In this document: positions 1-64,000 of the stretch, piece after piece
How the letters are laid out: every line of letters begins with the position of its first letter
How positions within the stretch are numbered: the first letter of the stretch is position 1
Sequence record: OP557969.1
Length of the DNA: 64,000 nucleotides
Source of the DNA: Escherichia phage ph0011
Reading direction: 5' to 3' (one strand)
Notes under the pieces: model-generated
What the model was told of the DNA's origin: nothing
The model's database searches: none
Seen by the model: only the letters and a program-made list of their open reading frames with translations
Translations under genes and position numbers: made by a program

Positions 1-3278
<3,278 letters not shown>

Positions 3279-3366
3279 GTAAACCGTCAAAGGAACAATG
3301 AAGTTTCTAAGACAATTGAAGCCAATTAACAAATAACAAAGAAACCCAAAATCAAGGAAGAAATAT

Positions 3367-4425
3367 ATGAAATCTCTAGCTGAAATTCGTGCACACCTAA
3401 AAGCAGAACAAGAAAAAGCAGAAGCACAAAAGAATGGTACATTCACTGGTGAGCGTAAAGCTGATTCGTTTCTAGCTTTCTGGAACGTACCTTACAATGA
3501 ACCACTAAATCTACGTTTTCTACCAGATGCTGATGAGTCCAACCCATTCTTCTGGCGTGAACGTGACATGATTAACCTAACATTCAATGGTGTAGTCGGT
3601 ATGCACACTGATAAAGTAACCGTACAAGTACCTTGTAATGAAATGTGGGTTCCTAAATCTTGTCCGGTACTGAAAGAAGTACGTCAATGGTTCCAAAGTG
3701 CGAATGAAACAGGGAATGAAGAACTAAAAGCAATGGCAGGTCGTTACTGGAAGAAAAAAACCTATCTAATGCAATGCTTTATTGCACCAGATAGTGTTGC
3801 AGTAAAAGACGACATTGCACCAGAAAATCCAATTCGCCGTATTCTAGCTAACAAAGATATCTTTGATAAAGTTAAATCTATCCTACTAAACCCAGGTATC
3901 AAAGAATCCCCAACTCACTACGTTCAAGGTCGTGATTTTGGTATTGTTAAAACTAAGAACGGTGGTGGATATAATAGCTACGACATGTCACAATTCTCCA
4001 TGTCAGAACGTCCACTAAACGAAGAAGAACTAGCAGCAATCGAAAAATATGGTCTATTCAATCTAAATGATTTTATGCCAAAACAACCAACTCCAGAAGA
4101 GTTGAAAGCAATCGAAGAAATGTTCGAAGCATCAGTAAATGGTGAAGCATATGATCCAGCACGTTGGGCATTTGCATATCGTCCAGCGGGTGTACCAAAG
4201 CCTAACACTGGAACTACCACTGTCACTGAATCAAAACCAACTCCTGCTCCAGTACAACAAGAGTCAACACCTGCACCAGTAGCACCTACTGCTCCAGTTA
4301 CACCAGCACCACAAGCTGCTCCTGTAACCCCAGTAGCTACACCAGCAGCATCTACGACTGAAGCACCAAAAGAACAACTATCTGCATCTGCACTAGTTGC
4401 TCGTTTGAAACAACAAGGTAAGTAA
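3367..4425 (+). CDS. 32: Single-stranded DNA-binding protein (T4 gp32-like)
   Basis: RFLP motif and Cys pair (VPCNEMWVPKSCP) resembling the gp32 zinc-binding core; Pro/Ala/Thr/Val-rich repetitive C-terminal region. Confidence 0.65.
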   Translation: MKSLAEIRAHLKAEQEKAEAQKNGTFTGERKADSFLAFWNVPYNEPLNLRFLPDADESNPFFWRERDMINLTFNGVVGMHTDKVTVQVPCNEMWVPKSCPVLKEVRQWFQSANETGNEELKAMAGRYWKKKTYLMQCFIAPDSVAVKDDIAPENPIRRILANKDIFDKVKSILLNPGIKESPTHYVQGRDFGIVKTKNGGGYNSYDMSQFSMSERPLNEEELAAIEKYGLFNLNDFMPKQPTPEELKAIEEMFEASVNGEAYDPARWAFAYRPAGVPKPNTGTTTVTESKPTPAPVQQESTPAPVAPTAPVTPAPQAAPVTPVATPAASTTEAPKEQLSASALVARLKQQGK

Positions 4426-4442
4426 TAGTTTTTTGAAAAGTT

Positions 4443-4470
4443 AAGGGGCAACGGAGTTTGCCCCGTTTTA
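4443..4470 (+). terminator. Rho-independent terminator-like hairpin
   Basis: ggggcaa / ttgcccc stem with 6-nt loop, followed by gtttta ttt. Confidence 0.55.
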
Positions 4471-4495
4471 TTTCATAAAATTCAAGGAGAGAATT

Positions 4496-5614
4496 ATGAA
4501 AATGACAAGTGGTTTTGCAAACATTCTTAAAAACAGTACTGGTAGTGTTAAAAAGAATACTGGTGTTAGTGTTGGATTTCATGATCCAGATACATGGGTT
4601 AGTACTGGTAACTATGCACTAAATTACCGTATTAGTGGTTATTTTGACCGTGGTATCCCACTGGGTAAAGTAACTATGTTTGCTGGTGAATCAGGTAGTG
4701 GTAAATCTTTTATTGTATCCGGTAACATCGCACGTGAAGCTCAACAACAAGGTATTTTTGTTGTAATGATTGACACAGAGAATGCTTTGGATTCAGATTG
4801 GCTACAAGCTCTTGGTGTTGACACTTCTGAAGAAAAACTTCTTAAAGTTAATATGGGTATGATTGGTGATGTAGCCAAATTCACTTATGAATTTATTGAA
4901 GGATATCGCAAAGAGTACGAAAATACACCTAAAGATGAACGCCAAAAAGTATTGTTCATTATCGATTCGATTGGTATGCTTAATACTGAAGTATCTAATG
5001 ATCAAATGAAAGCTGGTAATCTTAAAGGTGATATGGGTCATAAACCTAAGCAGCTAAAAGCATATATTACTAACTGTGTGAATTCTATTGGTTCACTAAA
5101 TATCGGAATGGTTTGTGTGAACCATTCGTATGAATCACAGGATATGTTTAATCCAGATCCTAAAGTGTCTGGTGGTAGTGGTTTGATTTATGCATCATCA
5201 ATGGTGATTGCAATGGGTAAACTAAAACTAAAAGAAGATGAGGATGGTAATAAAACATCCGATGTGAGTGGTATTCGCTCCAAATGTAAAGTTATGAAAA
5301 CTCGTTATAATAAACCATTCGAGGAAGTTGAGATTAAGATTCCTTGGGATAAAGGTATGGACCCACGTAGTGGTCTACTAGATATGTTTGAAAAATACGG
5401 TCTAATCACTAAATCAGGTAACCGTCTATTGTATGTTGATATTGTAACTGGCGAACAGATTCTAAAATATCGCAAAGAGTGGATGCGTAATGAAGATTCA
5501 TGTCTTGATTTGGTAATGCATCAATTTAAAAATCATCCTTTGATTGAAGAAGTTAAAGAAGAAGAAAAAGGTGATGAAACTTTTGGTACTGATGTTGATA
5601 TTAGTGAGGAATAA
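4496..5614 (+). CDS. uvsX: UvsX recombinase (RecA-like)
   Basis: Walker A GESGSGKS, Walker B-like VLFIIDSIG, and C-terminal SGLLDM block matching T4 UvsX. Confidence 0.8.
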   Translation: MKMTSGFANILKNSTGSVKKNTGVSVGFHDPDTWVSTGNYALNYRISGYFDRGIPLGKVTMFAGESGSGKSFIVSGNIAREAQQQGIFVVMIDTENALDSDWLQALGVDTSEEKLLKVNMGMIGDVAKFTYEFIEGYRKEYENTPKDERQKVLFIIDSIGMLNTEVSNDQMKAGNLKGDMGHKPKQLKAYITNCVNSIGSLNIGMVCVNHSYESQDMFNPDPKVSGGSGLIYASSMVIAMGKLKLKEDEDGNKTSDVSGIRSKCKVMKTRYNKPFEEVEIKIPWDKGMDPRSGLLDMFEKYGLITKSGNRLLYVDIVTGEQILKYRKEWMRNEDSCLDLVMHQFKNHPLIEEVKEEEKGDETFGTDVDISEE

Positions 5615-6075
5615 TGAAACCTTGGCATTGGATTATCAAAGATGATAAATCTAAAATTATTGAAATGATTGAGTTCTTTAACAAAGAAATTGAAGAGGCT
5701 CGTCGTGAAGTAAAGAAGATTGGCATCATTGAAAAAATTGCTCAAGAGATTCCTGGCTGGCATGAGACGCGTCTAAGCCAGCTTCAAGAACTTGAAGCAG
5801 TATTGGAAATGTTAGAAATTGAAATGCGTCAGATACAAGCCGAGAAGTTCAAATACTTTCTCGAAGGATACCGCCGTGCACTATCTTCATCTGACTGTAA
5901 AAAGTATGTTGAAGGTGATAAAGATGTTTGTGAGTTAGCAGAACTTATAAACGAGGTATCTTATATAAGAAATACATATTCCAGTATTGTTAAATCCTTA
6001 GAGATGAAAGCTTTTCAGTTAAACAATATTGTGAGACTACGTGCCGCTGGTATCGAGGATGCACGTTTAGAATAA
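5614..6075 (+). CDS. Hypothetical coiled-coil protein (153 aa); possible recombination mediator by position only
   Basis: Start overlaps the uvsX stop (TAATG); no motif recognised. Confidence 0.5.
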   Translation: MKPWHWIIKDDKSKIIEMIEFFNKEIEEARREVKKIGIIEKIAQEIPGWHETRLSQLQELEAVLEMLEIEMRQIQAEKFKYFLEGYRRALSSSDCKKYVEGDKDVCELAELINEVSYIRNTYSSIVKSLEMKAFQLNNIVRLRAAGIEDARLE

Positions 6076-6083
6076 TTATCATT

Positions 6084-6108
6084 AAGGACGCATATCGCGT
6101 CCTTTTTC
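6084..6108 (+). terminator. Rho-independent terminator
   Basis: aggacgc / gcgtcct stem followed by ttttt. Confidence 0.6.
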
Positions 6109-6125
6109 TATGTGAGATTAAAAAA

Positions 6126-6944
6126 ATGACAAAATTAAATGAATTCTTATCAAATATAGCAGTTCTTGATACTGAAACCACTGGCGTTGAAAGTGATGAT
6201 GATATTATTGAATTTAGTATCTCATATCCATATACTTCACATGAAAACATTGATACTATTGATAACTATACATTGCGATATAAACCACTGAAAGATATTC
6301 CACCAGAAGCATCGGCTGTTCACTTTATCAGTACTGAGGATGTAGCTAATTGTGTTGGGTATAAAGATGATTTAGATAACATAGATGCACTTATGGGATG
6401 CCGTAAGTATTTTGTTGGTCATAATGTACAATTTGACCGTAGAATGATGGTAGATAATGAATATAAATATCGTAACTCAGTTTCACAGTACTTACTCGAT
6501 GAAGATAAATGGATTTGTACTCTTCGTTTGGCTAAGAAAATGTTTGCAGAAGATACCGAATATAAAAACTTAACTCTAAGTTATTTGTGGTATAAGTTTG
6601 GATGCCATCGAGATGTTCACAGACCTATTAATGCTCACGCGGCAAAAGATGATGTATTCATGTGTTATCAGGTTCTAATCAAATTGGTTGAAATTGCCAT
6701 CGAACGTGGTCATATTGATTCCAATGGGGATATTGGTGAACAAATAGTAGCTTTTTGTAACACCCCAATGCGTTATCAATTCATGCCATTTGGTAAACAT
6801 AAAGGTGAGCCAATGAATACAGTACCATTGAATTACATTGAATGGATGATCACTAATAGTGACATTTTAGATGCAAGTAACCCTAACTGTGATAAAGATT
6901 TAGTATATACATTTGAGTACGAATATAATACTCGAACTAATTAA
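6126..6944 (+). CDS. DnaQ-like 3'-5' exonuclease (DEDDh family) with C-terminal extension
   Basis: Exo I LDTETTG, Exo II HNVQFD, Exo III HAAKDD. Confidence 0.6.
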   Translation: MTKLNEFLSNIAVLDTETTGVESDDDIIEFSISYPYTSHENIDTIDNYTLRYKPLKDIPPEASAVHFISTEDVANCVGYKDDLDNIDALMGCRKYFVGHNVQFDRRMMVDNEYKYRNSVSQYLLDEDKWICTLRLAKKMFAEDTEYKNLTLSYLWYKFGCHRDVHRPINAHAAKDDVFMCYQVLIKLVEIAIERGHIDSNGDIGEQIVAFCNTPMRYQFMPFGKHKGEPMNTVPLNYIEWMITNSDILDASNPNCDKDLVYTFEYEYNTRTN

Positions 6945-6959
6945 CAAAGGTAATCATGG

Positions 6960-9539
6960 ATGAAAATTTGTAAGTTAACTTTATTGGATGAGGTGAATTG
7001 TAAATTTGAGGGACTAGATCCCTCAATTCGACAAAAGATGATTCGTGCAACTGAATATGTGCTACCATATGCAAAGTTTACACCAGCAGGTCGTATTGGG
7101 CGTTGGGATGGTAAAGTACAATTCATGAACTTAGGTGGAAGCACATACTTTCATATGCTTGATAAACTTTTACCTATTCTTGACGAAGCTAATATTGATA
7201 TTGAATTAGAAGATCATAGACTAAATTACGGTTTCGAATTTGAACCAATTGATGAAAATATTTTTAGCGATGTTGTTTTTGGTCCTGGACACCACATGGA
7301 AGGTAAAAGTATTATCCTACGTGAACATCAGGTAAATGCAGTAAATTCGTGTTTAGCTAACCCACATGGGTTGGTTCTGGCAGCAACTGGTGCAGGAAAA
7401 GCCCAGCCACTTGATGAACCAGTTCTTACCATTAATGGATGGAAACGAATGGGTGACATAAAAGTTGGCGATATAGTAAAATGTCCTGATGGAACAAATG
7501 CTCCCGTCCTTGGTGTATATCCACAGGGAATTAAACCAACAGTACGAATGACATTCTCGGATGGACGAAGTGTCGAATGTTGTGATGAACATTTATGGAA
7601 TATATATAGTATTGCTGGTGAAAAAAACCCTGAAAAACGATGGAGAAACCTTTCTGTTAAAGAAATCATTGAATTACAAAATAAACAAAAACGTCCAGTA
7701 TATATTAAAACAATCACTGGTGATATTTTTGAAGAAAAAGAATTACCAATACATCCATATATTTTAGGTGTATTACTCGGTGATGGATGTTTAAGAAATG
7801 GTAATATAATGTTATCAAGTTCAGATGAATTTGTTATTGATAAGGTATCTTCATTATTACCTGATGGTTATATTATCAAGAAAAAACAATCATCAAAATA
7901 TGATTATAGTATTGTCATGGATGATACAAAAAAGAAAGAATATTTATGTAAAAATAATAAAGAAAGATATAACGAACTTAGGGTTATTTTGGAAGAACTT
8001 GGAATTTATAATAAGTATTCATATGAAAAGTTTATCCCTGAAATTTACAAAATGTCATCAATTGAACAACGTCTGCAACTCATTCAAGGATTAATTGACA
8101 CGGATGGTTATGTTGATAAAAGATTAAAAAACGGAAAGTCCCGAAATGTGGTGGAATTTTGTAGTACATCAGAAAAATTGGTTGATGATTTGAAAGATAT
8201 AATGAATAGTTTAGGTGGTTACGGTATTAAAAAATCTAAACAAACTTATTATACCTATGCAGGGGTAAAACAAAAAGGTCGCCCAAGTTTTAAAATGAGA
8301 ATTGATTATAATAATCTTAATGCCTTGGCTAGTTTACCTCGCAAAAAAGACTTTTTATATTCAGAAAGAAATCGTGTTGAAAATAAACTAAAAATTGAAA
8401 AAATTGAATATATTGAAGATAAAGAATGTCAATGTATCTATATTGATCATCCAGAACATCTATATATTACCAGAGATTATATCGTAACACACAATACAAT
8501 TATTTGTGCTGCTTTGGCGAAATCGGTACAAAAATATGGACGTTCTGTTATCATTGTCCCCAGCACTGACCTAGTACAACAAACATATGATGATTACATT
8601 ATGTGTGGATTAGATGCTGGTATGTTCTATGGTGCACAGAAAGATTTTGGTCATCAACATACTATTACTACTTGGCAATCATTTAACTCTCTATGGAAGA
8701 AAACCAAAAAAGGTGAAATTGAATTAACAGAACAAGACGTAAATGATTTTATTGATGGGGTAGTTTGTGTTATAGTTGATGAGTGTCAAGGTGCTGGTGG
8801 TGATGCATTAGTTCAAGTACTATCTAAAGTTATGAACAACGTACCATTGCGTTGGGGTCTTACTGGTACAATTCCGAAAGATCCGGTTGTTGCAGCGAAA
8901 ATCAAATGTAATGTTGGTGATGTTATATATAAAATCACTGCAAAGGAATTACAAGATAAAAAGATACTAAGTACATGTAATGTGAATTGCATTAAACTAA
9001 AAAGTAGTATGAAGTTTGCATCATATGCTGAAGAGTTGAAATACTTAGTAACTGACAGAGATAGAATGGCATATGTAGCGTCATTGATATCTGCGTTATC
9101 TGAATCAGGAAACACTTTAGTTTTAGTAGATAGACTTGAAGCAGGTGAGTTGCTATGTGAATTTTTAGGCATTCCCAAATCAGAATTCGTTCGTGGAGAA
9201 ACTAAAAAGAAAGATCGAGAATCATCTTATGGTGAAATTCGTTGGGCTGATAATAAAATACTTATTGCGACATACGGCGTTGCCAGTACTGGTATCAGTA
9301 TTTCAAGGCTATACAATGTAGTATTGATTGAACCTGGAAAAAGTTTCGTAAGAACTATACAATCAATCGGACGTGGATTACGCCGTGCTGAAGACAAAGA
9401 CCATGTTGAAATATATGACATTAGTGGTTCTAATAAGTATAGTGCAAAGCATTTACGTGAGCGTCTCGCTTACTATAAGGAAGCACAATATCCTCATACA
9501 GTAATAGACGTTAAAGATTGGGAAAACACAGCGGGATAA
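6960..9539 (+). CDS. uvsW: UvsW-like SF2 helicase interrupted by an in-frame intein
   Basis: Extein motifs: Walker A ATGAGK|T split by the intein, DECQ box, GLTGT, QSIGRGLRR (motif VI). Confidence 0.7.
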   Translation: MKICKLTLLDEVNCKFEGLDPSIRQKMIRATEYVLPYAKFTPAGRIGRWDGKVQFMNLGGSTYFHMLDKLLPILDEANIDIELEDHRLNYGFEFEPIDENIFSDVVFGPGHHMEGKSIILREHQVNAVNSCLANPHGLVLAATGAGKAQPLDEPVLTINGWKRMGDIKVGDIVKCPDGTNAPVLGVYPQGIKPTVRMTFSDGRSVECCDEHLWNIYSIAGEKNPEKRWRNLSVKEIIELQNKQKRPVYIKTITGDIFEEKELPIHPYILGVLLGDGCLRNGNIMLSSSDEFVIDKVSSLLPDGYIIKKKQSSKYDYSIVMDDTKKKEYLCKNNKERYNELRVILEELGIYNKYSYEKFIPEIYKMSSIEQRLQLIQGLIDTDGYVDKRLKNGKSRNVVEFCSTSEKLVDDLKDIMNSLGGYGIKKSKQTYYTYAGVKQKGRPSFKMRIDYNNLNALASLPRKKDFLYSERNRVENKLKIEKIEYIEDKECQCIYIDHPEHLYITRDYIVTHNTIICAALAKSVQKYGRSVIIVPSTDLVQQTYDDYIMCGLDAGMFYGAQKDFGHQHTITTWQSFNSLWKKTKKGEIELTEQDVNDFIDGVVCVIVDECQGAGGDALVQVLSKVMNNVPLRWGLTGTIPKDPVVAAKIKCNVGDVIYKITAKELQDKKILSTCNVNCIKLKSSMKFASYAEELKYLVTDRDRMAYVASLISALSESGNTLVLVDRLEAGELLCEFLGIPKSEFVRGETKKKDRESSYGEIRWADNKILIATYGVASTGISISRLYNVVLIEPGKSFVRTIQSIGRGLRRAEDKDHVEIYDISGSNKYSAKHLRERLAYYKEAQYPHTVIDVKDWENTAG
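7401..8495 (+). mobile_element. Intein (365 aa) with LAGLIDADG homing-endonuclease domain inside the helicase P-loop
   Basis: Begins right after GAGK; LAGLIDADG-like LLGDGCL and LIDTDGYVD; ends IVTHN (N at 8493-8495) followed by extein T; length is a multiple of 3. Confidence 0.75.
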
Positions 9540-9552
9540 TCCCGCTGTTTAT
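9528..9552 (+). terminator. Terminator hairpin overlapping the uvsW stop codon
   Basis: acagcggga-taa-tcccgctgt; the stop codon lies in the loop; followed by ttatg. Confidence 0.55.
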
Positions 9553-9567
9553 GATATAATATGACAT

Positions 9568-10020
9568 ATGACAACAACAAGGATGTATAATAAAATGGAA
9601 TTAAGATCTAGTATTGCTTTTATCTGTGACCAAGAAACGTTAGATGTTATTGATGTATTGTTGAATGATGATGGTATCATGGATGATATGGTGTCTTCTC
9701 TTGACTATATCCCTGAACTAGAAACTGATGATACTAATGTATGGAGGTGTAACATTGATAGTGATTCTTGGATTAATATCTATGAATTGCAATCACGAAT
9801 TGATTCTAAAGTCGAATCATTAAAATATGATATAATCTATGCCAGTACTGACACGAAAACTTTCATCGATGTTGTAAGTCTAAGTGGTAATTTTGATTCA
9901 TATCTGGATACTGATGTTGATAAAATTCAAGAGATGTGTGAAACTTATGGACTTGAATTTTATGGACAAGAAGAACTGGATGATGAAGATTATTATGATG
10001 ATGAAGATTCGCAGTATTAA
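9568..10020 (+). CDS. Hypothetical highly acidic protein (150 aa)
   Basis: ORF with D/E-rich composition and C-terminal DDEDYYDDEDSQY. Confidence 0.55.
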   Translation: MTTTRMYNKMELRSSIAFICDQETLDVIDVLLNDDGIMDDMVSSLDYIPELETDDTNVWRCNIDSDSWINIYELQSRIDSKVESLKYDIIYASTDTKTFIDVVSLSGNFDSYLDTDVDKIQEMCETYGLEFYGQEELDDEDYYDDEDSQY

Positions 10021-10029
10021 GGAGATAAC

Positions 10030-10527
10030 ATGAACGTACTAACACCCGAAAATGTTTCGTTTGATATGGATTTAGTGACAGAACATATCCCCGAAGAAAT
10101 GTATTGTGTTTTGGACCTAAGTCCCAATGGTGAATCTGATTTTTATTTTAGACATATTTTAAACACGGTGTCATTTAATAGTATCAGTGCTGACCTCCAG
10201 ATTGGTGAAAAAGTTATTCAAGTCCCGTTAGGTTGGCAAATTATGTTAGGTGATGAAGATACTGGTATGGTTGAGATGTGTACAATTGAAAACATTCTTA
10301 ACATGAAAGAACCAAAAGCTTTTGTTTACAATCCTATCCGTTCAATGTATCCTAAGTTTGAACCAGTAAAAGTTCTACGTGTATTTGCATTAACTACAAA
10401 GTGGCAAATTCCAATGTTACCTAAGAAGAATTTATTATGTGTACCATTGAATGGTGGTGAAAATCCACCATGTGTGTACTTTGCTGATGAAAATGAAAAA
10501 ATTCAAGATTTATATCTAGGAGTATAA
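10030..10527 (+). CDS. Hypothetical protein (165 aa)
   Basis: ORF; GGAGA RBS upstream. Confidence 0.55.
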   Translation: MNVLTPENVSFDMDLVTEHIPEEMYCVLDLSPNGESDFYFRHILNTVSFNSISADLQIGEKVIQVPLGWQIMLGDEDTGMVEMCTIENILNMKEPKAFVYNPIRSMYPKFEPVKVLRVFALTTKWQIPMLPKKNLLCVPLNGGENPPCVYFADENEKIQDLYLGV

Positions 10528-10531
10528 AATA

Positions 10532-11377
10532 GTGTTTGATTTCAGTGATATTAAAAATAAGTCAGTCGATGATGATAATAAACCAACCCAGCATTCTTTT
10601 TCTATTGCTGAATTTCTAAAACACATTGACCGTGCAGATTATAAGTTCTATAATGAACTGACGGAAAAAGAACAAAAAGAGTTTACGCCATATACTGTAT
10701 TACGTTGGGTAAGCTCTTTGGATGATTCACTACAAGTCACATATCCCAGTAGTAAAGTTGAAAGTGTATTTGGTAAATGGAAAGCTGGTGGTAAAGAAGC
10801 ACTAACTGAACTAGTAACTGAATTAAAGGCTTCTGGGACTAAGGTTTCATCAGTGACGAAGTACTGTCATGGTGATTATGATTGGCGTATTAAATTTGCA
10901 GTCCAATCAAAAGATGATGCACATAAATTAATATCATCAATGATGGAATTTGGTGTCTCTGGTTCTGAAATTATTTCATTAGTAGATACTGAAGTAGTGA
11001 AATACCAACTTATTATGCTAAATGATATGGTTAATGATGGTTTCTGGGATATGAAAGAACATCCAGAATTAGTATATCAGCTTATGTGTTCTGTACATGA
11101 TATGATTGGTGCACAAGAAATGCCACGTAATTGGTTGAATTTTTCTAAAAATTTCAAAAAGGCAAATAATGAATTATTTGATTTGATTAAAAATTCACAG
11201 CCTGATACTATCGCTACTCAAATGAATGAAGATGAGTACAAGATTGTTTTATTACAGTATGATAAAAAAACATTTGAAACATTTCTTGACAATAATGGTT
11301 TTCAAGATAATGAAAAGAAATCTATGATGAAATTATTTAAAGAAGAATGTAAAAAATATGGCAAAGAAATCAAATAA
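10532..11377 (+). CDS. Hypothetical protein (281 aa)
   Basis: ORF; GTG start in track, true start uncertain. Confidence 0.5.
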   Translation: MFDFSDIKNKSVDDDNKPTQHSFSIAEFLKHIDRADYKFYNELTEKEQKEFTPYTVLRWVSSLDDSLQVTYPSSKVESVFGKWKAGGKEALTELVTELKASGTKVSSVTKYCHGDYDWRIKFAVQSKDDAHKLISSMMEFGVSGSEIISLVDTEVVKYQLIMLNDMVNDGFWDMKEHPELVYQLMCSVHDMIGAQEMPRNWLNFSKNFKKANNELFDLIKNSQPDTIATQMNEDEYKIVLLQYDKKTFETFLDNNGFQDNEKKSMMKLFKEECKKYGKEIK

Positions 11378-12068
11378 ACAAGTATATACGTGTAAATTTT
11401 GTGATCGTGAATTTAAGCGAGAAGAAACAGTACAGACACATAAATGCATAAAACGTGACAGATACGAAAATAGACAAAGCCGCCAGATGATGGAGGCGTT
11501 TCGTATCTATATGCAATTTATGGAATTGAACAAATTTACATTTAAAAAAGGCGTAGAGCCTTTTATTGCTTTTATAAAGTCAAAGTACTTTAACGATTTT
11601 TATAGTTTTGCTGAATACTATTTGAATAATAGAGATATTATTAATGTTGACGAGTTTGTAAAGTACTTAATTATTAATAACAGACCAATTACAGAATGGA
11701 GTACTTACAAAGCAAAAGATGAATGGATATTAAAAACGATTCGTTCTGAGCATCCAAAAGAAGCGATTGCAAGAAGTGTGATATCGTTGGTTGAATGGGC
11801 TGAAAAATTGAATGTACAATGGAATACTTTCTTTGAAAATGTGAGTTCTGCCCGTGCAATTGCATGGATTGAGAGTGGGAAAATATCACCATGGATCATT
11901 TGGTTATCTCCAAAACAAAGTACTAATACATTTTTTAAAAAGCTATCAAACTCAGAAATTGAATACATACTTAAATACATTGATCCAAGTTATTTTGAAA
12001 TTAAAACGATCAAATATAAAACGGATTGCGATGAAATTAAGAGTATGCTACGTGAGGCAGGATTATGA
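11358..12068 (+). CDS. Hypothetical protein with N-terminal zinc-finger-like motif
   Basis: YTCKFCDREFKREETVQTHKC (C-x2-C-x12-H-x-C pattern). Confidence 0.5.
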   Translation: MAKKSNKQVYTCKFCDREFKREETVQTHKCIKRDRYENRQSRQMMEAFRIYMQFMELNKFTFKKGVEPFIAFIKSKYFNDFYSFAEYYLNNRDIINVDEFVKYLIINNRPITEWSTYKAKDEWILKTIRSEHPKEAIARSVISLVEWAEKLNVQWNTFFENVSSARAIAWIESGKISPWIIWLSPKQSTNTFFKKLSNSEIEYILKYIDPSYFEIKTIKYKTDCDEIKSMLREAGL

Positions 12069-12394
12069 ATGGAAAAAGTATATATAATAAAATACCAGAA
12101 GGGTATGTACCTGTACCAAAAGAACAAAAAACAAAACAAATATCTCTTCTTAGACAAGGATCTATTACTGAAATAACTTTGGATGGTAAAACATTTCAAG
12201 TTCATGATCCCGCTCGTGTTGAAAAAATAATTTCTTTAGTAGAACGACATGAAGAACGTTTTTTTAGTTTAAGTCAGGAGTTAGCAAAGACGAAACAAAA
12301 TTATAAAATATTAGAGAATCAAATAACCACCTTGACTAATACCGTTAAACAGTTACAGGAGCAAGTAAAAAATGCAGGATTCGACAGATTCTAA
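12065..12394 (+). CDS. Hypothetical protein (109 aa)
   Basis: ORF overlapping the upstream stop. Confidence 0.5.
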   Translation: MNGKSIYNKIPEGYVPVPKEQKTKQISLLRQGSITEITLDGKTFQVHDPARVEKIISLVERHEERFFSLSQELAKTKQNYKILENQITTLTNTVKQLQEQVKNAGFDRF

Positions 12395-13010
12395 ACATTA
12401 CAGAAAAGCCAGAACTGATATTGATATTGACTTCAAGGATAGTAAAAGCGTCATCGCTAAACTTCCATGCGTGCGAAGTACTGAGAAAATTACTGAGGAT
12501 GGTTTAATCCCACACAATAGTGGTGTTCATTTTGATAATATACCAATTGACCCAATCACTGGATTGGCGAGTATACAATATAAAGAAGCTGAAAGGTTAG
12601 GGTATCAAAAAGTTGATATTCTTTCACAGTCAGCTTACATGTATGTTCGCGATAGAGAGCATTTAAAAGAACTAATGAATCAGGAACCGAATTGGGATCT
12701 TTTACTAGAACCCGAAATTGTAGAGCATCTTTCGCAAATTAAAAAACACGTAACTTTATTAAATGTATGGAAGCCTAAATCAATTGACGAACTTGCAATG
12801 TTTATTGCTATGATTCGACCAGGAAAAAGGCAGTGCCAAAGTATGAACACATGGGACGAAGTAAAAGCCACCATATGGGATTATAGTACTATTGGCACTG
12901 ACCAATCAGGAAATAAATTGCGATATTTCAAAAAGCCACATGCTTATGCATATAGCTTAATGATTGTAGTCCAACTAAATGCTTTAGTTGAACACCTTAC
13001 TTCTTCTTAA
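12372..13010 (+). CDS. Hypothetical protein (212 aa)
   Basis: ORF; no confident motif. Confidence 0.5.
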   Translation: MQDSTDSKHYRKARTDIDIDFKDSKSVIAKLPCVRSTEKITEDGLIPHNSGVHFDNIPIDPITGLASIQYKEAERLGYQKVDILSQSAYMYVRDREHLKELMNQEPNWDLLLEPEIVEHLSQIKKHVTLLNVWKPKSIDELAMFIAMIRPGKRQCQSMNTWDEVKATIWDYSTIGTDQSGNKLRYFKKPHAYAYSLMIVVQLNALVEHLTSS

Positions 13011-13350
13011 GTGCCACATTACGACGCTTGATGCGTTTCTGTGGTAAATTGCTTAAAGAAACTTCTGGACCACATACGAAATTCACCGATGGTGTATCAA
13101 ATCTATGTGTATACGGTTCAAATTTCTCCATCTCTTCTTGAAAGAATAGACACACTGGAATGGTTCTATTGCTTTGCCACCACCAATCGTGTGCTATACC
13201 TAACAATTCGTCTTGCATTGACTCATTCATGTCATCGAAACAGTACATAGTAGTATACTGTTTACTTTTGATTTTGATGATACCAATGAACGTTTTACCA
13301 TCATACTGGATTACAGTAATAAATGGTGGAATAGTGTTATATTGATTCAT
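12997..13350 (-). CDS. Hypothetical protein on minus strand (117 aa) with basic C-terminus
   Basis: Longest ORF in a 330-nt gap between plus-strand genes; converges on the upstream plus gene. Confidence 0.4.
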   Translation of the reverse strand: MNQYNTIPPFITVIQYDGKTFIGIIKIKSKQYTTMYCFDDMNESMQDELLGIAHDWWWQSNRTIPVCLFFQEEMEKFEPYTHRFDTPSVNFVCGPEVSLSNLPQKRIKRRNVALKKK

Positions 13351-13392
13351 ATTAGTTCCATAAATATTAGTATAAATTTATACCTATTATTT

Positions 13393-14385
13393 ATGGAAGG
13401 AAAAACTATGGCTCATCACGGCGTGTTTATGTACCCTTATAATCAGGAAGTATCATTGGGCAATTTTAATATGCCATATAGCAATGAAAAACTAACTATA
13501 TATAAAGGGGCAAATAATAATTTATCTTTTACTGTTCACAACGCTGATGGAAAGTATACTTTATTGAAAGAAAATGAATATCTTACATTTATGATTTTTG
13601 ATGTACGAAATAATACTAAACTATTTGATGTTGTTTTGGAAAAACAAGAACCAAGTTGGCTATCCGAAAGCGGTCAGGCCCGACAAACATTGGGAAATAA
13701 AAAGAAAGTATATTATGGATGTATTGTTCCAGCAGGTGTTATCCAAGATACCAGTCCTGGTTCCAAATATAGATGGAGTATCACTAAAGTAACAATGGAC
13801 GGTTCACTTGTAGAACCAACGCAATATCTATATACAGGTATGAACTATGAAGCATCAGCAGAGTTAATTATTTCAGACCAAGCTGTACCTGTATTTGTCC
13901 CTAGTACTGAAATATCTGTCAACCAAAATTCTGCATGGACGACTATTAAGCGTTTATATCATGAGCCTATTGGTAATGGTATGATTGGGGAATATGATAT
14001 TCTTGCATCAACACCCCTCCCTGCACAAATGCAGTTTGGATTGGTTGATGGATTGAGTAGTATAGCAATCTATTTTGATAAATTTATTGGTAGGATACAG
14101 CTTCAAGGGTGTTTGTGTAATGACGTACCAAATGATAATGAAAACTATAAATGGTTTATTATTAAATTAGATGGAAAGGATTATATTGAAAATGGGGTGG
14201 ATGTGGAAGGATTTCCAGAAGAACTCGATGGAATTGAAGCATTTAATTTTAAAGGAAATTATATGTGGTTAAGAATTGTAGTAGCTATTCATCCTAAAAC
14301 TGTTCCAGTACCATATGACTATGCTGCTGTGAGAAAAGTGTATGACCCTTTCTTAACTGTACCTAAAATTTTGATTCGCAGGTGA
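13393..14385 (+). CDS. Hypothetical protein (about 330 aa)
   Basis: ORF; in-frame ATGs at 13393 and 13408, the latter preceded by GGAAGG. Confidence 0.55.
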   Translation: MEGKTMAHHGVFMYPYNQEVSLGNFNMPYSNEKLTIYKGANNNLSFTVHNADGKYTLLKENEYLTFMIFDVRNNTKLFDVVLEKQEPSWLSESGQARQTLGNKKKVYYGCIVPAGVIQDTSPGSKYRWSITKVTMDGSLVEPTQYLYTGMNYEASAELIISDQAVPVFVPSTEISVNQNSAWTTIKRLYHEPIGNGMIGEYDILASTPLPAQMQFGLVDGLSSIAIYFDKFIGRIQLQGCLCNDVPNDNENYKWFIIKLDGKDYIENGVDVEGFPEELDGIEAFNFKGNYMWLRIVVAIHPKTVPVPYDYAAVRKVYDPFLTVPKILIRR

Positions 14386-14411
14386 GACAAAACCCGAAGT
14401 TGTGCTATAAT
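14384..14411 (+). promoter_or_regulatory. Promoter-like element GAGACA-N16-TGcTATAAT upstream of primase
   Basis: Same architecture as the elements at 3251 and 28164. Confidence 0.5.
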
Positions 14412-14440
14412 CATTTGTAAGAAAAGACAAGGATTAACTT

Positions 14441-15496
14441 ATGAACGCTGTACAAAACATAATGGCACAAATAATGAATGACCCAGTACCTGCAATTGGC
14501 ACATGGACACATCACAACTGTCCCGCGTGTGTGTTCAGAGGACATTCGAGGCCGGACATAAAGAACCGTGGTAATCATATGTTCAATGCCGATGGTTCCG
14601 TTTCATATAACTGCTTTAACTGTAGTTTGAAAACTGGCTGGCAACCAGGAAAATATATGAGCAAAGATATGGAGTCTTTGCTCATTTCTTTTGGTGCACA
14701 AGATAAAGAAATTGAATTAGTTAAGTTTTATATTAAAGAAATGGTTGATAGTGGTGAATATGCTACACAAGAAACCGTTGTAACAAAACTATATGACCGA
14801 ATAACGGTACGTGATTTACCATCAAATGCTAAAACATTTTGGGATTGGGCTTCACTACCAGAAGATAAAATTCCGCAAGAATTTTTGAGTGTTTTACATC
14901 ATGTAAATGAAAGAAATCCATATTTGTTGGATTTGGAATTATATTGGTCACCTAATAAAGAACATAAAATGTATGATAGATTTATGATTCCTTATTACAT
15001 GAATGGTAAAATAATTGGTTATGCTGCTAGACATAAATTAAAAGATCCGGGAAGCACATACAGATTTATAAATCAGGTAAGTACTAATATATTGTATAAT
15101 TATGATTTATTGAAAGATGACAGAATAAAAACGATTTTAGTATGTGAAGGGCCGTTGGATGCAGCATTGATGGGCGGTGTATCTGCTAATAACTTTAAAT
15201 TATCAAACTTGCAGATTGACGTATTAAAAGATGCCCAGAAAAAAGGGAAAAGGATAGTTATTGTTCCAGATAGAGACAAAGATGGATTAATAACAATAGA
15301 CCAAGCACTTGAAAATGGATTCAGTGTGTCTTTCCCTGATTTTGGTACAGTAAGAGAAGGTAGTACGATACGTCATATCAAAGATTTTGAAGAGGCGTGT
15401 TCGCGATTTGGTAGGTTATTTTGCTTACAATTAATACATGATAGTATAGTAGATGAGCCATTTTATATTAAAGCTCAAACTGATAAATGGATGTAA
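14441..15496 (+). CDS. 61: DNA primase (T4 gp61-like)
   Basis: N-terminal zinc-binding Cys/His cluster (HHNCPACVFRGH...NCFNC); Toprim-like LVCEGPLDA and IVIVPDRDKDG. Confidence 0.7.
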   Translation: MNAVQNIMAQIMNDPVPAIGTWTHHNCPACVFRGHSRPDIKNRGNHMFNADGSVSYNCFNCSLKTGWQPGKYMSKDMESLLISFGAQDKEIELVKFYIKEMVDSGEYATQETVVTKLYDRITVRDLPSNAKTFWDWASLPEDKIPQEFLSVLHHVNERNPYLLDLELYWSPNKEHKMYDRFMIPYYMNGKIIGYAARHKLKDPGSTYRFINQVSTNILYNYDLLKDDRIKTILVCEGPLDAALMGGVSANNFKLSNLQIDVLKDAQKKGKRIVIVPDRDKDGLITIDQALENGFSVSFPDFGTVREGSTIRHIKDFEEACSRFGRLFCLQLIHDSIVDEPFYIKAQTDKWM

Positions 15497-15518
15497 TACA
15501 TATAATGAGGGAACATAG

Positions 15519-17039
15519 ATGATTCAAAGCACAGTGGATGTGAAACAATATGGGATTAATGCACAACAATACTTATTATCTCAGATTTTCAGTAATCCTG
15601 ATTTGTATGTACGTTGTAAAAATATCCTTAAACCTGAATATTTTGATAAAACATTTCATGAAAGTATTCAATTCGTACATGATTACGCCGCAAAATATAG
15701 TTCTTCTCCAACGTTGAAAGATATTGAAGTTAAAGGTGGTTATCAATACGATCATTATGAAGTACAAGAATTACATAAACAATCAGTACTTGATACCTGT
15801 GGTGAGTTTTGTCGCCATAAAGCATTAGCATTGGCAGTTGAAAAAGGAATGGAACTTGTTCATCAGAAAAAATATGGTGGAATCGAAGAGCTAATCCGAG
15901 AAGCGATGTTGGTAACTGTACAGAATGAGTTAGGTTTGGACATTTTTGAAAATCCAGAAGATACCATTCGCTCACTAAGTTCAATGCAAGGGTCATTTAA
16001 AAGTGGATGGGAAACTCTTGATTATAAACTTTTCGGTGGTTTTGGGCGTAGAGAGTTAGAGATCTTTGCTGCTGCATCAGGTGGTGGTAAATCAGTAGTG
16101 TTGCAAAATTTAGCAGTAAACTTTGCTAAAGCTGGTATGAATGGTGCATACATCTCACTAGAACTAGCTGAAGAGTTGGTTGCAGTTCGTATCTATGGTA
16201 TGATGACAGAATCGAAGCTCAGTAATGTAAAAAATGAAGCTGAAAAGATTGGATTTGCCGTTAAGGTAGAAGGTAAAAATAGTGGCATCTTGCGTATTAA
16301 ACGTTTACCTGAATCTGTAACAACAACAGATGATATTGAAAGCTATTTGCGTGAATTACAAATTAAGTTGGAAATAAAACTTGATTATGTATGCGTGGAC
16401 TATTTGGATCTATTAACTTCTAATCGTCTTGGTCCAAATGATAAATCCAACACATTTACAAAAGACAAATTTGTATCAGAAGAATTACGTGCTCTTGCGT
16501 CCAAAATGGATCTAACAGTTTTCACTGCATCACAGTTTAACCGTAGTGGGATGGATGAAGATAAGAAAAGTCAAAGTCAGATTGCTGGTGGTATTTCTAA
16601 AATTTATACTGCGGATAACGTAATTTATATTGAAGCAAAAAAAGACACTGGTGAATTATGGTTTGATTTTCAAAAAACACGTAACAGTAGTGCTGTTGGT
16701 TCACGTTTGCGTATGTCATATGATATTGATTCATTGCGTGTTCTTGATCATGCAACTACAGTACAACAAATGGAAACTGAAGGTAATGGTTTTCGACACA
16801 GTGGACTCTCTAAGATTGGTGGGGGTAATATGGTGTTACCACCTAGTACAATGCAAACATTGCGTCATACGCTCTCTGGTGCTGCCAAAACACCATCTAC
16901 ACAACCAAACAATCAGATAACACTAAATACTGATAGTGCTCCTAACACCGCAACACAAAATGACTCACAGTCACCGCCACAACACGCGGCTTCTGACCGT
17001 GTTCATGCGATGAAGCAATGGTTAAATCAAAGGAAATGA
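15519..17039 (+). CDS. 41: Replicative DNA helicase (DnaB / T4 gp41-like)
   Basis: Walker A ASGGGKS, Walker B-like VCVDYLDLL, DnaB-like N-terminal region. Confidence 0.75.
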   Translation: MIQSTVDVKQYGINAQQYLLSQIFSNPDLYVRCKNILKPEYFDKTFHESIQFVHDYAAKYSSSPTLKDIEVKGGYQYDHYEVQELHKQSVLDTCGEFCRHKALALAVEKGMELVHQKKYGGIEELIREAMLVTVQNELGLDIFENPEDTIRSLSSMQGSFKSGWETLDYKLFGGFGRRELEIFAAASGGGKSVVLQNLAVNFAKAGMNGAYISLELAEELVAVRIYGMMTESKLSNVKNEAEKIGFAVKVEGKNSGILRIKRLPESVTTTDDIESYLRELQIKLEIKLDYVCVDYLDLLTSNRLGPNDKSNTFTKDKFVSEELRALASKMDLTVFTASQFNRSGMDEDKKSQSQIAGGISKIYTADNVIYIEAKKDTGELWFDFQKTRNSSAVGSRLRMSYDIDSLRVLDHATTVQQMETEGNGFRHSGLSKIGGGNMVLPPSTMQTLRHTLSGAAKTPSTQPNNQITLNTDSAPNTATQNDSQSPPQHAASDRVHAMKQWLNQRK

Positions 17040-17042
17040 TAA

Positions 17043-17315
17043 ATGTCTAGTAAATCCAATAAAAAGAATCTACTTGATAGTATAGTTGACTATACACCAG
17101 AGAAAGACACACTACAAAGTTTTAGTAATCGTGCAGACCACGCGATAAACTCTGTGATTCATTTATTGGAGAGCATTGAAGATGAGTTTAACCAAACTGA
17201 TGCCGAAGATTTAAAAAAACGTTTATTTCTAAGTATAAAAAACCGAGATTATAAAAAGTTTCAAAAAGGGTTAGAAAACATAGCACTTGATGAAAAACGT
17301 AATAAGGGAAATTGA
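17043..17315 (+). CDS. Hypothetical protein (90 aa)
   Basis: ORF. Confidence 0.45.
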   Translation: MSSKSNKKNLLDSIVDYTPEKDTLQSFSNRADHAINSVIHLLESIEDEFNQTDAEDLKKRLFLSIKNRDYKKFQKGLENIALDEKRNKGN

Positions 17316-17316
17316 T

Positions 17317-17481
17317 ATGAAGAAAAAGAATATTAAAGAGAATGCATCATCCGGTGCTACTTCAGCAGGTGCTATTGCATCAGTCAGTACTGGTTTGCAT
17401 TATCCATTACATCGTCGATTGCCTCCAACAGACTTCTTTGGATATAAAGTAGTAGAGACAAAAGATAAGGACACAGAATGA
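17317..17481 (+). CDS. Hypothetical small protein (about 54 aa)
   Basis: In-frame ATG at 17317 right after the upstream stop; track ORF 17287 would overlap. Confidence 0.35.
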   Translation: MKKKNIKENASSGATSAGAIASVSTGLHYPLHRRLPPTDFFGYKVVETKDKDTE

Positions 17482-17870
17482 AACCATATACTTTCTACAC
17501 TATACATACTGTAGTAGATATCGGTGATGGTAAAACTCCAACAATAATAGATTCAAAGTTTACTGGTGCAATGAATTTATCTAGATTGTTGGAGGCAATT
17601 ATGGTATATGATTATCCTATGATGGTAAGTGTTGTTAAAAATGAAGTTGATTTATATAAAGATAATAATTCATCTTTTTATAATATACCAATTTCATGGG
17701 GTAAATGTACAATAAGCACATTTAAATTTGCACTACCAATGGATGTTGAACTTAGATTGAATGGTATTCCATTAGTTCTACCAACTGAATTAAATGGTAA
17801 ACGAATAACTAAATTTATCACATCTGGTGATGATATCAACATTAGCATCAGTAAACAGACCTTTTCTTAA
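17478..17870 (+). CDS. Hypothetical protein (130 aa)
   Basis: ORF with ATGA overlap. Confidence 0.5.
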   Translation: MKPYTFYTIHTVVDIGDGKTPTIIDSKFTGAMNLSRLLEAIMVYDYPMMVSVVKNEVDLYKDNNSSFYNIPISWGKCTISTFKFALPMDVELRLNGIPLVLPTELNGKRITKFITSGDDINISISKQTFS

Positions 17871-17908
17871 TTGTGATAAATATCATAAAGTGAGACAAAG
17901 GTCTTTTT
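17856..17908 (+). terminator. Nested hairpin / terminator-like element
   Basis: agaccttt ... aaaggtct stem around an internal palindrome tgataaatatca; followed by ttttttattttt. Confidence 0.4.
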
Positions 17909-17926
17909 TATTTTTATGGAGAAAAT

Positions 17927-18871
17927 ATGGATATAAACCAAACAGCAACCGAGCTTCAAAAGTTCGCAGATGCACATAATTTAAATGTTGATGTTTCTGT
18001 AATTCTTGATAATATGGATGCAGGTGATTTCATCACCTTAAATTCTGCGATTGATAATTCTGACAATCGTGAAATATTCCAAATTTTACAAAAATACAAA
18101 GCACAGATGAGTGAATGTTATGAATACTTCAGTACTAAAAATGTTAGTAAACATATAAACGAAAGTACTGAACTTTATAGTATTATTGATGCAATGTCAC
18201 TAAAACAATTAGAAGAAATGTATAATAAAAAATATACTTATTCTGATACAACAAAATTAACCACACAGGAATTAAAAGCGATTGTATTTGAGGATTTTCA
18301 AAATCAAACAACACAAATGCAAGCTAAACAAATTGCTAAAATGAATGTTTCTCAAGACCAACAGCAAGTTAATCCACAAACACAAGCTAAAATGAAACAA
18401 GCTGAGCTACAAAGAAATGCTAATAATATAAAGGTTAGTGTTCCTGGTACACAAGACGGTACTGATGCAGTTGAGCCAGTTGTGGGTATTGATCCAGGTC
18501 AAACACCAGAACAATCACTAGTAGTGACAAAGAGTGGTACTAAACCGAATGAATTGAATGTTTTCCCATTAAATGATGTCAATCCTATAGACAATCAAAA
18601 CACGCCAATCCGTGAGGAAAAATCCCCACAAGAAATCAATAGTGAACTAATGGGTAATTCAAGTTTAGAGTCTGATAGTAACCCTGATACACAATCACCA
18701 CTATCACATCACGCCCCTGGTATGGGTGAAATGATTCATGCTATTTCTGATATCGAAAAAGAAGATGATATTTATGGTGATGAAAGTGTAATGGCAAACC
18801 AGTCCCAATCTGAGAATGATGACATGGTGGATCAAATTATTGATTATTGTCATCGTATGCGAGGTCGTTGA
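17927..18871 (+). CDS. Hypothetical protein (314 aa), Gln-rich
   Basis: ORF with GGAGA RBS. Confidence 0.55.
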   Translation: MDINQTATELQKFADAHNLNVDVSVILDNMDAGDFITLNSAIDNSDNREIFQILQKYKAQMSECYEYFSTKNVSKHINESTELYSIIDAMSLKQLEEMYNKKYTYSDTTKLTTQELKAIVFEDFQNQTTQMQAKQIAKMNVSQDQQQVNPQTQAKMKQAELQRNANNIKVSVPGTQDGTDAVEPVVGIDPGQTPEQSLVVTKSGTKPNELNVFPLNDVNPIDNQNTPIREEKSPQEINSELMGNSSLESDSNPDTQSPLSHHAPGMGEMIHAISDIEKEDDIYGDESVMANQSQSENDDMVDQIIDYCHRMRGR

Positions 18872-19089
18872 TGAGAACAGTACTGAATGTGCATGGTCAC
18901 AATACGATAGTTTCCAATGAAGAATATAAACTGTTACAAAAGATAAAAGCACGCGGTACTGTTCCAGTTGAAAAAGTAAATGAATATTATCAGGAACTAG
19001 CTAATAAAATGGTATCGCGTGGTGTTCTACATAAAATAGAAAATGATGATGGTACTGAATCATACCAAACTGTTAGGAGTAGTAAATGA
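18847..19089 (+). CDS. Hypothetical protein (80 aa)
   Basis: ORF. Confidence 0.4.
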   Translation: MSSYARSLMRTVLNVHGHNTIVSNEEYKLLQKIKARGTVPVEKVNEYYQELANKMVSRGVLHKIENDDGTESYQTVRSSK

Positions 19090-19760
19090 ATTACGAATAT
19101 GATCAACAATCCGTTAATCAGATGGCAGATTTATTAAGTGGTCTTAATGATATTGAAGCTGGTGAAACACATAATGCCGCAGGTGTTCCATATAAAGCAA
19201 GTGGTGATATTGGTGCAATGACTGCAATTTTAACTTCATTAAATGAAGCTGGAATGGATTACGGTACTGATCCAGAGAAGATTCATCCGAACGTTGTGCC
19301 ATACAATGCACCATTCAATGAACACATGAATGGACAACAATCTACCATTCAGCCATATAGTCAACCATCTAAGCCGAAAACTAATTGGAGCTTAGTAGAA
19401 GAAAAAGTTCAAGGAACTAAATCTACCAAAGTGTATAGTATCAAGTGTAATCATAGTTCACAGATTATTATGAATAATATTATGATGTATGAAGCTGCAC
19501 TTACATTAGTTAATCTTTTGAATGAAGGACGAATGTTGACAGATGCAAAACTCCTTGGTATAATTAGTTCTGGATTACAATACACAAATGTAATCAGTGA
19601 GGCATTAAAAGCTGCTCAAAGGCGACAACGTGTTCTTAATGAATCAAAGTATGATGAAGCAAAAGAATTAGATATAATTATTGCAGAAAAGAAAGCAGAA
19701 GCTTATAAATTGAAAGAGCGTGTATTGAACTTTCTTAAAAATGAAGGGTATATTACCTGA
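19086..19760 (+). CDS. Hypothetical protein (224 aa)
   Basis: ORF with ATGA overlap. Confidence 0.5.
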   Translation: MNYEYDQQSVNQMADLLSGLNDIEAGETHNAAGVPYKASGDIGAMTAILTSLNEAGMDYGTDPEKIHPNVVPYNAPFNEHMNGQQSTIQPYSQPSKPKTNWSLVEEKVQGTKSTKVYSIKCNHSSQIIMNNIMMYEAALTLVNLLNEGRMLTDAKLLGIISSGLQYTNVISEALKAAQRRQRVLNESKYDEAKELDIIIAEKKAEAYKLKERVLNFLKNEGYIT

Positions 19761-21508
19761 TGTTAGATGAATTGAAGAAATTCTTAAAAAGCAAAAACAA
19801 AAAAACATGGGTTAAGTTGGTAAACAATAATGAATTATATTTTAAATATGTTCGTGAATTGTTCCCAACTAAACCAATGAATGAAGCATTGTATCTTATC
19901 ATGAATGACATGGTGCGTGCACCATCTGCCCCATGTGGTTCTGAATGTAAATTTATTAATGGTTCATATGATAAGTATTGTTCTAAGCCTACAAAACCAA
20001 ACAAAAATCGTGATAATGGGTTTTGTGTAGTATGTAATGAGCATTGGAAGCAAAACAAACTCAAAAATACTAAACAAAAATGTCTTGATGTTTATGGTGT
20101 CGAACATCATTGGCAAAGAAATGATGTAAAAGATAAAATAAAAAGTACTAATATGAAACGATATGGTGTTGAACACAATTCACACGTCGAACATGTACTT
20201 GAAAAAAGAAAGGAAACTTTCATTGAAAGATATGGTGTTGAATCACCGTTATCATCTGTTGAAATTCGTGATAAGATAAAAGCAACAAACATTGCAAAAT
20301 ATGGTGTTGAAAATTATGGAAGTACATGTGAATGTATCGAAAAACGAAATAAAACAATGCAAGAATTATATGGTTTTAGTAATGCACAACATGTAAAGAA
20401 GTTTTCAAATGAATCAAAGATTACTAAATCTAAAATAAGATATGATAAAATTTTATCTATTATTAACCCTTCATATAAAGAACTGTTTGAATATGATGAC
20501 TTGATAGATTCAACCAATGAAAGTAAACTTCCGTACTATTGTGAAATACACAAAGGACTGTTTTATAGTAATTATAAATATGGTATAGTTTGTGATGTTT
20601 GCAACCCACCTGTATATAGTTCAATACAAAATGAAATAAAAAACTTTGTATCAACATTGACTGAATGTAACATTATCATGAATGATAGAAGTAATGGGTA
20701 TGAGTATGATATATACATCCCTGAACTTCAGATAGCAATAGAAGTCAATGGAATGTATTGGCATAAAAGTGATATGGTTGATAAGTATTACCATAGAACA
20801 AAAACAATAAATTCGATAGAACGTGGGATTAGATTGATACATATCTTTGAAGATGAATGGTACTGTAAACAGGAAATTATTAAAAATAGATTAATGAATG
20901 TTTTTCAGTGTTCTAGAAAGATTTATGCCAGAAAATGTATTGTTAAAAAAATTAACACTAATATTTGTTATGATTTCTTAAACACTAATCATATACAAGG
21001 ATATACTAAATCTGGAATAAACTATGGTTTGTTTTATAATCAAGAATTGATTGCAGTAATGACGTTCGGAAAAAGTCGATATGATAAAAAATTTGAATAT
21101 GAACTAATACGATACTGCTCACGTGGAACTGTTGTTGGTGGTGCTAGTAAATTATTGTCTGCATTTGAGCGTGAATACAAACCATTGTCGTTGATGAGTT
21201 ACGCTGACTTGAATTGGGGGTCAGGACAGTTATACATATCTCTTAACTTTGAAAATTTAGGATACACAGAACCCAAATATTTTTATTATGATCCAAAAAC
21301 AAAACAGCGTTTTTCTAGACATAAATTTAGAAAACATAAATTAATTGAAATGGGCTACGACTCATCTAAAACTGAAGAAGATATATGCTTAGGTGAAATT
21401 GGATTGTATAAAATATACGATTCTGGTAATTGCAAATTTGCTAAATATTATTACAACACAAACATTACAGGAGATATTGAAAAATGTCCAAATCGTACAA
21501 AAAACTAA
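19760..21508 (+). CDS. Putative free-standing homing-endonuclease-like protein: zinc ribbon, four tandem KYGVE repeats, endonuclease-like core, unknown C-terminal domain
   Basis: Repeats VYGVEHHW / KRYGVEHNSHVEHV / ERYGVESPLSSVEIRDKIKATN / AKYGVENYG; core YEYDIYIPELQIAIEVNGMYWH resembles a Vsr/DUF559-type PD-(D/E)xK motif; Cys cluster near N-terminus. Confidence 0.5.
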   Translation: MLDELKKFLKSKNKKTWVKLVNNNELYFKYVRELFPTKPMNEALYLIMNDMVRAPSAPCGSECKFINGSYDKYCSKPTKPNKNRDNGFCVVCNEHWKQNKLKNTKQKCLDVYGVEHHWQRNDVKDKIKSTNMKRYGVEHNSHVEHVLEKRKETFIERYGVESPLSSVEIRDKIKATNIAKYGVENYGSTCECIEKRNKTMQELYGFSNAQHVKKFSNESKITKSKIRYDKILSIINPSYKELFEYDDLIDSTNESKLPYYCEIHKGLFYSNYKYGIVCDVCNPPVYSSIQNEIKNFVSTLTECNIIMNDRSNGYEYDIYIPELQIAIEVNGMYWHKSDMVDKYYHRTKTINSIERGIRLIHIFEDEWYCKQEIIKNRLMNVFQCSRKIYARKCIVKKINTNICYDFLNTNHIQGYTKSGINYGLFYNQELIAVMTFGKSRYDKKFEYELIRYCSRGTVVGGASKLLSAFEREYKPLSLMSYADLNWGSGQLYISLNFENLGYTEPKYFYYDPKTKQRFSRHKFRKHKLIEMGYDSSKTEEDICLGEIGLYKIYDSGNCKFAKYYYNTNITGDIEKCPNRTKN

Positions 21509-22119
21509 TGGAAACTGCTTCTCGTGCTGAAGCAATGAAATTTATTAAATTGAATGAATCTAATATTGAAAAGGCAGAAATCGTCCTTTCAGTTAAAGGT
21601 GAAATTGTTGATAAATTACAACGTCAATCAGAGGTTATTAATAACATGGGTGTTGACGTACTAGGCCCACTACTGGATCGTATTAAAGCTGAACAGGGTT
21701 TGGATGCCGCACAAAATTTTAGTGATAATGTTCGTCATCTTCTACAACATGCTGTAGCTACTTTAATGGACGTGAAAGACAAAATCAGTACTGAAACACT
21801 AAAACTAACTGGTGATATTACTGATGGTCCTGATGTTTCTGATATTGGTAGTGAAGATGTTGATATTGACATTGCCAGTGACACCCCAACTTTTGATATG
21901 GATGCTGATGCAGATTTTGAAGATGATATTATTTCTGAGCCTGTTCCAACTGAGCGTGAGATGAAAGAATCGGTTAAGCCACGTAAAGTTGGTGTAAAAA
22001 TGGAAAGTATTCGCGGTACTGTAGGAACTAAATATTTTAGTTCAAAAGACGAAATGAAAACATGGCTATCTGAGAATGAAAAGAAAGTTAAACGAGTTCT
22101 AGGGTATGTTAAAAAATAA
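21484..22119 (+). CDS. Hypothetical acidic protein (211 aa)
   Basis: ORF; D/E-rich central segment. Confidence 0.5.
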   Translation: MSKSYKKLMETASRAEAMKFIKLNESNIEKAEIVLSVKGEIVDKLQRQSEVINNMGVDVLGPLLDRIKAEQGLDAAQNFSDNVRHLLQHAVATLMDVKDKISTETLKLTGDITDGPDVSDIGSEDVDIDIASDTPTFDMDADADFEDDIISEPVPTEREMKESVKPRKVGVKMESIRGTVGTKYFSSKDEMKTWLSENEKKVKRVLGYVKK

Positions 22120-22135
22120 TAAAGGGTGAATCTAC

Positions 22136-22471
22136 ATGAGGTTTAGTGATCTTACTGAAGAGGCTCCTGGAAAAGATATACGCAATATGATCACGACTAT
22201 TGCGTTGTCTTTAATGTCCACTGGTAGAGAAGATGTGAATGTTCAATCTTTAATTTCTGAAATTAAAAAGAGAACCAACATCGATGTTCCATACAATGTG
22301 ATGATGGATATTTTGAATTCCCTACCTTTTGTACAGGATGCTAATTCAGATATTGTAACTTTTGTTGGTAATTCAGCAGAAGGTTCAGGTGAATCTGAAC
22401 AAAATTCGGAAGAGCAAGTTGAAGATTGGGCAACAAAAGCTGCTGTGTCAGCAAATAAACAAAAAAACTGA
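22136..22471 (+). CDS. Hypothetical protein (111 aa)
   Basis: ORF. Confidence 0.5.
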   Translation: MRFSDLTEEAPGKDIRNMITTIALSLMSTGREDVNVQSLISEIKKRTNIDVPYNVMMDILNSLPFVQDANSDIVTFVGNSAEGSGESEQNSEEQVEDWATKAAVSANKQKN

Positions 22472-22510
22472 AACAAATAAAAATATAATGCTATAATTAG
22501 GAGTACACGG

Positions 22511-23230
22511 ATGTACACACCACCAATTGTTAGCAGATATACATACGTTGGTTATAATAGAATTGAAGGCGGCCCAGAAGGTCGCCTTTATTCAACTCCA
22601 ACAGGTAATCTGCCATCAGTAACAACAATTCTTAGTGCGACCTCAAATGATGAGGGTTTAAAGAAGTGGAGAGAATTCGTTGGTGAAGAAAAAGCTAATG
22701 AAATCACATTAGAAGCATGTACAATTGGTACTTTTATGCATGAGAACTTAGAATTTAGATTAGAAGGCAAACCAGACCATGAAGGTGGTATGCCAGTTAG
22801 AGTTCTAGCACGAAGGATGGCTGATAAGATTCAGGAAGAAGCATGGCCTCGAATCAATGAAGTGTGGGGACAGGAAGTCCCCTTGTATTATGAAGGTTTG
22901 TGGGCAGGTACAACAGACTTAGTAGGTGTTCATGATGGAATTCCAACCATTATGGATTATAAAAATTCTCGTAAGGTTAAGAAGTGGTCACAAATTGAAA
23001 ATTATCGTATGCAAATCGCTGCGTATGCATTAGCTCACAATCAAATGTTTGGTACTAATATAGAACGTGGTGTTATTTTCATCTGTGTAAGAAAAGACCC
23101 TAATAATCTACAATATCAAGAGTTTATTATTGAAGGACAAGACTTCAAAGATGCTGTTAATATGTGGATTGAACGTGTAGAACAATACTATATTTTACGT
23201 GGAGAAATTGAATCAAATGGAGCAGCATAA
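22511..23230 (+). CDS. PD-(D/E)xK family nuclease (RecB/Cas4-like fold)
   Basis: GTTDLV ... MDYK arrangement typical of D-(D/E)xK nucleases; upstream TGcTATAAT at 22488-22496. Confidence 0.45.
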   Translation: MYTPPIVSRYTYVGYNRIEGGPEGRLYSTPTGNLPSVTTILSATSNDEGLKKWREFVGEEKANEITLEACTIGTFMHENLEFRLEGKPDHEGGMPVRVLARRMADKIQEEAWPRINEVWGQEVPLYYEGLWAGTTDLVGVHDGIPTIMDYKNSRKVKKWSQIENYRMQIAAYALAHNQMFGTNIERGVIFICVRKDPNNLQYQEFIIEGQDFKDAVNMWIERVEQYYILRGEIESNGAA

Positions 23231-23771
23231 AAAAATGAAACAAGATCTATATACAATTCGTGCTTTAGAAAGTAAAGGGTATGATTTAGAAGAAGTTATC
23301 AAACTAAGTGATGAAGAAATTGACAATCTTGATTTATCACATAAACTGATTCTAAATATTAAAGATTATAAACAGCGTGGTGCTAAACCTGTAGAAGTAA
23401 TTAAAGAACAAATTGCACAAGATATTAGTATCGATGAGGTATCACGTAATGTGCCACCAGAAGTAATCCAAGAGTATGCTGTCAATAGTGAAGAACAGGT
23501 AAAAGTTTCTAAAGAAGTCGAAAGTATGGCAGAAGAACTAGTTCCTGAAGTCAAAGAAGATGAAATTGTTATTGAGCGAGTGGTTTCTTCTAAAGAAGAT
23601 TTGGATATTATCAAAGAAGCACTACAAACTAAAGAGCTTAAAAGTGTATCTAGTTATGTAAAACATTTAAAATCTATCGTCCCAGAACAGATTCTATCTT
23701 CTGTCGATAGTTCAGTAGTATCTCAGTTGATCAATGAGCGTATTACTGAAGTTAAAGAAAAAGCTAAATAA
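23217..23771 (+). CDS. Hypothetical acidic protein
   Basis: ORF; GGAG 12 nt upstream of the ATG at 23217; start uncertain (alternatives 23199, 23235). Confidence 0.45.
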   Translation: MEQHKKMKQDLYTIRALESKGYDLEEVIKLSDEEIDNLDLSHKLILNIKDYKQRGAKPVEVIKEQIAQDISIDEVSRNVPPEVIQEYAVNSEEQVKVSKEVESMAEELVPEVKEDEIVIERVVSSKEDLDIIKEALQTKELKSVSSYVKHLKSIVPEQILSSVDSSVVSQLINERITEVKEKAK

Positions 23772-23798
23772 TCCTATGATACTATAGGAGATAGTTTT

Positions 23799-24380
23799 AT
23801 GGCACAACAACAAATTGCATTACAACAAGTACGAACTGGTAAACAACGAGATTTACCAGATGCATTAGAAAAAGGTCAGATAGGATTTAGTACTGATGTG
23901 GGTCGTGTATTCATTGGTCTACCATCATCATCTGACCCAGCTAGTCTAGTTGCAGGAAGAACATGGACAACTGATCCAAATTCAGGAAAAGAAAACGTAG
24001 AAATAATTACAGAATTTTCACCGTGGAGAACGGTTTCCAAAATAGTCAATAGGCCATTTAAAGTGGATCTCCCACAAAATCAAGATAAAATTGAAGTTAT
24101 TCTTGATAGTGAGAGTCGAGTCTTTATTGATTATATTGCATATGATGATACTGAAGAGGTTTTAGAATCTGGAACAGTCCAAATTGTGGCGATTGGCTCA
24201 AAGGCGATGTTTGCACAGTCTAATAACACAAATCGAAATGATGCGATTATATCTATTACATTTGAAGATCCTGCATATGATCCAACAACTGGAAATATGC
24301 AATTCAATATAGTTAACTCGGATTATTTAAATGCAGGATATCATATAGAATTTGTATATCGTGGGTGGGACAAACCTTAA
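23799..24380 (+). CDS. Hypothetical protein (193 aa)
   Basis: ORF with AGGAG RBS. Confidence 0.55.
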   Translation: MAQQQIALQQVRTGKQRDLPDALEKGQIGFSTDVGRVFIGLPSSSDPASLVAGRTWTTDPNSGKENVEIITEFSPWRTVSKIVNRPFKVDLPQNQDKIEVILDSESRVFIDYIAYDDTEEVLESGTVQIVAIGSKAMFAQSNNTNRNDAIISITFEDPAYDPTTGNMQFNIVNSDYLNAGYHIEFVYRGWDKP

Positions 24381-24399
24381 AAGGCGTCCCGCCTTTTTC
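24379..24399 (+). terminator. Rho-independent terminator
   Basis: aaaggcg-tcc-cgccttttt. Confidence 0.55.
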
Positions 24400-24443
24400 T
24401 TCCACTAAAAAAGTAATTTACATCAAAAAAACAAGGATGACAT

Positions 24444-26762
24444 ATGATTAACGTAACCAAGCGTAATGGAATGAAAGAACCGTTATCATTGGATAAGATC
24501 CATCAGATTTTATTTTTCGCTGCTGAAGGTCTAAGTGGTATTTCAGTTTCTGAAATTGAACTTCGTGCACAACTTCAGTTTTATGAAGGTATTGAAACCA
24601 GTACTATTCATGATATTCTGATTAAAGCAGCCGCAGAACTTATTTCAGAAGATACACCAAATTACCAATATGTTGCTGGTAGATTATTAAACTATAGTAT
24701 TCGTAAGCAAGTATATGGGCAGTATGACCCGATTAAATATGCTGCTCATCTTCAAGAAATGGTTGATATCAAAATATATGATCCTGAAATTCTTGAAAAA
24801 TATACTCTTCAAGAAATAGAAGAGCTTGGGCGTTATATCAAACATAAACGTGACGATAAATTTACTTATGTTGCAATGCGACAATGGGAAGGAAAATACC
24901 TTTACAAAAACCGCGTTACTAAGAAAATTTATGAAACTCCACAAATGGCATATATGACTATTGCCGCAATCATTTTTATGGAGTATGATCGTTCCGTTCG
25001 TATGTCATATGTTAAAAAGTTTTATGATGCAGTAAGTAACTTTGACATTAGTCTTCCTACACCTATTATGGCTGGTCTACGTACAAACACACGTCAGTTT
25101 AGCTCTTGTGTAGTTCTAAATGTTGGTGACAGCTTGGATAGTATTGGTTCATCTAACCACGCCATTCTACGTTATATTTCACGTAAAGCTGGTCTTGGTA
25201 TTAATATGGGCCGCATTCGTGCCCTAGACTCCGAGATTCGTTCAGGTGATGCAGTACATACTGGATTGATTCCGTTCATTGCAGCTACTGCTAAAACTGT
25301 TAAAAGCTGTTCACAAGGTGGTGTTCGTGGTGGAGCAGCAACTGTTCACTTCCCATTGTGGCATTTGGAATTTGATAACTTGGTAGTTCTTAAAAACAAC
25401 AAAGGAACTGAGTTTAACCGTGTACGTCAACTGGACTATTGTTTCCAAGTAAACAAAACTTTGTATCAACGTTTGGTTGATGGAAAGAATATCACGTTCT
25501 TTAGTCCTAATGAAGTTCCTGGGTTATATGATGCATTTTGCTCTGATCAAAAAGAATTTGAAAAGCTATATAAAAAATACGAATCTGACCAAAGCATCCG
25601 TAAAAAATCCGTACCTGCTGTTGAAGTATTCAGTACTCTAATGACTGAGCGTGCAGAAACTGGTCGCATTTATATTCAAAATATTGACCATGCAAACACA
25701 CACTCAACCTTTATTGAATCAATTGCACCAATTGAACAATCCAACTTGTGCCAAGAAATTGCACTACCATCTGTACCATTTGATGATATTAATACAGGTG
25801 AAGGTTTGATTAGTCTATGTACTTTGAGTGCAATCAACTGGGGTAACTTTGATCGCCCAGAAGATATGGAAACTGCATGTGATCTTTCTGTACGTGCACT
25901 TGATTCTCTATTGGACTATCAAGACTATCCAGTGGTTCATGCGGATCGTGCAACAAAAATGTACCGCCCGTTGGGTGTTGGTATCATTAACTTTGCATAC
26001 TTCCTAGCCAAACGTGGGTTACGTTATAATGAGGAAGCATTAGAAACAGTTAACGAGTGGGCTGAAGCATGGTCTTATTATCTAATTAAATCTTCTGTAC
26101 AGCTTGCCAAAGAAAAAGGTAAGTGTGAAGGTTTTGACACATTAAAATATGCTAAAGGTATCCTTCCAATTGATACTTATAAATCTGATATGGATGAATT
26201 AGTAACTAAAGAGCTAAAACAAGATTGGAAATCTTTGCGTGAAGATATCAAACAATATGGTATTCGTAATGCTACAACTATGGCTCTAATGCCAGCAGAA
26301 ACAAGTGCACAAATCAGTAACAGTACTAACGGTATTGAAAAACCTCGTTCTCTTGTAACAAAGAAACTATCAAAAGATGGTATTCTGAAACAAGTAGTTC
26401 CTGAAATCAATAAGTTGAAAAACAAATATGATTTACTATGGGAACAAAAAGATAACATTGGCTATCTACAAATTTGTGGTGTTCTACAAAAATACATTGA
26501 TCAAAGTATCAGCGTTAATACCAGTTACAATCCAGTACATTTCCCTGATGGAAAGTTACCAATGTCAACTCTCCTAACTGAGCTTATGTATGCATATAAA
26601 GTAGGGCTTAAGAACCTGTACTATCATAATACCAATGACGGTTCGGATGAAGTAGATGTTGAAAAAGTACTCAAAGAAGCATCTAAACCAGAATCAGGGC
26701 AGTTTGTGTTACCTACATTACCTGACTTGGATGAAGGTGATTGTGATAGTTGTAAAATCTAA
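24444..26762 (+). CDS. nrdA: Ribonucleotide reductase class Ia alpha subunit
   Basis: N-terminal ATP-cone-like region (VTKRNGMKEPLSLDKI); length about 770 aa; C-terminal Cys pair CDSCKI. Confidence 0.8.
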   Translation: MINVTKRNGMKEPLSLDKIHQILFFAAEGLSGISVSEIELRAQLQFYEGIETSTIHDILIKAAAELISEDTPNYQYVAGRLLNYSIRKQVYGQYDPIKYAAHLQEMVDIKIYDPEILEKYTLQEIEELGRYIKHKRDDKFTYVAMRQWEGKYLYKNRVTKKIYETPQMAYMTIAAIIFMEYDRSVRMSYVKKFYDAVSNFDISLPTPIMAGLRTNTRQFSSCVVLNVGDSLDSIGSSNHAILRYISRKAGLGINMGRIRALDSEIRSGDAVHTGLIPFIAATAKTVKSCSQGGVRGGAATVHFPLWHLEFDNLVVLKNNKGTEFNRVRQLDYCFQVNKTLYQRLVDGKNITFFSPNEVPGLYDAFCSDQKEFEKLYKKYESDQSIRKKSVPAVEVFSTLMTERAETGRIYIQNIDHANTHSTFIESIAPIEQSNLCQEIALPSVPFDDINTGEGLISLCTLSAINWGNFDRPEDMETACDLSVRALDSLLDYQDYPVVHADRATKMYRPLGVGIINFAYFLAKRGLRYNEEALETVNEWAEAWSYYLIKSSVQLAKEKGKCEGFDTLKYAKGILPIDTYKSDMDELVTKELKQDWKSLREDIKQYGIRNATTMALMPAETSAQISNSTNGIEKPRSLVTKKLSKDGILKQVVPEINKLKNKYDLLWEQKDNIGYLQICGVLQKYIDQSISVNTSYNPVHFPDGKLPMSTLLTELMYAYKVGLKNLYYHNTNDGSDEVDVEKVLKEASKPESGQFVLPTLPDLDEGDCDSCKI

Positions 26763-26767
26763 ATAAA

Positions 26768-26790
26768 AATCCCGCTTCGGCGGGATTAAT
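26768..26790 (+). terminator. Rho-independent terminator between nrdA and nrdB
   Basis: atcccgc-ttcg-gcgggat hairpin. Confidence 0.6.
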
Positions 26791-26816
26791 CTTTCCGAAT
26801 ATTTAAAGGAATATAT

Positions 26817-27941
26817 ATGTCAGTTTTTAAAATTAATGAGAAATCTCACCTAGAAAAAAATATGTTTTTTGATGAAAGTGTTGACATTCAACGATTTGAA
26901 AGTGTGAAATATTCAGCACTAGAGAAACTAACTGAACAACAGAAAAGTTTCTTCTGGACCCCTGGTGAAGTTGATGTATCCAAGGATAAAATTGATTTTG
27001 CCAACCTTAATGATTCAGAGAAGCACATTTTTACCTCTAACTTGAAACGTCAAATTCTTCTTGATTCTGTACAAGGTCGTGGTCCAAACCTAATGCTACT
27101 ACCATATGCATCACTACCTGAATTAGAGAACTTTATTGAGACATGGGCATTCTTTGAAGGTGCTATTCATAGTAAATCATATACTCATATTATTCGTAAC
27201 ATTTACCCTAATCCATCTGAAGTGTTTGATACTATGTTGGACATTCCAGAAATCACAGATTGTGCGGCTGATGTGTCTAAGTATTATGATGAACTGGATG
27301 AGCTAGGTACATGGTATAAAGTACTGGGTGAAGGAACTCACAATGTCAATGGTAAAACTATTGTTGTTGATATGTACGAACTTAAAAAGAAAATGTGGTT
27401 GTGTCTGAATAGTATTAACATCCTTGAGGGTGTGCGTTTTTACGCTAGTTTTGCCTGTTCGTGGGCCTACGCCGAAAACAAGCTTATGGAAGGTAATGCC
27501 AAAATTATTCGTCTAATTTGTCGTGATGAAAATTTACACTTAGCGGCAACACAAATGATTCTTCGCCTACTTAAGAAAGAAGATCTAGACTTTGCAAAAA
27601 TTGCAGAAGAGTGTTATGATGAAGTACTGGAAATGTTTATGTCTGCTATTCGCCAAGAAGAAGCTTGGGCAGATTTCCTCTTTAAAGATGGTTCTATTAT
27701 TGGATTGAACTCTGAAATTCTTAAACAGTATGTTCGCTGGATTGGATCTAAGCGTATGACGGCACTTGGTATCAAATGTCCATATACTGTATCCAAGAGT
27801 AACCCACTACCGTGGACTGAACACTGGGTAAGTGGTAGTTCTGTACAGGTAGCACCACAAGAAACTGAAATCAGTTCTTATATCATTGGTGGTATTGTGA
27901 ATGATATTCAAGAAGATACATTCACACCATTCAAACTATAA
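26817..27941 (+). CDS. nrdB: Ribonucleotide reductase class Ia beta subunit
   Basis: Immediately downstream of nrdA; typical length (374 aa); diiron-subunit-like helices. Confidence 0.75.
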   Translation: MSVFKINEKSHLEKNMFFDESVDIQRFESVKYSALEKLTEQQKSFFWTPGEVDVSKDKIDFANLNDSEKHIFTSNLKRQILLDSVQGRGPNLMLLPYASLPELENFIETWAFFEGAIHSKSYTHIIRNIYPNPSEVFDTMLDIPEITDCAADVSKYYDELDELGTWYKVLGEGTHNVNGKTIVVDMYELKKKMWLCLNSINILEGVRFYASFACSWAYAENKLMEGNAKIIRLICRDENLHLAATQMILRLLKKEDLDFAKIAEECYDEVLEMFMSAIRQEEAWADFLFKDGSIIGLNSEILKQYVRWIGSKRMTALGIKCPYTVSKSNPLPWTEHWVSGSSVQVAPQETEISSYIIGGIVNDIQEDTFTPFKL

Positions 27942-27953
27942 AATAAAACTAAC

Positions 27954-27978
27954 AGGGATTCATAGAATCCCTTTTCTT
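27954..27978 (+). terminator. Rho-independent terminator
   Basis: gggattc-ata-gaatccc followed by ttttctt. Confidence 0.6.
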
Positions 27979-27989
27979 ATGGAATTTTT

Positions 27990-28157
27990 ATGAGTGATAT
28001 TTTTACAATTGAGCGTAATGTTATCTATGACTTCTACCTAACTGGTGGATTTAAGGTAACTGGTGCGGTATCTGATGTTTGTCCAAATGGACTTGTACTG
28101 GTCGATGGTACTAGAGTTGTTCAGGCACATATTGTTATGTTTGTACCAACCAAATAA
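27990..28157 (+). CDS. Small ORF (55 aa) absent from the ORF track
   Basis: ATG at 27990 to TAA at 28155-28157, between a terminator and a promoter-like element. Confidence 0.3.
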   Translation: MSDIFTIERNVIYDFYLTGGFKVTGAVSDVCPNGLVLVDGTRVVQAHIVMFVPTK

Positions 28158-28163
28158 AAATTT

Positions 28164-29593
<1,430 letters not shown>

Positions 29594-29595
29594 TA

Positions 29596-29626
29596 AAAAA
29601 GGAGCAACATATTGTTGCTCCTTTAA
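29596..29626. terminator. Bidirectional terminator between convergent genes
   Basis: aaaaaaggagcaaca-tat-tgttgctccttt; perfect 10-bp stem flanked by A-run and T-run. Confidence 0.65.
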
Positions 29627-29627
29627 C

Positions 29628-31030
<1,403 letters not shown>

Positions 31031-31098
31031 TGTTAATCTCCAATTGTATTGTTATTTTTATAAAGTATTTACCCGATTTTACGTTTTATATAGTTTAT

Positions 31099-33791
<2,693 letters not shown>

Positions 33792-33877
33792 AAAAACTAA
33801 ATGCTATACATAAATATTTTTTTGATTTTTAATAATAAATAATCAAGAGTGTTTTGTATTATGGAGAAGAATATACA

Positions 33878-34444
33878 ATGAACAATTTACTACAAGTATT
33901 TAAAATTGAAGTTGCAGGGACAAATCTAGATAATATTCCATATTATATGTATGGTGATTATGATTCGTCTTCCACTACGACTGCACCGACAGATCAGCAG
34001 ACAATTGATAAGTCAGTTGCATTATTGCGTTACCTACAGCTATCTCGTCTGTTATCTACTTATACTGTACCAGTATACAGTACTGTTGAATTTGAGATCC
34101 CAGGAACTGCAAAAACAATCCCAACTGGTGCGACAATTACTGTTGGTTACATTAGTTACGAGCCATTTCTTAGTACACTAAGTGCCACCGAGCAAGCAGC
34201 ATTAAGTACTGAAGAAATGAAAACAGCAAAAGCCGCTGAGATTATCCAAACACTAATCAATGATTCATTGAAAGGTGATGGCACTAATGCAATGGTAAAT
34301 GAAGAGATCACCGTACAGAAAACTATCAATCGCAGTAAGGACGCACTTAGTACAAGTACTGTTGATTTTATTGAATATGAGAACGTGTATCTAGATGTTC
34401 CGTCTGTTACTGACGCATCGGTAGTATCTTACGTTAAACTATAA
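33878..34444 (+). CDS. Hypothetical protein
   Basis: ATG at 33878 preceded by GGAGAAG; Thr/Ser-rich. Confidence 0.5.
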   Translation: MNNLLQVFKIEVAGTNLDNIPYYMYGDYDSSSTTTAPTDQQTIDKSVALLRYLQLSRLLSTYTVPVYSTVEFEIPGTAKTIPTGATITVGYISYEPFLSTLSATEQAALSTEEMKTAKAAEIIQTLINDSLKGDGTNAMVNEEITVQKTINRSKDALSTSTVDFIEYENVYLDVPSVTDASVVSYVKL

Positions 34445-34467
34445 TTTTATAACATGGAGTTCTTGAC

Positions 34468-34662
34468 ATGACTAACAAAACATTTTATGATCGTATTATT
34501 GAAGACAAGGGAGTTTTTGATAAGGTAGTTTATGACTTAGAACTTATGATCAAAGACGCACCGAATCCAAGAGTACGAACCCAAGCAGAGTTTGCAAAAA
34601 CTTATCTTGTTCAAGTACAAGCAATTTGTGAAGCAATCAAAAAACATAATGATAGTGCTTGA
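34468..34662 (+). CDS. Hypothetical small protein (64 aa)
   Basis: ORF. Confidence 0.4.
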   Translation: MTNKTFYDRIIEDKGVFDKVVYDLELMIKDAPNPRVRTQAEFAKTYLVQVQAICEAIKKHNDSA

Positions 34663-34688
34663 CAGAACAAAAGTTCTATCCTATAATT
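34659..34688 (+). promoter_or_regulatory. Sigma70-like promoter (TTGACA-N18-TATAAT) upstream of the IF3-like gene
   Basis: ttgaca 34659-34664; tataat 34683-34688. Confidence 0.45.
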
Positions 34689-34731
34689 ACTATCGAACAA
34701 CACATTAAAATCATATTGGAGTTTTTATTAC

Positions 34732-35794
<1,063 letters not shown>

Positions 35795-35805
35795 AATATA
35801 AACTT

Positions 35806-37973
<2,168 letters not shown>

Positions 37974-37974
<1 letters not shown>

Positions 37975-38765
37975 TGCCTAGTAAAAGCAAAAGTCAAGCC
38001 AAATTCTTTGCTATCGCAGCACATGATCCAGAATTTGCAAAGAAAGCGGGAATTTCACAAAGTACTGCGAAAGAATGGAATACCGCAGATGAAAAGGAAG
38101 GAAATCTTAAAAAAAGTTCTAAACTTCCTAATAAGGTAAAAGAATCAAGTATGCGTGGTTTGGTAGATATAGTAAAAGATGCAGAACTTGCTGATGATAC
38201 AAAAGAAGAACCATGTGATATAATTGATGAATCTGATGATATTGAAAAGTTGGAAGAAATGCCACAACGATTTGATAGTTTTCAAGGTCAAGACCGAGAT
38301 GAGTTTGTCGATAAAACTGCCAAACTAACTGGTAAACATAACATGGTTAAGTTCGCAGAACATAAAGACTATGATGTGTATATTAATAAAAACGGTTCTG
38401 GATTTATCGCTTATGATAAGTCTGGTAAACAGCTTGCTGTCGTTAGTGGTCATTTATCTAATGATGCAGTTCTTGGTGTACAAAATGTATTTGAGATTGC
38501 AGCCACTGCATCTAAAACTGGCACTAAAGGTATCATCTATAACATCTTTATGGATATGGTTGCCCATGGCATTAAAGTGCTAAGCGATAGTTTACACACA
38601 GATGATGCAATTAAATTCTGGACGCGATTGATTGGCTCACATCAAGTTTATGTTGTTGGTGGTGGAGAAGTTCTTTCAAAGGCGAGTCCAGATAAGATTC
38701 ATAAGTACTGGAGTGATGATGAGTCAAGTCCAAGTGCTGAACTTCAACTTATGTTAGTGAAATAA
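37974..38765 (+). CDS. Hypothetical protein (263 aa)
   Basis: ORF with TAATG overlap. Confidence 0.55.
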
Positions 38766-38767
38766 TA

Positions 38768-38797
38768 CATCGGGGCATTTTGTCCCGATATTTTTTG
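38768..38797 (+). terminator. Rho-independent terminator
   Basis: atcggg-gcattttgt-cccgat followed by attttttg. Confidence 0.5.
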
Positions 38798-38824
38798 AGA
38801 CAATAATCACATTGGTGATACAAT
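38797..38824 (+). promoter_or_regulatory. Promoter-like element GAGACA-N16-TGaTACAAT upstream of topoisomerase
   Basis: Same spacing as the other copies of the motif. Confidence 0.4.
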
Positions 38825-38858
38825 GTTTTGTGACAAAGAGACATGATAAGGAATTCAA

Positions 38859-40823
38859 ATGGCTAAGAAAGAAAGTGCTGTCCTACAGGAACATGATGTT
38901 CAACGACTAAACGATTATCAACATGCTCGTTTACGTACTGAGATGTATCTCGGTTCTCGTTCAGTACATGAAAGTCAAGTACTGATTTTTGGTGAATCAG
39001 GATATGAAGTTAAGAACGTAGAATGGGTTCCTGCAATTCTTACTGCTACGCGTGAAATTATTGATAATAGCTTGGATGAATTTAAAAAAGCTGGAACTAA
39101 AGAACCTGTTTTGAAAGTTGATTTCAATGAAGAAGAACTATCATTTGAGATTAGTGATAATGGTCGTGGTATTCCGATTGATTATGTTCCAGAGTATCAA
39201 AAAAACCTATGTACAATGGTAATGACTGAAACAAAAACAGGTCGTAACTTTGACGATTCAAAACGTGATGAAACTATTGGTCAGAATGGTTTGGGTGGTT
39301 CAGTTGCGATGATTGTTAGTTCTAAGGCAGAATTGGAAATTCATCGTCAAGGTCGTCCATATAAAACACAAAGCAGTAATGATGGTTATGATGGGTTTTA
39401 TAAGTTCAATCAGAAGTTCGAAGAAGGAACTATTATGTTCCCTGAACTTCATGTACATGAACCTACAATTAGAAAGGTACAAACCGATAAAACTGGAACA
39501 ACAATTCGTTTTACATTGAGCAAAGAAGTTTTTCCAAATAGAAAATTACCTACTGAATTACTTTACAGTATTCTTAAAGAAATGGCAGCCGCAAACCCGA
39601 CTTATAAAATATTTTTGAATGGTAAACGTATTGTCATTAAAGGTAATACAGAGAAAGCATTGTTCAATGCATCGAAATTAATGCAGTTGCATGTTAAAGA
39701 TGATTCATTCAATTTTAACAGTACTTTTTATATTGTTCCTAATGCAGTATCTAACATGAACACCAACTTTCATATGCATGGTTTGGTTAACAATGCACCT
39801 GCTTTTGATGGCGGTACACATCTTGACACATTTAAAAAATTCTTTTCTTTGGGTGTAGGAGCAGCACTAGAGAAAGAATCCAAGAAACGTAGAATGAAAC
39901 CAAACCGTTCTGACATTGAAGAAGGATTGTTGATTTATAACGTCACGACTATGAAAGCACCTTCATTCAACTCACAGATTAAATCTAAACTAACAAATGA
40001 AAATGTAATTCGTCCTATTCAACAAGCAATGAGTTCTGAGTGGTTTGATGAATTGGTTAAGAAGAATAAAGAGTGGGTTGATGAAATTTTTGAACGCTGT
40101 GCGGCCCGTACTAATAAGAAAGATGCTGAAGAAGATCGCCGTTTGGCTAAAAAGCTTCTAAAAGGTAAGGTTGCAAAATTACTTGATAGTACTGGTACTG
40201 ATCGTTCACAGTGTATTTTATTGATTGCAGAAGGTGACTCTGCTATTTCCAACATGGCAAGTGCTCGTATACCAAGTATTCATGGGATTCTACCATTGCG
40301 TGGAAAGATTATGAACGTCAGTGGTTCTGAAAAGACCAAAGAATTAATGGATTCGATGGCATTGCATGACATAATGGCTAGTATCAATTTAGTACCAGGA
40401 GTTAAAGCTGAACGAGCAGACCTGAACTATGGTAAGCTTTATATTTGTGCAGATGAAGATGAAGATGGTAAGAATATCGGAGCATTAGTGTGTAACTTCC
40501 TGTTCAAATTCTGGCCTGAATTGTTCCAAGATCCAGAAAATCCATTTGTGTACATATTCAAAACTCCATTTATCATTCTAGAGAAAGGTAAGGAAACAAA
40601 ATACTACTATGGTCATGACGTACATGAATACAATCCTGACGATTGGAAAGGTTGGAAAGCAACTCGTGCAAAAGGGCTTGGTACGTTAGAAAAATCAAAC
40701 TTCCGCGACGCATTCACACATAGTGTTGCAGTAGCAATCACGGATGATGGACGTCTTGGTGAAACTCTTGATTTGATTTTCAACAAGAAACGTGCAGATG
40801 ACCGCAAGAACTGGATGGAATAA
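38859..40823 (+). CDS. 39: DNA topoisomerase II large subunit (GyrB-like ATPase + Toprim; T4 gp39-like)
   Basis: ATPase N-terminal region; Toprim motifs LIAEGDSA and ICADEDEDG. Confidence 0.75.
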   Translation: MAKKESAVLQEHDVQRLNDYQHARLRTEMYLGSRSVHESQVLIFGESGYEVKNVEWVPAILTATREIIDNSLDEFKKAGTKEPVLKVDFNEEELSFEISDNGRGIPIDYVPEYQKNLCTMVMTETKTGRNFDDSKRDETIGQNGLGGSVAMIVSSKAELEIHRQGRPYKTQSSNDGYDGFYKFNQKFEEGTIMFPELHVHEPTIRKVQTDKTGTTIRFTLSKEVFPNRKLPTELLYSILKEMAAANPTYKIFLNGKRIVIKGNTEKALFNASKLMQLHVKDDSFNFNSTFYIVPNAVSNMNTNFHMHGLVNNAPAFDGGTHLDTFKKFFSLGVGAALEKESKKRRMKPNRSDIEEGLLIYNVTTMKAPSFNSQIKSKLTNENVIRPIQQAMSSEWFDELVKKNKEWVDEIFERCAARTNKKDAEEDRRLAKKLLKGKVAKLLDSTGTDRSQCILLIAEGDSAISNMASARIPSIHGILPLRGKIMNVSGSEKTKELMDSMALHDIMASINLVPGVKAERADLNYGKLYICADEDEDGKNIGALVCNFLFKFWPELFQDPENPFVYIFKTPFIILEKGKETKYYYGHDVHEYNPDDWKGWKATRAKGLGTLEKSNFRDAFTHSVAVAITDDGRLGETLDLIFNKKRADDRKNWME

Positions 40824-40833
40824 TATAGGCTAA

Positions 40834-40858
40834 TGGGGGACATTGTGTTCCCCTTTTA
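40834..40858 (+). terminator. Weak terminator-like hairpin
   Basis: gggga-cattgtgt-tcccc followed by ttttat. Confidence 0.35.
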
Positions 40859-40873
40859 TAAAGAGACAATGGA

Positions 40874-42286
40874 ATGGCTAAAAGTAAAAAAACAGAAAAT
40901 CATAATATCGATAACCAAACGCTAACTCTACTAGATTATAACAGTTCTGATTATGTGAATACCACATCATTAGAGTATTCAATGTACACACTAGATCGTG
41001 CAATTCCAGGCATTGACGGTCTAAAGAGTTCACAACGAAAAGCAATTTTCACATTATCTAAAATCAGTGGTGAAATTAAAACAGTATCATGTGCTGGTAA
41101 AATGATCAGTGATGGTATCTATCTTCATGGTGACACATCTGCATCAGGAACACTTCAGAACTTAGCATCACCAGTAGCCAATAATTATCCACTAATAGGC
41201 AAACGTGGTGGTTTTGGTACACAAGTAAACAGTACACCAGCATCTGCTCGTTACACATACGTGAAGAAGAATAAGAGTACTGAGATGCTTGTTTTGCGTG
41301 ATGTAGATATTATTCCAATGAAAGAGAACTATGACGGTACAACATACGAACCAGTTCATTTCTTGCCTATCATTCCATTATCATTGTTTGGTAATGATAG
41401 TATGTCAGTTGGTTATAAGAGCACAATTCTACCACATAAAATTGAAGATATTATTGATAACTGTATTCGTGCTATTGATAAAAAACCACTAAAAGAAATG
41501 ACCCCATATTATGTTTCATGTGGTGCAAGTGATGTAGTAACCAAGCTGGATGAAAACAAGTACGAGTTCTATGGTAAAGCACAAGTCATTGATGCAAGTA
41601 CTGTTAAAGTAACAGGATTACCACCTAATTATGGTATTGAGAAGTTCATTGAAAAACTGATCAAAATGAGTGATGATGGGGAAATTCGTGATTATGACAA
41701 TAACAGTACTGATGTAATTGATATTACAATTAAACTTCCACGTGGAACTTCAGCTAAATGGACAGAGATGGATGTTATTGAGTATTTTGGTATTAACAAA
41801 AAAATAACTCAACATTTAACTGTTCTTGGTGAAAATGGTAAAGTAAAAGTTTACGATACTACTATGGATTTGATTAAAGACTTCGTGGATTTTCGTTTCA
41901 AATATTATATCAAGCGTTATGAAAAGAAACTTGATGATTGTGCCGCTGAGGTTCGTTATAAAATTCTAATTAAAGAATGTTTCGATAATGATATGATTGC
42001 GAAAGTAAAAGGATTTGCAAACCGTACCGAAATGGTTAATTTTGTTAAGTCGTTAAATACTGAAATTGAAGCATCTGACGAGAATATCCAAAGTATTGTT
42101 AACTTCCCATCATATCGCTGGACACAAGATAACTACCAATCAGTACTGCAAGATATTCAAGACAATCTAGAATTGATGGATAAGTACAATGAATTACTAT
42201 CCAACCATGATCTGATTTGGGATATTTATAAATCCGAACTTAAAGAACTAAAAAAGATTGATTTCACACCTAAATCTGATAATTGA
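40874..42286 (+). CDS. 52: DNA topoisomerase II medium subunit (GyrA-like cleavage domain; T4 gp52-like)
   Basis: DGLKSSQRK and active-site region SARYTY resembling gp52 AASRYIF. Confidence 0.7.
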   Translation: MAKSKKTENHNIDNQTLTLLDYNSSDYVNTTSLEYSMYTLDRAIPGIDGLKSSQRKAIFTLSKISGEIKTVSCAGKMISDGIYLHGDTSASGTLQNLASPVANNYPLIGKRGGFGTQVNSTPASARYTYVKKNKSTEMLVLRDVDIIPMKENYDGTTYEPVHFLPIIPLSLFGNDSMSVGYKSTILPHKIEDIIDNCIRAIDKKPLKEMTPYYVSCGASDVVTKLDENKYEFYGKAQVIDASTVKVTGLPPNYGIEKFIEKLIKMSDDGEIRDYDNNSTDVIDITIKLPRGTSAKWTEMDVIEYFGINKKITQHLTVLGENGKVKVYDTTMDLIKDFVDFRFKYYIKRYEKKLDDCAAEVRYKILIKECFDNDMIAKVKGFANRTEMVNFVKSLNTEIEASDENIQSIVNFPSYRWTQDNYQSVLQDIQDNLELMDKYNELLSNHDLIWDIYKSELKELKKIDFTPKSDN

Positions 42287-42296
42287 TATATTTAAT

Positions 42297-42328
42297 GGAA
42301 GACCCAATGGGTCTTCCTTGTCCTTTAT
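42297..42328 (+). terminator. Rho-independent terminator
   Basis: ggaagaccc-aat-gggtcttcc perfect 9-bp stem, T-rich tail. Confidence 0.6.
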
Positions 42329-42346
42329 ATAAATAATCTATAGATA

Positions 42347-44767
42347 ATGGTAGCTTGGCTATGGAGAATTACAATGACAACTTTTACCCCACGTTGGGAT
42401 ATAAAAGCCGATGCTCGATATATACAAGAAGGACAAGACATTCTTTTGCGTTTGAGTATCAACAAAAATAGCACAACAGATGCTAGTTATGTATTAAATG
42501 AAGATGAATACTTAGAGATGATTCTTACAATACAATGCTTGGATAGTTCAGGTGCAGTATTTGAGCCAGAATCACATTATACTTTTTTTGTGGGTAATGA
42601 TGAAAACAGTTTTATACCCATTTCTGAAGGAACTACTGGAAATAAATTGGTAAATGGGAAACATAAATGTAAAATTAGTAAAACACAATTTAACTTATCA
42701 GGCAGTACTAATAGTGAAGATATATATTTTATAAAAATTCATTGTAAAAATAACGGAACATTCAACAATACCGAAATTATCAATTTTTATTTACAGGCAG
42801 TAAATGTGATGTATTTTGGTAATATTGCACCTAGTGGTGTGTTGGGAACAACTGACGCATCAGTAACATATGATAGCCAGGAAGTTTGGGTTACACCTGG
42901 TGTAGAGATTGGTGATGATAAAAAACCATACTGCATCGGGGATGTTGATTATGGTTCTAACAGTACATTGTTTGTACAAGGATTTGGAAGAAGACGACCT
43001 TTTATATTTGGGACTGACACTACTCTTGATTTCACCCCACGAGTATTCTACCCAGCTTATAGATTGCTTGATATGGATATATCGGAAGTTCCACAGAATC
43101 ACATCACAAAGGATTATGCCGTTTTTAAACCAGCACAAACTGTATGGCCTATTTCGGGTATAAACAAAGAAGTTAAAGTTAACATTCAAAACAAAAACGG
43201 AAGCACAATTGATACTGGAATGATTTTCAACCCAAATGGTCAATTACTTCAAACATTTTTATACGAATCTGAAGCATGTGACGCATATTTTAAGGTTGAG
43301 ATTGTAGACATTTTAAGTACTTATGTAGATGATAGTGAGAGATTTGCAATAAATCAACGTTACAAAGCATATCAAATGTGGGTATGTCCAGAAGACATAG
43401 ACACTATATATTCAATCTCTGATAAACCATTACCAAATCATTTGTACCAATTAAAAGATAATATAGTTTATCCATATGTAATTAGTGGTGAGTATGACGA
43501 TGGCACACTTAAGCCTGTATATGATAGTAGTGATTGGATAGATTTAGGTTATTACGATCCAACTCTTGGTGAAAATATCATTGGAATGCAAAAAATATTC
43601 AGGGTATTAGTTAATGCAGAAGAAGGGAATAACATAAACTTCATAACTGAGAGTGACTTAGGAACCATTCATGTTGGTGAATACTTTGGGAATAGCGTCT
43701 ATCCTAAGATAGAAACTGATAGTACAAGTCAGGTTTCTTATATATTAGATGGTGGTGATGATATTAGAAAATATGGAATGGACTTAACACCAGATGGTTA
43801 TCTAGTAGGAACTGCATTTGCTAAAAGTGTGGATTTTAGTGCTAATGATGATATTAAACTTTCATTTTACGTTAAAGCATTCAGTTCTGAAGGTGGTGAG
43901 GCAAGAAAATTATTTAATCTTAAAATCATAAGAGGTTTTGGGCAAAATTATTTAAGTGCACATGTTCTACCATCTGTTTCTTTTGAAAGAGATTGGTTTA
44001 AATGTATTAGTACTTCATCATTTACTAACCAATTATTTTTCCGTCAATCCGATGATAGATATGGTCTTCAAAAAGTACCAAAAATGCTATTGAAAGAAAA
44101 TTTTCTAAGTCAAACGTACCCATACACCAATCTTTCTGATATTAAGAAAGTATTACGAAAGAGTATTGTTGATACAAACGGAACCACTATTCCGAATGGT
44201 AAATTTAAAATGGTAATGGGTAATTATAAATTGTTATCAGCACTTGACAATCAAGGAAATTTACAATATGATTTATTGTATCGTGAAGTTTTACCTGAAG
44301 GTTCGTTGGTGTCAGTGTCTAAAAATCCACGCCAGTACACACAAATTGACAATGGCCTACTGGGTGAACTGTTTGGTTTACGACAAAACATATTCAAAGC
44401 AATTGGTGAAGATACAACCAACTTGGTCAAAGATCCTACAGATTTACAAAACCGTGGTATGTATGTTGATGCTATACCTAGTGTTAGTGATGAGATGCTT
44501 GATACTGTTCCTAGGTTTATGAATCATCCCTATATTGAAAATAACCTACAGAAAAAATTCATGCCTATAATTCCAGTTGCATATTGTCTGCCAGGCAAAG
44601 GTGAAGCATTTTTCAACACTTTACTACAGAATAATGAACATGGTACAATGGTCGGTCTAGAATTTGAAATTACATCGGTGGAGTTTGGGTATTTTTCACA
44701 TGAATCAGATAATTATGTACCTGATACATTTGTAATTACATTACCAAACAATAACATAGGAGTTTAA
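42347..44767 (+). CDS. Hypothetical large protein (about 800 aa)
   Basis: Long ORF; start may be the ATG at 42374 (MTTFTP); no motif recognised. Confidence 0.55.
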   Translation: MVAWLWRITMTTFTPRWDIKADARYIQEGQDILLRLSINKNSTTDASYVLNEDEYLEMILTIQCLDSSGAVFEPESHYTFFVGNDENSFIPISEGTTGNKLVNGKHKCKISKTQFNLSGSTNSEDIYFIKIHCKNNGTFNNTEIINFYLQAVNVMYFGNIAPSGVLGTTDASVTYDSQEVWVTPGVEIGDDKKPYCIGDVDYGSNSTLFVQGFGRRRPFIFGTDTTLDFTPRVFYPAYRLLDMDISEVPQNHITKDYAVFKPAQTVWPISGINKEVKVNIQNKNGSTIDTGMIFNPNGQLLQTFLYESEACDAYFKVEIVDILSTYVDDSERFAINQRYKAYQMWVCPEDIDTIYSISDKPLPNHLYQLKDNIVYPYVISGEYDDGTLKPVYDSSDWIDLGYYDPTLGENIIGMQKIFRVLVNAEEGNNINFITESDLGTIHVGEYFGNSVYPKIETDSTSQVSYILDGGDDIRKYGMDLTPDGYLVGTAFAKSVDFSANDDIKLSFYVKAFSSEGGEARKLFNLKIIRGFGQNYLSAHVLPSVSFERDWFKCISTSSFTNQLFFRQSDDRYGLQKVPKMLLKENFLSQTYPYTNLSDIKKVLRKSIVDTNGTTIPNGKFKMVMGNYKLLSALDNQGNLQYDLLYREVLPEGSLVSVSKNPRQYTQIDNGLLGELFGLRQNIFKAIGEDTTNLVKDPTDLQNRGMYVDAIPSVSDEMLDTVPRFMNHPYIENNLQKKFMPIIPVAYCLPGKGEAFFNTLLQNNEHGTMVGLEFEITSVEFGYFSHESDNYVPDTFVITLPNNNIGV

Positions 44768-44768
44768 T

Positions 44769-45080
44769 ATGTTTAATCCATTTTTTGACCCGTCTGGGAT
44801 GACGGATAAAGAATTACAGTTAAAAATCAACGAGCAATCATTACGTTTGACATCTGCACGTGCGGCTGGTATGAGTGATATGATTATTGGTAATATGCAA
44901 ATGGTGCTAAATCAATGTTATGCTGAACTAGAACTTCGCCAGGGACATAAAGAGAAAAATGTTTATGATGAAGAAGACCCGTGTATCTTCGACATGGACT
45001 CGTATCTAACTGACAACGAAGAGGCTCAGAAGAAGAAAAATGAAAGTACAAGGAAACAGATTTATAAGTCCCAATGGTGA
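44769..45080 (+). CDS. Hypothetical protein (103 aa)
   Basis: ORF. Confidence 0.5.
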   Translation: MFNPFFDPSGMTDKELQLKINEQSLRLTSARAAGMSDMIIGNMQMVLNQCYAELELRQGHKEKNVYDEEDPCIFDMDSYLTDNEEAQKKKNESTRKQIYKSQW

Positions 45081-45558
45081 TGTGAAATGTAATCTTAATG
45101 CAGTTGTTTATGCAATCAACTGTGGTGCAGATATCCAGTACTTACAATTACAGGAAATCGATGAACCTGAAAGGTTAAAATTCAATGATAACTGTAAAAA
45201 ATTTGGTTTAGAGCAACGTATGCTGGATTATACCATTGAACATGATAAAAATCATGAACTTTGGCGTTATGATCCAGTATATGATAATATAAATCTACGT
45301 GACTTTTTTTTACAAAAGTGTACATCTGATGAAGCACGAACACGTGTTGAGTATGAGCTTGAATTATATGAATATTATAATATGACAAAACTATTAAGAT
45401 GTATGATCTGGCTCGTTGATTACATGGAAGAACATGAAATCTTTTGGGGTCTGGGGCGTGGAAGCTCTGTTGCATCATATTGCTTATACTTGATTGGACT
45501 ACATATGGTAGATTCATTGAAGTATGACCTTGATGTGAACGAATTTTTGAAATGGTAG
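45040..45558 (+). CDS. Hypothetical protein (172 aa)
   Basis: ORF; start uncertain. Confidence 0.45.
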   Translation: MKVQGNRFISPNGDVKCNLNAVVYAINCGADIQYLQLQEIDEPERLKFNDNCKKFGLEQRMLDYTIEHDKNHELWRYDPVYDNINLRDFFLQKCTSDEARTRVEYELELYEYYNMTKLLRCMIWLVDYMEEHEIFWGLGRGSSVASYCLYLIGLHMVDSLKYDLDVNEFLKW

Positions 45559-45566
45559 ATAAACAT

Positions 45567-45600
45567 GTGATATAATGTGTATTGTAGTTATTATATCACA
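45567..45600 (+). promoter_or_regulatory. Extended -10 (TGaTATAAT) embedded in a perfect 11-bp inverted repeat
   Basis: tgtgatataat ... attatatcaca separated by 12 nt, just upstream of the ORF at 45623. Confidence 0.45.
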
Positions 45601-45622
45601 CATAAAATAAAAGGATTTTGAT

Positions 45623-45967
45623 ATGTCTAAACATACAACTTATCGTGGTACAACAATTGACATGGATATGCTCAAGTACCAAAATCAACACCAGGTAGCA
45701 TTGGGTAATGCAAATCTAAATGCACGTGGTGATAAAATTGGCTCAGGTGGAACAATTATCAAAACTCGTGAAGAGTTACTTCAAGAAAAAGAACGTGAAA
45801 TGCAAATTCCTGATTTTATTCCTGAACATCAACTTCATAGTACTGAACATAGTACTGAAGAAGTATGGGATGATGAAAGCTTTGAAGTTATGCCCGAAGT
45901 AAAAGAAGCTGAGGTTTCTGAAGAAAAGAAAGCCCCACGTCGAGCAAGAACTAAAGAACAGGAGTGA
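45623..45967 (+). CDS. Hypothetical protein (114 aa)
   Basis: ORF with AAGGA RBS. Confidence 0.5.
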   Translation: MSKHTTYRGTTIDMDMLKYQNQHQVALGNANLNARGDKIGSGGTIIKTREELLQEKEREMQIPDFIPEHQLHSTEHSTEEVWDDESFEVMPEVKEAEVSEEKKAPRRARTKEQE

Positions 45968-46302
45968 TGTGTCAAATGACTAATAAAGTAATGACTGCAT
46001 GTAAAGGTAAAGTTCTAGTAACTGATCTGGAACATGGTGAACGTAAAACAGCAGGTGGGATCGTTTTAACGAACGATGATGGCAAAATCAGGGGCATTCG
46101 TTCTCGCTGGGCAAAAGTCTATTCGGTCGGTGAAGACATTACTGATATTAAAGAAGGACAATGGATTTTAATCGATCACGGTCGATGGTCAAGAACTATT
46201 GAAGTTGATGGCATTGAATTGAACTTGGTTGATTACCCTGCTGCTGTTAGTTTAGTATCAGATGAAGATCCAAGAACAAAAATGCTAACCTTTGGACGTT
46301 AA
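45964..46302 (+). CDS. 31: GroES-like co-chaperonin (T4 gp31-like)
   Basis: KGKVLVTDLEHGERKTAGGIVLT parallels GroES ([20 protein letters not shown]); length about 110 aa. Confidence 0.55.
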   Translation: MMCQMTNKVMTACKGKVLVTDLEHGERKTAGGIVLTNDDGKIRGIRSRWAKVYSVGEDITDIKEGQWILIDHGRWSRTIEVDGIELNLVDYPAAVSLVSDEDPRTKMLTFGR

Positions 46303-46359
46303 CAAAAAATCAATTGAAGCTCGGATAGAAATCTGGGCTTTTTATTTGGACAAAAAATA

Positions 46360-46629
46360 ATGATAACTGATGATGGTAAATTTAGTTTCAAAGATGTAAC
46401 ATTAGTGTCAAAGAATGGAAGATTCATGTTTGAGGATAGAAAAAATACCAAATATGTATATGAAGTTTCACATGATATGTTTAAAGTTTTATTAGTTGCT
46501 TCAGCACAAGCTGAAAGTACTGGAATTAAAAATAAGGCAAATTCTTTTAATTTTTTATTAAATCAACTTGAGATGACAGAAGAACTTTTCACGGCTTTAT
46601 TATATGATTCAGCCGATTGGATTCTATAA
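46360..46629 (+). CDS. Hypothetical protein (89 aa)
   Basis: ORF. Confidence 0.45.
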   Translation: MITDDGKFSFKDVTLVSKNGRFMFEDRKNTKYVYEVSHDMFKVLLVASAQAESTGIKNKANSFNFLLNQLEMTEELFTALLYDSADWIL

Positions 46630-46652
46630 CACGTACACAGAAGGAAATACAC

Positions 46653-47606
46653 ATGACCACACTATGGACTGAAAAATATCGCCCACAAACAATGGAAGAT
46701 TATGTATCAAAAAATGATGCTCTACGTCAGAAAATGGAAGAATGGATTAAAACTGGCGACATTCCACATATTGGTTTTTTTGGCCCAGCAGGAACTGGTA
46801 AAACATCTGCAATTAAAGTACTTATTAATGGTTTGGTTCAGAACGGACACCTCGACCCAAGTGACGTAACCACACTTAATATGTCAGATGAAGGTATTGA
46901 TGCTGTGCGTGATAAAATTGATGCCGCAGCAAAACTATCATGCTTTGGACGATATCGTATTTTTGTTCTTGAAGAAATGGAACAAATGAACCATAAAGCA
47001 CAAGGTAGCTTGAAGCGTGTCATGGAAGACTATCATGAAAATGCTCGCTTTATTTTAACAAGTAATGAACCACATAAAATTCAAAAACCTATTATCTCTC
47101 GCGTTCAAGTCATTACAATTGAAAAACATGACATGGAACAGTTCATGACAAGAATTTATAATATCCTTCTCGCTGAAGGTGTTGATCTGAGTAGTGATGA
47201 TAGTGTTGAACAAGTTCAAAAGTACATCAATGCTTCATATCCAGATTTTCGTAAAACGCTAAACGTATTGCAAAGTTCAGTTGTTGATGGTAAACTAGTC
47301 AAACTTGAGGATAGTATTGAAAATTCTGCCGGATATCGCACTGCAATCATTGATGCGTTGAAGGCAGGAAATATCCGTCAAATGCGAGAGCAAATTGTTC
47401 AATCTATCCCTGATGATGAAATGGATGCATTTTTTTCGTACTTGTACCGAAATGCGGAAATGTTCAGTACTGACGAAATCACACTGATGAAGATTAAAGT
47501 TAAAATTCGTGATGCTGTTGTTAAGCAAGCAACAGTATCCGACCGTGAAATGAATCTTAGTGCATTGTTGTGTGAGATTGATCTAATTTGTTCGGGGAAC
47601 ATGTAA
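46653..47606 (+). CDS. 44: Clamp loader large subunit (AAA+; T4 gp44-like)
   Basis: LWTEKYRP, Walker A GPAGTGKTS, Walker B-like FVLEEMEQ; AAGGA RBS before the ATG at 46653. Confidence 0.7.
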   Translation: MTTLWTEKYRPQTMEDYVSKNDALRQKMEEWIKTGDIPHIGFFGPAGTGKTSAIKVLINGLVQNGHLDPSDVTTLNMSDEGIDAVRDKIDAAAKLSCFGRYRIFVLEEMEQMNHKAQGSLKRVMEDYHENARFILTSNEPHKIQKPIISRVQVITIEKHDMEQFMTRIYNILLAEGVDLSSDDSVEQVQKYINASYPDFRKTLNVLQSSVVDGKLVKLEDSIENSAGYRTAIIDALKAGNIRQMREQIVQSIPDDEMDAFFSYLYRNAEMFSTDEITLMKIKVKIRDAVVKQATVSDREMNLSALLCEIDLICSGNM

Positions 47607-48232
47607 TGAAGCCACGTTGTATTGTTTTTGATTGTGACGAAGTTCTATTAGACCACATCGGTATGCTTTCAGAGTATGTTAAACAAACTTATAACATAAC
47701 CCCATCAACACCATATCCAACAGAATATGACCTATCAGATTGGTTGGGTGTTCCTCAAACTGAAGTTAAAAAAATTCTTGAACGTTTCAATCAACAATCG
47801 TATTTGTTTGGATTGTTAAAACCTGTTGAACCAAATACTGTTGATATTGTTCAAGAATTACGTGACCGTTTTTATAAAGAAAAGTTTGTGGTTCTGACAA
47901 AATGTGGTAAGAAAGGATATGGTGAAGTTTTGCGTAATGTGAATCTCATGCGAGAATTTGGTGAAAATTGTTTTGATGAGATCATCATCATTGAAATGGA
48001 TGAAACAAAGAAAAAGGCATTGGAGGATTTACAAGAGAAGTACGATGTGAAATTGATGATTGATGATTATATCAACAACATTGAAACTGCATTGGAGCTT
48101 GGTATTCCTTCAGTTATGATGGGATGCTCACATAATACTGCATACAGGAACAGTCGTGATTTTGAATATATCGAGAACTGGACCGAGCTTAGACTGAAAA
48201 TTTATTCAGTTCTGGGTAAATATTATAAATAA
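47606..48232 (+). CDS. HAD-superfamily hydrolase, possibly 5'(3')-deoxyribonucleotidase-like
   Basis: N-terminal FDCDEVLLD (DxDx[VT] HAD motif I); TAATG overlap with upstream stop. Confidence 0.4.
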   Translation: MKPRCIVFDCDEVLLDHIGMLSEYVKQTYNITPSTPYPTEYDLSDWLGVPQTEVKKILERFNQQSYLFGLLKPVEPNTVDIVQELRDRFYKEKFVVLTKCGKKGYGEVLRNVNLMREFGENCFDEIIIIEMDETKKKALEDLQEKYDVKLMIDDYINNIETALELGIPSVMMGCSHNTAYRNSRDFEYIENWTELRLKIYSVLGKYYK

Positions 48233-48245
48233 TACTTTTTAAATT

Positions 48246-48274
48246 AAGGGGTTTGTTTCAAACCCCTTTTGTTG
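48246..48274 (+). terminator. Rho-independent terminator
   Basis: ggggtttg-ttt-caaacccc followed by ttttgttg. Confidence 0.65.
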
Positions 48275-48331
48275 TATTTTAAAAGTAGTAAATAGTATTA
48301 TATGTGCTAGTTTTTGAGGATAATATAAAAT

Positions 48332-48898
48332 ATGGAAGATTTAGATTATACAGATAATGCTATTCAGCAGTTGTATGATAATAGTGGTATGTTAGATATA
48401 CTTCTTGCTGTTGAGAAATACTTCGATGATAATGATTTATACGCTTATAAAGGTATCATCGAGGGTGAATTAGTTGAGGGACCAATTGTAAGTAAATATT
48501 GGTGTACAGTTACATTTAAATATTATCGTGAAAACTTTCCCGATCCTACAGCGTTCTCAATATTGGAGAAACATGGCACTAAAGTATACGTCAAAGCGGA
48601 TTATGAAATAACACCAATTGAAGAACCAAATCGACAAGCAGATATGAAAAGTATTGCAACACAGACTGGTTCTGTGCGTATACCAAAAAATGAACGAATT
48701 CCGGTTCTATTGGTTAGAGTTCAAATACCACGAAATTTAATTAATCCAGAAAGTTTTGATGAATATAAACTTATGGCATCTGAATTTAATAGTAACCCAA
48801 TGAATTCTCCTGAAAATATTGAAGAACCCGTTACTGGGGATGATGTTGACTTAGATGTTGATGTAACTGACAATACACAAGAAGGTGGAATGCAATGA
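48332..48898 (+). CDS. Hypothetical protein (188 aa)
   Basis: ORF. Confidence 0.5.
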   Translation: MEDLDYTDNAIQQLYDNSGMLDILLAVEKYFDDNDLYAYKGIIEGELVEGPIVSKYWCTVTFKYYRENFPDPTAFSILEKHGTKVYVKADYEITPIEEPNRQADMKSIATQTGSVRIPKNERIPVLLVRVQIPRNLINPESFDEYKLMASEFNSNPMNSPENIEEPVTGDDVDLDVDVTDNTQEGGMQ

Positions 48899-49575
48899 AA
48901 ACTAAATTAAATGAGCAAGGATTACGTCCCCAGGTTCTTAAAGATTTGATTCATCCTATTATTAGTGTTGATGAATATACTCCTAAAATTGAAGATAGTA
49001 ATATTGTAATTATGTTTCAGGTTCTGAATAATTTCGATGCTGCATATGATTTATCTTCTTTCATCGAAAAATCACCGATTGATGCGATTGACACTGAGGC
49101 GGCAGAAACTCCTAATTTGGATGGTCGCTATCAAGTTTATGTGGAAATGGAACGAAATGCGGAGTTTCCTGAAAAACTTTTACGTTTAATTAAAACTATC
49201 GAAAATATTTGTCCTGATCCTGGTTGGAAAATCCAACTATATGGTGTCAATGATCCAATTGATGTTGATTTCGATGAAATACAACAAAGAATTGACTTGG
49301 GTATCCCAAGTTCAATTAGTGAGTTTCTTGACTATGCTGGTGTTTCGGTGATTAAAGAAGGTAATATGTTGACATTGAAAACTGCATATGGTAAATTGCA
49401 TTATAGTTCAGGGAGTGGTTTTGTTTCTGAATCATATGTTAAGAAACTATTAAAAAATGATACACAGTTGGATACATCACGTCTTAGTTCTATCTTGGGT
49501 GAAAGCTATACAGTACTACGCAGTGGTGATCAATACGTGATTGGAAGAAATGGGAAATATTTGGTGTTACGATGA
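48895..49575 (+). CDS. Hypothetical protein (226 aa)
   Basis: ORF with ATGA overlap. Confidence 0.5.
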   Translation: MKTKLNEQGLRPQVLKDLIHPIISVDEYTPKIEDSNIVIMFQVLNNFDAAYDLSSFIEKSPIDAIDTEAAETPNLDGRYQVYVEMERNAEFPEKLLRLIKTIENICPDPGWKIQLYGVNDPIDVDFDEIQQRIDLGIPSSISEFLDYAGVSVIKEGNMLTLKTAYGKLHYSSGSGFVSESYVKKLLKNDTQLDTSRLSSILGESYTVLRSGDQYVIGRNGKYLVLR

Positions 49576-50390
49576 GAATTTTAAATATGCTTAAATCTCT
49601 TCACGAAACGACGAAATTGGTTCAGGATGAAAAATATCGTCGAAGTATTACAAAAGATTTAGCATGTCGAATGTATATGCGTAGATTCGAAATTTCTCGA
49701 ATTGGTAAAAAATGGGATAATATAAATCGTGAAGACATTGACCCAGATGCTATTTTTAAAGCATACATGGCAAGAAAAGTTTTCATAAATGAAAAAACTT
49801 TTTATATAGATAGTGATAGAGTTCTAGAAGATAAATTCACTAAAGGTTTATGGAATATATGGTGTATTGAAATATTTGGAGAAGTTCTCCCTGAACCACC
49901 TGTTCCTAAAACGTATAAAGAATTAAAAAATATTTTTGATAATGAACACATACATTCAAACTTCTCATTATATGACACTGTATCAGAAGCTGTATTTTAT
50001 GGTGAGTTGCATGGTCATAACAAATATTTTGATAGTATGGTTAGTTTTGATTTGTTTTGCCACTTACCAGGTGTGTCTAGCTGGACCAGTGATCAACACC
50101 GAGCTAGTAAGGTTGATAAACGTAAATTCTCTGCTCAAAGATTTATGCAAGTTGCAATGAGTATGTATAAACTTGATTATCTTGGTTGTCCAGAACCATA
50201 TACTCATTTCTGGAAAGAAAAAGCACAAAAATGCTTAAACTACTGTATAGTTCGTTTGATGGACACATACATTCTTAAGTTTAGGAATGCAACAGTATAT
50301 GACATGCCAGAACCACCAGAGAATGAAAAGTATCCACCAGTCAAAACATTTGTATGGTACAGGGATAAAAGTAACAAAAGGATGCACTAA
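49572..50390 (+). CDS. Hypothetical protein (272 aa)
   Basis: ORF with ATGA overlap. Confidence 0.5.
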   Translation: MRILNMLKSLHETTKLVQDEKYRRSITKDLACRMYMRRFEISRIGKKWDNINREDIDPDAIFKAYMARKVFINEKTFYIDSDRVLEDKFTKGLWNIWCIEIFGEVLPEPPVPKTYKELKNIFDNEHIHSNFSLYDTVSEAVFYGELHGHNKYFDSMVSFDLFCHLPGVSSWTSDQHRASKVDKRKFSAQRFMQVAMSMYKLDYLGCPEPYTHFWKEKAQKCLNYCIVRLMDTYILKFRNATVYDMPEPPENEKYPPVKTFVWYRDKSNKRMH

Positions 50391-50408
50391 TGTGTATCCT
50401 TTTTTCGT
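50379..50408 (+). terminator. Terminator hairpin overlapping the stop codon
   Basis: aggatgcac-taat-gtgtatcct (one G-U pair) followed by tttttt. Confidence 0.5.
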
Positions 50409-50486
50409 TTCATGTATTGACATATGGTGTACCAGTATGTATAATACCCACGTTATTTAAATTTTAATTGATTACGAGGTTTTATA

Positions 50487-51614
50487 ATGAAAGGTAAATA
50501 TTTTTTTGTTGAAAATGGGAAAGAAGTCGAAATTCAAGAATTCAACTATAATTATGTACTGAACTCTTTATTAAAACAATATGACCGTTCATCAAACAAA
50601 AAATACATTTACAATGTGATTGTACGCCGTACTTATGATTCGTTAGGTAATCCATCATTCGATGTAAAATCATTGTCATTGGATGAAATCTATTTTGATA
50701 ATAGACGCTTAAATGTATTTGATTTAATGAAAGATAAAATTCATTTTAGTAATGTTAGAATTGACCCTAACATGCCAGTACCACCATTGGAGCGTGAGTA
50801 TCGTGAATGGAAAGAAGGTCGTGCAAAACCGCGTCTGGATTTGGTAAAAACATCACCCGACGTTCCTGCACCTATTGTTCTTAAGAAAAAACCAATCAGC
50901 CCAGACGATACCCGAATTAAGGATATTGAATGTGTTGTTGAATTCCCAGATACTATTGAAAAGAACCCAGTCAAAGTGTTAGATTGGTTTATCAACTTAC
51001 CAGTTTGTGCACAAGAAATTGGAACTAAGATTCAACAAGTTTCAGAACGACAACTGGAACTCAGTTCTGCATTACAACAGCATAGTGATTATATCAGAAT
51101 GCTCATGGATAACTTAACAGTAGCTTTGGAAACCTTGTTCCCACTGAAACCGACATTCACCCAGAAATTATTTGGTAAAACTGATATCAAAGTACAACCG
51201 TCTGATTTACCAAAAGTGATGAAAAAACTCAATGAAGCTGTAAAGTATGATACCAACAAGTTTAGTGGTTTAAATTCTATGTTTTCTGAAATCAGAAAAG
51301 AAGTTAACGAAATCAAAAATGAACTTGAATATGGTAAGTTGGGCTGTGAATACGCACTATGCAGTGTGGATGATGCATTTGAATATGAATTAACATTAGA
51401 ACGTATTATGAAAATGAGCATTACCACGTCTATGACAGAAACAAGTATTATTGCTACAAACAAACAATATCAAGTTGATATGAATCGTATGATTGACATT
51501 CAAACTATCACTATTCCTTTGATTATCAATCGTTTACAGTCACAGGTAGGTAAGGCAGTAGATACAAGTACTGTTGAGATTATTCGCAACCTTGCATATG
51601 GTAACAAAGAATAA
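50487..51614 (+). CDS. Hypothetical protein (375 aa)
   Basis: ORF. Confidence 0.55.
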   Translation: MKGKYFFVENGKEVEIQEFNYNYVLNSLLKQYDRSSNKKYIYNVIVRRTYDSLGNPSFDVKSLSLDEIYFDNRRLNVFDLMKDKIHFSNVRIDPNMPVPPLEREYREWKEGRAKPRLDLVKTSPDVPAPIVLKKKPISPDDTRIKDIECVVEFPDTIEKNPVKVLDWFINLPVCAQEIGTKIQQVSERQLELSSALQQHSDYIRMLMDNLTVALETLFPLKPTFTQKLFGKTDIKVQPSDLPKVMKKLNEAVKYDTNKFSGLNSMFSEIRKEVNEIKNELEYGKLGCEYALCSVDDAFEYELTLERIMKMSITTSMTETSIIATNKQYQVDMNRMIDIQTITIPLIINRLQSQVGKAVDTSTVEIIRNLAYGNKE

Positions 51615-51623
51615 AAAAAACAC

Positions 51624-51652
51624 TTGACTTGGATATGTGCTGAACGTATAAT
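51624..51652 (+). promoter_or_regulatory. Near-consensus sigma70 promoter TTGACT-N17-TATAAT
   Basis: ttgact 51624-51629; tataat 51647-51652; overlapping dyad gtgctg ... cagcac. Confidence 0.6.
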
Positions 51653-51700
51653 GTTTATCACTGAGCAGCACATCATATTAACTTAAACGAGGAACTCTCA

Positions 51701-52837
51701 ATGGCAGAGAAAGAAATCAATCCAAAAAAATCGTCAACAGTCACTAAAAACACCAAACGTTCTTCCAAAACTGCGACGAAGGGTCACACAATTGATGCAA
51801 GTGATATTTTCAACCAAACAACAAAGTCACTCCCAGTTCTAAAAGATGTAAAGGGTAATACCATGTCACTAACAGTTCAAAACATCAACACTGTTGGTAC
51901 AACTGCTGGTGCGGCGGTTGGTCGTTTGGCTGATGAAATTATGTCTAAGGTTAACGTAACCGATGACAATACCGAGTTTGGTAAATCAATCACTACAATT
52001 CTCACATTGACCCGTGCGGTTGATATTGATAGTCTTCAGGAAGATAAATCAATTGTTGGTCGCATTAAGAAATTCTTTGTTAATGCCCAACAGAAAGTTG
52101 GCGATCAATACAAAAATAGTAAAGAACAAATTGATGAAATTATGAAAACTCTACAAACTGGCATCAATCGCCAACATGGAGAGTGTGAGTGGCTTGATAA
52201 AGCATATAATGAAAACAAAGAATATTTGTTCGAATTACGTGATACATTAGTTGGTTTAGAAGAAGTAACTAAAGCACAAGATGCAGTACTGGCAGAAATG
52301 CAAGCAAACAAAGATGTGGACTCTTTTGCTATTCAAGAACAAAAGATGATTTGTGAAGCACTTTCTAAGCAAGAAGACAAGATTCGCCGACTTATCATGA
52401 TGTGTGAACTGAGTGGTCCACGATTGATGAGTATGAAAAAAGTAAACTTAAACACTGTTTCTAAGTTTGAAGATTTGAAATCAGTAGTAATTCCCGCATG
52501 GAAATCGCAATTGGCTGAACAGCTAATCTCTGAGCGTCAACGTAAGGATAATGAATTGGGAAATCTAATTGACAATGAAACAAATCGTTTATTAGAGACT
52601 AACTCTAAGATGGTTGCAGCTAATATGCTGGATGCTGCAAAGGCAAACAATCGTGGTATTGTGGATATTAAAACCTTGCGTAATGTACATAAAACAATGA
52701 TTGACAGCATTGAAGCTGTTATTGAAGAAGAGAAAAAAGGTAAAATGGAACGTGAACGTGCGAAACAAGAAATCGCACAACTTTCACACGAACTCGAAGA
52801 CACACTTCGTGAAATTGCAGAAAAAGCTAACAAGTAA
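51701..52837 (+). CDS. Hypothetical coiled-coil protein (378 aa)
   Basis: ORF with GAGGAA RBS; helical and charged throughout. Confidence 0.55.
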   Translation: MAEKEINPKKSSTVTKNTKRSSKTATKGHTIDASDIFNQTTKSLPVLKDVKGNTMSLTVQNINTVGTTAGAAVGRLADEIMSKVNVTDDNTEFGKSITTILTLTRAVDIDSLQEDKSIVGRIKKFFVNAQQKVGDQYKNSKEQIDEIMKTLQTGINRQHGECEWLDKAYNENKEYLFELRDTLVGLEEVTKAQDAVLAEMQANKDVDSFAIQEQKMICEALSKQEDKIRRLIMMCELSGPRLMSMKKVNLNTVSKFEDLKSVVIPAWKSQLAEQLISERQRKDNELGNLIDNETNRLLETNSKMVAANMLDAAKANNRGIVDIKTLRNVHKTMIDSIEAVIEEEKKGKMERERAKQEIAQLSHELEDTLREIAEKANK

Positions 52838-52850
52838 TAGTTGACACATG

Positions 52851-52898
52851 GGTGCGTTTTTCAATATAATATTATTATTGAAAACGCACTCTTTTTAA
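52851..52898 (+). terminator. Long hairpin / terminator
   Basis: gtgcgtttttcaat ... attgaaaacgcac with AT-rich loop, followed by tcttttt. Confidence 0.5.
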
Positions 52899-52922
52899 TA
52901 TACAGATAAGGAACAAATATAT

Positions 52923-53612
52923 ATGAAGCGTAGGCATATTAGTGTTGATATTGAGTCTCTTGGTACTCCTGAAAATTCAGGATATGATATTATTATTCCA
53001 AATTACGCAGCAGTTGTTGTTCCAAATAAACCTGAAAATGATATCAGGAATTTTATATATGTTAAGTTGCCATACCAAGCACAAGTTAACGCTGGACTGA
53101 AATCAGATTCAGGTGCAATGGATTTCTGGATGAATACGTGTCAGAAAGAATATCCTAATGCATATGCAGAAGTTGCCAGTACTATGACTCTTCGTGCACC
53201 AGAATTGTACGGACCTAATGGTAAATCCAAACAAATCTTTACATCTAATAGTATTGTCGATTTCTGGAAAGATATCCGTTATGATATCTATGGTAAAGAG
53301 GTTGAACATTCAATTTGGGGAAATGGTTGTAACTTCGACTGTAGTATTTTACAAGCTAATCACTTAAAACTATTGAATGTTGGTGATTTATGGAAATATG
53401 ATGCACCAGAAAATGCACGAACATTAAAACGTTTATTGAATGAAGATGCTCGTACCGAAATGGATGAGATTGTGTCAGTGCAGTTAGCTAAATTCGTGAA
53501 GTATGCAGAACAATGTGGTATTAATGGTTTGGAATTACATCACCCTCTGTATGATGCAGCACGTGAAGCTATCCAAATCTCCTACTGTCTCAATAAACTT
53601 AAACTGGACTAA
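52923..53612 (+). CDS. dexA: DEDDh 3'-5' exonuclease (T4 DexA-like)
   Basis: Exo I ISVDIESLG; C-terminal HHPLYDA (H-x4-D). Confidence 0.5.
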   Translation: MKRRHISVDIESLGTPENSGYDIIIPNYAAVVVPNKPENDIRNFIYVKLPYQAQVNAGLKSDSGAMDFWMNTCQKEYPNAYAEVASTMTLRAPELYGPNGKSKQIFTSNSIVDFWKDIRYDIYGKEVEHSIWGNGCNFDCSILQANHLKLLNVGDLWKYDAPENARTLKRLLNEDARTEMDEIVSVQLAKFVKYAEQCGINGLELHHPLYDAAREAIQISYCLNKLKLD

Positions 53613-53615
53613 TAC

Positions 53616-54710
53616 ATGAATTTTATTATTCTGTTGATTCCTTCACTTATCGTTGTATTTGTTATGAAATACATGTATGATAAGCATATCAGTACTAAAG
53701 AACTGTTGATTCATATTGGTTGTTGTATAGTTGGGGCTGCTCTTGTGCTTGGTATCTCATATGCAATCAACTACAGCCAATTGTACGATGTAGAGATTCT
53801 AAATGGGCAGGTAACATCCAAATATAATCACAAGGAGTTTTGTACACAATCAAGCTCATGTAAGCATTACACGTGGCACGAGAAATGCAGAACTCGTTAT
53901 GATAGTAAGGGGAAATCCCATCGTGAATGTGAGTCCTATAAGGTATTTGATTATTCATACGAAGTTGACTGGTATGTAAAAAGTACTGTAGGGAAGTTTG
54001 AGATTGAGCGAGTAAACCGTCAGGGTACAATGACCCCTCCACGCTGGCAACAGGTTAACATTGGGGATTATGCTGCCGCAGAAAGTTCTTATATTAACTA
54101 TCTGTTCGCTGATAAAAACTCATTGTTTAGTCCTGATGAATTACATGAAATGTATGATGAGAAATATCTTAGTTCTTTACCAGAATATCCAAGTATTAAT
54201 GATTATTACATAACACATCATGTTATTAACAAAACAAATTATAATGTATATGGATATGAAGAATATTTACGTAACGTTTTGAAAACTATGGGTTCACGTA
54301 AAGAAGTCAATATCTTAGTTATTGTATACAATTATAAAGACAGTGATTTTGTTGATGCTACCTTAGCAAAGTGGCGTGGTGGTAAGAAGAATGATGTTAT
54401 TATGTTCTTTGGTATTGATGGTGATGGTAATATTATTAAATTTAACAGCACATCATTTGCCCAGGGAATGAAAAATGAAGGATTACATGCAAAGATGCGT
54501 ATGGACGCATTAAATGAAAAATTAACGATTGACTTATTAGCAATAGAAGTGCATAATATTGATACACAGTTCGTGAGACTCTCTAATAAAGAGTTTGAGT
54601 ACTTGTCTATTAAAATGGAACCACGCAAAGATGTTCTCATCGGTGCTTCTATTTTATTACTAATTATTTCTATTTTTATTGGCCTTTATATGAGGGATAA
54701 CGAATTATGA
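53616..54710 (+). CDS. Hypothetical membrane protein (N- and C-terminal hydrophobic segments)
   Basis: Hydrophobic N-terminus IILLIPSLIVVFV and C-terminus LIGASILLLIISIFIGLY. Confidence 0.55.
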   Translation: MNFIILLIPSLIVVFVMKYMYDKHISTKELLIHIGCCIVGAALVLGISYAINYSQLYDVEILNGQVTSKYNHKEFCTQSSSCKHYTWHEKCRTRYDSKGKSHRECESYKVFDYSYEVDWYVKSTVGKFEIERVNRQGTMTPPRWQQVNIGDYAAAESSYINYLFADKNSLFSPDELHEMYDEKYLSSLPEYPSINDYYITHHVINKTNYNVYGYEEYLRNVLKTMGSRKEVNILVIVYNYKDSDFVDATLAKWRGGKKNDVIMFFGIDGDGNIIKFNSTSFAQGMKNEGLHAKMRMDALNEKLTIDLLAIEVHNIDTQFVRLSNKEFEYLSIKMEPRKDVLIGASILLLIISIFIGLYMRDNEL

Positions 54711-55261
54711 ATGGTAAAGTTTTTGCATTAATTGGTATTATTGTTGTATTTGGTCTTATGGTAATTGGGTCTATTAGCATGTATGTAGGAACATATGATC
54801 GTGCGGTGGAATTTGAAGGTAATATTCAAAAGTATTACGATGCTTCAGAAAGTCAATTAAGTACTTATACCCTTACAATCCAAGAAAAGGTTCAAGTATC
54901 AGATAAGTATAAAGATGCATTGAAAGAAACAATTGAATCGTATTTCAAAGGACGTGAAGGTGTTGACCAGAAATTTGTAATGTCACAGATTCAACAGCAG
55001 GTTCCAAATCTTGATCCTAAAATTTACCAGGAGCTTATGGTAACAATTGAATCAGGACGTACAAAGTTCAACAATCTTCAAAAAATGAAAATCGACCAAT
55101 GTACAGAATATTCCAAATTCCGCAAAGGATTCTGGAATTCCAAAATTCTTGATGTTAACACGTTTCCAAGTGAAAATATTGCACATCTTTGCACGGTAGT
55201 ATCAGATACCCGCACAAAGAAAGCAATGGATACTGGTATTCAAGAAGTAATTAAACTATAA
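54707..55261 (+). CDS. Membrane-anchored protein, possibly LemA-like
   Basis: N-terminal TM helix then helical soluble domain with FPSEN; resemblance to the LemA family is tentative. Confidence 0.35.
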   Translation: MNGKVFALIGIIVVFGLMVIGSISMYVGTYDRAVEFEGNIQKYYDASESQLSTYTLTIQEKVQVSDKYKDALKETIESYFKGREGVDQKFVMSQIQQQVPNLDPKIYQELMVTIESGRTKFNNLQKMKIDQCTEYSKFRKGFWNSKILDVNTFPSENIAHLCTVVSDTRTKKAMDTGIQEVIKL

Positions 55262-55310
55262 TCTAAATCTGGGAGTACAAAACGTACTCCCATTTTCTAT
55301 AGGGTTTATT

Positions 55311-55883
55311 ATGTTTTTAAAAAATACTTATGAATTAATTAAAATGCTTCAAAATATGAATTCTGGTGGTCTATTTCCGTATCATTCAGAGGATAAAACA
55401 CATCGTTTAGTTTTGAAATTGGATGAAACTGGACGTATTGCATCACTAAGAACGGTTATTCCCAATATGGAGCAAGTAATCACACAAACAACTCCGAAGT
55501 CAGGCACTGCTGTTAATACACCACAAACATATAATCCACAGATATATACTATTAGTTCTCCACCTATTACACGAGTTGCCTGTATTGTGAATATAAAAGT
55601 ATCTAAGGACTATCGTGACTTAATATCAGTTGAATGGTCAGAAATAACATCATCATTGGTAGCAAATGGGTTTGTAGTAACAAATACAGGTCTAGCACAA
55701 AATGTGAAAGAAGGACAGCAGATCATGAGTGCATTGTATATTAGTAATGGTTGTGTTATCATCAATGGCAAGTTGTATAGAGATACTGAACCTGATGCAT
55801 TCACTGAAGATTTGGTTGGTGAAAAAGAATACAGCATTCTGGAAATTATGAATTTGAAAAAGGTATATGAAAACGGTGTTTAG
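55311..55883 (+). CDS. Hypothetical protein (190 aa)
   Basis: ORF. Confidence 0.5.
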   Translation: MFLKNTYELIKMLQNMNSGGLFPYHSEDKTHRLVLKLDETGRIASLRTVIPNMEQVITQTTPKSGTAVNTPQTYNPQIYTISSPPITRVACIVNIKVSKDYRDLISVEWSEITSSLVANGFVVTNTGLAQNVKEGQQIMSALYISNGCVIINGKLYRDTEPDAFTEDLVGEKEYSILEIMNLKKVYENGV

Positions 55884-56448
55884 ATTTCATCAAGATGATT
55901 TACCATTTATCCAAGAACTTGAGGAACTGGTAATAAGTACTATGGATGAAATTAGTACTTGGGATATAACCGTTTTTCGAAATGTATATGATAAAGTGGT
56001 GAATTTTAAAAATGTTAATATTGAAGTAAAGCATAATAATTTTTACTTAACGAAGCAATTCATTCTAACTCGTCCAGGACACAAACCTGTTAAGCGTAAT
56101 TTGTCATTCGGACACATCATTGGTACTGAAAAGGTATATGATGAATGGGTTGATTCAATCTATTCGTATACAAAAGAACTTATTCCAGATATTGAGAAAA
56201 GATATTATCTAAGTATCACATTAGATGAAAACGGAAATCTTAATGCGTATTCAATAAATTCTTCATCAAATGTTCCATTACATTCGGTGACGATTGGTGA
56301 TAAAAAATTACTAATAAATTCTGAAACATGGTATAATAGAGAAAATTTCGCAGCAGAAACATTTCAGTACTCTGTATCAGAACCAAAGTCACCTTTTGAC
56401 TTAGTTTTTGTTAATAATATTATTATACGTTATGGCGTAGGAGTGTAA
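55867..56448 (+). CDS. Hypothetical protein (193 aa)
   Basis: ORF. Confidence 0.5.
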   Translation: MKTVFRFHQDDLPFIQELEELVISTMDEISTWDITVFRNVYDKVVNFKNVNIEVKHNNFYLTKQFILTRPGHKPVKRNLSFGHIIGTEKVYDEWVDSIYSYTKELIPDIEKRYYLSITLDENGNLNAYSINSSSNVPLHSVTIGDKKLLINSETWYNRENFAAETFQYSVSEPKSPFDLVFVNNIIIRYGVGV

Positions 56449-56450
56449 TT

Positions 56451-56801
56451 ATGCTAATATATTTAAGTGTGCTTGTTTTTTCGTTACTGTTGTCACTGAT
56501 TATTTTAAAAATTATTGCTATTGTTCGAAGTAAGATTGATTGTTCTGAAACTGGTTCAGTTATTGACTTGGTTCTTGATTATCCAAAGCGATGTGGTGTT
56601 ATTGTGTTAATTGTTCTCCTTATGAATACATACATCGTCAGAGAACATTTATATAATATGTATGATTGTAGTGTTCGTTCATTTTCACAAGGTGTGGACA
56701 CGGACTATAGTTGGTACTATAAGAAATGTCGATTTAAAAACCAACACGGTATTTGGGTTGATTTTGATAAATTACGTGGAACCCCTACTGGAGAAGAATA
56801 A
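56451..56801 (+). CDS. Hypothetical membrane protein (116 aa)
   Basis: Two hydrophobic segments. Confidence 0.45.
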   Translation: MLIYLSVLVFSLLLSLIILKIIAIVRSKIDCSETGSVIDLVLDYPKRCGVIVLIVLLMNTYIVREHLYNMYDCSVRSFSQGVDTDYSWYYKKCRFKNQHGIWVDFDKLRGTPTGEE

Positions 56802-56803
56802 TT

Positions 56804-57295
56804 ATGTTTGTCTTCCCTGAAGAGTCATTTAATTTCATTGATCCTACAGATGATGGGTATAGACATATTAACATTTATAGTAAAGCCAGAACTAAGCTAG
56901 GTAGAGATCTATCTAATTTTTCTTCGTATAGCTTCACACTGGAACCATATGGGTGGTTCCCATCAGTTGAAACGTTTTACTTTTGGTTTTTAACTGGTCA
57001 AAAACATGATGATCTTAGAAAAGTATCTGGTGCAGCAGCAAAGGCTGCTGCTAACAAATATATGCATGATAGAATTATAATGACTGATGATTGTATCTCT
57101 ATTATTCAAGATGCAATTTGTGCTAAGATAATTCAAAACCCAGAGTTATCTGAAAGATTAAGAAAAAGCAAATTACCATTTTACCATTACTATGTTTATG
57201 GTGGGAAGGTTGTTGATGTATCTGATGAGCATGACTGGTTTGTTAAAACATTCGAAGATATAAGAATTGTTTTAAAGGAGAATCACAATGACTAA
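56804..57295 (+). CDS. Hypothetical protein, possibly NADAR/YbiA-like
   Basis: LSNFSSYSFTLEPYGWFPSVETFYF loosely resembles the NADAR core; weak. Confidence 0.3.
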   Translation: MFVFPEESFNFIDPTDDGYRHINIYSKARTKLGRDLSNFSSYSFTLEPYGWFPSVETFYFWFLTGQKHDDLRKVSGAAAKAAANKYMHDRIIMTDDCISIIQDAICAKIIQNPELSERLRKSKLPFYHYYVYGGKVVDVSDEHDWFVKTFEDIRIVLKENHND

Positions 57296-57566
57296 ATGTT
57301 GGGTATGTTGTAAGCATTTCGATGAAGAATATGATATTTCTTTGGATGTATACCATCAGCAATACATGATATCATCGGGAAAATATAAACTAGATACCTT
57401 CCCAACTCCTAAGTATATGGGGATTTGTCCATTGTGTAATGGGAATGGTGTATTAGACATTGTTATTGAATTCACAAATACACAAACTACTGATTGTGTT
57501 GCCGCATATATAAGAGATAATCTTGATTTTTTCACTAGGAGATTATATGAACGAGAAAATATTTAA
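57288..57566 (+). CDS. Hypothetical Cys-rich small protein (92 aa)
   Basis: CWVCCKHF ... CPLCNGNG. Confidence 0.45.
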   Translation: MTKCWVCCKHFDEEYDISLDVYHQQYMISSGKYKLDTFPTPKYMGICPLCNGNGVLDIVIEFTNTQTTDCVAAYIRDNLDFFTRRLYERENI

Positions 57567-57783
57567 TTCATATAATATGGAAGATTTACTAATACCATCC
57601 GAGAACAGTACTGTTAAGATGCAAATGTATTGGTTAGTAAAAGATGGTAAAGTATTTCAACACAAAGTTACAAAAGTATGGCAATGTAACAAAAACAAGT
57701 CAATAGTTGATACACTAGCAACTGCATTTCCAGGGGTGGAGGTTGTATTTTTACCAGTTGCTTATATTAAGGAAATAAAATGA
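57547..57783 (+). CDS. Hypothetical protein
   Basis: ATG at 57547 preceded by GGAG. Confidence 0.45.
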   Translation: MNEKIFNSYNMEDLLIPSENSTVKMQMYWLVKDGKVFQHKVTKVWQCNKNKSIVDTLATAFPGVEVVFLPVAYIKEIK

Positions 57784-57947
57784 AAAAAACATGGACAATA
57801 TTCGTAATACCTATTATAATGTTGTTATTGGTAATCACGGTTCCACAAGTATACGTTGTTGCTTTGAATGTGGTGGAAATTATTCTTCTTGTAATTCATT
57901 GCCTTGTGTGTTATTACTACGTAAAATGGGATGATAAAAAAATATGA
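57780..57947 (+). CDS. Small membrane protein (55 aa) absent from the ORF track
   Basis: ATGA overlaps at both ends link it to the neighbours; hydrophobic core IFVIPIIMLLLVITVPQVYVVALNVVEIILLVI. Confidence 0.4.
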   Translation: MKKTWTIFVIPIIMLLLVITVPQVYVVALNVVEIILLVIHCLVCYYYVKWDDKKI

Positions 57948-58366
57948 AGTACTATCGAATTCGAGTTGGTGTAAGCTCAGGTTTTAGTAATTGGGTATAT
58001 TATGATTTGCCTGATAGCTATACCGTAGAAGATGTAATTAACTTATATTATGAAGAAGAGACATGGGTACTCAGTACTGAAACACATAGTGTAGTGTGTG
58101 AAGAGCTATGTGCCGAAGATTACAAGCACTGTGTCCAAGCAATGAAGTATTACAGTAAAGAAGTGAAGATGTTATCTGAAAACATTTTTCCGGTAAAAGA
58201 ATGGGCAATTTTACTTGCAAATCCTAACAAACCTGTTAGAATTGGTTATCCAAACAATCATATGGTTTATCGAATGAATAACAAACGTGAGCTAAGTTAT
58301 CAGTATGATTACAGTGCTTCTAAGTTTGGAGTTCTACCACAATTTAAAAAGGCTTATCCAGTATGA
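57944..58366 (+). CDS. Hypothetical protein (140 aa)
   Basis: ORF. Confidence 0.5.
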   Translation: MKYYRIRVGVSSGFSNWVYYDLPDSYTVEDVINLYYEEETWVLSTETHSVVCEELCAEDYKHCVQAMKYYSKEVKMLSENIFPVKEWAILLANPNKPVRIGYPNNHMVYRMNNKRELSYQYDYSASKFGVLPQFKKAYPV

Positions 58367-58698
58367 GCAATGACAGCAAAGAATTTATAGTACGTTGTAG
58401 TTGTGGTGATAATACTGAACATTGTATTCACATTGCACAATATGACTTGACACAAGAAGATGGAGATGGTAAACTTGGTCAATGTTTGGTGAGTATGCGT
58501 TTGAATCCTTTCTTAAAATGGCACAAACGTATATTGGTTGGGTTGAAGTATATTTTCGGTGTAAACGATTTTCAATACAAAGAAGCAATGATTGATGTTG
58601 ACATTCTGAAAGAAGTTGTGTTACAATTAGAAGACACCCGTCCCGATGAGGTAAAGAAAGAAGAAAGAGATAAACGTAGTGATGTGAAGGTTTTATGA
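58363..58698 (+). CDS. Hypothetical protein (111 aa)
   Basis: ORF. Confidence 0.5.
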   Translation: MSNDSKEFIVRCSCGDNTEHCIHIAQYDLTQEDGDGKLGQCLVSMRLNPFLKWHKRILVGLKYIFGVNDFQYKEAMIDVDILKEVVLQLEDTRPDEVKKEERDKRSDVKVL

Positions 58699-58889
58699 GT
58701 ACTGAACTTTATGAAAAAAAGTACTGTACAAATTGCTCAACTGAGTATACAATACAAGGTATGTTAATTTGTACAATATGTAAGTCAAAAGAATCAGCTA
58801 CATTCATAGTTGATGATAGATTTAGTGATTTAAAACAGTTTAAAGCAAACCGCAATCTTCGTATTTTTAGCAATCTAAATAAGGAATAA
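58695..58889 (+). CDS. Small zinc-ribbon protein (64 aa)
   Basis: CTNCSTEY ... CTICKS (C-x2-C ... C-x2-C). Confidence 0.45.
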   Translation: MSTELYEKKYCTNCSTEYTIQGMLICTICKSKESATFIVDDRFSDLKQFKANRNLRIFSNLNKE

Positions 58890-58895
58890 CATTTT

Positions 58896-59324
58896 ATGAA
58901 TATCGAACAAATCATCCGTAATCATTCTTTCTTCGCCCCAGAGACTGGTCGTGTAATTGAGAATGTCAAAATCGAAGAACTTATGGTGAATGTTAAATAC
59001 AAAGAACCAAATGATGAGATTAGTAGCACTTTTTGTGCACTTCGTGCACCATTCCGCAATGAAAAAGCAAAAAAACCAGCATATGTTCTTGCAATTGCTT
59101 TAGGATGTGTTGTTAAACTTGCAGTTGATGAAAATATTATTAATATCAAAGTCGCCCCTACCAATGACGAAGAAAACATTGATTTGAACTTTGATGGTAA
59201 TCTCGACGAAGATGTATTTTTTCAACAGTCACTTGTTTATGACTTCCGTACCGTGACATATTCACATATTAACTTCGTCAATGAAATGGTTGATATTGTA
59301 GCCAAATATGAAGAATCTCTATAA
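58896..59324 (+). CDS. Member of FQxSL paralog family
   Basis: C-terminal DEDVFFQQSLVYDFRTVTYSHINFV shared with the genes at 60538-62643. Confidence 0.55.
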   Translation: MNIEQIIRNHSFFAPETGRVIENVKIEELMVNVKYKEPNDEISSTFCALRAPFRNEKAKKPAYVLAIALGCVVKLAVDENIINIKVAPTNDEENIDLNFDGNLDEDVFFQQSLVYDFRTVTYSHINFVNEMVDIVAKYEESL

Positions 59325-59334
59325 TTAAATCATA

Positions 59335-59360
59335 AAAGCCTCCATGTTGGAGGCTTTTCT
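59335..59360 (+). terminator. Rho-independent terminator
   Basis: agcctcca-tgt-tggaggct followed by tttct. Confidence 0.6.
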
Positions 59361-59381
59361 CACATAAGGAAATGAAGAAAT

Positions 59382-59933
59382 ATGATTGAACAAATTAATA
59401 TTCTCACACAACAAATTACCGACTTTCTCTCAGATAAAGAAGGTTTCAAAACTGAAGTGAAAATGCACGGCGTTAGTCTTGATGTAATTTCACCAGATGG
59501 AAATGTTACAAATTATGATATGTACGAATTGTTTCTTTACACTTTAGCAGTACGTAAACTAGGAAGTGACATTGAACTAAACATTAACACTGATAGTGAT
59601 GGAAATAAAATTTTTGCAATCAATACAAGTGCTAAGTATGATGTTAGTGCAGAAATTAAAAAAATTAACGATAGCTTTGTTGGTTTCACCCATGATTCAA
59701 TTCAAGGTGTTTTTGTAGGTAAACAAACTTCATCAAGTCAATGTCCATTTTGTATTATGACTTTATATAAAAATGGTGATTGGATGCGACAAGACTTGGT
59801 ATATGCTGAAATGTTGTATGCATTTACACATGGTCTAGAAATTGAATTAGATGATAGTGCTTTTTGCTTTAAGAAAATCCGAAAACTCACAAATGATATT
59901 CAAAAGCAACTTAAAGAATTAAATGATAAATAA
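59382..59933 (+). CDS. Hypothetical protein (183 aa)
   Basis: ORF with AAGGAA RBS. Confidence 0.5.
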   Translation: MIEQINILTQQITDFLSDKEGFKTEVKMHGVSLDVISPDGNVTNYDMYELFLYTLAVRKLGSDIELNINTDSDGNKIFAINTSAKYDVSAEIKKINDSFVGFTHDSIQGVFVGKQTSSSQCPFCIMTLYKNGDWMRQDLVYAEMLYAFTHGLEIELDDSAFCFKKIRKLTNDIQKQLKELNDK

Positions 59934-60042
59934 ATGTACCAGAAGTGGTTAACATATCATGTTATTTTCCTCCCTTACATAATAATGATGCGTTATTAGA
60001 TTTTCATTTTATTATTTCTTTTTTGTACAAAATCATATTAGT

Positions 60043-60068
60043 ACTGCCCCGTATATCGGGGCATTTTA
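60043..60068 (+). terminator. Rho-independent terminator
   Basis: tgccccg-tatat-cggggca followed by tttta. Confidence 0.55.
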
Positions 60069-60090
60069 TTATCTAAAATATGGTGATTTT

Positions 60091-60482
60091 ATGAAAAACA
60101 TTGGCTCTTCTATACAAAAAGACCTTTCATTTTACCTTAATAAATTCAGAAGTATAAATGGTAATAAATTTAATAGTATCTATCAGTTCACACATAAAGA
60201 ATATATTACTATTGATCCCTTTTCAAAAAACTGATGTATGTTAATGATAATAATTATAGTGTTAAATTATCATTCGATATTGTGTTGGATAAATTAACAT
60301 TTACGGAATACACTACCAATAAAACTTCATTTTTACACAAGTATAATAGAAAGGTATATAATCATATTTCTAGTTATTTAAATGAAGAATATTACTTTCA
60401 ACAATCTACAATAGAAAAAGTATTATTCAGTACTGAAGAATTAAAAGAATTATATTATTGGTATGAGAAATTTACATCTTGA
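60091..60482 (+). CDS. Possible split or frameshifted member of the FQxSL family (47-aa ORF 60091..60234 plus 82-aa ORF 60234..60482)
   Basis: Two adjacent ORFs in different frames joined by TGATG; the downstream part carries EYYFQQSTIEKVL. Confidence 0.35.
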
Positions 60483-60537
60483 CATTATGGTGGTTTCATC
60501 TTACAATACAAGATAATGATGCGTTGAGGACAAATTC

Positions 60538-60948
60538 ATGAGTATAGATTTACACAATGAACTACAATATTTTTTTGATTTGGATATATCACGTTTGAAC
60601 AGACATGTCAATCATATATCCAGAACTATATGGTGGTCTGATGAGGCTGATGAACCAAGGATTCAGATTTGTGATAATTTGTCAGTTTTAAGATTGTATG
60701 TTCTTGATACCGAAATGAATATTATGATAACATACGTACCACCCACAAACAAACTTCTAATCAACACACTAAACCCAGATACAGTACTGAAAATTTTTGA
60801 TTTGGATACGATACAGTCAAGCGAAACACTATTCCAACGTTCATTGGTTGATGATCTAGGGGGTATTTCTTTTGACGATATATTAAAATTGAAGAAGATG
60901 TATAATGAATTATTAGAGATTAAAAATACCGTTCTAATGGGGATTTAA
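60538..60948 (+). CDS. FQxSL paralog family member
   Basis: SETLFQRSLVDDLGGISFDDI. Confidence 0.55.
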   Translation: MSIDLHNELQYFFDLDISRLNRHVNHISRTIWWSDEADEPRIQICDNLSVLRLYVLDTEMNIMITYVPPTNKLLINTLNPDTVLKIFDLDTIQSSETLFQRSLVDDLGGISFDDILKLKKMYNELLEIKNTVLMGI

Positions 60949-60949
60949 T

Positions 60950-61354
60950 ATGGTAAGTTTATTAGATATTGATAATACTAGTCTGGTTCTGGTGAAAAAA
61001 GGATTAATTCCAAATTCTAACAAGATTGATTATGCTGTTATTGAAACAAATATTGGGAATATCTGGTACGACTCTGAAAGAGACATTGTGTTTAGCTGTG
61101 TAGATAGTGATCGTTCTGAGTGCTGTAGGGTTGGGCATGACGGACAATTTATTTTCGAATTTCGTTTCTGGAAAGATTCCAGATTTCACCAGGAGCATGT
61201 TTCAATTACAAATGTAAATTGTAATGAAGAATCATTCTTCATGGAAAGTACTATTAATGATTTTGGCTCAGTTACTTTTGAGTACTATAAAAAAGTATAT
61301 AACTTGTACAGAGAAGTAATTCGAATCATAAGAACCTCTGAGGGTCAAGATTAA
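60950..61354 (+). CDS. FQxSL paralog family member (variant motif)
   Basis: NEESFFMESTINDFGSVTFEYY. Confidence 0.5.
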   Translation: MVSLLDIDNTSLVLVKKGLIPNSNKIDYAVIETNIGNIWYDSERDIVFSCVDSDRSECCRVGHDGQFIFEFRFWKDSRFHQEHVSITNVNCNEESFFMESTINDFGSVTFEYYKKVYNLYREVIRIIRTSEGQD

Positions 61355-61355
61355 T

Positions 61356-61733
61356 ATGACTACTACCATATATAATATTTTAGGTAACTTGAATAAAAAC
61401 ATAGATAATGATTTTGTTATAGTTGAAAACACTAAAAATATAATTCATCTACCATTGGGTACACCAGATAGGTTAATTTTTAACATATACGCTAACACAC
61501 TGACATACATACACGATGGTATGGTTATCGTTGTGCTTGATATTAAAGAAAATACAATACGATATGCATATGACTTTAACGTTTATTGGTCAAGAACTCA
61601 TAGTATTGATATTGAGGAAGATGAACTTTTTCAATTATCGTTAATTGAGAAAAATGTAATAGGAGTTACCGAGATTGGTATTGTTAAAAAAGCTTTGGAA
61701 TATGCAAATAAAAAAATAAATGGCGAACTATGA
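61356..61733 (+). CDS. FQxSL paralog family member
   Basis: EEDELFQLSLIEKNVIGVTEI. Confidence 0.5.
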   Translation: MTTTIYNILGNLNKNIDNDFVIVENTKNIIHLPLGTPDRLIFNIYANTLTYIHDGMVIVVLDIKENTIRYAYDFNVYWSRTHSIDIEEDELFQLSLIEKNVIGVTEIGIVKKALEYANKKINGEL

Positions 61734-62194
61734 TGAACATTGAGGAAATAAAAAATCATTTTGAAATTGCATTGTCTTGTGATTTTGATAGTTGTTATGT
61801 TACTGAACCAGAAGATATAATTAGAATTTCCACATCGTTTTCAGAAGAATACAATATACTCATTGAGAAATCATATGACAGAACCGAACTCTCATTTTAC
61901 AATAAGGATTTACGAACAACATCATTTATATTATTATATAACACAACATCGGATATAATAGAGATTATAACAAGTAAAACAGGTAAAACAAGTAAAGATG
62001 TACATTATGAGACTATACCAAATGTAAGTTATTGTTCAACAGAAGAAGGATACTTCCAGGAATCACTTATTAAAAATTTATCAGTTAGCTATTCTGATTT
62101 AAGCATTATAGTCAATTATGTGGAAAAGTTAAATGATTTCGTTCTATCGATGTTTGATATCACTGAGCAAAAACCAAAGGAAATCAAATGTTAA
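61730..62194 (+). CDS. FQxSL paralog family member
   Basis: TEEGYFQESLIKNLSVSYSDL. Confidence 0.5.
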   Translation: MMNIEEIKNHFEIALSCDFDSCYVTEPEDIIRISTSFSEEYNILIEKSYDRTELSFYNKDLRTTSFILLYNTTSDIIEIITSKTGKTSKDVHYETIPNVSYCSTEEGYFQESLIKNLSVSYSDLSIIVNYVEKLNDFVLSMFDITEQKPKEIKC

Positions 62195-62643
62195 ATCCTG
62201 GACATTTTTTTCATTTACTGGACATTACACCTATACCCGATTTGATCAGCGAGACTAATCATTATCGTGATATTGGAATTGTATCAATGGAATATGATTC
62301 ACCTGACTTTAAATGTTACGTAACATACGATCAGGTGGCTTATGAGTCAGAGCCTGAGATTAAAAAACCATCATATATTTTTGTGTTCATATATAATGAT
62401 TATAGTGGTGATGTACTGAATGATGTTCATATTGACACATTTGAAATATGTGGTAATATTATATCAGATGATTCAGCATCCACATTTGATTTGGAATTAA
62501 ACAGTACTGAAGAGTCACTTTTTCAGTTGAGTACTATATGTGATACTATATTAACTCTAGATGACATTGAGAAATTTAAAGAACAGCTTGACGCAGTTCG
62601 TGAGATGTTCTATAATCATTATCCAGAAGTAGAGTTCAATTAA
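62188..62643 (+). CDS. FQxSL paralog family member
   Basis: TEESLFQLSTICDTILTLDDI. Confidence 0.5.
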   Translation: MLNPGHFFHLLDITPIPDLISETNHYRDIGIVSMEYDSPDFKCYVTYDQVAYESEPEIKKPSYIFVFIYNDYSGDVLNDVHIDTFEICGNIISDDSASTFDLELNSTEESLFQLSTICDTILTLDDIEKFKEQLDAVREMFYNHYPEVEFN

Positions 62644-62657
62644 CTAAAGGTAATAAA

Positions 62658-62918
62658 ATGACAAAAGTAGTTCGTAAACGCCACATGATGAATATGGATG
62701 AATTTCGTACATTTGACAAATATCGTACTATGTTTCGTATGCTGTCACAGGGTCGCCCAATCGTCATTGTAACAGAGAATTACATGTCACCTGAGATTAT
62801 GTTTGGTAATTACGAAAAGGTCTTCATGTTGTACGTGAAGCGTGGATTGCTTACAATCAAGACATTAGCTGAAGCAACTGATGATGATATGGATGGAGAT
62901 AATACCTTTACCATGTGA
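62658..62918 (+). CDS. Hypothetical protein (86 aa)
   Basis: ORF. Confidence 0.45.
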   Translation: MTKVVRKRHMMNMDEFRTFDKYRTMFRMLSQGRPIVIVTENYMSPEIMFGNYEKVFMLYVKRGLLTIKTLAEATDDDMDGDNTFTM

Positions 62919-62996
62919 GGAAATATATGTCTGAAAAACCAAAAGAACCTTTAGATCGTGATGATGATTTTTATGACGAACGATATGGAGATGATA

Positions 62997-63248
62997 ATGA
63001 GTAAAAATAGTGCGGTGCTTAAAAAGATTTTAAAGGAAATTGATGGTGAATTTAATGTCACAGAAGAAGAATATCAGCATTGGAAGAAAGATTTCGAACA
63101 ACTAACCGAGTATGATAAAGTGTTCAATATGATTGGCGTAATTAGCCAGTACTTACTTGGTGGAGGACGTGCAAGTGCTTCAATTCTGGCATCTGCAATC
63201 ATCTGCACATCACGATGGTGTGATGAAAAAAGTTTGGAAGATTTCTAA
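62997..63248 (+). CDS. Hypothetical protein
   Basis: ATG at 62997 preceded by GGAG; the track's 62958 start runs through Met-rich upstream codons. Confidence 0.45.
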   Translation: MSKNSAVLKKILKEIDGEFNVTEEEYQHWKKDFEQLTEYDKVFNMIGVISQYLLGGGRASASILASAIICTSRWCDEKSLEDF

Positions 63249-63254
63249 ATAAGA

Positions 63255-63263
63255 TGCTATAAT
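63255..63263 (+). promoter_or_regulatory. Extended -10 element TGcTATAAT upstream of the methyltransferase gene
   Basis: gatgctataat at 63253-63263. Confidence 0.35.
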
Positions 63264-63300
63264 ATATCAGAGTACCTTAACAATATAAAAAGGATTTTAT

Positions 63301-64000
63301 ATGAAACCTATCCGAGTACTATCTCTTTTTAATGGAATGAGTGTAGGATACATGGCATTAAAAGATGCTGGTATCCCTGTTGAAAAATATTATTCATCCG
63401 AAATTGACAAATTTGCTATAGCTGAATCCCAAGCTAACTTCCCCGATATAATCCAATTGGGTGATGTAACTAAGTGGAGAGAATGGGATATTGAATGGGA
63501 CAAGATAGATCTACTGATGGGTGGTTTTCCATGCTTCCCAGCAGGAACTATGATAATGACAAATAAAGGTCATAAAGATATAAAAGATATAAAAATTGGT
63601 GATATGGTTCTTACACACACTGGACAGTACCAAAAAGTATTGAGTACTGGTGTTAAAAAGGCTCCCACTCGTATTATTACGGGTCAAGGTCACCTTCCAA
63701 TTGAATGTACCGATAATCATCCATTTTGGAGTAGGGAACGTCTAGCCAATAAATGGAATAATCAACGCCGAAGATATGATTCTGTGTTTTCTGAACCGCA
63801 ATGGGTAAATGCTATAGATCTTACTAAACAAAGTTATATTTGTAATGTTAAAAATATTACACATAATACTGTAAGTGATAAAGATGAAAAATATTGGTAT
63901 TTTGTTGGTCGTTTTATGGGTGATGGATGTGCTAGTGTATCTAATAACAAATACAGTATTACTATTGTAGATTCATTAGATAAAGTTGATGAATTGAAAA
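63301..64000 (+). CDS. DNA (cytosine-5) methyltransferase, N-terminal part, interrupted by an intein; 3'-truncated at window edge
   Basis: Motif I region VLSLFNGMSVGYMAL and motif IV GGFP-C parallel M.HhaI (FIDLFAGLGG ... ILCAGFPCQ); frame open to nt 64000. Confidence 0.6.
   Translation, partial: MKPIRVLSLFNGMSVGYMALKDAGIPVEKYYSSEIDKFAIAESQANFPDIIQLGDVTKWREWDIEWDKIDLLMGGFPCFPAGTMIMTNKGHKDIKDIKIGDMVLTHTGQYQKVLSTGVKKAPTRIITGQGHLPIECTDNHPFWSRERLANKWNNQRRRYDSVFSEPQWVNAIDLTKQSYICNVKNITHNTVSDKDEKYWYFVGRFMGDGCASVSNNKYSITIVDSLDKVDELK
63532..64000 (+). mobile_element. Intein N-terminal part with LAGLIDADG motif inserted at the methyltransferase Pro-Cys motif; continues beyond the window
   Basis: Begins CFPAGTMIMTNKGHKDIKDIKIGDMVL (intein block A-like); LAGLIDADG-like FVGRFMGDGC near 63900. 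Confidence 0.6.

Follow-up and report, generated by a model that had tools for sequence, protein, structure and literature searches.

In Escherichia phage ph0011 the gp32-type SSB (single-stranded-DNA-binding protein) ends in a tail of two parts, a Pro/Ala/Thr-rich spacer that evolves freely and is predicted to be disordered, and a conserved, predicted amphipathic helix at the very end. We consider it moderately likely that the two parts form one module, a disordered tether carrying a docking helix for partner proteins, which operates in a neutral-to-basic context in place of the acidic one of T4 gp32. The analysis covered a window of 64,000 nucleotides, the whole stretch of DNA studied (sequence record OP557969.1), together with homologues from cultured phages and environmental genomes.

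The SSB gene and its gp32-type core

The phage shares about 94% nucleotide identity with Asteriusvirus jumbo phages (121Q, PBECO4 and phAPEC6 are examples), and its 352-aa SSB is 98% identical at the protein level to the SSBs of these three phages and 70% identical to that of RaK2. The features discussed below are collected in Table 1. The SSB gene lies within a conserved SSB-UvsX-UvsY-DnaQ-UvsW cluster; in environmental relatives, both the SSB-UvsX adjacency and the acidic tail of UvsX recur, and the products of the UvsX-like and UvsY-like genes are candidate partners of the SSB. A candidate promoter, which is a pattern match only, sits upstream of the SSB gene, and a hairpin is located between the SSB and UvsX genes; at the equivalent position, the record of phage G17 carries a 'terminator' feature. 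An antisense ORF at 3978-4451 (157 aa) is regarded as a by-product of low-complexity sequence. The clade to which the protein belongs is represented by at least 598 IMG/VR loci, the protein search gave about 2,600 members, and all Rak2/121Q/PA5oct-type jumbo phages fall within it.

Table 1 Features of the SSB gene and its surroundings, in positions of the 64,000-nucleotide window
Feature	Position	Strand	Evidence
Candidate sigma-70-like promoter, AGGACA-16 nt-TATAAT with upstream TG	3251..3278	+	consensus scan, 10/12 matches
gp32-type single-stranded-DNA-binding protein gene, 352 aa	3367..4425	+	ORF list, Pfam PF08804, PHROG 1192
N-terminal helix, aa 3-22, SLAEIRAHLKAEQEKAEAQK	3373..3432	+	AF2 helix 4-22, pLDDT ~80
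OB-fold core domain, aa 39-277	3481..4197	+	AF2 pLDDT 94-98, Foldseek
Disordered Pro/Ala/Thr/Val/Gln spacer, aa 278-331	4198..4359	+	AF2 pLDDT <50, no secondary structure
Imperfect tandem repeat within the spacer, 27-bp (9-aa) unit	4274..4337	+	Tandem Repeats Finder: 2.4 copies, 72% match
Conserved C-terminal segment, aa 332-352, EAPKEQLSASALVARLKQQGK	4360..4422	+	AF2, homologue alignment, tip profile
Amphipathic helix motif SASALVARLKQQ, aa 339-350	4381-4416	+	AF2 predicted helix 340-350, pLDDT ~78
Intrinsic-terminator-like hairpin GGGGCAA…TTGCCCC, then T run	4445..4472	+	terminator scan
UvsX-like RecA recombinase, acidic C-terminal tail …EEVKEEEKGDETFGTDVDISEE	4496..5614	+	Pfam RecA, PHROG 97
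UvsY-like recombination mediator	5614..6075	+	Pfam PF11056 24.5 bits, PHROG 231 E 2.4e-25

Membership in the gp32 family, which had been proposed in the initial annotation, was borne out by both profile and structure comparisons. The PF08804 match reached 29.5 bits against a cut-off of 26.8 (aa 49-243), that to PHROG 1192 was essentially full length (aa 1-350, E 2.6e-101), and hhalign aligned the protein with T4 gp32 at a probability of 95%. Because a direct sequence search of solved structures gave only a marginal match, to 1gpc (E 0.025), the fold was confirmed with an AF2 model and Foldseek. The modelled core retrieved the RB69 gp32 core 2a1k (E 2.3e-9, TM 0.68-0.72), T4 1gpc (E 1.9e-8, TM 0.70) and 8gme (E 1e-7), and the best unrelated match came after these gp32 cores at only E 0.06. 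The bacterial SSB OB fold PF00436 gave no Pfam match at E up to 0.01, the fold search pointing to gp32 cores only. Judged by its profile matches and its model, the protein is a gp32-type SSB whose core has the gp32 fold. The likeness to T4 and RB69 gp32 extends over the core fold (Foldseek E 2e-9 to 2e-8, TM ~0.7), the N-terminal helix, a disordered C-terminal region bearing a short amphipathic helix, and a gene set among replication and recombination genes, whereas sequence identity is only 15-20%. Within the genus, the pN/pS of the core is 0.06-0.09.

Two details of the T4 protein are altered. In the hhalign alignment, only two of the four ligands of the T4-type zinc site (His64, Cys77, Cys87, Cys90) are kept: Cys77 and Cys87 correspond to C90 and C99, both invariant in 111 homologues, and Cys90 and His64 are replaced by Leu102 and Asn74. 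The N-terminal helix, which hhalign pairs with that of T4 gp32 and in which I7, R8 and A9 are each conserved in at least 90% of the 111 homologues, probably corresponds, on this alignment and the predicted structure, to the cooperativity (B) domain at the gp32 N-terminus; the basic KRKST (LAST) cluster is absent from the N-terminus, which starts MKSLAEIR.

A drifting spacer and a constrained tip

The tail begins at codon 278 of the SSB reading frame and runs in frame to the stop codon (4198-4425, ORF 3367-4425, plus strand), giving aa 278-352 with the translation KPNTGTTTVTESKPTPAPVQQESTPAPVAPTAPVTPAPQAAPVTPVATPAASTTEAPKEQLSASALVARLKQQGK*. Pro, Ala and Thr make up 55% of it (19%, 19% and 17%), compared with 7%, 9% and 4% in aa 1-277. 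The net charge is +2 over the 75-aa tail and +3 over the last 10 residues (LVARLKQQGK), so that the description of the tail as Pro/Ala/Thr-rich and non-acidic was upheld; both strings quoted for it are present in the translation. With a tail of +2, the window SSB lacks the acidic C-terminal (A) domain of gp32. T4 gp32 (record MZ375356) has a net charge of -10 over its last 80 residues and -6 over its last 15, which agrees with the contrast drawn earlier between the basic ending here and the acidic one of T4, and nine classical gp32 proteins range from -5 to -13 and from -2 to -7 over the same lengths. The basic end sets the window SSB apart from all nine.

In the AF2 model, aa 283-338 have pLDDT values below 50 and secondary structure is absent. 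The spacer is 36-97 aa long in homologues; within the genus its pN/pS is 0.53-0.67, with 5-8 gapped codons, and of the 20 columns that vary among the six closest proteins it holds 19. In distant members its composition shifts, to EPEPEP-type in SCTP-2 and to a K/P/A/E-rich linker in XacN1. The tail had been called repetitive, which applies weakly, to one imperfect 9-aa unit in the spacer (Table 1), but the suggestion that repeat length might vary between isolates proved correct: in SP27-type proteins (P0005, 341 aa) exactly 9 aa are missing from the repeat region, and PBECO4/phAPEC6-type proteins (350 aa) differ from the window SSB by a 2-aa indel. As a spacer, the Pro/Ala/Thr stretch evolves freely. 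Ala/Pro-rich inter-domain linkers, of which the lipoyl-domain linkers of pyruvate dehydrogenase E2 are an example, offer a likeness in their content of Ala, Pro, Thr, Val and Gln with about 12% charged residues, which fits an extended flexible tether; the proteins are unrelated and composition is the sole similarity.

Treating the whole tail as one low-complexity unit describes the spacer, but not the end of the protein. There the disorder predicted for the spacer gives way to a predicted helix, which a second AF2 run placed likewise at the terminus of a RaK2-like homologue (349-360, pLDDT ~75). The helix carries the motif S-x-x-(D/A)-L-(L/V)-A-(K/R)-L-(K/R), hereafter the tip. Mean pairwise identity is 0.25 in the linker, 0.43 in the tip and 0.63 in the core; the pN/pS of the tip is 0-0.11 within the genus, and the comparison with phage A4 gave five synonymous and no nonsynonymous differences. 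Among the best 120 homologues, every complete protein carries the motif (profile scores 10-29 bits, median 24), the truncated P0058 being the sole one without an aligned copy, and so do 76 of 76 complete environmental genes (15-27 bits). The motif is found in PA5oct, Atu_ph07, SCTP-2, XacN1, CM1, RaK2, CBB and Phosso, also in those whose linker has an entirely different composition, and the distant jumbo phages PA5oct, Atu_ph07 and XacN1 have it at only 22-41% protein identity. The functionally constrained element of the tail is an amphipathic helix of 12-14 aa at the very end. A constraint acting on the nucleotide sequence, through the nearby terminator or the start signals of UvsX, was rejected, because synonymous changes accumulate in the tip (pS 0.13-0.39) without nonsynonymous ones and the motif persists at 22-40% protein identity.

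The motif is particular to this protein within the sequences searched. The tip profile scored 23.8 bits for the SSB and at most 6.0 for the C-termini of the other window ORFs of at least 100 aa, and nothing exceeded 11.9 bits elsewhere in all window ORFs and a 25-kb replication region of phAPEC6, so that a motif common to replisome proteins is not supported. The same set, the other window ORFs and the phAPEC6 region, held no obvious receptor for the tip. Internal second copies occur in RaK2, Phosso and some environmental clades (8-20 bits); for that of the RaK2-like protein, AF2 predicts no helix (pLDDT ~39).

Among Rak2-like and Asteriusvirus SSBs (phAPEC6 Gp204, 121Q gp6, RaK2 ORF113, CBB_277, PA5oct gp277), all of the same family, every one has the spacer and the tip; no difference in function separates them from the window allele, which is its own linker variant (352 aa versus 350 or 341). 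Their records are annotated only as SSB, structural protein or hypothetical, and no description of their tail was found in the literature searched. The initial annotation had named a known interaction motif in a tail shared by related phages as the observation that would speak against it. Tail and motif are indeed common to the relatives, but literature searches on the T4 tip sequence, jumbo-phage gp32 tails and Rak2-like SSBs found no description of the motif.

Possible binding partners of the tip

The pattern of conservation within the motif bears on what the tip may contact. Its hydrophobic positions are invariant, position 5 being L/I, position 6 L/V/M/I and position 9 L/I, each in 100% of sequences within class, while K or R occupies the basic positions in only 52-61% of weighted sequences and the net charge of the tip varies from -1 to +3. 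Invariant hydrophobic and variable basic positions are what a face for docking on proteins would show, rather than a segment that binds DNA electrostatically. It is quite improbable that the tip works through positive charge, either by binding nucleic acid and adding DNA affinity or by pairing with an acidic tail such as the UvsX C-terminus. Such a role would suit the net charge of +1 to +3 over the last 14 aa in 111 of 118 homologues, as well as the UvsX of phAPEC6, near-identical to that of the window, whose gene lies immediately downstream of the SSB gene and whose last 20 aa carry a net charge of -7; in nearly all complete environmental relatives the last 25 aa of UvsX are at -1 to -12. 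The basic positions, however, are the least conserved of the motif; in some clades the tip is neutral or negative (…EELMRNLGLSA, …GLLNQLLKK) with the hydrophobic pattern kept. Acidic C-tails are common in RecA-family proteins whatever the SSB type, and co-variation between tip charge and UvsX tail is uninformative because both are near-constant across 80 environmental loci.

The docking surface could also lie on the SSB itself. The tip may mimic the protein's own N-terminal cooperativity helix and dock on its own or a neighbouring core at the N-helix site, tuning or capping cooperative filaments or bridging filaments rather than recruiting other proteins, a reading that we consider rather unlikely. 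When a profile built from the C-terminal tips only was run over 119 homologues, its best site outside the tip was the N-terminal helix ([ST]LAEIRAxLKAx), with the register unchanged in 84 of them and with another N-terminal register in 16 more. This site ranked first of about 300 windows in 14 of 14 representatives (shuffle p 0.002-0.01 in most clades), scored highest outside the tip in the eight distant cultured jumbo phages without exception, and was also the profile's best site in the gp32 proteins of T4, CC31, Acj61 and Campylobacter phage F365. In T4 gp32, core helix 141-152 receives the N-terminal helix (PMC11551737), and the equivalent of that core helix here, at 162-173 (NKDIFDKVKSIL), is conserved. 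The window protein itself, however, shows the resemblance only marginally (6.8 bits; shuffle p 0.07 for the whole body, 0.02 within N-terminal composition), and in the CBB-like clade significance is not reached (p ~0.3). The features in common, an S-x-x-E capping box, i/i+4 hydrophobics and a basic C-terminal end, are generic for isolated helices, and in five classical gp32 proteins the profile selects a core helix that is unrelated, S-[FY]-[ED]-[ED]-L-x-x-[KR]-[LF]. The N-terminal helix has Arg at position 6, where the tip has Leu or Val; it hardly varies, whereas the tip differs by clade, with no co-variation visible between them.

A wider scheme, which we think unlikely, would join self-docking to inheritance. 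An LxxLL-like docking helix, ancestral to the whole gp32 superfamily and so far overlooked even in T4 (…LDDLLNDL), would have been recast in the jumbo clade as a basic near-copy of the N-terminal cooperativity helix, so that either end could bind at one and the same site of a neighbouring SSB core; competition between the two helices would then be a switch for filament cooperativity, handing ssDNA to UvsX and UvsY without the acidic self-inhibition of T4.

Finally, the tail might be a signal that targets the SSB to the virion or to a replication site within the cell, which we consider highly improbable. The phAPEC6 Gp204, 98% identical to the window SSB, was detected in purified virions by mass spectrometry with four peptides and 17% coverage, alongside the UvsX-like gp203 and gp205 (PMC7247149), the RaK2 SSB was likewise seen in a virion proteome (PMC5259590), and the PA5oct homologue is annotated 'structural protein, ESI-MS/MS'. 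Low-coverage finds of abundant DNA-binding proteins in virion preparations are, however, common carry-over, the authors of the CBB study expressly left the SSB off their structural-protein list, and nothing in these detections ties them to the tail.

A proposed docking helix in a changed charge context

The preferred reading, docking on partner proteins, draws on the comparison with T4-type gp32. After its disordered segment, the window SSB ends in a short amphipathic Leu-rich peptide (…SALVARLKQQGK), and all classical gp32 proteins compared finish in one too (T4 LDDLLNDL, CC31 LDELLNGL, Acj61 LDDLLDEI, VAC13 LDKLLDM, K567 LDALLADL), a criterion that comes from our own reading of the sequences and not from a published family definition; the pattern is looser or weaker in the gp32 of cyanophages, Campylobacter phages and Ackermannviridae. 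A D-L-L-x-x-L core is common to the tip and the extreme C-terminus of T4-type proteins (…LDDLLNDL), which suggests that the tip is probably an inherited gp32 feature, although six residues of a simple pattern could be convergence. The segments before it differ. T4 and RB69 gp32 have a Ser/Asp/Ala-rich segment where the window SSB has its Pro/Ala/Thr spacer, and the Dda-binding helix ADKVADDLDAF of T4 gp32 is without counterpart here; in T4, an amphipathic helix made up of residues 250-264 binds the Dda helicase via V258, L262 and F265 (PMC11551737).

The initial annotation had proposed that contact with the replisome may differ from that of T4, and this is likely to be true of the partners rather than of the contact. 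Rak2-like phages are reported to lack gp59, gp45 and gp62 (PMC5259590), so that the partner set probably differs. The contact mode, as far as sequence comparison goes, is probably conserved, because T4-type gp32 also ends in an amphipathic Leu-rich peptide after disorder, with D-L-L-x-x-L in common. The change relative to T4-type gp32 is the charge context of the tip.

We infer from these comparisons that the spacer, nearly uncharged and drifting freely in sequence and length, would serve as a flexible tether only, and that the Leu/Val face of the tip helix would dock into a hydrophobic groove on partner proteins, which would thereby be recruited to SSB-coated ssDNA. Candidate partners encoded nearby are UvsX, UvsY, the DnaQ-type exonuclease, UvsW and a gp41-type helicase. 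The logic of a tether with a docking peptide would be that of the T4 gp32 C-terminal domain and of the bacterial SSB linker and acidic tip. Bacterial SSB of the E. coli type combines an OB fold with a low-complexity, fast-evolving disordered linker of about 55-60 aa and a conserved C-terminal docking peptide of about 10 aa, the acidic MDFDDDIPF. Its OB-fold family is unrelated and forms tetramers, in contrast to the monomer or filament of the gp32 type, and its acidic tip ends in Pro-Phe, whereas the window SSB has a basic amphipathic helix; a DDDIPF-type acidic tip with a hydrophobic end is absent from its C-terminus, LVARLKQQGK (net +3).

In E. coli SSB, T4 gp32 and T7 gp2.5, the acidic C-terminal end both recruits partners and regulates the protein's own DNA binding. 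In the Rak2/121Q/PA5oct-type clade, the surroundings of the tip would have passed from strongly acidic to neutral or basic, and since the tail is without negative charge, the self-inhibition by DNA mimicry that is attributed to the acidic tail of T4 gp32 would be absent or work differently here.

The clade keeps the layout of tether and peptide without the negative charge, which makes it a natural experiment for telling tail functions that depend on charge from those that depend on the hydrophobic helix. The defined 12-aa peptide could be used as bait for replisome and recombination partners in jumbo phages that lack gp59, gp45 and gp62, and the D-L-L-x-x-L ending draws attention to the final residues of T4 gp32, where a specific docking site may lie.

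The SSB gene, its core and its surroundings

At the family level, the annotated SSB gene is unremarkable. Its product exceeds the threshold of the Pfam gp32 family (29.5 versus 26.8 bits) and is matched end to end by PHROG 1192 ('single strand DNA binding protein', E 2.6e-101). Direct sequence comparison with solved structures gave a marginal match (1gpc, E 0.025), and profile comparison with T4 gp32 gave 95% probability, in an alignment that begins at the N-terminal helix and extends across the core. In an AlphaFold2 (AF2) model built from 111 homologues, the core (aa ~40-275) reached pLDDT 94-98, and the only significant Foldseek matches of the model were gp32 cores (RB69 2a1k, E 2e-9, TM 0.68-0.72; T4 1gpc, E 2e-8; also 8gme). 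Asteriusvirus jumbo phages (PBECO4, 121Q, phAPEC6, G17 and others) share ~94% DNA identity with the window, and their SSBs are 98% identical at the protein level. In phAPEC6, UvsW and a gp41-type helicase come next in the same cluster, and a gp43-type polymerase, an RNase H-like protein and the terminase lie ahead of it. Most environmental relatives (loci L010-L089) retain the order SSB, UvsX, UvsY; in several of them (for example L014, L040, L056, L065 and L074) the SSB and UvsX genes are separated by an additional 1-4 kb.

Features of the SSB region in the window
Feature	Position	Strand	Remarks
Homologue of phAPEC6 gp205	1887-3191		ORF upstream of SSB gene
Promoter-like site	3251-3278		flanks SSB gene
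SSB gene	3367-4425	+	ORF, 352 aa
gp32 zinc site region	3586-3672		SSB aa 74-102
Basic cluster	3745-3765		YWKKKTY, SSB aa 127-133
Antisense ORF	3978-4451	-	157 aa; crosses tail-coding region
Tail peptide	4198-4425	+	KPNTGTTTVTESKPTPAPVQQESTPAPVAPTAPVTPAPQAAPVTPVATPAASTTEAPKEQLSASALVARLKQQGK; in frame, aa 278-352 plus stop codon
Weak tandem repeat	4274-4337		period 27 bp, 2.4 copies, 72% matches
Terminator-like hairpin	4445-4464		followed by T run; flanks SSB gene
UvsX-like recombinase	4496-5614		downstream of SSB gene
Acidic end of UvsX-like recombinase	5540-5614		…EEVKEEEKGDETFGTDVDISEE
UvsY-like mediator	5614-6075		downstream of SSB gene
DnaQ-type exonuclease	6126-6944		downstream of SSB gene

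The antisense ORF has a high content of Gly, Ala, Val and Thr; its most probable origin is the low-complexity sequence of the coding strand.

Within the core, the invariant residues C90 and C99 correspond to the T4 zinc ligands Cys77 and Cys87, and the SCPV motif is retained, with Leu102 at the place of T4 Cys90 and Asn74 at that of T4 His64. Judged from these residues, the zinc site looks degenerate. Since C90 and C99 are the only two of these cysteines kept across the whole jumbo-phage clade, its SSBs may be zinc-free or disulfide-using. A conserved basic cluster, W-K-K-K-[ST], follows the conserved Tyr-Trp. In T4 gp32, the internal 'LAST' sequence, KRKTS, lies before the corresponding Tyr-Trp; the window SSB lacks the T4 N-terminal LAST motif (KRKST).

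Mass spectrometry of phAPEC6 virions (locus L090) detected the SSB Gp204, 98% identical to that of the window, along with the upstream protein gp205 and the neighbouring UvsX-like gp203. The SSB homologues of PA5oct (locus L091) and 121Q are annotated as 'structural protein', and the RaK2 SSB was likewise found in a virion proteome. Replication proteins in virions may be either truly packaged or carry-over; a virion-targeting signal is a very unlikely alternative reading of the SSB tail.

Opposite evolution of linker and tip

The initial annotation had described the SSB tail as Pro/Ala/Thr-rich and repetitive, with a basic instead of an acidic end. Composition and charge agree: the tail contains 19% Pro, 19% Ala and 17% Thr, against 7%, 9% and 4% in the remainder of the protein, and its net charge is +2, or +3 over the last ten residues. 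The term 'repetitive' is mildly overstated, as it corresponds to a single weak DNA tandem repeat.

Protein search found ~2,600 family members at E up to 0.001, and in the best 120 of these (43-99% identity) the segment past the conserved 'YRPAGV' was unalignable, while the final ~14 residues aligned gap-free. Mean pairwise identity was 0.63 for the core, 0.25 for the linker and 0.43 for the tip. Against phages A4, Turkey3 and Turkey5, pN/pS was 0.06-0.09 in the core, 0.53-0.67 with 5-8 gapped codons in the linker, and 0-0.11 in the tip, which differs from that of A4 by five synonymous and no nonsynonymous changes. Of the 20 columns that vary between the six closest proteins, 19 lie within aa 281-331 and none within aa 332-352; the proteins differ in length through a 2-aa indel and, in the repeat region, a 9-aa deletion. 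The linkers of the homologues are 36-97 aa long (median 58), with 22% A, 15% P, 15% T, 11% V and 11% Q when pooled, 12% charged residues and a mean net charge of -1.4. In the AF2 model, aa 283-338 have pLDDT below 50 and lack secondary structure, and aa 340-350 form a helix (pLDDT ~78); a RaK2-like homologue shows the same pattern (terminal helix 349-360, pLDDT ~75).

By weighted frequency, the 12 positions of the tip read S 0.64; A, T or P; variable; D 0.57, A 0.17, E 0.13; L 0.84, I 0.16; L 0.64, V 0.21, M 0.12; A 0.69; R or K 0.53; L 0.79, I 0.21; K or R 0.61; A or N; and R, K or Q. The window version is S339-A-S-A-L-V-A-R-L-K-Q-Q350. Positions 5, 6 and 9 always stay within the hydrophobic class, whereas the basic positions leave theirs; the net charge of the last 14 residues ranges from -1 to +3 (mode +2). 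The tip profile scores 23.8 bits on the window SSB and at most 6.0 on the C-terminus of other window ORFs of at least 100 aa.

A contig scan placed at least 598 loci of the family in viral contigs. Of these, 80 environmental loci with 41-49% identity were kept for comparison, and the motif ends all 76 complete genes among them (15-27 bits; typically …AEDILAMIRARQ..). It also closes the proteins of PA5oct (NAQDIIALIRARQNSGN), Atu_ph07 (DVSDLIAQLKARQSAK), SCTP-2 (DTDDIVAQLKNRINK), XacN1 (EEEDIFEKLRARRNGAKK) and CM1 (SGLLAELRRKREERAVARR), and is borne by RaK2, CBB and Phosso. The SSB tail carries a conserved basic amphipathic tip clade-wide. Two linkers are not at all Pro/Ala/Thr-rich, that of SCTP-2 being EPEPEP-type and that of XacN1 K/P/A/E-rich; what marks the clade as a whole is therefore the tip rather than the composition of the linker, which was noticed initially. 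Functionless drift as an account of the tip is ruled out by its conservation.

Some clades have a second, internal copy of the motif inside the linker, as in RaK2 (locus L096, aa 313-324, AASDLLNRLKTN, 18.5 bits), Phosso (locus L098, aa 286-297, GASDILSRLSAK) and proteins P0022, P0024, P0025 and P0070-P0105; SAMAALAALQ-type sequences are further examples of such copies. For the RaK2-type copy, AF2 predicts no helix (pLDDT ~39).

Comparison with classical gp32 proteins

Nine classical gp32 genes (loci L001-L009) were retrieved for comparison. All nine proteins end acidic, their final 15 residues having a net charge of -2 to -7, and each is closed by a short amphipathic hydrophobic peptide: …DDTDLDDLLNDL in T4, …DEDLDELLNGL in CC31, …DSLDDLLDEI in Acj61, …DDDLDKLLDM in VAC13, …DDELDALLADLELDG in Vibrio K567, …[LM]SYF[AE]KLA.. 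in two marine phages, …DDDWLNNL in Campylobacter F365 and …SIEDFEAFLKQN in Dickeya Coodle. In the jumbo-phage motif, D-L-(L/V)-A-(K/R)-L at positions 4-9 aligns with D-L-L-N-D-L of T4; the last Leu ends the T4-type proteins, whereas the jumbo-phage proteins carry a short basic extension past it. With its charge inverted, the tip appears to correspond to the C-terminal end of T4 gp32.

A helix at the C-terminal end of the classical core, S-[FY]-[ED]-[ED]-L-x-x-[KR]-[LF]-x-x-V (T4 aa 227-238, SFEELNTKFGQV; Coodle, SYEDLEKRLRKV), is conserved in classical gp32 proteins, and its pattern resembles the tip motif. It falls within gp32 residues 198-253, which Karpel's group reportedly implicated in binding the neighbour's N-domain.

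Possible roles of the tip

The best non-tip site of the tip profile is the N-terminal helix of the SSB itself ([ST]LAEIRAxLKAx). On the main rival reading, the tip would be a copy of this helix, able to compete for a neighbour's core site. Among 119 homologues, the helix was picked in the same register in 84 and in another N-terminal register in 16; in 12 an internal linker copy took its place, and in 7 a core site did. Shuffling gave p 0.002-0.01 in many clades, but the window SSB itself reached no better than p 0.07 over the whole body and 0.02 within the N-terminal composition, and the CBB-like clade ~0.3. The N-terminal helices of T4, CC31, Acj61 and Campylobacter phage F365 gp32 are likewise picked. 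The docking site of this helix in T4 is core helix 141-152 of the adjacent protein (PMC11551737); the counterpart in the window SSB, aa 162-173, is conserved, so that a C-terminal look-alike could compete there. However, the features shared by tip and N-terminal helix, namely a capping box, hydrophobic residues spaced i/i+4 and basic residues at the C-terminal side, are common to isolated helices in general, and an unrelated core helix is also picked in five classical gp32 proteins, for which reasons we regard this reading as unlikely.

Another rival reading, also unlikely, is that the tip binds by charge, with DNA or the acidic tail of UvsX as its target. The adjacent UvsX-like recombinase ends strongly acidic, opposite in charge to the tip; with few exceptions, the complete environmental relatives have an acidic UvsX end as well, the net charge of the final 25 residues being -1 to -12.

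Our results point to the tail being, most likely, a tethered docking peptide, because a long, flexible, nearly uncharged and almost unconstrained spacer is followed by a short, strongly constrained terminal helix whose hydrophobic face is conserved while its charged positions vary, and because T4 and bacterial SSB provide precedents. In T4 gp32, residues 250-264 are a proven amphipathic docking helix for Dda helicase via V258, L262 and F265, residues 271-301 are disordered in the Dda complex, and the isolated peptide 271-301 has a significantly lower affinity for Dda than peptide 248-270 (PMC11551737). No mention of the T4 terminal LDDLL peptide or of the jumbo-phage tip was found in the literature searched. 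The T4 tail has been proposed to mimic DNA in the binding cleft (PMC11551737), which the window tail should be unable to do, as it carries no negative charge.

As a docking peptide, the tip would bring partner proteins to SSB-coated ssDNA, and the obvious candidates would be the proteins encoded next to the SSB gene. Since gp59, gp45 and gp62 are reported absent from Rak2-like phages (PMC5259590), several classical gp32 partners are missing there, which makes a different tip chemistry plausible in these phages.

Follow-up and report, generated by a model that had tools for sequence, protein, structure and literature searches.

Class 3 inteins were recognised as a separate mechanistic class in 2009; their classic insertion site is the P-loop, between Lys and Thr. 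Their definition comprises a non-nucleophilic residue 1, the WCT triplet (Trp at B12, Cys at F4 and Thr at G5) and Ser or Thr as the first residue of the C-extein (Tori et al. 2010, PMC2807308; Kelley et al. 2016, PMC5050341). The triplet alone is no guarantee of activity, since a class 1 intein with WCT grafted in failed to splice (PMC7664689). The class 3 prototype is the MP-Be 'DnaB' intein, located at residues 141-481 of mycobacteriophage Bethlehem gp11, whose 903-aa ORF immediately precedes the portal gene. For this intein, mutagenesis of the block F Cys and trapping of the intermediates have been carried out (PMC2807308); the same experiments have been performed on Dra Snf2. The region of phage Bethlehem annotated as 'DnaB-like helicase' (gp62) was also searched for the prototype, and nothing was found there. 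Other described class 3 members are the M. smegmatis DnaBi1 (PDB 6BS8) and M. chimaera MchDnaB1 (PDB 6RIX/6RIY) inteins, mini-inteins of ~139-146 aa without endonuclease, hosted by the bacterial DnaB (a RecA-fold hexameric helicase); the N-extein of MchDnaB1 ends in GK ('SVGK'; PMC7664689). The literature examined that mentions both 'UvsW' and 'intein' reports no intein in UvsW.

The window analysed here is a stretch of 64,000 nucleotides from Escherichia phage ph0011 (OP557969.1), in which a single uninterrupted frame (6960..9539, + strand, as are all the features given within it) encodes an 859-aa UvsW-like SF2 helicase. The host had been named UvsW in an earlier note made from the sequence alone, and this name is upheld as UvsW-like: T4 UvsW (2OCA) is the top solved match of the intein-free orthologue of phage 121Q (E 1.9e-24, residues 39-459 against 37-457), which is 95% identical to the exteins of the window. 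The likeness to T4 UvsW covers the full length, including SF2 motifs I-VI, and at the P-loop T4 PTSAGRS followed by LIQALLAR aligns with ATGAGKT followed by LITAALSK. A RecA-like gene (4496..5614) and UvsY (5614..6075) are located directly upstream of the helicase, and the Asteriusvirus relatives have the same synteny and annotation around uvsW, uvsX and uvsY. By these features the host protein is a T4 UvsW-type SF2 helicase, with branch migration and R-loop unwinding as its predicted role. The N-extein (6960..7400) comprises helicase residues 1-147, the last of which are the Walker A GAGK, and shows 95% aa identity to the intein-free PBECO4/121Q helicases, besides the match to T4 UvsW; the C-extein (8496..9539; Pfam ResIII and Helicase_C) runs from Thr+1 (ACA, 8496-8498), the Walker A Thr, to the helicase C-terminus and the stop codon. 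A 535-aa gene at the place expected for UvsX in another scaffold (L007) was examined as an intein-bearing UvsX, and it turned out to be an unrelated extra gene.

The insert is a 365-aa intein (A1...N365; 7401..8495) consisting of a class 3 HINT splicing domain with a nested LAGLIDADG endonuclease, and the precursor reads ...LVLAATGAGK/AQPLDEPVLTINGW...RDYIVTHN/TIICAALAKS... (slashes mark the junctions). A megablast search against 50,697 phage records retrieved 43 relatives (Asteriusvirus: PBECO4, 121Q and others), all of which match the gene in two pieces corresponding to a 1485-nt intein-free gene (2580 - 1095 = 1485); the intein at uvsW is absent from all 43 of these sequenced relatives. The insertion, of exactly 1095 nt, splits the Walker A GAGK/T between Lys and Thr. 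In the protein alignment with PBECO4, 121Q and EC.P1 there is one 365-column gap, precisely between K147 and T513, where the intein-free orthologues have ATGAGK-TLITAAL, and the DNA boundaries are without slide: AAA/GCC...AAT/ACA, compared to AAA ACT in the empty allele (the uvsW of the intein-free PBECO4/121Q reads GCTACTGGTGCAGGTAAAACTCTCATTACTGCT around the insertion point). The junctions are fixed at K/AQPL...VTHN/T, since the 43 relatives have an uninterrupted gene; the extent of the insert, Ala1, the C-terminal His-Asn and Thr+1, all of them placed by the earlier note, are borne out by this gap and these boundaries.

The splicing blocks contain the complete signature of class 3 inteins as read from the sequence (A1, H64-x-W66, C345, T363-H364-N365, T+1). 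Block A (AQPLDEPVLTINGW; 7401..7442) begins with the non-nucleophilic Ala1 (codon GCC, 7401-7403), and K/AQPL occurs in 115 of the 118 homologues aligned at the N-terminal block and in 38 of 39 UvsW-hosted alleles. The description of Ala1 as atypical therefore stands against class 1 inteins and falls within the intein family itself, where it is the rule. Block B (GRSVECCDEHLWNI; 7563..7604) includes His64 (B10, 7590-7592) and, two residues past it, Trp66 (B12, 7596-7598; H64-L65-W66), both present in 120 of 120 homologues, and the Cys60-Cys61 pair (B6-B7), kept in 99 and 105 of the 120. The predicted initiating nucleophile, Cys345 (F4, 8433-8435), belongs to block F (CQCIYIDHPEHLYIT; 8427..8471) and is present in 120/120 homologues and 39/39 UvsW-hosted alleles; block G (YIVTHN; 8478..8495) provides Thr363 (G5), His364 (G6) and Asn365 (G7), also in 120/120. 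The first C-extein residue is Thr, as in 113 homologues (Ser in the other 7; n=120), and the catalytic residue set is invariant in ~160 homologues (the 120 aligned plus the 39 UvsW-hosted alleles). Full signature and fixed junction together argue for the non-canonical first splicing step put forward in the earlier note.

Compared with the prototype, the UvsW intein shows full-length homology (blastp E 4e-30, 25% identity over 372 columns), and MP-Be His65/Trp67/Cys320/Thr339/Asn341 align with H64/W66/C345/T363/N365 (His340 with His364). Both are phage-borne and have in common the HINT plus LAGLIDADG architecture, the WCT triplet, the B10 His, the His-Asn C-terminus and Thr+1; they differ in residue 1, which in MP-Be is a Pro following Gln-1 (...VSQDQ/PLALN) and not a P-loop GK, in block B7 (Ser in MP-Be, Cys here) and in the host, gp11 not being UvsW. 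The mycobacterial DnaB inteins have the same Cys(F4)-His(B10)-Thr(G5) triad plus Trp(B12), Cys345 aligning with Cys118 of DnaBi1; identity in the N-terminal HINT half is 32-35%, at an rmsd of ~1.4 A (phmmer and Foldseek matches), and the GK at the end of the MchDnaB1 N-extein fits a P-loop site like the one described here, whereas the host here is a phage SF2 helicase. Outside UvsW hosts, the nearest relatives are phage P-loop class 3 inteins in PhoH, DnaB, terminase and other SF2 helicases, from metagenomes and jumbo phages (e.g. the Proteus phage 10 helicase, the PhiPA3 SNF2 helicase and the Klebsiella N1M2 terminase), 35-44% identical over the whole intein, with common GK/AQPL...VTHN/T or S junctions, size and LAGLIDADG domain, but different host proteins.

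The search with the intein alone retrieved 872 homologous inteins (best E 1.5e-78), mostly in PhoH and with identities of at most 44%; it did not pick up the UvsW-hosted alleles, identical or 54-79% identical, which were recovered by searching with the full precursor, and so says nothing on rarity. At least 39 metagenomic UvsW-like helicases carry an intein at the same site, from full-length to mini forms. With its absence from the 43 Asteriusvirus relatives, the intein has a sporadic distribution. The closest UvsW-hosted alleles (54-79% identity over the intein, 65-80% over the whole protein) come from metagenome assemblies only. A near-identical gene is present on an independent 348-kb scaffold, with 7 differences, all of them synonymous substitutions.

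The endonuclease domain contains two LAGLIDADG motifs: motif 1 (YILGVLLGDGCL; 7758..7793, intein residues 120-131, with Asp128), which recurs in most full-length UvsW alleles, and motif 2 (LQLIQGLIDTDGYV; 8073..8114, residues 225-238, with Asp235), whose D/D/G residues are nearly invariant in the alignment. Pfam LAGLIDADG_3 matches over motif 2 (E 3.7e-12, 46.8 bits against a cutoff of 22.5; best stretch 223-273). One acidic residue per motif and the tandem alpha-beta-beta-alpha-beta-beta-alpha fold are those of the monomeric two-motif LAGLIDADG enzymes. The AlphaFold model of the intein (mean pLDDT 92.2, pTM 0.91) shows the HINT fold, with Foldseek matches to 6bs8, 6rix, gp41-1 and PI-SceI. 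Over its full length it is best matched by the bifunctional inteins PI-SceI (the yeast VMA1 intein), TliVMA and PhoVMA, in which the HINT domain is likewise interrupted by a two-motif LAGLIDADG domain (E 1.9e-17, TM about 0.6-0.69, sequence identity ~15%); the endonuclease domain matches I-DmoI. PI-SceI represents canonical class 1, having Cys at both position 1 and +1. The Tli and Pho VMA crystal entries are C1A variants. Pfam, homologues and predicted fold confirm the observation of a UvsW intein and place a chance feature far out of range.

Selection and mobility were analysed from nucleotide comparisons. Between the gene in the window and an 80%-identical intein-bearing allele (L006), dN/dS was 0.06 in HINT-N, 0.05 in HINT-C, 0.23 in the endonuclease domain and 0.07 in the C-extein, values that are rough because dS is near saturation; low values including that of the C-extein indicate that the helicase is under selection while carrying the intein. 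GC content falls to 24-28% inside the intein, compared to ~35% in the flanks. Extein divergence is raised in a zone on both sides of the insertion, a putative co-conversion tract: upstream (7095..7400) and downstream (8496..8639), where TIICAALAKS replaces the TLITAALSKK of the intein-free relatives. In an ungapped comparison with PBECO4, the interval from -306 to +144 nt of the junction contains 19.3% mismatches, versus 5.1% in the rest of the gene (Fisher p = 2.9e-16), and divergence was flat across the gene in the control pair PBECO4/EC.P1. One intein-bearing allele (P0122) has TIICAALAKSVQ in common with the window. The divergence peak, the GC dip and the purifying selection are consistent with a live mobile element, although the peak could have arisen by ordinary recombination instead of homing. 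L006 is the closest intein-bearing allele recovered for a donor comparison; it was rejected as the donor, its divergence being uniform at ~24% (~76% identical) with no mosaic pattern.

Four other explanations of the insert were weighed against the class 3 reading. An Ala1 intein might belong to class 2, where the +1 nucleophile itself attacks the N-terminal scissile bond and a block F intermediate does not occur; the archaeal KlbA inteins, to which the known orthologues of the Methanococcus jannaschii KlbA intein belong, also have Ala1, making the N-S acyl shift impossible, but they lack the WCT triplet, and M. jannaschii KlbA has Asp147 at F4 and Cys+1 (PMC2807308). Ala1 is all that the UvsW intein shares with them: F4 Cys, B12 Trp and G5 Thr are invariant, the +1 residue is Thr or Ser, and the homology to MP-Be is full-length, leaving class 2 a highly improbable assignment. 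A misplaced junction, with the intein starting at a nearby Cys, Ser or Thr as in canonical class 1, had been raised by the earlier note, and Thr143 does lie five residues upstream (ATGAGK). The intein-free orthologues, which retain ATGAGK-T, refute it and exclude a shift of one or two residues: only the excision of A1...N365 recreates the Walker A GAGKT, the DNA boundaries cannot slide, and K/AQPL is kept across PhoH, DnaB, terminase, ClpA-like and SNF2 hosts, all of which have P-loops of their own that end in GK. The probability left to this explanation is practically nil.

The insert could alternatively be a decayed, non-splicing remnant, the helicase being either non-functional or active despite retaining the insert. 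Growth in the laboratory may not require UvsW, and some inteins in phage-derived genes are reportedly pseudogenes. The frame is nevertheless intact with every catalytic residue present, dN/dS is low in both HINT halves and the C-extein between two intein-bearing alleles, the gene on the independent scaffold differs by synonymous substitutions only, and, judging from P-loop structure, a 365-aa domain between GK and T should abolish ATP binding; we regard a remnant as very improbable. An RNA-level element, such as an endonuclease-encoding group I intron, is suggested by the presence of such introns with homing endonucleases in the replication genes of T4-like phages (PMC2988022). Here no stop codon interrupts the insert, whose frame continues that of the two exteins; the endonuclease is flanked by HINT blocks A, B, F and G, and the modelled fold is that of a HINT plus LAGLIDADG bifunctional intein, so an intron is scarcely conceivable.

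Accordingly strong is our preference for a full-length, apparently functional class 3 intein at 7401..8495, spliced by the class 3 route and with a nested homing endonuclease, which we consider very probable. The class 3 route is expected because Ala1 cannot carry out an N-S/N-O acyl shift. Cys345, activated by the His64/Trp66 environment and Thr363, would attack the Lys147-Ala1 peptide bond, so that the N-extein is carried by a branched thioester, known as the block F branched intermediate. The N-extein would then be moved to the Thr+1 side chain (the block G branched intermediate), Asn365 would cyclise with the help of His364 to release the intein, and an O-N shift would form the native peptide bond, recreating GAGKT and an active 494-aa helicase. 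The LAGLIDADG endonuclease most likely would cut the P-loop coding sequence of intein-free uvsW in co-infections, the element being copied in by homing. Indirect pointers to site-specific cutting of the empty allele are the dN/dS of 0.23 in the endonuclease domain, the sporadic distribution and the divergence peak on either side of the insertion.

A regulatory role, with the intein as a conditional post-translational switch on UvsW and not purely selfish, is possible but unlikely. The separation of GK from T would keep the helicase ATPase-dead until splicing, and the cysteines conserved around the catalytic Cys345, Cys60-Cys61 and Cys343, could form a reversible disulfide or a metal trap, by analogy with the trap of that kind in DnaBi1 in M. 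smegmatis; the UvsW intein lacks an equivalent of Cys48, the redox partner in DnaBi1 (a Thr is aligned), and has Cys60-Cys61 in block B. If such a switch existed, the onset of UvsW activity, and hence the change from origin-dependent to recombination-dependent replication, would depend on redox state or temperature inside the infected cell.

As a finding this is an ordinary one: the expectation of a non-canonical first step was right, a step of this kind having been known since 2009. The locus adds a documented class 3 intein allele in UvsW. The near-isogenic pairs, formed by this phage with the intein and PBECO4/121Q/UE-S1 without it, would allow homing and co-conversion to be measured cleanly in jumbo phages in a natural setting, and a compact, intact class 3 intein of an E. 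coli phage could be convenient in E. coli for splicing applications or mechanistic work. The locus is also a warning for annotation, as intein-bearing genes get split or mis-named. In the record of Salmonella phage SA002 the helicase has a frame break at the N-junction and is annotated as two CDSs, making it unusable as a continuous protein. For many proteins with an intein the annotation reads 'DarB-like antirestriction' or 'terminase'.

The helicase gene hosting the intein is a single unbroken frame of 859 aa (6960..9539, + strand), and its precursor protein reads ...HGLVLAATGAGK|AQPLDEPVLTINGWKRMGDIKVGD...ECQCIYIDHPEHLYITRDYIVTHN|TIICAALAKSVQ... across 7401..8495. Pfam places a LAGLIDADG_3 domain mid-protein (E 3.7e-12 with the insert alone as query) and confines ResIII/DEAD and Helicase_C to the C-terminal side of the insert. 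The UvsW-like label, proposed in the earlier note, is justified by several lines of evidence: T4 UvsW (PDB 2OCA) is the top solved match of the intein-free orthologue of phage 121Q (E 1.9e-24, almost end to end); motif I aligns (T4 PTSAGRS|LIQALLAR, 121Q ATGAGKT|LITAALSK); a RecA/UvsX-like gene and uvsY, then a DnaQ-like exonuclease gene, lie directly upstream; and relatives with identical synteny annotate the protein as 'helicase (UvsW-like)'. Two minus-strand ORFs overlapping the region (7328..7717 and 7353..7592) were discarded as purely mechanical, without any support.

A megablast search of 50,697 phage records matched 43 relatives, all of them Asteriusvirus-type jumbo phages of E. coli, Salmonella or Klebsiella (including PBECO4, 121Q and UE-S1). 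All 43 match the helicase gene in two pieces totalling 1485 nt (2580 - 1095 = 1485), and none of them covers the insert. Protein alignment with PBECO4, 121Q and EC.P1, whose exteins are 94-95% identical, gives one 365-residue insertion in the window protein, between K147 and T513; the P-loop of the intein-free orthologues reads ATGAGK-TLITAALSK. At the DNA level, the boundaries AAA|GCC...AAT|ACA compared with AAA-ACT in the empty allele do not allow the insertion to slide. The intein is therefore A1...N365 (7401..8495), with Lys before and Thr after it. This is exactly the placement of the earlier note, and its alternative, a junction one or two residues away, is excluded by the same comparison.

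Class 3 inteins have a non-nucleophilic residue 1, co-varying Trp B12, Cys F4 and Thr G5 (the WCT triplet), and Ser/Thr at +1; they reside mostly in ATPase P-loops, where the Lys|Thr position is the 'classic' insertion point (Tori et al. 2010, PMC2807308; Kelley et al. 2016, PMC5050341). Judged from its residues, the UvsW intein carries the complete class 3 signature: A1, H64-L65-W66 in block B (B10-B12), C345 at F4, T363-H364-N365 at G5-G7, and Thr at +1. Among 120 homologous inteins hosted by PhoH, DnaB, terminase, AAA+ and other helicases, H64, W66 (119 W, 1 F), C345, T363, H364 and N365 show little or no variation, and the +1 residue is Thr in 113 and Ser in 7. The N-terminal block alignment places Ala at the intein start, the junction reading K|A-Q-P-L in 115 of the 118 aligned homologues, and Ala1 after the P-loop Lys is the norm within this family. 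The non-canonical first splicing step anticipated from Ala1 thus stands, and the description of this residue as atypical holds against class 1 inteins only.

The mycobacteriophage Bethlehem 'DnaB' intein (MP-Be), the class 3 prototype, was located at residues 141-481 of gp11, with native exteins (VSQDQ|P...N|TKNTF) agreeing exactly with the published description. It matches the UvsW intein over its whole length (blastp E 4e-30), and its His65/Trp67/Cys320/Thr339/Asn341 align with H64/W66/C345/T363/N365. A phmmer search of the PDB retrieved class 3 DnaB inteins from M. smegmatis (6BS8) and M. chimaera (6RIX/6RIY), as well as gp41-1 and its WCT-grafted variant 6RIZ. An AlphaFold2 model of the intein with 8 extein residues on each side (54-sequence alignment) had a mean pLDDT of 92.2 and a pTM of 0.91. 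In Foldseek searches against the PDB, the top full-length matches were the bifunctional inteins PI-SceI, TliVMA and PhoVMA (E down to 1.9e-17); class 3 DnaB mini-inteins matched the HINT half (32-35% identity, rmsd 1.3-1.4 A, 69 residues), and I-DmoI and I-Tsp061I the endonuclease domain. The intein thus consists of a HINT domain interrupted by a LAGLIDADG endonuclease with two motifs (YILGVLLGDGCL, with Asp128, and LQLIQGLIDTDGYV, with Asp235).

By family resemblance, Cys345 would attack the Lys147-Ala1 amide, giving the block F branched thioester, from which the acyl group would pass to Thr+1 (block G branched ester); Asn365 would then cyclise with His364 assisting, and an O-N shift would restore GAGKT. 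Since 365 residues separate the Walker A Lys from the Thr before splicing, the precursor should be ATPase-dead. Four cysteines lie around the active site: C60, C61, C343 and C345. The Cys-Cys pair C60, C61 (7578..7583) falls in block B6-B7 (Cys in 99/120 and 105/120 homologues), B7 being normally Thr/Ser; C343 (8427..8429), two residues ahead of the catalytic C345, is Cys in 49/120. This cluster may be relevant to sensitivity towards redox state or metals; a regulatory switch (redox or temperature) by which this cysteine-rich active site would control UvsW, by analogy with the M. smegmatis DnaB intein DnaBi1, is unlikely.

Selection, base composition and flanking divergence speak for a live, mobile element. 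The dN/dS values against the 80% identical intein-bearing allele (L006), approximate because dS is near saturation, were 0.06 for HINT-N, 0.05 for HINT-C, 0.23 for the endonuclease domain and 0.07 for the C-extein. They indicate purifying selection on the intein as well as on its host helicase, implying productive splicing. GC content is 24-28% in the endonuclease domain vs about 34-37% in the flanking helicase. Between -306 and +144 nt around the insertion, the exteins diverge from PBECO4 by 19.3%, vs 5.1% in the remaining gene (Fisher p = 2.9e-16), and the control pair PBECO4/EC.P1 has no divergence peak near the site (p = 0.11). The C-flank TIICAALAKS is common to the window and the metagenomic intein-bearing allele P0122, and absent from intein-free relatives. 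The flanking divergence is consistent with homing from a more divergent donor accompanied by co-conversion; ordinary recombination is a possible origin of the same pattern, and comparison of the window gene with L006 did not reveal the donor.

The class 3 splicing mechanism was already described in 2009-2010. Neither the literature examined on UvsW and inteins nor any of the 43 sequenced relatives yielded a UvsW intein, which makes this allele undescribed, yet unsurprising. Searching with the whole precursor rather than the intein alone retrieved an identical metagenomic protein (P0121), whose gene differs from that of the window by 7 synonymous substitutions only, on a 348-kb ENA scaffold (L007); further alleles have 80, 70, 69 and 65% whole-protein identity, followed by many at 31-44%. 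This scaffold carries an extra 535-aa gene (51..1658) just upstream of uvsY, where the window has uvsX, and its product does not align with the 372-aa RecA/UvsX-like protein of the window; scaffold and window therefore come from closely related but distinct genomes, and the gene is another variable one, probably mobile.

Position 1 is Ala (mostly AQPL) in 38 of the 39 UvsW-type helicases compared with an intein at this P-loop site; the exception, P0157, has Cys1 (GAGK|CQPY) with the WCT triplet intact. All 39 retain H-x-W (H-L-F in one), F4 Cys and T-H-N|T/S. The Proteus phage 10 helicase (L004 2054..4636) has Leu1 (GKGK|LQPL); position 1 varies inside the family. Intein length is 339-378 aa in 30 alleles, 189-255 aa in eight and 130 aa in one. 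Seven of the nine shortened inteins (P0149, P0150, P0162-P0164, P0178, P0181, P0182, P0228), all at the same site, are 189-232 aa without a recognisable first LAGLIDADG motif; the others are P0181 (130 aa) and P0228 (255 aa). The seven suggest endonuclease erosion towards mini-inteins, and the length range fits the usual spectrum of invasion, endonuclease decay and mini-intein.

Two further partial inteins and a probable mobile nuclease gene were observed in the window. The large terminase gene contains the end of a second intein (1..480, + strand; extein to 1854; junction LIPTHN|TTVAAAF), whose N-terminal part is cut off by the window start. This intein shows the F4 Cys and G5 Thr of class 3, is 31% identical to residues 210-365 of the UvsW intein (E 4e-15), and is also present in UE-S1 and JNE01 and absent from 121Q, G17, Sharanji and others, whose match begins at 477/478. 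The N-terminal part of a third (63301..64000, + strand, starting at ~63532), cut by the window end, lies in a C5 cytosine DNA methyltransferase gene (...DLLMGGFP|CFPAGTMIMTNKG...IECTDNHPFW...GRFMGDGC); its first residue is Cys, at the catalytic PC motif, block B contains TxxH, and the intein looks like class 1. It is common to UE-S1 only; among the intein-free relatives listed, the match ends at ~63533 in G17, CRJP21, Sharanji, slurp01, PBECO4 and UB, and somewhat further in TH47. A 582-aa ORF (19760..21508, + strand) matching DUF7487 and, weakly, the nuclease-like REase_MTES_1575 is a probable mobile nuclease gene of the free-standing type; 20000-21483 is absent from most Asteriusvirus relatives and covered in UE-S1 only.

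The record of Salmonella phage vB_SalM_SA002 (MN445183; L005 2058..4648) splits an SF2 helicase that carries an intein into two CDSs ('RAD2/SF2 helicase 1' and '2'); the reading frame breaks exactly at the N-extein/intein junction, through either a sequencing frameshift or a true disruption of the gene. Many other intein-bearing phage proteins among the matches carry the annotation 'DarB-like antirestriction', 'terminase' or 'homing endonuclease'.

Follow-up and report, generated by a model that had tools for sequence, protein, structure and literature searches.

A strongly acidic core protein encoded beside the UvsW-type helicase of Rak2-like jumbo phages and its possible role as an accessory of phage recombination and replication

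The acidic tails of T4 gp32, T7 gp2.5, and E. coli SSB mimic single-stranded DNA (ssDNA) and dock on partner proteins at basic surfaces that bind DNA or such tails. SSB tails of this kind bring in partner proteins and rival ssDNA for access to binding clefts. T4 possesses both the acidic-tailed gp32 and UvsW.1 (Pfam PF11637), a protein of 76 aa with a net charge of -12 that is encoded directly after uvsW and whose C-terminus, read from the T4 record, is ...AELEDSDDEVEESF (EDSDDEVEESF). In the UvsW.1 family, 69 of 70 members terminate in Phe, and the last 15 residues of those 69 carry net charges of -4 to -11, with -6 or lower in 67 of them. Kerr et al. are said to have described UvsW.1 in 2007 as a small helical bundle. 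The fold has been called “trihelical” (PMC7824862). In a review, T4 UvsW is stated to bind the acidic C-terminal tail of gp32 (Perumal et al. 2013, via PMC5314882), and its activity on gp32-coated DNA is stated to depend on this tail contact (PMC5314882). UvsW-type helicases can therefore read acidic tails.

A first-pass annotation of the DNA analyzed here had pointed to another group of acidic phage proteins, the anti-restriction DNA mimics. Ocr of T7 (gp0.3) is all-helical and forms an elongated dimer shaped like bent DNA. It is encoded by an early gene near the genome end, which is the first to enter the cell, and inhibits type I restriction enzymes or BREX. Lambda Gam and T7 gp5.9, both inhibitors of RecBCD, are encoded within groups of recombination and replication genes. 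To our knowledge, the known DNA mimics have no common fold.

The window, a stretch of 64,000 nucleotides from Escherichia phage ph0011 (OP557969.1), shares about 91% DNA identity with PBECO4, 121Q, and other Asteriusvirus relatives, Rak2-like jumbo phages with genomes of about 350 kb. All confident genes of the window lie on the plus strand, and the features discussed below are collected in Table 1. Counterparts of the acidic gene at 9568-10020 are 121Q gp11, PBECO4 gp493, and phAPEC6 gp199c. They are annotated as “hypothetical protein” in all records examined, and the gene product is already known to this extent, as a conserved hypothetical protein present in databases. Transcriptomic, proteomic, or genetic data on the acidic gene were not found in the papers searched, and gp199 is not mentioned in the main text of the paper on the phAPEC6 virion proteome.

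Table 1. Positions of the acidic gene, its parts, and the surrounding features in the 64-kb window
Feature	Position	Strand	Remarks and basis
Large terminase	79-1854	+	
gp32-type SSB	3367-4425	+	
UvsX	4496-5614	+	
UvsY	5614-6075	+	
DnaQ-like exonuclease	6126-6944	+	
UvsW-type SF2 helicase	6960-9539	+	Directly upstream of the acidic gene; Pfam ResIII, Helicase_C, LAGLIDADG_3
Perfect 9-bp hairpin, ACAGCGGGA-TAA-TCCCGCTGT	9528-9548	+	Loop is the helicase stop codon; overlaps the promoter box
Promoter-like element, GGATAATC, 10-nt spacer, TGATATAAT	9534-9560	+	Upstream box plus extended -10
Upstream in-frame extension, nine codons, MTTTRMYNK	9568-9594	+	Homologs begin only at MELRS
Shine-Dalgarno AAGGA	9579-9583	+	11 nt upstream of ATG 9595; read from the sequence
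Acidic CDS	9595-10020	+	141 aa plus stop; ORF, Shine-Dalgarno, homologs, PHROG match
Globular core, residues 1-124	9595-9966	+	beta-alpha-beta-beta-alpha-beta plus two strands and a helix; net -22
Disordered C-terminal tail, residues 125-141, QEELDDEDYYDDEDSQY	9967-10017	+	Net -10; AlphaFold2 pLDDT
Five tightly packed genes (165, 281, 236 [zinc finger], 109, and 212 aa)	10030-13010	+	ORFs, PHROG
Primase	14441-15496	+	
DnaB-type helicase	15519-17039	+	
Six exact composite promoter sites	28165 and 32083 (the two further downstream)		Two upstream of the SSB gene, one at the acidic gene, one at the primase gene, two further downstream

Translated from its first ATG, the ORF at 9568-10020 yields 150 aa with the C-terminal end ...LDDEDYYDDEDSQY and contains 39 D/E against 9 K/R, a D/E share of 26%. 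Its net charge per residue is -0.20, compared with a window mean of -0.023 (sd 0.044), and it heads the acidity ranking of the 84 non-overlapping ORFs of the window. The true start is probably the ATG at 9595, giving a product of 141 aa, because of the Shine-Dalgarno sequence upstream of it and the lengths and N-termini of the homologs. Close database homologs (n = 60) measure 139-151 aa, and those that were aligned start with MELRS. The nine codons before this ATG are probably an untranslated leader, since the homologs begin at MELRS and transcription is predicted to start near 9567.

For the 141-aa product, the net charge is about -32 and the pI about 3.35, with D/E making up 28% of the residues. 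Net charges range from -28 to -38 across the 60 close homologs and from -25 to -38 in 18 remote homologs with about 21-43% identity, and strong negative charge is retained through about 75% sequence divergence (about 25% identity). The acidity is no local accident, and the charge itself is kept by selection. The first-pass description of a strongly acidic, D/E-rich product was thus confirmed by its z-score of -4.0, its pI, and its rank as the most acidic protein in the window.

The same annotation had also listed the ORFs at 21484-22119 and 23217-23771 as acidic. Both are D/E-rich, but their net charge is ordinary for this phage. The former contains 19% D/E together with 32 K/R (net -9, pI 4.7), carries one strongly acidic patch of 40 aa (net -16), and has its PHROG match in a family labeled virion structural protein, while the latter has 22% D/E, a net charge of about -12, and a pI of 4.5.

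Absent from the earlier annotation was a second real charge outlier at 62188-62643, which encodes 151 aa (z = -3.1) with a net charge of -24 by residue count, or about -23 at pH 7, and a pI of 3.8. This gene lies among many small genes and was found only in the Escherichia/Salmonella subgroup (36 records). It is 62% identical to its 121Q counterpart, compared with 97.6% for the core of the protein at 9595-10020. A paralogous relationship of the two acidic proteins was rejected (BLASTP E = 0.7). Because gene context, distribution, and evolutionary rate set the two apart, 62188-62643 is the better counter-defence candidate.

An alignment of 27 homologs divided the protein into a conserved core of about 124 residues and a tail that varies in sequence and is always acidic. 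AlphaFold2 was also run with a more diverse alignment of 29 sequences. From this alignment the acidic protein was modeled with a mean pLDDT of 86.4 and a pTM of 0.77, with the core at about 90 or higher. The elements follow each other in the order beta1, alpha1, beta2, beta3, alpha2, beta4, beta5, beta6, and alpha3, and the core is confidently predicted as a ferredoxin-like alpha/beta domain extended by a hairpin and a helix. Acidic residues occupy all three helices and many loops. At positions D79, D86, D92, and D101, 97-100% of sequences are acidic at about 25% overall identity, and two of these four positions sit within otherwise hydrophobic beta-strands.

Values of pLDDT below 50 were assigned to residues 127-141 in the first model and to residues 127-136 and 139-141 in the second. 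The 17-residue tail is disordered and contains no basic residue and three Tyr, one of which is the last residue. Across the family, the core alone carries -17 to -27 and the tail -10 to -13. Among the 60 close homologs, 57 terminate in Tyr, and their last 15 residues have net charges of -6 to -11, while 16 of 18 remote homologs carry an aromatic residue within the last three positions, though not always as the last one. Basic residues are almost absent from the last 20 positions of the homologs. The comparison of homologs thus shows a tail kept in composition and variable in sequence.

Structural look-alikes were weak. The fold neighbors included palm-like and GGDEF-type domains and M20 metallopeptidase dimerisation domains. 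A relic of polymerase motif C in the hairpin “IIYASTDxxTFIDV” was rejected for want of statistical support. For DUF1281, YubB was recovered from the F-plasmid leading region, the presence of DUF1281 and DUF1281_C in YubB was confirmed, and homologs were gathered. Homology to DUF1281/YubB/Api92 was rejected, with a profile-profile hhalign probability of 0.8% against an alignment of 20 DUF1281 sequences, and neither DUF1281 (PF06924) nor DUF1281_C (PF18406) was matched by the 29 family members in Pfam at E ≤ 10. Any resemblance to Api92 and YubB (PDB 2ijr) would go no further than a shared fold, and the ferredoxin-like fold is very widespread.

The acidic protein matched phrog_16541, a PHROG family without a function label, with E = 2.4e-73 over profile positions 1-140 of 145. 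Neither the single sequence nor the profile matched anything in Pfam, NCBIfam, the PDB sequences, or the PHROG function labels. A profile search of 1.84 billion representative proteins returned 22 matches, two of which were spurious repeat proteins. The remaining 20 comprised one cluster of close homologs, one fragment of 52 aa, and 18 single-domain proteins of 128-156 aa. Judged by these searches the family is narrow, since only about 20 genuine matches were obtained among 1.84 billion proteins. Within the Rak2-like phages, tblastn located the gene in 72 of 72 records, which cover nine host genera. A search of viral contigs with P0070 as the query found no related locus.

The surroundings of the gene are equally constant. 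In the window, 121Q, and JP4, its immediate upstream neighbor is the UvsW-type helicase gene, which is read from the same strand. The same placement and orientation hold in GAP32 (64% identical), Vibrio phage 2.275.O (25%), and the metagenomic lineages L005 and L008 (about 28%; contigs of 58 and 143 kb). In all loci extending far enough, the gene order runs from the terminase through SSB, UvsX, UvsY, exonuclease, helicase, and the acidic gene to primase and DnaB. The helicase neighbor is annotated as UvsW-like in 121Q and phAPEC6, and in the window it carries an intein-like insertion with a LAGLIDADG domain. In fEgEco12, the termini of which have been mapped, the acidic gene lies about 227 kb into the 375-kb genome and not at a genome end. 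In all Rak2-like phages examined, marine relatives among them, the gene is therefore a core gene with a fixed place in the replication/recombination block.

PA5oct possesses a related block with SSB, UvsX, and helicase, but the ORF after its helicase encodes an unrelated, non-acidic protein of 83 aa. An acidic partner is consequently not a universal requirement. The possibility that this ORF, PA5oct gp268, is a divergent homolog, raised by a local “SGDFD” match, was rejected at an hhalign probability of 0.75%, and tblastn searches using three family members as queries gave no hit in the PA5oct and Atu_ph07 genera.

Relative to 121Q, dN/dS was 0.055 for the whole gene and 0.024 for the core, while the neighboring replication genes ranged from 0.01 to 0.09. 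These ratios indicate strong purifying selection on the acidic gene, similar to that on its neighbors. Over larger distances, identity is down to 25-28% for the acidic protein but stays at about 64% for UvsX and at 44-61% for the helicase, which indicates that the acidic protein evolves faster than the surrounding enzymes, the helicase included.

Transcription signals were found immediately before the gene. The extended -10 element TGATATAAT lies at 9552-9560, which places the predicted start of transcription near 9567, and the -10 element is kept in 121Q and GAP32. The window contains 22 TGNTATAAT sites, compared with 8.1 +/- 2.9 expected. The composite GGACAAAC-N10-TGNTATAAT occurred eight times on the plus strand and not at all on the minus strand, with 1.47 +/- 1.36 in shuffled sequences. 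Six of the composite sites combine the exact 10-nt spacing with a perfect extended -10 (Table 1). Because this promoter type is common to the SSB and primase genes, the acidic gene is apparently the first of a transcription unit built like those of known replication genes, and by analogy with T4 middle promoters the promoter type suggests that it is co-regulated with replication. The five genes that follow, whose order is kept in the relatives compared, probably share its transcription unit. Scans for generic sigma-70 promoters and terminators performed no better than on shuffled sequence.

The hairpin around the helicase stop codon may act in termination or attenuation, although the terminator scan passed it over because of its short T-run. 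Hairpins occur in the same place in the Vibrio phage and L008. With its own promoter and a preceding hairpin, the acidic gene is not simply co-transcribed with the helicase. The fifth of the downstream genes (212 aa) has its match in a PHROG family labeled “DNA polymerase” and looks like part of Pol III alpha; a split minimal Pol III alpha has been described (PMC7824862). The acidic protein itself was rejected as a fragment of such a split enzyme. Statistical support was lacking here too, the protein folds independently and has a start, a stop, and a tail of its own, and Iyer et al. place the Pol III pieces elsewhere.

Two further comparisons bear on the function of the gene. The gp32-type SSB of this phage group does not have an acidic tail. 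It ends instead in a Pro/Thr/Ala-rich linker followed by a conserved basic amphipathic tip, ...SALVARLKQQGK, which was seen in the window, the Vibrio phage, L005, and L008, and the same basic tip motif is also present in PA5oct and Atu_ph07. The acidic protein family showed no sequence or profile relationship to UvsW.1, with no PF11637 match, an hhalign probability of 0.2%, and hmmsearch E > 0.4, and no UvsW.1 homolog was detectable in the window. UvsW.1 clusters were located on contigs of at most 193 kb, which corresponds to the size of T4-like genomes, while clusters of the acidic protein were located on contigs of up to 383 kb. Within the sensitivity of these searches, this suggests that the two families replace each other.

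The tentative reading that is favored here is that the gene product serves as an accessory of the phage's own recombination/replication machinery and is a non-homologous counterpart of UvsW.1. This reading draws on the fixed gene position, the distribution, purifying selection, the conservation of charge, the promoter type, and the parallel to UvsW.1, as well as on the apparent mutual exclusivity of the two families, the reported binding of T4 UvsW to the gp32 tail, and the lack of an acidic tail on the SSB of these phages. It is weakened by the presence of a separate promoter and hairpin, by the non-acidic ORF in PA5oct, and by an evolution faster than that of the helicase. A role as a substitute for the missing SSB tail would not be the whole story, since T4 has the acidic-tailed gp32 as well as UvsW.1.

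In mechanistic terms, a compact, very acidic ferredoxin-like domain would carry a flexible acidic and aromatic tail, and the polyanionic surface and the tail would attach to partner proteins at basic surfaces, where these bind DNA or tails. The likeliest partner would be the adjacent UvsW-type helicase, with other recombination/replication proteins as alternatives. Docking might recruit the partner or regulate its access to DNA. Nucleic-acid-like charge would in this case be directed to phage proteins and not to host restriction enzymes. Binding to the helicase or to other partners, and any effect on their activity, are what we infer from the features described above. That two unrelated folds, UvsW.1 and the acidic protein, independently took the slot after UvsW with the same acidic, aromatic-ended tail is a more doubtful extension of this reading.

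A host-directed DNA mimic, as the first-pass annotation had proposed for restriction, would block RecBCD, a type I restriction enzyme, BREX, or another nucleoid or defence protein, and is considered unlikely. Its electrostatic part stands as a reasonable guess, as the charge is exceptional and conserved by selection (net about -32, 28% D/E, spread over all three helices and many loops), and a new fold is no counter-argument where known mimics do not share one. The genomic position is compatible with an anti-RecBCD role such as that of lambda Gam and T7 gp5.9. Phages that depend on recombination for their replication also have DNA ends that need protection. In addition, commercial restriction enzymes digest Asteriusvirus DNA as usual (PMC13070987), and these phages may accordingly need protein-based protection. 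The anti-restriction target, however, found no support. No Pfam match to Ocr was obtained for the protein at E ≤ 0.01, and no Ocr family was matched by the 29 family members at E ≤ 10. The all-helical, elongated-dimer fold of the Ocr type was not found in the protein, which likewise showed neither the three-domain fold of ArdA nor any resemblance to ArdA by sequence or HMM. To other known DNA mimics, too, it has no link in sequence or fold. For the lambda Gam and T7 gp5.9 families, Pfam likewise gave no match to the protein or to the 29 family members. In view of the missing family match, the core-gene context, purifying selection, the promoter type found also at the SSB and primase genes, and the location away from a genome end in fEgEco12, a mimic of the Ocr/ArdA kind is not supported, and it is the core-gene behavior that disfavors a classical anti-restriction role.

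The conserved basic tip of the SSB invites an adaptor model, in which the acidic core would bind this tip or the zinc-finger protein and present its tail to the replisome, as if the acidic domain of T4 gp32 had been rebuilt as a separate protein. The charges are complementary, the promoter type is common to the SSB gene, the SSB of the group has no acidic tail, and the zinc-finger gene at 11358-12068, three genes downstream, encodes a basic product (pI 9.2). Nonetheless, the tip persists in PA5oct and Atu_ph07 where no homolog of the acidic protein is detectable, which makes it independent of the latter, and the slot after the PA5oct helicase holds the unrelated non-acidic ORF. The adaptor model is accordingly judged improbable. 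Least probable is a metal-binding or catalytic domain. In this view D79, D86, D92, D101, S95, and G98 would jointly make up a site for a divalent cation, with the overall negative charge as a secondary feature. The near-invariance of the four acidic positions at about 25% identity, the placement of two of them in hydrophobic strands, and the palm-like, GGDEF-type, and M20 domains among the weak fold neighbors speak for such a site.

If the favored accessory reading is right, it would provide a first testable role for a “hypothetical” core gene of all Rak2-like jumbo phages, several of which are under study for phage therapy. It would also clarify UvsW.1, in that the conserved feature at this slot would be the acidic, aromatic-ended tail and not the fold, and it would add a case of nucleic-acid-like charge that organizes the phage's own machinery instead of blocking host defence. 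Should the independent origin of the two tails hold, a general class of tail-bearing cofactors for fork-remodelling helicases of the UvsW/RecG type would be implied, and Rak2-like phages would have rewired the charge docking of the T4-type replisome, their SSB tip being basic where that of gp32 is acidic. The convergent tail design beside uvsW and the charge-inverted SSB tip of the Rak2-like group are of moderate interest in this respect. For genome scans, the lesson is that acidity, however extreme, does not by itself predict anti-restriction function well. Core accessory proteins can be told apart from better counter-defence candidates such as 62188-62643 by their gene context, their distribution, and their rate of evolution.

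Compared with the known systems, the acidic protein resembles Ocr and ArdA in being small and in its very high density of negative charge. Unlike the Ocr gene, its gene lies inside a replication/recombination block and has a promoter type common to SSB and primase. Lambda Gam and T7 gp5.9 are likewise acidic and encoded among recombination/replication genes, but they are helical dimers, whereas the present protein is alpha/beta and similar to them in neither sequence nor fold. With the tails of T4 gp32, T7 gp2.5, and E. coli SSB it shares a disordered Asp/Glu-rich segment and a terminal aromatic residue. It differs from them in that the tail contains several internal aromatic residues and is attached to a strongly acidic non-OB core (net -22), which is an implausible DNA binder. 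The protein has about double the length of T4 UvsW.1 and almost three times its charge, and its modeled ferredoxin-like alpha/beta fold contrasts with the small helical bundle of UvsW.1. The analogy to UvsW.1 covers position and design and carries over no activity. In position and design, both are small, acidic proteins whose genes follow a UvsW-type helicase gene immediately and in the same direction, and both carry an acidic tail with an aromatic end, Phe in 69 of 70 UvsW.1 members and Tyr in 57 of the 60 sequences closely related to the protein described here.

Apart from the acidic protein encoded after the UvsW-type helicase gene, the product of ORF 62188-62643 is also very acidic, with 151 aa, a net charge of -24 by residue count, a pI of 3.8, and a z of -3.1 for charge per residue against the 84 non-overlapping ORFs of the window. 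It was assigned to phrog_30548, found no match in Pfam, and lies within a series of small, functionally uncharacterised genes. A paralogous relationship to the acidic protein was rejected (BLASTP E = 0.7). The 36 records in which the ORF was found all belong to the Escherichia/Salmonella subgroup of Asteriusvirus, and the copy in the close relative 121Q shares only 62% identity with it. Because of this narrow distribution and fast divergence, ORF 62188-62643 is a better candidate for a counter-defence or DNA-mimic role than ORF 9568-10020.

Charged products are also encoded elsewhere in the window. ORF 21484-22119 matches phrog_14154, a family annotated as virion structural protein; its overall charge is ordinary, and residues ~109-148 form a 40-residue patch of net -16 (TGDITDGPDVSDIGSEDVDIDIASDTPTFDMDADADFEDD). 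Its start is overlapped by ORF 19760-21508, which encodes a large basic protein of 582 aa (pI ~9, net +23). This protein contains DUF7487 repeats and matches a restriction-endonuclease-like domain (MTES_1575) only weakly, below the threshold. ORF 17927-18871 (314 aa, net ~-25; phrog_14883, virion structural protein) and ORF 48332-48898 (188 aa, net -20, pI 4.0) are both acidic, the latter without a match in Pfam.

In PA5oct, the UvsW-type helicase gene is directly followed by gp268 (17355-17606), which encodes 83 aa and, unlike the acidic protein, is non-acidic; the small protein after the helicase therefore differs between lineages. As a relative of the acidic protein family, gp268 was rejected, with only a local SGDFD string in common and an hhalign probability of 0.75%. 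The helicase itself (6960-9539) comprises 859 aa in the window versus 494 aa in PBECO4, 121Q, and JP4. The ~365 extra residues split the P-loop region after ...ATGAGKA, hold a LAGLIDADG domain, and terminate in ...VTHN|T, so that, by sequence, the insertion resembles an intein carrying a homing endonuclease. In the large terminase ORF (79-1854), residues 2-69 form a LAGLIDADG or homing-endonuclease segment followed by the terminase ATPase domain, which suggests a second intein, starting before the window.

The pattern GGACAAAC-N10-TGNTATAAT occurred at 8 sites on the plus strand and at none on the minus strand of the window, compared with 1.47 +/- 1.36 in shuffles, and six of the sites combine the exact 10-nt spacing with a perfect extended -10. 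It is a candidate phage promoter type and may be an analogue of the MotA-dependent middle promoters of T4.

Features of the window and the SSB genes compared with it
Feature	Sequence	Position	Strand	Remark
Promoter-type sites, tandem pair	window	3175-3201, 3252-3278	+	5' of SSB gene
gp32-type SSB gene	window	3367-4425		C-terminus ~4200-4422
Promoter-type site	window	9534-9560	+	5' of acidic protein gene
212-aa ORF	window	12372-13010		phrog_11778, annotated 'DNA polymerase'
Promoter-type site	window	14385-14411	+	5' of primase gene
Promoter-type sites, further downstream	window	28165-28191, 32083-32109	+	
SSB gene	L003	809-1801		further locus
SSB gene	L005	2674-3801		metagenomic lineage
SSB gene	L008	1803-2963		metagenomic lineage
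SSB gene	L013	9001-9987		PA5oct
SSB gene	L014	9001-10002		further locus

The 212-aa ORF contains ...GYQKVDILSQ..., which is similar to KMDFLGL, the motif with the catalytic Asp in Pol III alpha, and sequence searches of Pfam and PDB returned nothing matching it. Group 2.2 jumbo phages carry a minimal Pol III alpha split in pieces (Iyer et al. 2021, PMC7824862), and this ORF is probably one of them.

In the leading region of the F plasmid (NC_002483.1, 12811-13781), YubB (DUF1281 and DUF1281_C) is split over two overlapping reading frames, and the distributed gene table of that record lacks it. Probably, the record labels it a pseudogene or carries a frameshift at this point.

At its C-terminus, the gp32-type SSB has a long linker rich in Pro, Thr, and Ala, and then a basic, amphipathic tip that is conserved, with the endings ...SALVARLKQQGK, ...SDLLAKLKAAKGE, ...NDLLAQLQNRK, ...DIIALIRARQNSGN, and ...DLIAQLKARQSAK among the genes compared. 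The basic tip motif is also present in PA5oct and Atu_ph07. While T4 gp32 carries an acidic C-terminal tail, the gp32-type SSB of this phage group is without such a tail.

Follow-up and report, generated by a model that had tools for sequence, protein, structure and literature searches.

A probable Hef-like homing endonuclease gene with a predicted Vsr-like nuclease and Mom-like GNAT domain in an Asteriusvirus-type phage

Introduction

Between two genes of Escherichia phage ph0011 lies a long open reading frame, which an original prediction made from the sequence alone described as a free-standing mobile nuclease-like gene. This raises the question whether the gene is a selfish element of a known kind, and of which domains its product consists. 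The analysis was performed on a stretch of 64,000 nucleotides of record OP557969.1 (the window). Phage ph0011 is an Asteriusvirus-type E. coli jumbo phage of the 121Q/PBECO4 group. A free-standing phage homing endonuclease is Hef of phage U5, which is said to have been found by Sandegren and colleagues in 2005 to cleave near its own locus.

Results

Gene, neighbors and insertion site

The predicted reading frame was recovered with the same limits on the plus strand and encodes a protein of 582 amino acids (Table 1). Its neighbors are indeed conserved genes, namely homologs of gp26 and gp27 of phage 121Q. The ATG of the hef-like gene overlaps the TGA stop of the upstream gene by one base (TGATG), and at its 3′ end 25 nt including the stop codon are shared with the start of the downstream gene. 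Both the ribosome-binding site (AGGAG, 21469-21473) and the start codon (21484) of this downstream gene lie within the coding sequence of the C-terminal tail. Neither the disordered last 17 residues nor the 3′ overlap were part of the original prediction. The G+C content of the hef-like gene is 27-31%, compared to 33-40% in the flanks. The sigma-70-type promoter match inside the upstream gene is kept whether or not a genome carries the insertion, and hef transcripts probably originate from it. No second copy of the gene was found elsewhere within the 64-kb window.

Table 1. Coordinates of the hef-like locus in the window and of the domains predicted for its product.
Feature	Position	Strand	Basis or remark
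Upstream conserved gene, 121Q gp26 homolog	19086..19760	+	
Sigma-70-type promoter match, perfect, TTGACA-17-TATAAT with upstream TG	19536..19564	+	Inside gp26-like gene
Segment replacing the 33-bp gp26-gp27 spacer of 121Q	19754..21481	.	Approximate insertion limits; pairwise and multiple alignments with 121Q, Turkey3 and UE-S1
hef-like gene	19760..21508	+	582 codons and stop; full-length PHROG 3339 match, E 1.4e-136
N-terminal four-helix region, aa 1-54	19760..19921	+	AF2 model, pLDDT >90
First Cys cluster, putative zinc ribbon, aa 55-97 (C59, C63, C74, C89, C92)	19922..20050	+	Conservation; short beta hairpins in model
Five tandem 23-aa helix-loop repeats (DUF7487), aa 103-217	20066..20410	+	Pfam, period, model
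Second putative zinc ribbon, aa 239-285 (C261, H264, C278, C281)	20474..20614	+	Conservation in 56 homologs; beta hairpins 257-261 and 266-270
Predicted Vsr-like (EDxHD-type) nuclease domain, aa 286-382; conserved E315, D317, E328, N330, H335, H345, K348, E364	20615..20905	+	
Predicted Mom-like GNAT domain, aa 383-565	20906..21454	+	Foldseek 8BV8; Pfam Mom in 17/56 homologs; hhalign 91.5%
Disordered C-terminal tail, aa 566-582	21455..21505	+	pLDDT <50
Downstream conserved gene, 121Q gp27 homolog (virion structural protein)	21484..22119	+	

Presence and absence among relatives

The locus was compared with related phages, for which the best 30 of 54 related records were listed. Among these 30, only UE-S1 covers the hef-like gene, with 93% amino acid identity of the protein. 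The other 29 gave two-piece matches with 76-77% coverage and spans of ∼5.8 kb, fitting an empty site. Here the short gp26-gp27 spacer takes the place of the gene, and the same 33 bp are found in both the 121Q and the Turkey3 clades, which lack it. At this intergenic spacer, the hef-like gene shows a clean presence/absence polymorphism between closely related phages. Some distant relatives do carry homologs at this position: RaK2 and three metagenomic lineages (L005, L007, and L008) encode positional homologs with 39-54% amino acid identity. Besides UE-S1, the closest possible donor shows just 54% identity, which gives no sign of a recent transfer.

A co-conversion gradient was looked for around the gene in the comparison with 121Q and none was visible, as the background divergence of ∼11% is too high. 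A dip in identity at 19200-19400 is variable in all comparisons, including that of 121Q with Turkey3. The 121Q spacer contains a 7-nt inverted repeat (ATAAAAT-N7-ATTTTAT) that might be taken for a palindromic target; as it is A/T-only and imperfect in Turkey3, nothing is concluded from it.

Family membership and selection

The PHROG 3339 'homing endonuclease' profile matched residues 3-563 of the protein, and 434 phage records were matched by tblastn. The matches include proteins named Hef, among them those of Campylobacter and Acinetobacter phages. Annotated Hef or Hef-like proteins of RaK2, K64-1, CP220, IBB_35, and KARL-1 span 92-93% of the query. The family comprises at least 3,900 proteins, and several phage genomes contain 4-11 copies of the family gene. 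An NCBIfam search with the protein gave no match, and PADLOC gave only a weak 'HEase' match over the nuclease core. By homology the gene belongs to the Hef-like homing endonucleases, an established type of selfish phage nuclease.

Compared with UE-S1, dN/dS is 0.12 for the whole gene, 0.037 for the nuclease domain, 0.28 for the repeats, which evolve faster than the rest of the protein, and 0.13 for the Mom-like domain. The overall value and that of the nuclease domain indicate that the gene is functional; it is intact and under purifying selection.

N-terminal region and repeats

An AF2 model of the protein was obtained with a mean pLDDT of 91.4. Sequence comparison and model together suggest the order helical N-terminus, zinc ribbon, five DUF7487 repeats, second zinc ribbon, Vsr-like nuclease and Mom-like GNAT domain. 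Conservation was counted in 56 homologs. The N-terminal Cys cluster of the original prediction could be confirmed, and C59, C74, and C92 are kept in at least 90% of the homologs. The second zinc-ribbon-like cluster, located between the repeats and the nuclease, is absent from the original prediction.

Four repeats of ∼35 amino acids centered on (K/R)YGVE had been proposed. Tandem repeats around YGVE are present, but they consist of five units with an exact period of 23 residues, given by the tyrosines at positions 112, 135, 158, 181, and 204. The core is YGVE in four units and a degenerate YGFS in the remaining one; when the protein sequence was shuffled 20,000 times, two or more YGVE occurred only once. 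A domain search identified the repeats as DUF7487 (PF24308; E 5.2e-23, 82.5 bits compared to a gathering cut-off of 27), which is matched by all 56 homologs. Family members have between 2 and 11 of the 23-residue repeats. No structural relative of the repeat array was found among PDB structures, and a homolog search with just the repeat region as query retrieved no more than eight short proteins, all DUF7487-only.

Nuclease domain

The nuclease core is predicted to be a Vsr-like variant of the PD-(D/E)xK fold. A profile of the 56 homologs matched I-Bth0305I (3r3p) in the PDB with an E-value of 1.4e-5, and the single sequence matched 3r3p in the same register with an E-value of 0.34. The Vsr-DNA structure 1cw0 was among the Foldseek matches of the model. 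In Pfam searches, MTES_1575 was matched by 31 and Vsr by 2 of the 56 homologs. E315, E328, H335, H345, and K348 are invariant in the homologs, and D317 is present in 55. In the alignment, D196, N208, and H213 of I-Bth0305I correspond to D317, N330 (the x position of EDxHD) and H335, respectively, and E292 corresponds to E170 by spacing only. The last Asp of EDxHD (D222 in I-Bth0305I) is the invariant H345 in this family. A canonical PD-(D/E)xK reading was rejected; the motif is D317...E328-V-N330, and in place of the lysine 43 of the 56 homologs have Asn and 12 have Asp. Of the PD-(D/E)xK-like core proposed originally, the location around D317...E328-V-N330-G...H335 therefore stands, but it belongs to the Vsr-like (EDxHD) branch and does not have the canonical lysine. 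Hef-type enzymes have been assigned to the Vsr-like family by Taylor et al., 2011 (PMC3239194).

Mom-like C-terminal domain

The original prediction contained a C-terminal domain of ∼200 amino acids with RGTVVGGASKLL, to which no function was ascribed. A domain of ∼180 amino acids holding RGTVVGGASKLL is present, with this sequence at residues 455-466 forming the junction of beta4 and alpha3, but its function class is recognizable: on the basis of sequence profiles and the structural model it is predicted to be a Mom-like GNAT domain. Foldseek ranked Mom of phage Mu (8bv8_A) first with an E-value of 1.1e-6, followed by generic GNATs. When the domain family was aligned with the Mom family by hhalign, a probability of 91.5% and an E-value of 8.6e-7 were obtained. 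A Pfam Mom (PF25680) search with the window protein itself gave no match at E up to 1; 17 of the 56 homologs matched at E <0.01 and two of these exceed the gathering score.

Several residues that are essential in Mom are present (Mom numbering in brackets): H411 (H58), R451 (R111), S463 (S124), D483 (D149), and Y492 (Y159). Equivalents of H58, R111, and Y159 are invariant in the 56 homologs and that of D149 is found in 50. Y59 and R151 are replaced by I412 and N485, so that the full momylation residue set is not present. The invariant ADERCG motif of Mom reads AD-L-N-W-G here and R151 is consequently lost; its position is Arg in only 23 of the 56 homologs, and that of Y59 is Ile or Leu in the family. 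In UE-S1, whose protein is 93% identical, S463 is replaced by Gly.

Discussion

Mobile gene or inherited gene

The gene is probably a free-standing selfish Hef-like homing endonuclease gene in the spacer between two conserved Asteriusvirus genes. The original description of a free-standing mobile homing-endonuclease-like gene is favored by the PHROG 3339 profile, the full-length Hef-like matches, the similarity to I-Bth0305I and the presence/absence polymorphism. The gene is not at this position in all relatives, being absent from the closest ones, and nuclease residues are invariant in the family.

Alternatively, the gene could be an ancestral, vertically inherited gene of the phage group that was deleted in most Asteriusvirus phages, and would then be neither currently mobile nor recently inserted. 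This is rather unlikely, even though homologs at the same locus in RaK2 and the three metagenomic lineages agree with it, as do the divergence of the RaK2 hef (46-47%), which is near that of several flanking genes (44-58%), and the similar nucleotide identity of window and UE-S1 in hef (0.93) and flanks (0.91). However, by flank identity the pair carrying the gene is nested within clades that lack it (0.893 for the window and 121Q, and a lower 0.838 for Turkey3 and 121Q). Together with the identical 33-bp spacer in two clades without the gene, vertical descent alone would need two identical precise deletions. In addition, the flanks of L005 are much closer to the window than those of L007 (0.74 and 0.60), but its hef is no closer (0.53 and 0.55); among the same-locus homologs, hef and flanks do not diverge fully in parallel, although saturation could explain part of this. 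A decayed, inactive homing endonuclease remnant is very improbable. Homing endonuclease genes often degenerate once fixed, and the tail does read into the next gene, but the frame of 582 codons is intact, the dN/dS values are low, the nuclease residues E315, D317, E328, N330, H335, H345, and K348 are all kept, and the AF2 model has high confidence in every domain. The long stay at one locus in several lineages and the strong purifying selection would also fit a domesticated gene from which the phage benefits.

The remaining alternative concerns the fused Mom-like domain. Mom-REase fusions of jumbo phages, which apparently are the same protein family as the window protein, have been read as modify-and-cut weapons (Iyer et al., 2021; PMC7824862). 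In a single chain of this kind, the Mom-like domain would modify adenines of the phage's own DNA and the nuclease would attack unmodified host or competitor DNA. Homology to Mom, the strongly conserved equivalents of H58, R111, Y159, and D149, the low dN/dS of this domain and the retention of the family gene at one locus in five lineages point in this direction. Nevertheless, it is unlikely as an explanation of the locus: the replacement of R151 and Y59, the Ser/Gly difference between two close proteins at the position of the essential S124 and a score of the window protein below the Pfam Mom threshold argue against it. Moreover, close relatives do without the gene, and the multiple copies in several genomes suit selfish spread better than protective modification. 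Modification and cutting would be compatible with homing.

Proposed mechanism

For the preferred reading, a selfish homing endonuclease gene, the following course can be proposed. Transcription of the hef-like gene would start at the conserved promoter-like site within its upstream neighbor, and its translation may be coupled to this neighbor via the TGATG overlap. The zinc ribbons and repeats of the N-terminal part would keep the protein on DNA, and the Vsr-like domain, with D317 as putative metal-binding residue and H335 as putative catalytic histidine, would cut near the gp26/gp27 junction of co-infecting relatives without the gene. Recombinational repair with a gene-carrying genome as template would then place a copy of the gene at the break. 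For the Mom-like domain, the most likely roles would be that of an additional module for DNA binding or base flipping, or that of an adenine-modifying activity protecting the DNA of the phage itself.

A further-reaching version, which is doubtful at present, is that Hef-like homing endonucleases are self-contained 'cut and protect' selfish elements. An active Mom-like GNAT, possibly tRNA- or acyl-CoA-dependent, would mark adenines at the element's own target sites and thereby make the carrier immune to the fused Vsr-like nuclease, and target choice would be set by the DUF7487 repeats as a new modular array for reading DNA.

Comparison with known systems

Hef and Hef-like enzymes (U5 Hef, those of Acj9 and CP220, F-LimIII/VII/VIII/X of LIMEstone and the RaK2 hef) have full-length homology and the same domain order, the link to U5 Hef being taken from the annotations of others and PMC3239194. 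Their genes are likewise free-standing between conserved phage genes, with a sporadic distribution and several copies per genome (PMC3296691, PMC2993671), but the window protein is only 30-47% identical to annotated members. U5 Hef is reported, in a passage of PMC2988022, to cleave near its own locus. I-Bth0305I (PDB 3R3P), the prototype of the EDxHD family, shares the Vsr-like catalytic domain, but differs in being intron-encoded and 266 amino acids long, with N-terminal NUMOD/HTH motifs and without a GNAT domain (PMC3239194). E. coli Vsr has the nuclease fold in common with the window protein, but is a mismatch-specific nicking enzyme of very-short-patch repair with intercalating Trp residues, is not mobile and does not have the other domains. 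Mom of phage Mu, a tRNA-dependent adenine-modifying GNAT, is a stand-alone dimer, whereas the Mom-like domain is fused to a nuclease. One Pseudomonas jumbo phage record contains five family copies, in agreement with the 'five momylating enzymes' reported for PA5oct (PMC7824862).

Implications

The presence or absence of the hef-like gene marks a recombination-prone spot between the gp26-like and gp27-like genes. In a literature search no paper combining Mom, GNAT and 'homing endonuclease' was found; the Hef literature does not mention Mom, and Iyer et al., 2021 (PMC7824862), who describe restriction-modification-like weapons, do not mention homing. One large family apparently stands under two incompatible descriptions, as homing endonucleases (Hef, EDxHD) and as restriction-modification-like Mom-REase weapons, and the role of the Mom-like domain would decide between them. 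If it is true that the repeats read DNA sequence, they could be a new programmable DNA-binding scaffold.

The hef-like gene is a member of a very large homing endonuclease family

The product of the hef-like gene matched PHROG 3339 ('homing endonuclease') over residues 3-563 (E 1.4e-136). In a tblastn search it hit 434 phage records, and many genomes carried 3-11 copies. Proteins annotated hef or Hef-like from RaK2, K64-1, Campylobacter CP220/IBB_35 and Acinetobacter KARL-1 were matched with 92-93% query coverage and 30-47% identity, and the relatives in a large protein collection numbered at least 3,919. Among the free-standing homing endonuclease genes of T4-related phages, those of the Hef-like type form a recognised class (PMC3296691, PMC2993671, PMC2988022). 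By its sequence the hef gene is genuine, and its product joins an already known, very large family.

Features of the hef locus and of its product (dN/dS against the UE-S1 orthologue; counts among 56 homologues)
Feature	Position	Strand	Details	dN/dS
gp26 homologue (upstream ORF)	19086..19760	+	TGA stop and hef ATG have one base in common	
sigma-70 promoter match	19536-19564		TTGACA-17-TATAAT, 12/12 consensus, extended -10 TG; within gp26 homologue coding sequence	
hef-like ORF	19760..21508	+	single long frame, 582 aa (ORF list)	
gp27 homologue (downstream ORF)	21484..22119	+	start overlapped by final 25 nt of hef	
Four helices	residues 1-54		AF2 model	
Cys cluster	residues 55-97		C59, C63, C74, C89, C92 on short hairpins; AF2 model	
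Repeats	residues 103-217		five tandem units, exact 23-residue period; each a 15-residue helix, then loop	0.28
Second Zn-ribbon-like cluster	residues 239-285		C261, H264, C278, C281	0.027
Nuclease domain	residues 286-382			0.037
Alpha/beta (Mom-like) domain	residues 383-565			0.13
Mom H58	H411		56/56	
Mom Y59	I412		not kept	
Mom R111	R451		56/56	
Mom S124	S463		45/56; Gly in UE-S1	
Mom D149	D483		50/56	
Mom R151	N485		Arg in just 23/56	
Mom Y159	Y492		56/56	
Disordered tail	residues 566-582		runs through ribosome-binding site and start codon of next gene	

G+C content was 27-31% within hef compared with 33-40% in the flanks. The promoter match is also kept in 121Q and UE-S1, and no terminator-like site was found between it and hef; expression of hef from this promoter-like site inside the upstream gene is therefore predicted. 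In genomes without hef, the same predicted promoter would drive the structural gene gp27. The gp26 homologue also contains a short hypervariable patch (window 19200-19400; 47-73% identity versus ~90% around it). Since it varies in all pairwise comparisons, including 121Q versus Turkey3, the patch is not linked to the hef insertion.

Presence and absence of hef at one site

Megablast of positions 17000-24500 assigned the window to the Asteriusvirus jumbo phages of E. coli (121Q, PBECO4, SP27 and others), with phage UE-S1 (91% nucleotide identity) as nearest relative among the matches listed. Among the best 30 of 54 related records, the full query was covered by UE-S1 only. The other 29 showed two-piece matches with 76-77% coverage and spans of ~5.8 kb, indicating that the hef segment is absent there. 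Alignment with 121Q revealed window ~19754-21481 in place of a 33-bp spacer between genes 26 and 27, and this empty-site spacer recurs in the more distant clade represented by Turkey3. Flank identities were 0.909 (window-UE-S1), 0.893 (window-121Q), 0.829 (window-Turkey3) and 0.838 (121Q-Turkey3). Combining these values with the common empty-site sequence, it is concluded that both hef-carrying phages are nested among phages lacking the gene. Purely vertical descent would require the same precise deletion to have occurred twice; the local tree would be explained more simply by one or more horizontal allele replacements. Between window and UE-S1, identity reaches 95-99% in the 100 bp preceding and the 200 bp following hef (91% overall), which weakly hints at a co-conversion tract common to both. 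With the PHROG 3339 match and presence/absence at a single site, the original prediction of a mobile homing-endonuclease-like gene appears essentially right.

The 121Q spacer (L001 3259-3291) contains a 7-nt A/T inverted repeat, ATAAAAT-N7-ATTTTAT, imperfect in Turkey3, which may have arisen by chance, form a small hairpin or belong to a palindromic target. In the UE-S1 record (L002, 1-8298), the annotated left terminal repeat ends ~128 bp past the hef stop codon (equivalent to window ~21636), which puts hef just inside the repeat and would give each genome two copies of it; this may be meaningful or an annotation accident.

In Klebsiella phage RaK2 (homologue annotated hef) and three metagenomic contigs, hef homologues of 39-54% identity are flanked by the same two genes. 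Identity to the window was 0.74 for the flanks and 0.53 for hef in contig L005, and 0.60 and 0.55 in contig L007, and the L005 hef is nearest to that of L007. Thus, hef divergence follows flank divergence only in part, which suggests that hef alleles are exchanged at a fixed site, as would be expected if hef homes site-specifically; part of the pattern could be due to saturation.

Downstream of the hef locus in L007 (Logan SRR30962893 contig, 8682-9698), nrdA encodes 950 aa with intein-splicing and LAGLIDADG_3 Pfam matches, while window nrdA (24444-26762, 772 aa) has no insert of this type. Judged by these matches, this neighbourhood in a relative also houses a homing element of a second kind. 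An additional 230-aa gene with no Pfam match on record lies between homologues of 121Q genes 21 and 22 in contig L008 (830-1522) and may be another insertion.

Repeats and nuclease domain

An AF2 model of the protein, built on 56 homologues, was of high confidence (mean pLDDT 91.4). The N-terminal Cys cluster was present as predicted, but the repeats, described as four units of ~35 aa, differed in both number and period. They correspond to Pfam DUF7487 (E 5e-23), with the consensus K-x-K-x-T-N-L-x-(K/R)-Y-G-V-E and the loop motif YGVE in four units and YGFS in one; two or more YGVE occurred by chance in 1/20,000 shuffles. Repeat number varies from 2 to 11 across the family. The DUF7487 array is structurally uncharacterised and goes beyond routine annotation. 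Proteins of 150-220 aa made solely of DUF7487 repeats (P0122, P0126) were found on 37-95 kb contigs, showing that the array also occurs alone.

For the nuclease core, Pfam gave only sub-threshold matches (MTES_1575 and PvuRts1I-like_N). The family profile matched the I-Bth0305I catalytic domain (3r3p, E 1.4e-5), aligning D317, N330 and H335 with D196, N208 and H213, which correspond to D51, H64 and H69 of Vsr (PMC3239194), and Vsr-DNA (1cw0) was among the Foldseek matches. H345 stands at the position of I-Bth0305I D222. All 56 homologues share E315, E328, H335, H345 and K348, and all but one also have D317. Therefore, of the proposed PD-(D/E)xK-like core the restriction-endonuclease fold stands, in a Vsr-like variant, and a canonical D...(D/E)xK nuclease is rejected. 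Hef-type enzymes were placed in the Vsr-like 'EDxHD' family by Taylor et al. (PMC3239194).

Compared with its UE-S1 orthologue, hef had a nucleotide identity of 0.930 and a dN/dS of 0.12, and 19 of the 40 amino-acid differences fell in the repeats (p = 8e-4). Together with the values per domain, this places the nuclease among the most constrained parts and makes the repeats the most variable, which would fit a recognition module.

The C-terminal domain is related to Mom

The C-terminal domain had been regarded as of unknown function, but the top structural match of the whole model was phage Mu Mom (8bv8, E 1.1e-6; Foldseek), followed by ordinary GNAT acetyltransferases, and the profile of the C-terminal domain matched that of 25 Mom proteins (probability 91.5%, E 8.6e-7). 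Pfam Mom was matched by 17 of the 56 homologues (best E 3e-9), with no match for the window protein itself. The segment RGTVVGGASKLL, singled out in the original prediction, lies where beta4 meets alpha3 in the GNAT fold. Momylation depends on all seven Mom residues listed in the table, of which R111, S124 and R151 are essential (PMC13219725). The invariant ADERCG motif of Mom, however, is missing from the window protein. On profile and model, its relationship to Mom is clear and the domain is conserved, with a candidate catalytic role only.

Mom-REase fusions of jumbo phages were interpreted by Iyer et al. as modification plus restriction (PMC7824862), and none of the papers searched mentioned Mom and GNAT together with 'homing endonuclease'. 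The Mom-like identity of the 'unknown' domain goes beyond routine annotation and joins two separate literatures.

Follow-up and report, generated by a model that had tools for sequence, protein, structure and literature searches.

A small gene fixed beside nrdB in RaK2-like jumbo phages encodes a predicted acidic, helix-less variant of the Sm/Hfq fold

Positions 27990-28157 (plus strand) of a 64,000-nucleotide stretch of DNA from Escherichia phage ph0011 (OP557969.1), hereafter called the window, were found to be a real protein-coding gene under purifying selection. In RaK2-like jumbo phages (Asteriusvirus, Alcyoneusvirus, Eneladusvirus, Mimasvirus and their relatives), this small gene was also shown to keep a fixed place beside nrdB. 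Structure modelling predicts, with high confidence, a soluble, acidic, five-stranded small beta-barrel of Sm type with approximately 55-70 residues; the modelled protein is most aptly called a variant of the Sm/Hfq fold that is acidic and has no helix. The gene itself is already known and catalogued; the assignment of an Hfq-like fold and the correction of the label 'membrane protein' appear to be new. The features of the locus are as follows.

26817-27941, plus strand: nrdB (class Ia ribonucleotide reductase small subunit), from the annotation of relatives and PF00268 on metagenomic orthologues
27954-27979, plus strand: intrinsic-terminator-like hairpin (stem-loop 27954-27972) and T-run TTTCTTA, from a pattern scan
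27981-27983, plus strand: Shine-Dalgarno-like GGA, 6 nt upstream of the ATG, read directly
27990-28157, plus strand: 55-aa gene, PHROG 17251, from the ORF, tblastn, PHROG profile, dN/dS, AF2 and Foldseek
28164-28191, plus strand: promoter-like site of the next transcription unit, 10/12 match with TG
28223-28456, plus strand: next gene, 77 aa, PHROG 16437 (no known function), first cistron of the downstream unit, syntenic in all relatives
about 27640-28180, no strand: putative recombination patch (3' end of nrdB, terminator, small ORF), from sliding-window identity

Results

Reading frame and coding status

Translation of the plus strand from the ATG at 27990 to the TAA ending at 28157 gave exactly the 55-aa peptide of the first-pass annotation, which had reported a short ORF after nrdB at these same coordinates. 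The ORF had been placed there between a terminator and a promoter, and it is indeed preceded by the hairpin at 27954-27972 and followed by the promoter-like site at 28164-28191. It starts 48 nt past the stop codon of a 374-aa ORF (26817-27941). Considered by length alone, the 55-aa ORF is not beyond chance (p about 0.05-0.11). When the gap of 281 nt was subjected to dinucleotide shuffling, an ORF of at least 55 aa appeared on the plus strand in 5.5% of the shuffles and on either strand in 11.5%. ORFs of 30-60 aa are abundant around the gene and spurious; 47 ORFs of at least 30 aa were counted in the 6-kb neighbourhood.

The 55-aa ORF is nevertheless more than a chance frame because it is conserved with a coding signature. 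A tblastn search with the peptide found 69 phage records, 67 of them at a coverage of at least 80%; two Tsukamurella matches (E=5) were noise. Conservation in related phages, the check proposed with the first-pass annotation, was therefore observed at the same position in 67 phage records from at least four jumbo-phage genera. The homologues belonged to Asteriusvirus, Alcyoneusvirus, Eneladusvirus and Mimasvirus and to unclassified phages such as Munch and Hallingskeid, and the hosts named for them were Escherichia, Salmonella, Klebsiella, Erwinia, Serratia, Yersinia, Pectobacterium and Xanthomonas. Identity of the 55-aa protein to that of Asteriusvirus members was 77-98%. No relative, even at 31% identity, had lost the open frame, whose length was 53-85 aa, and a core of 51 codons could be aligned without gaps across all loci compared.

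Substitutions were counted by the Nei-Gojobori method. The window and Ecwhy_1 differed by 7 synonymous and 0 nonsynonymous substitutions (dN/dS 0), UE-S1 and PBECO4 by 9 and 0 (dN/dS 0), and the window and UE-S1 by 24 and 16 (dN/dS 0.09). Differences between the window and UE-S1 were distributed over the three codon positions as 11/4/25, and dN/dS of the small gene ranged from 0 to 0.26 within Asteriusvirus. The amino-acid profile of the family was conserved far more than the DNA. From the Nei-Gojobori counts, therefore, it may be concluded that the gene is translated and under purifying selection. An overlapping 56-aa ORF with a GTG start was noted in another frame at 28063-28233 (plus strand), where it overlaps the latter half of the small gene and runs across the promoter. 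The pattern of substitutions by codon position suited the 55-aa frame and not this one.

Beyond these records, 1.84 billion cluster representatives were searched exhaustively by HMM; only 29 proteins were returned at E<=1e-3. Approximately 22 of them shared the motif pattern and were standalone proteins of just 43-104 aa. The large matches P0062, P0067, P0068 and P0070 were Ig-repeat/adhesin-like proteins and were judged spurious, and no informative domain fusion of the family was present among the 1.84 billion representatives. Judging from these searches, the family appears to be confined to the RaK2-like phage clade. Two homologues, P0008 and P0042, are named in NCBI as 'hypothetical protein' of Escherichia coli and Salmonella enterica serovar Braenderup. 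They lie on contigs of jumbo-phage size (359 kb and 371 kb), presumably whole phage genomes that entered bacterial assemblies through a carrier state or contamination.

The product matched PHROG 17251 (E=2.4e-24) with residues 1-55 on profile positions 5-59 of 62. The gene is the orthologue of 121Q gp34, PBECO4 gp470 and CBB_306, and GAP32_301 also belongs to the family. In most relatives the label is 'hypothetical protein' or 'membrane protein'; the latter was found in the RefSeq records of 121Q gp34, PBECO4 gp470, CBB_306 and Serratia BF gp303 and also in PHROG 17251. The first-pass annotation had called the ORF unannotated, which is correct for its own ORF track and incorrect for GenBank, since most relatives annotate the gene and PHROG 17251 exists. 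Its suggestion that a small gene had been missed through a length cut-off was borne out by the conserved slot and the synonymous third-position changes. It assigned no function to the product, and the Hfq-like fold is an addition to it. RaK2, slurp01, G17 and phAPEC6 lack an annotation of the gene, with the frame intact (in RaK2, L003:2977-3168). The CDS of Ecwhy_1 (L002:2974-3168) is annotated from an ATG further upstream that falls inside the terminator hairpin, and this start is probably wrong.

Position of the gene beside nrdB

The 374-aa ORF was taken as the nrdB orthologue because the syntenic gene is so annotated in every related phage and because metagenomic relatives match PF00268. 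The gene order of the region was nrdA, an optional 257-aa ORF, nrdB, the small ORF, the 77-aa ORF, a virion protein of approximately 130 aa and a MazG-like pyrophosphohydrolase. From nrdB to MazG, the window, three divergent lineages from metagenomes and 12 of the 13 phage loci shared this order; in Hallingskeid, only the ~130-aa virion gene was missing from the row. The small ORF directly followed nrdB even in the most divergent members.

Two neighbouring genes deserve a brief description. The N-terminal half of the 77-aa protein (28223-28456) is acidic, whereas its C-terminal tail is very basic and rich in Lys/Arg; the charge of this protein is opposite to that of the small acidic Sm-like protein, but its gene lies behind a promoter of its own. 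The 257-aa ORF between nrdA and nrdB was carried by about half of the relatives. It was present in UE-S1, Ecwhy_1, JNE01, CBB, fHe-Yen9-03, XbC2 and one metagenomic contig (L001:722-1495, L002:1042-1815, L005:546-1319, L008:546-1319, L010:520-1293, L011:537-1310 and L017:2052-2825) and absent from the window (nrdA-nrdB spacer 26763-26816), PBECO4, A4, RaK2, Serratia BF, Munch and Hallingskeid. This patchy distribution across genera suggests a mobile or frequently lost insert. No Pfam match was obtained for the 257-aa ORF; the CBB record describes it as similar to Bacillus phage G gp559.

A putative recombination patch

DNA of the region was 83-90% identical to that of Asteriusvirus jumbo coliphages such as UE-S1, PBECO4 and 121Q, which places the window among the RaK2-like myoviruses of approximately 350 kb. 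When identity was followed in a sliding window, positions of about 27640-28180, which take in the last 300 bp of nrdB together with the terminator and the small ORF, were 93-100% identical to the Ecwhy_1/CMSTMSU clade, whereas both flanks shared 90-98% identity with UE-S1/PBECO4 and just 60-83% with Ecwhy_1. The protein gave the same picture, being 98% identical to the Ecwhy_1 type and 77% to the PBECO4 type, with flank DNA at 88-90% and 83%, respectively. This looks like a homologous-recombination patch of approximately 550 bp, one breakpoint being within nrdB and the other at the promoter downstream. Compared with its PHROG 17251 relatives, the window copy is an Ecwhy_1-type allele inside a PBECO4/UE-S1-type backbone; no structural difference from the proteins of these relatives was seen.

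Transcription and translation signals

The hairpin at 27954-27972 has an 8-bp stem, AGGGATTC-ATA-GAATCCCT, followed by TTTCTT. RNA folding of the spacer between nrdB and the small ORF was carried out for 17 loci, and a stable hairpin dominated in all of them, the free energy of the whole spacer being -10.7 to -17.2 kcal/mol (z -2.8 to -5.6). At least eight versions of the stem were distinguished between clades, for example GGGATTC, AGTACTGA, GGACGC, GGAGGC, GGGACAC and GCTGGGA. Because the letters of the stem varied between clades and the fold was constant, it may be concluded that structure and not sequence is maintained. The quality of the T-run after the hairpin varied, JNE01, Serratia BF and one of the metagenomic lineages having a poor one. 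A second GC-rich hairpin was noted directly past the nrdA stop codon (26768-26787, AATCCCGC-TTCG-GCGGGATT); it has no good T-run on the plus strand and was scored as a terminator only on the minus strand. A terminator is annotated at the equivalent place in UE-S1 and Munch.

Between the nrdB hairpin and the start codon, each of the 17 loci has GGA, GGAG or a variant (GGG, AAGG) at the corresponding position, with 6-10 nt separating it from the ATG. The records of UE-S1, Munch and fHe-Yen9-03 carry an RBS annotation at this Shine-Dalgarno-like site.

The site at 28164-28191 was the best sigma-70-like site of the 3-kb region. It consists of a -35-like AGGACA (28164-28169), a 16-nt spacer and an extended -10 element, TGCTATAAT (28183-28191), and TGnTATAAT was present right after the stop codon of the small ORF in all 17 loci. 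The extended -10 motif TGNTATAAT was enriched in the window, with 22 copies found and 8.1 expected, a number reached in none of 100 shuffles. Its copies lie on the plus strand at, for example, 3193, 9552, 14403, 19556, 22489, 28183, 31589, 38216 and 56329 and on the minus strand between 40935 and 62458; the strand switches along with gene orientation. The motif probably represents the main promoter class of the phage, of host-sigma70 type or 'divergent RpoD-like'. The extended -10 at 28183-28191 resembles the 'divergent RpoD-like' promoter class of phage CBB (PMC5259590). For DNA-synthesis genes, a TGAAAC(G) -35 element was described in the same paper (PMC5259590), and in several relatives this element precedes TGnTATAAT downstream of the small ORF.

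No room for a promoter is left between the hairpin and the ATG, and the nearest upstream copy of the extended -10 motif on the plus strand is at 22489. Since the small gene has no promoter of its own there, we infer from the arrangement of the signals that it is read through from the nrdA-nrdB unit, expression from the nrdAB transcript being the simplest reading. Alternatively, transcription might start from a promoter within nrdB that went unrecognised. Sigma-70-like matches inside nrdB (27591-27620) were of chance frequency (14 found, 13.6 expected), and an internal promoter at this place was not relied on since such matches were no commoner than chance. Nothing relevant was found in the literature on transcriptomics or proteomics of the small gene or of the orthologues in its relatives.

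Predicted structure of the product

An alignment of 45 sequences was used as AF2 input for the window protein. The model obtained was a five-stranded barrel with no helix (pLDDT 91.8, pTM 0.73), with strands at residues 12-17, 22-31, 34-37, 42-44 and 48-53. The same topology was predicted for P0021, a homologue of 33% identity with a longer N-terminus (pLDDT 81.2). The N-termini were modelled as coil (residues 1-11 in the window protein and 1-18 in P0021).

When these models were compared with the PDB by Foldseek, the top 50 matches were all Hfq for both models. TM(query) was 0.69-0.76 with the window protein and 0.57-0.63 with P0021, and nearly all matches had an rmsd of about 1.0-2.2 A over about 47 residues at 18-29% identity. 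The E-values were modest (about 2e-3 to 1e-2), with a probability of 1.00. In a fold search of BFVD, only the CBB orthologue was significant; the other matches were generic small barrels of no known function.

Sequence searches gave no significant match to the Hfq or LSm families. Pfam, NCBIfam and PADLOC families had no significant match to the protein, and Rfam had none to the DNA of the locus. Weak, below-threshold matches were seen to DUF6897 (best E=0.0016) and, for two of the 45 members, to PF17209 (Hfq; best E=0.0089); the window protein did not match PF17209. Sequence and profile searches of the PDB reached only E about 0.3-0.9, with Hfq (E about 0.7) and the LSm domain of Edc3 among the sub-threshold matches.

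Profile-profile comparison was performed by hhalign, with reference sequences of Hfq, Sm, SH3 and CspA that may contain small errors. The results were as follows.

E. coli Hfq: P=1.4e-4, probability 52%, in register over beta1-beta3 (Sm1 region)
five-sequence Hfq alignment: P=4.6e-4
archaeal/eukaryotic Sm: P=0.018
SH3 (control): P=0.39
CspA (control): P=0.18

At the level of such sequence profiles, the comparison agrees with the fold prediction and points specifically to Hfq.

Relationship to Hfq and other Sm-fold proteins

Like bacterial Hfq (PF17209; PDB 3sb2, 4pno and 3qhs), the phage protein is predicted to form a strongly bent five-strand beta-sheet of approximately 55-70 residues. The phage pattern 'Y-L-x-G-G-x-K-h-x-G-x-V' is in register with 'Y-L-V-N-G-I-K-L-Q-G-Q-I' of Hfq, and the C-terminal spacing V-x4-I-x4-P is identical to V54-x4-I59-x4-P64 of Hfq. 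The conserved structural residues are F5, Y13, L17, G20, G25, G34, L37, I48 and F51. Conserved polar residues are found in loop 3 (D32-N33, with P32 in this phage), in beta4 (H/R42) and in loop 5 (T/Q45, D/A46 and K/H47). The nucleotide pocket that surrounds the pore of Sm, LSm and Hfq rings is formed by these two loops, 3 and 5.

The differences from Hfq are, however, considerable. The phage protein lacks the N-terminal alpha-helix of Hfq and hence Q8, R16, R17 and R19; a conserved D-I-F-T-F segment stands in its place, and the consensus D-I-F-T-F-D-P contains no basic residues. F42 of Hfq aligns with the invariant N33 or G34 of the phage family. There is no YKH: the equivalents of the Sm2 motif [YF]-K-H-A-I are P/V44, T/Q45, D/A46, K/H47 and I48, so that K56 and H57 of Hfq align with T/Q45 and D/A46. 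Hfq Y25 is matched by Y16 in the window protein, at a position that is not conserved in the family. The phage family is acidic (median net charge -5, pI 4.46), whereas the E. coli Hfq core has a charge of +4 and a pI of 10. In addition, beta3-beta4 is shorter, the disordered C-terminal tail is absent and, unlike Hfq genes, the small gene is phage-encoded and fixed next to nrdB. Because the helix, YKH, F42 and the rim arginines are lacking and the family is acidic, the 55-aa protein is not a true Hfq or an Hfq orthologue. Its acidity argues against general RNA chaperoning.

Sm/LSm proteins (PF01423) were compared as well. The conserved G25 of beta2 and the D32-N33 pair of loop 3 would fit an Sm1 pattern with a shorter loop, and hhalign placed beta1-beta2 in register at the P of 0.018 given above; a conserved acidic D46 and a conserved basic K/H47 occupy loop 5 where Sm proteins have R-G-D. 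In contrast to Sm/LSm, the phage protein has no long beta3-beta4 hairpin, no N-terminal helix and no RGD, the R-G of Sm2 being replaced by P/V-T/Q. No significant sequence match to Sm/LSm and no Pfam LSM match was obtained, and Foldseek preferred Hfq throughout.

In E. coli, YfaE, a small [2Fe-2S] ferredoxin, is encoded directly after nrdB. The small gene is likewise immediately downstream of nrdB and in the same orientation. A ferredoxin of the YfaE type was rejected: an all-beta Sm-type barrel is predicted, and the family lacks the four Cys. A YfaE-type Fe-S cluster is impossible because the only Cys (C31) is not conserved, being present in 5 of 45 members. Neither phage-encoded Hfq-like proteins nor studies of the small gene were found in the literature searched.

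Discussion

Taken as a whole, the observations are best explained, with confidence somewhat above even, by a gene that encodes an Sm-type barrel, is expressed by read-through and binds a ligand in its loop pocket. On this reading, RNA polymerase would run past a leaky intrinsic terminator and include the small gene as the final cistron of the nrdA-nrdB transcript; ribosomes would start on it at a conserved GGA(G) site of its own, and the dose of the small protein would stay below that of RNR. Judging from the modelled fold and the conserved residues, the 55-aa protein probably self-associates and uses the loops of its ligand pocket, where nearly every conserved polar residue of the family is located. 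Self-association would proceed edge to edge via beta4-beta5, as in other Sm-fold proteins. RNA, a nucleotide or a protein partner is probably bound; the pocket of loops 3 and 5 would accommodate the ligand, which in the case of RNA would be a single-stranded segment. The protein would act during the DNA-precursor (middle) phase of infection.

A possible, though clearly less likely, alternative is that the acidic Sm-like barrel is a protein-binding adaptor or antagonist, which would modulate the phage RNR and dNTP-synthesis enzymes encoded beside it or, through co-assembly or as a ring cap, host Hfq. The uniform acidity of the family (median charge -5), without the basic rim and the proximal-face residues of Hfq, is consistent with this function, as are the hydrophobicity of both faces of beta5, where I48 and F51 hardly vary, as in an interface strand, and a predicted fold that is closest to the host's own Hfq. 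The linkage to nrdB, invariant in all loci examined, also argues for it; however, this linkage may only mirror a module-wide gene order, since the next four genes are equally syntenic, and the conserved polar residues cluster in the very loops that bind nucleotides in Sm proteins. More speculative, and regarded as doubtful, is a minimal, helix-less acidic Hfq mimic that would assemble into rings of Sm type, or join host Hfq in mixed rings or as a cap, and would either sequester specific RNA 3' ends or disable the Hfq-dependent riboregulation of the host while the nucleotide pool is being rebuilt.

Two further readings are effectively excluded. A small integral membrane protein is very improbable. 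The label is present in several RefSeq records and in PHROG 17251, and the membrane-protein labels of the CBB genome paper were derived from TMHMM (PMC5259590). A few members do pass the usual hydropathy threshold, the highest 19-residue Kyte-Doolittle mean being 1.96 in one of 45; however, a mean of at least 1.6 was reached by only 3 of 45 (P0028 1.96 and P0047 1.62 among them), the other 42 were below it, and the window protein had 1.45. Every hydrophobic run spans 6-10 residues and corresponds to a short beta-strand, with conserved G, D, N, H or K as interruptions; neither a signal peptide nor a lipobox is present, and the family is acidic and was confidently modelled by AF2 as an all-beta soluble barrel with no helix. 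A transmembrane protein was therefore rejected: there is no hydrophobic helix of ~19 residues, and the label is not supported. That the conserved element is RNA or DNA (terminator, spacer, promoter), with an incidental frame and no functional protein, is hardly credible at all. It is true that an ORF of such length occurs in 5-11% of the gap shuffles, that the gene is wedged between strong regulatory signals and that several annotators skipped it (RaK2, slurp01, G17, phAPEC6). Against this, the frame is open in all relatives down to 31% identity, substitutions in close pairs are third-position and synonymous, the amino-acid profile is far better conserved than the DNA, Rfam gave no match and the confident AF2 fold depends on co-variation in the alignment.

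The gene call is routine in itself and confirms a conserved small cistron that has been missed or mislabelled in jumbo-phage annotations. The arrangement of gene, terminator, small gene and promoter would be a clean natural case for the study of read-through as a dosage device. A helix-less, acidic Hfq-like barrel fixed beside nrdB in a clade of 350-kb phages would represent an unusual form of a well-studied fold. Should the mimic described above prove true, it would be a phage-borne Sm-family protein acting on the RNA-chaperone system of the host. If RNA or host Hfq is bound, the finding bears on the interference of jumbo phages with post-transcriptional control in the host; if RNR or nucleotides are bound, phage dNTP synthesis would have a new accessory in this protein.

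Follow-up and report, generated by a model that had tools for sequence, protein, structure and literature searches.

The phage T4 genes e (lysozyme), 49, soc and I-TevI reportedly have an internal promoter located inside a hairpin, which only the read-through transcripts can fold. In the gene e/49 type, the 3′ arm of the hairpin is said to sequester the Shine-Dalgarno (SD) sequence or the start codon.

T4-type phages also contain promoter-early stem-loop cassettes (PeSLs; Arbiol et al. 2010, PMC2839356; Comeau et al. 2014, PMC4122927). Overlap of the stem-loop with the −10 box is one of its two commonest positions (PMC2839356), and PeSL stem-loops have been proposed to attenuate, or to form a boundary for, transcription arriving from upstream (PMC2839356, PMC4122927). 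For the jumbo phage CBB, a published promoter table (Buttimer et al. 2017, PMC5259590) gives TGAAACG as the consensus of 'Promoter 1' and describes a class of 'divergent RpoD-like' promoters upstream of replication-type genes, to which the promoter Porf_329 belongs.

Here we describe an inverted repeat that lies on a promoter of Escherichia phage ph0011 (OP557969.1), in a 64-kb stretch of DNA that we refer to as the window; our scans cover this window out of a genome of roughly 350 kb. We tentatively propose, with a confidence that falls somewhat short of even, that the element at 45566 is a composite of an ordinary-type jumbo-phage promoter and a stem-loop that is formed only in read-through RNA.

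The closest known kind is the PeSL. As in PeSLs, a sigma-70-like promoter is situated between an upstream stop codon and a downstream SD sequence and is joined with a stem-loop; the stem-loop again overlaps the −10, its 5′ arm being the extended −10; and several further promoters in the window bear overlapping stem-loops that are unrelated in sequence. PeSLs, however, are repeated, sequence-similar cassettes that lie in hyperplastic regions beside ORFans and mediate recombination, whereas the present element is single-copy in the 64 kb and lies in a core region with synteny, where different genera have kept it in the same place. G/C-rich stems that act as terminators are typical of PeSLs, in contrast to a stem with two G-C pairs and no U-tract here, and it is peculiar to this element that the −10 sequence itself makes up the whole 5′ arm. 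The likeness to T4 genes e and 49 is that the 5′ arm lies upstream of the predicted start of the internal promoter and that the two mRNA isoforms would differ in structure. The differences are that the 3′ arm ends 10 nt upstream of the SD sequence, leaving the ribosome site open, and that the temporal order is reversed, the upstream promoter being late and the internal one sigma-70-like. The element is accordingly a variant of the PeSL and of the T4 promoter-in-hairpin, not a member of either: it is not a repeated mobile cassette and does not sequester the ribosome site. With the CBB/GAP32 promoter class it shares the consensus TGAAACG ... TGnTATAAT, which its heptamer and left arm match together with the spacing; the CBB paper lists the promoter up to the −10 only and does not mention a downstream complement (PMC5259590).

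Layout of the locus

The window is about 89–92% identical to the Asteriusvirus jumbo phages PBECO4, 121Q and phAPEC6, its more distant kin being RaK2, GAP32, CBB and jumbo phages of Yersinia, Serratia and Erwinia. Nearly all of its genes are on the + strand. A terminator at 42297–42317 is followed by a late promoter, for which we used the consensus of the CBB-group literature (PMC5259590), a virion structural gene, a 103-aa gene, a DnaE fragment and the repeat; 3′ of the repeat come a 114-aa gene, a GroES/gp31-like co-chaperonin gene and a further terminator (Table 1). The position of the locus is syntenic across at least five genera. Profile matches of the downstream operon were to PHROG 931 ('head morphogenesis') and PHROG 14844.

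Table 1. Features of the locus, in order along the window
Feature	Position	Strand	Remark
T4-type late promoter motif TATAAATA	42328–42335	+	upstream of virion structural gene
Stand-alone DnaE (Pol III alpha) fragment, 172 aa	45040–45558	+	stop codon 7 nt before left arm
−35-like element TTGAAA (45547–45552), or phage-class heptamer TGAAATG (45548–45554)	45547–45554	+	
Left arm TGTGATATAAT	45566–45576	+	contains extended −10 TGaTATAAT, 45568–45576
Spacer (hairpin loop), 13 nt	45577–45589	+	holds predicted transcription start
Right arm ATTATATCACA	45590–45600	+	approximately +5 to +19 of the predicted transcript of this promoter
SD sequence AAGGA (45611–45615) and ATG (45623–45625) of the 114-aa gene	45611–45625	+	unpaired with the hairpin
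114-aa protein of unknown function	45623–45967	+	downstream operon, 45623–46302
GroES/gp31-like co-chaperonin	45964–46302	+	Pfam Cpn10, E = 3.4e-5
Intrinsic terminator closing the operon	46316–46341	+	terminator scan

Some features of the neighbouring genes deserve mention. The DnaE fragment matches only positions 16–95 of the 260-position PF07733 (Pol III alpha domain) and is 77–96% conserved in at least six jumbo-phage genera, with an invariant GLGRGSSV and a C-terminal DVNEFLKW. The 806-aa ORF probably starts at ATG 42374 and not at 42347, the PHROG profile aligning from residue 10; a GGAGGA just upstream of ATG 42374 was deduced by translating the ORF back, and with this start some 32 nt of leader would follow the late promoter. 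The late promoter word is under-represented in the window (5 occurrences against 11 expected), which is consistent with a functional signal being avoided.

Statistics of the inverted repeat

The preliminary description had noted a perfect 11-bp inverted repeat directly upstream of the gene at 45623. A repeat search of the window confirmed two 11-nt arms, TGTGATATAAT and ATTATATCACA, that are 100% complementary, the right arm ending 22 nt before the ATG. The repeat begins at 45566, one nucleotide earlier than described, and its spacer has 13 nt instead of 12.

The window has seven perfect inverted repeats whose arms reach 11 bp or more and whose loops span 3–30 nt, against 0.8 expected from dinucleotide shuffles. 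The arrangement TGTGATA-N0–30-TATCACA is expected 0.12 times per window and appeared at least once in 11 of 100 shuffles; the window holds no second TGTGATA...TATCACA site, the repeat being single-copy there. The 41-nt hairpin of the window folds at −11.1 kcal/mol, with a z score of only −1.3 against shuffles, and no Rfam covariance model matched anywhere in the window at the gathering score. One 11-bp repeat somewhere in 64 kb is thus unremarkable, and the window alone provides no proof of non-randomness. We take the repeat to be non-random because it sits on a conserved promoter and is retained in relatives.

Both the shuffle expectation and the modest z score of the window hairpin would suit what we regard as the main rival explanation, namely that the complementarity as such is without function, the left arm being kept as a promoter and the right arm for another reason, as a leader element or as a product of template switching ('quasi-palindrome correction'). 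We consider this rival somewhat unlikely on the basis of the comparisons with relatives described below.

The left arm as a promoter element

TTGAAA, an 18-nt spacer and TATAAT agree with the consensus at 11 of 12 positions and are supplemented by the TG. The −35-like element falls within the final codons of the upstream gene (F-L-K-W-stop). The same stretch can be read as the heptamer TGAAATG, a 16-nt gap and TATAAT (45571–45576), with TG at 45568–45569, which fits the class TGRAAYR-16-TATAAT. The spacing of heptamer, 16 nt and TATAAT is identical in Asteriusvirus, EJP2, Hallingskeid, Mimasvirus, Eneladusvirus and metagenomic relatives, and the CBB ortholog, Porf_329 (TGAAATGGTAAAAAAAATTATGGTATAAT), is included in the published promoter table (PMC5259590). 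Because of this conservation and the published motif list, we conclude that the left arm most likely serves as the extended −10 in a phage promoter that is conserved and belongs to the TGAAAYG-N16-TATAAT class with a preceding TG. The extended −10 had been seen correctly in the preliminary description, but rather than lying between the two arms it coincides with the left one. As judged by sequence, all relatives that have retained an intergenic promoter at the locus show this one conserved. In RaK2 the −35 was rebuilt after an insertion, and the 7t3-like group has a minimal intergenic region.

Words resembling TGTGATATAAT are enriched on the coding strand of the window (17 against 6.2 expected). 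A recurrent promoter class has TGnTATAAT at 3193, 3270, 14403, 28183, 32101 and 38816, with a purine-rich box [TC][GA]G[GA]AC[AG], often GGACAAAC, 16 nt upstream of the extended −10; this is apparently the phage's own version of the CBB/GAP32 TGAAACG class.

Standard sigma-70 geometry (7 ± 2 nt past the −10) would put the transcription start at about 45581–45586, within the loop. Since the predicted start lies in the loop, the promoter's own mRNA would be devoid of the left arm and unable to form the hairpin. The leader of an RNA begun at about 45583 was predicted to be unstructured (fold z +0.8). A sigma-dependent promoter-proximal pause at the −10-like TATTAT of the non-template strand was also considered and rejected, as the motif is not conserved in the PBECO4 type.

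The symmetry of the repeat raises the question of a second, face-to-face promoter on the − strand, which would send antisense RNA into the upstream gene or make RNA polymerases compete. Positions 45600–45590 indeed read TGTGATATAAT, a perfect extended −10. The relatives, however, have TATAAG, TATAAC, TATCTA or TACCTT at this place and have lost the critical last T; moreover, the − strand has no −35-like element, and there are no − strand genes nearby. We consider such a promoter highly improbable.

The hairpin in related phages

The right arm stays complementary to the left in 11 distinct relatives, with loops of 5 to 15 nt. The left arm is invariant in 10 of the 11 aligned relatives, the exception being the metagenomic sequence L037 with TACAAT, and in the right arm a core TATC.C is conserved while the adjoining loop and linker vary. 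Variation in the intergenic alignment is greatest in the loop, where substitutions and indels occur; indels are confined to it. Arm and loop lengths are 11 bp and 13 nt in the window, 10 and 14 in the PBECO4 type, 11 and 15 in UE-S1, 9 and 14 in fEgEco12, 9 and 5 in EJP2 and 7 and 8 in Hallingskeid. RNA folding gave −17.3 kcal/mol for UE-S1 (shuffle z −5.8), −14.9 for fEgEco12 (z −4.0), −11.9 for the PBECO4 type (z −3.7), −8.7 for EJP2 (z −5.4) and −7.9 for Hallingskeid (z −4.1). Inner extensions of the stem consist of G-C and G·U pairs, and their sequence differs among relatives. In none of the 11 cases was the + strand fold less stable than the − strand fold, and in six of them it was better by 3 to 7.6 kcal/mol.

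These observations bear on the proposal, made in the preliminary description, that the repeat is the site of a dimeric repressor. A phage or host repressor binding the two TGTGATA half-sites would occlude the −10, in keeping with a perfect 11-bp palindromic pair that overlaps it and with the confinement of the element to one promoter, as a gene-specific regulator would give. A dimer of fixed geometry calls for a fixed distance between half-sites, whereas the gaps between TGTGATA and TATCACA in orthologs are 21, 20, 23, 20, 7 and 8 nt. A range as wide as 7–23 nt rules out any dimer operator with fixed spacing. The stem extensions rely on G·U pairs, which are meaningful solely for a single-stranded nucleic acid of + polarity, and folding favours the + strand. 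The 64 kb contain no further site of this kind, and Pfam and PHROG profile searches found no DNA-binding domain in the neighbouring small proteins. We therefore hold the repressor proposal to be very unlikely. As for a CRP site (TGTGA...TCACA), we discarded it on account of its spacing, which is 25 nt here and 11–12 nt in EJP2 and Hallingskeid, never 6.

Extrusion of a cruciform or hairpin at the DNA level, driven by supercoiling, is another conceivable use of the repeat: the −10, located inside an AT-rich perfect repeat, would be hidden or exposed, making the promoter sensitive to topology. Short spacers favour cruciform extrusion, and the spacer of EJP2 has only 5 nt; most relatives have spacers of 13–15 nt, which disfavour it. 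Neither extensions that depend on G·U(T) pairs nor the asymmetry between strands is expected for a symmetrical structure, and we find this alternative decidedly improbable.

The same strand asymmetry is relevant to an intrinsic terminator serving − strand (antisense) transcription. On that strand a T-rich run follows the hairpin (TGTTTATCT here, TTTTTCT in EJP2, TTTTTTG in Hallingskeid), corresponding to the A-rich promoter spacer that precedes the left arm in all relatives. This A/T spacer tract is, however, a class-wide promoter feature; the − strand hairpins are the weaker ones, and genes on the − strand are absent to the right of the element. We give this explanation scarcely any credence.

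We then return to the possibility that the complementarity lacks a function of its own. It is in accordance with this possibility that in relatives the right arm and the SD sequence are a roughly constant 5–10 nt apart, as would suit a leader element, and that the hairpin is absent from the RaK2-type and 7t3-type relatives. A formal covariation count over the nine closest sequences, in which 90% of cells were paired, yielded no double-sided changes, with an uninformative shuffle control. The lack of strict covariation beyond L037 is due to the left arm, which its promoter function keeps frozen. Against the rival stand several observations. In EJP2 and Hallingskeid the right arm is only partly transcribed from the promoter, yet it is still complementary. 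The indels avoid the stem, the inner-stem extensions recur with different sequences, and the z scores lie between −3.7 and −5.8 in five relatives. Finally, L037 has a double change: its −10 TACAAT is matched by a partner TTGTA, so that a U-A pair has become C-G. This compensatory pair was obtained from independent folds, as the MAFFT alignment had put the L037 right arm out of register, and the L037 hairpin is weak (z −1.4). TH47, relative to fEgEco12, has U-A in place of a U·G pair. The composite of promoter and read-through stem-loop remains our tentative preference.

CBB itself has a downstream complement of only 4–5 bp. The palindrome GGTATAaTATACC of Mimasvirus and Eneladusvirus was discounted as covariation, since a GTA after the −10 is common to the class in CBB. 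Of the 18 TGnTA[TC]AAT sites in the window, only that at 45566 has a long repeat on its −10; the others have complements of at most 6 bp, save for one 8-bp case inside a gene.

A possible role in read-through RNA

According to the reading we favour, the promoter at 45547–45576 would drive the operon of the 114-aa protein and the GroES-like protein, its own transcripts beginning in the loop, carrying the right arm only and having an unstructured leader. RNA started at the late promoter TATAAATA (42328) would meet no terminator and would cross the intergenic region. In such read-through RNA, the −10 sequence would pair with its downstream complement. The resulting AU-rich hairpin would have 12 bp, with some 7 nt separating it from the stop codon on its 5′ side and some 10 nt from the SD sequence on its 3′ side. 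Only the read-through RNA can fold in this manner, because the predicted start, at about 45583, falls between the end of the −10 (45576) and the beginning of the right arm (45590); the hairpin would mark the read-through mRNA isoform and no other. A terminator scan found no terminator-like site between 42347 and 45566, the next one being at 46316. RNA containing the whole hairpin probably originates at the late promoter at 42328, while read-through itself is what we infer from this arrangement. In the literature we found neither transcription-start nor RNA-seq maps for Asteriusvirus or RaK2-like phages.

The most likely role of the hairpin would be that of an intercistronic boundary, which may act as a decay barrier, a processing site or a weak attenuator, as has been proposed for PeSL stem-loops. 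Masking of the SD sequence was seen in neither the 86-nt nor the 201-nt folds. In the 201-nt fold, which had a z score of −0.5, the stop-codon region and the start codon formed an outer pairing that was not conserved. Thus, of the other suggestion in the preliminary description, an RNA hairpin that sequesters the 5′ end, the hairpin on the + strand is the best reading and the sequestration is not supported, the SD sequence being open and the promoter's own RNA lacking the left arm.

The stem has two G-C pairs in 11 and is followed by CAUAAAAUAAAAGG, without a U-tract. With only two G-C pairs and no U-tract it should be a poor intrinsic terminator, and the terminator scan, which called terminators at 42297, 46316, 48246 and 50376, did not call this hairpin; an intrinsic terminator on the + strand was rejected for want of the U-tract. 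A stem of 12–15 bp is short for a typical RNase III substrate. If the hairpin acts as a processing site, processed ends are to be expected at its base or in CAUAAAAUAAAA.

A bolder version of the proposal, which we deem unlikely, is that the same 11 nt serve in double-stranded DNA as an extended −10 and in late read-through RNA as the 5′ arm of an isoform-specific hairpin that is read by a phage or host factor, setting how strongly the gp31-like co-chaperonin operon is expressed in the late phase relative to the upstream structural genes. The factor would act through processing, a decay barrier or factor-dependent attenuation, and the locus would then represent a conserved temporal switch made from the promoter sequence itself. 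As a purely speculative extension, the 5′ end of the promoter's RNA could act back on the open complex from which it arose, being complementary to the −10 on the non-template strand.

If the hairpin acts on the read-through RNA, one operon, which includes a GroES-like head-morphogenesis co-chaperonin, would give two differently behaving mRNA isoforms at no cost of extra sequence, and the logic of the PeSL and of the T4 promoter within a hairpin would extend to jumbo phages of the RaK2/PBECO4 type. This opens no long-standing question and would not greatly surprise a specialist. For annotation, the locus marks a well-conserved promoter and cautions against naming such palindromes operators.

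Other promoter-linked hairpins

We assign a higher prior to the element at 45566 because this phage group uses transcript-isoform-specific hairpins elsewhere. Two further sites in the window fit the T4 gene e-type promoter-in-hairpin paradigm fully. At 35805–35865, a perfect 18-bp inverted repeat, TAAAAAAACTCCAAGATT / AATCTTGGAGTTTTTTTA, folds at −24.5 kcal/mol (z −6.2); its 25-nt loop holds the late-promoter-like GATAAATA (35831–35838), and its 3′ arm contains the SD sequence GGAG of the structural gene at 35868. This site looks like a terminator, a gene e-type promoter-in-hairpin and a ribosome site combined, and it is kept in the CBB ortholog with compensatory changes. At 13356–13398, an 11-bp inverted repeat, TTCCATAAATA / TATTTATGGAA, folds at −15.6 kcal/mol (z −3.4), with a late-promoter-like ATAAATA in the 5′ arm and TATAAAT in the loop. 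Its 3′ arm abuts the SD sequence (GGAAGGA) of a structural gene, the start of which is probably ATG 13409, and CBB has a similar hairpin, also with compensatory changes.

Five other sites are, on the basis of predicted structures, PeSL-like composites. A 10-bp GC-rich repeat at 9528–9548 lies at the −35 of the promoter at 9552, and ACATTG/CAATGT at 38809–38826 lies on a −10. At 50417–50445, the −35 of a consensus promoter pairs with its −10 in the predicted fold only, the repeat search having found no repeat there. At 51635–51673, ATGTGCTG/CAGCACAT enclose the −10 and start site of TTGACT-17-TATAAT, and at 14407–14440 the predicted fold pairs the end of the −10 with the SD sequence.

Comparable arrangements were observed in the relatives. 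In RaK2 (828–860 of its locus sequence, L009), a 9-bp repeat, TGATTTTTG/CAAAAATCA, spans the rebuilt −35. In the CBB record (L045), ACGGGTAC/GTACCCGT enclose the spacer and −10 of Porf_265 (191483–191520), and a strong terminator-like hairpin lies directly 3′ of Porf_262 (187472–187540).
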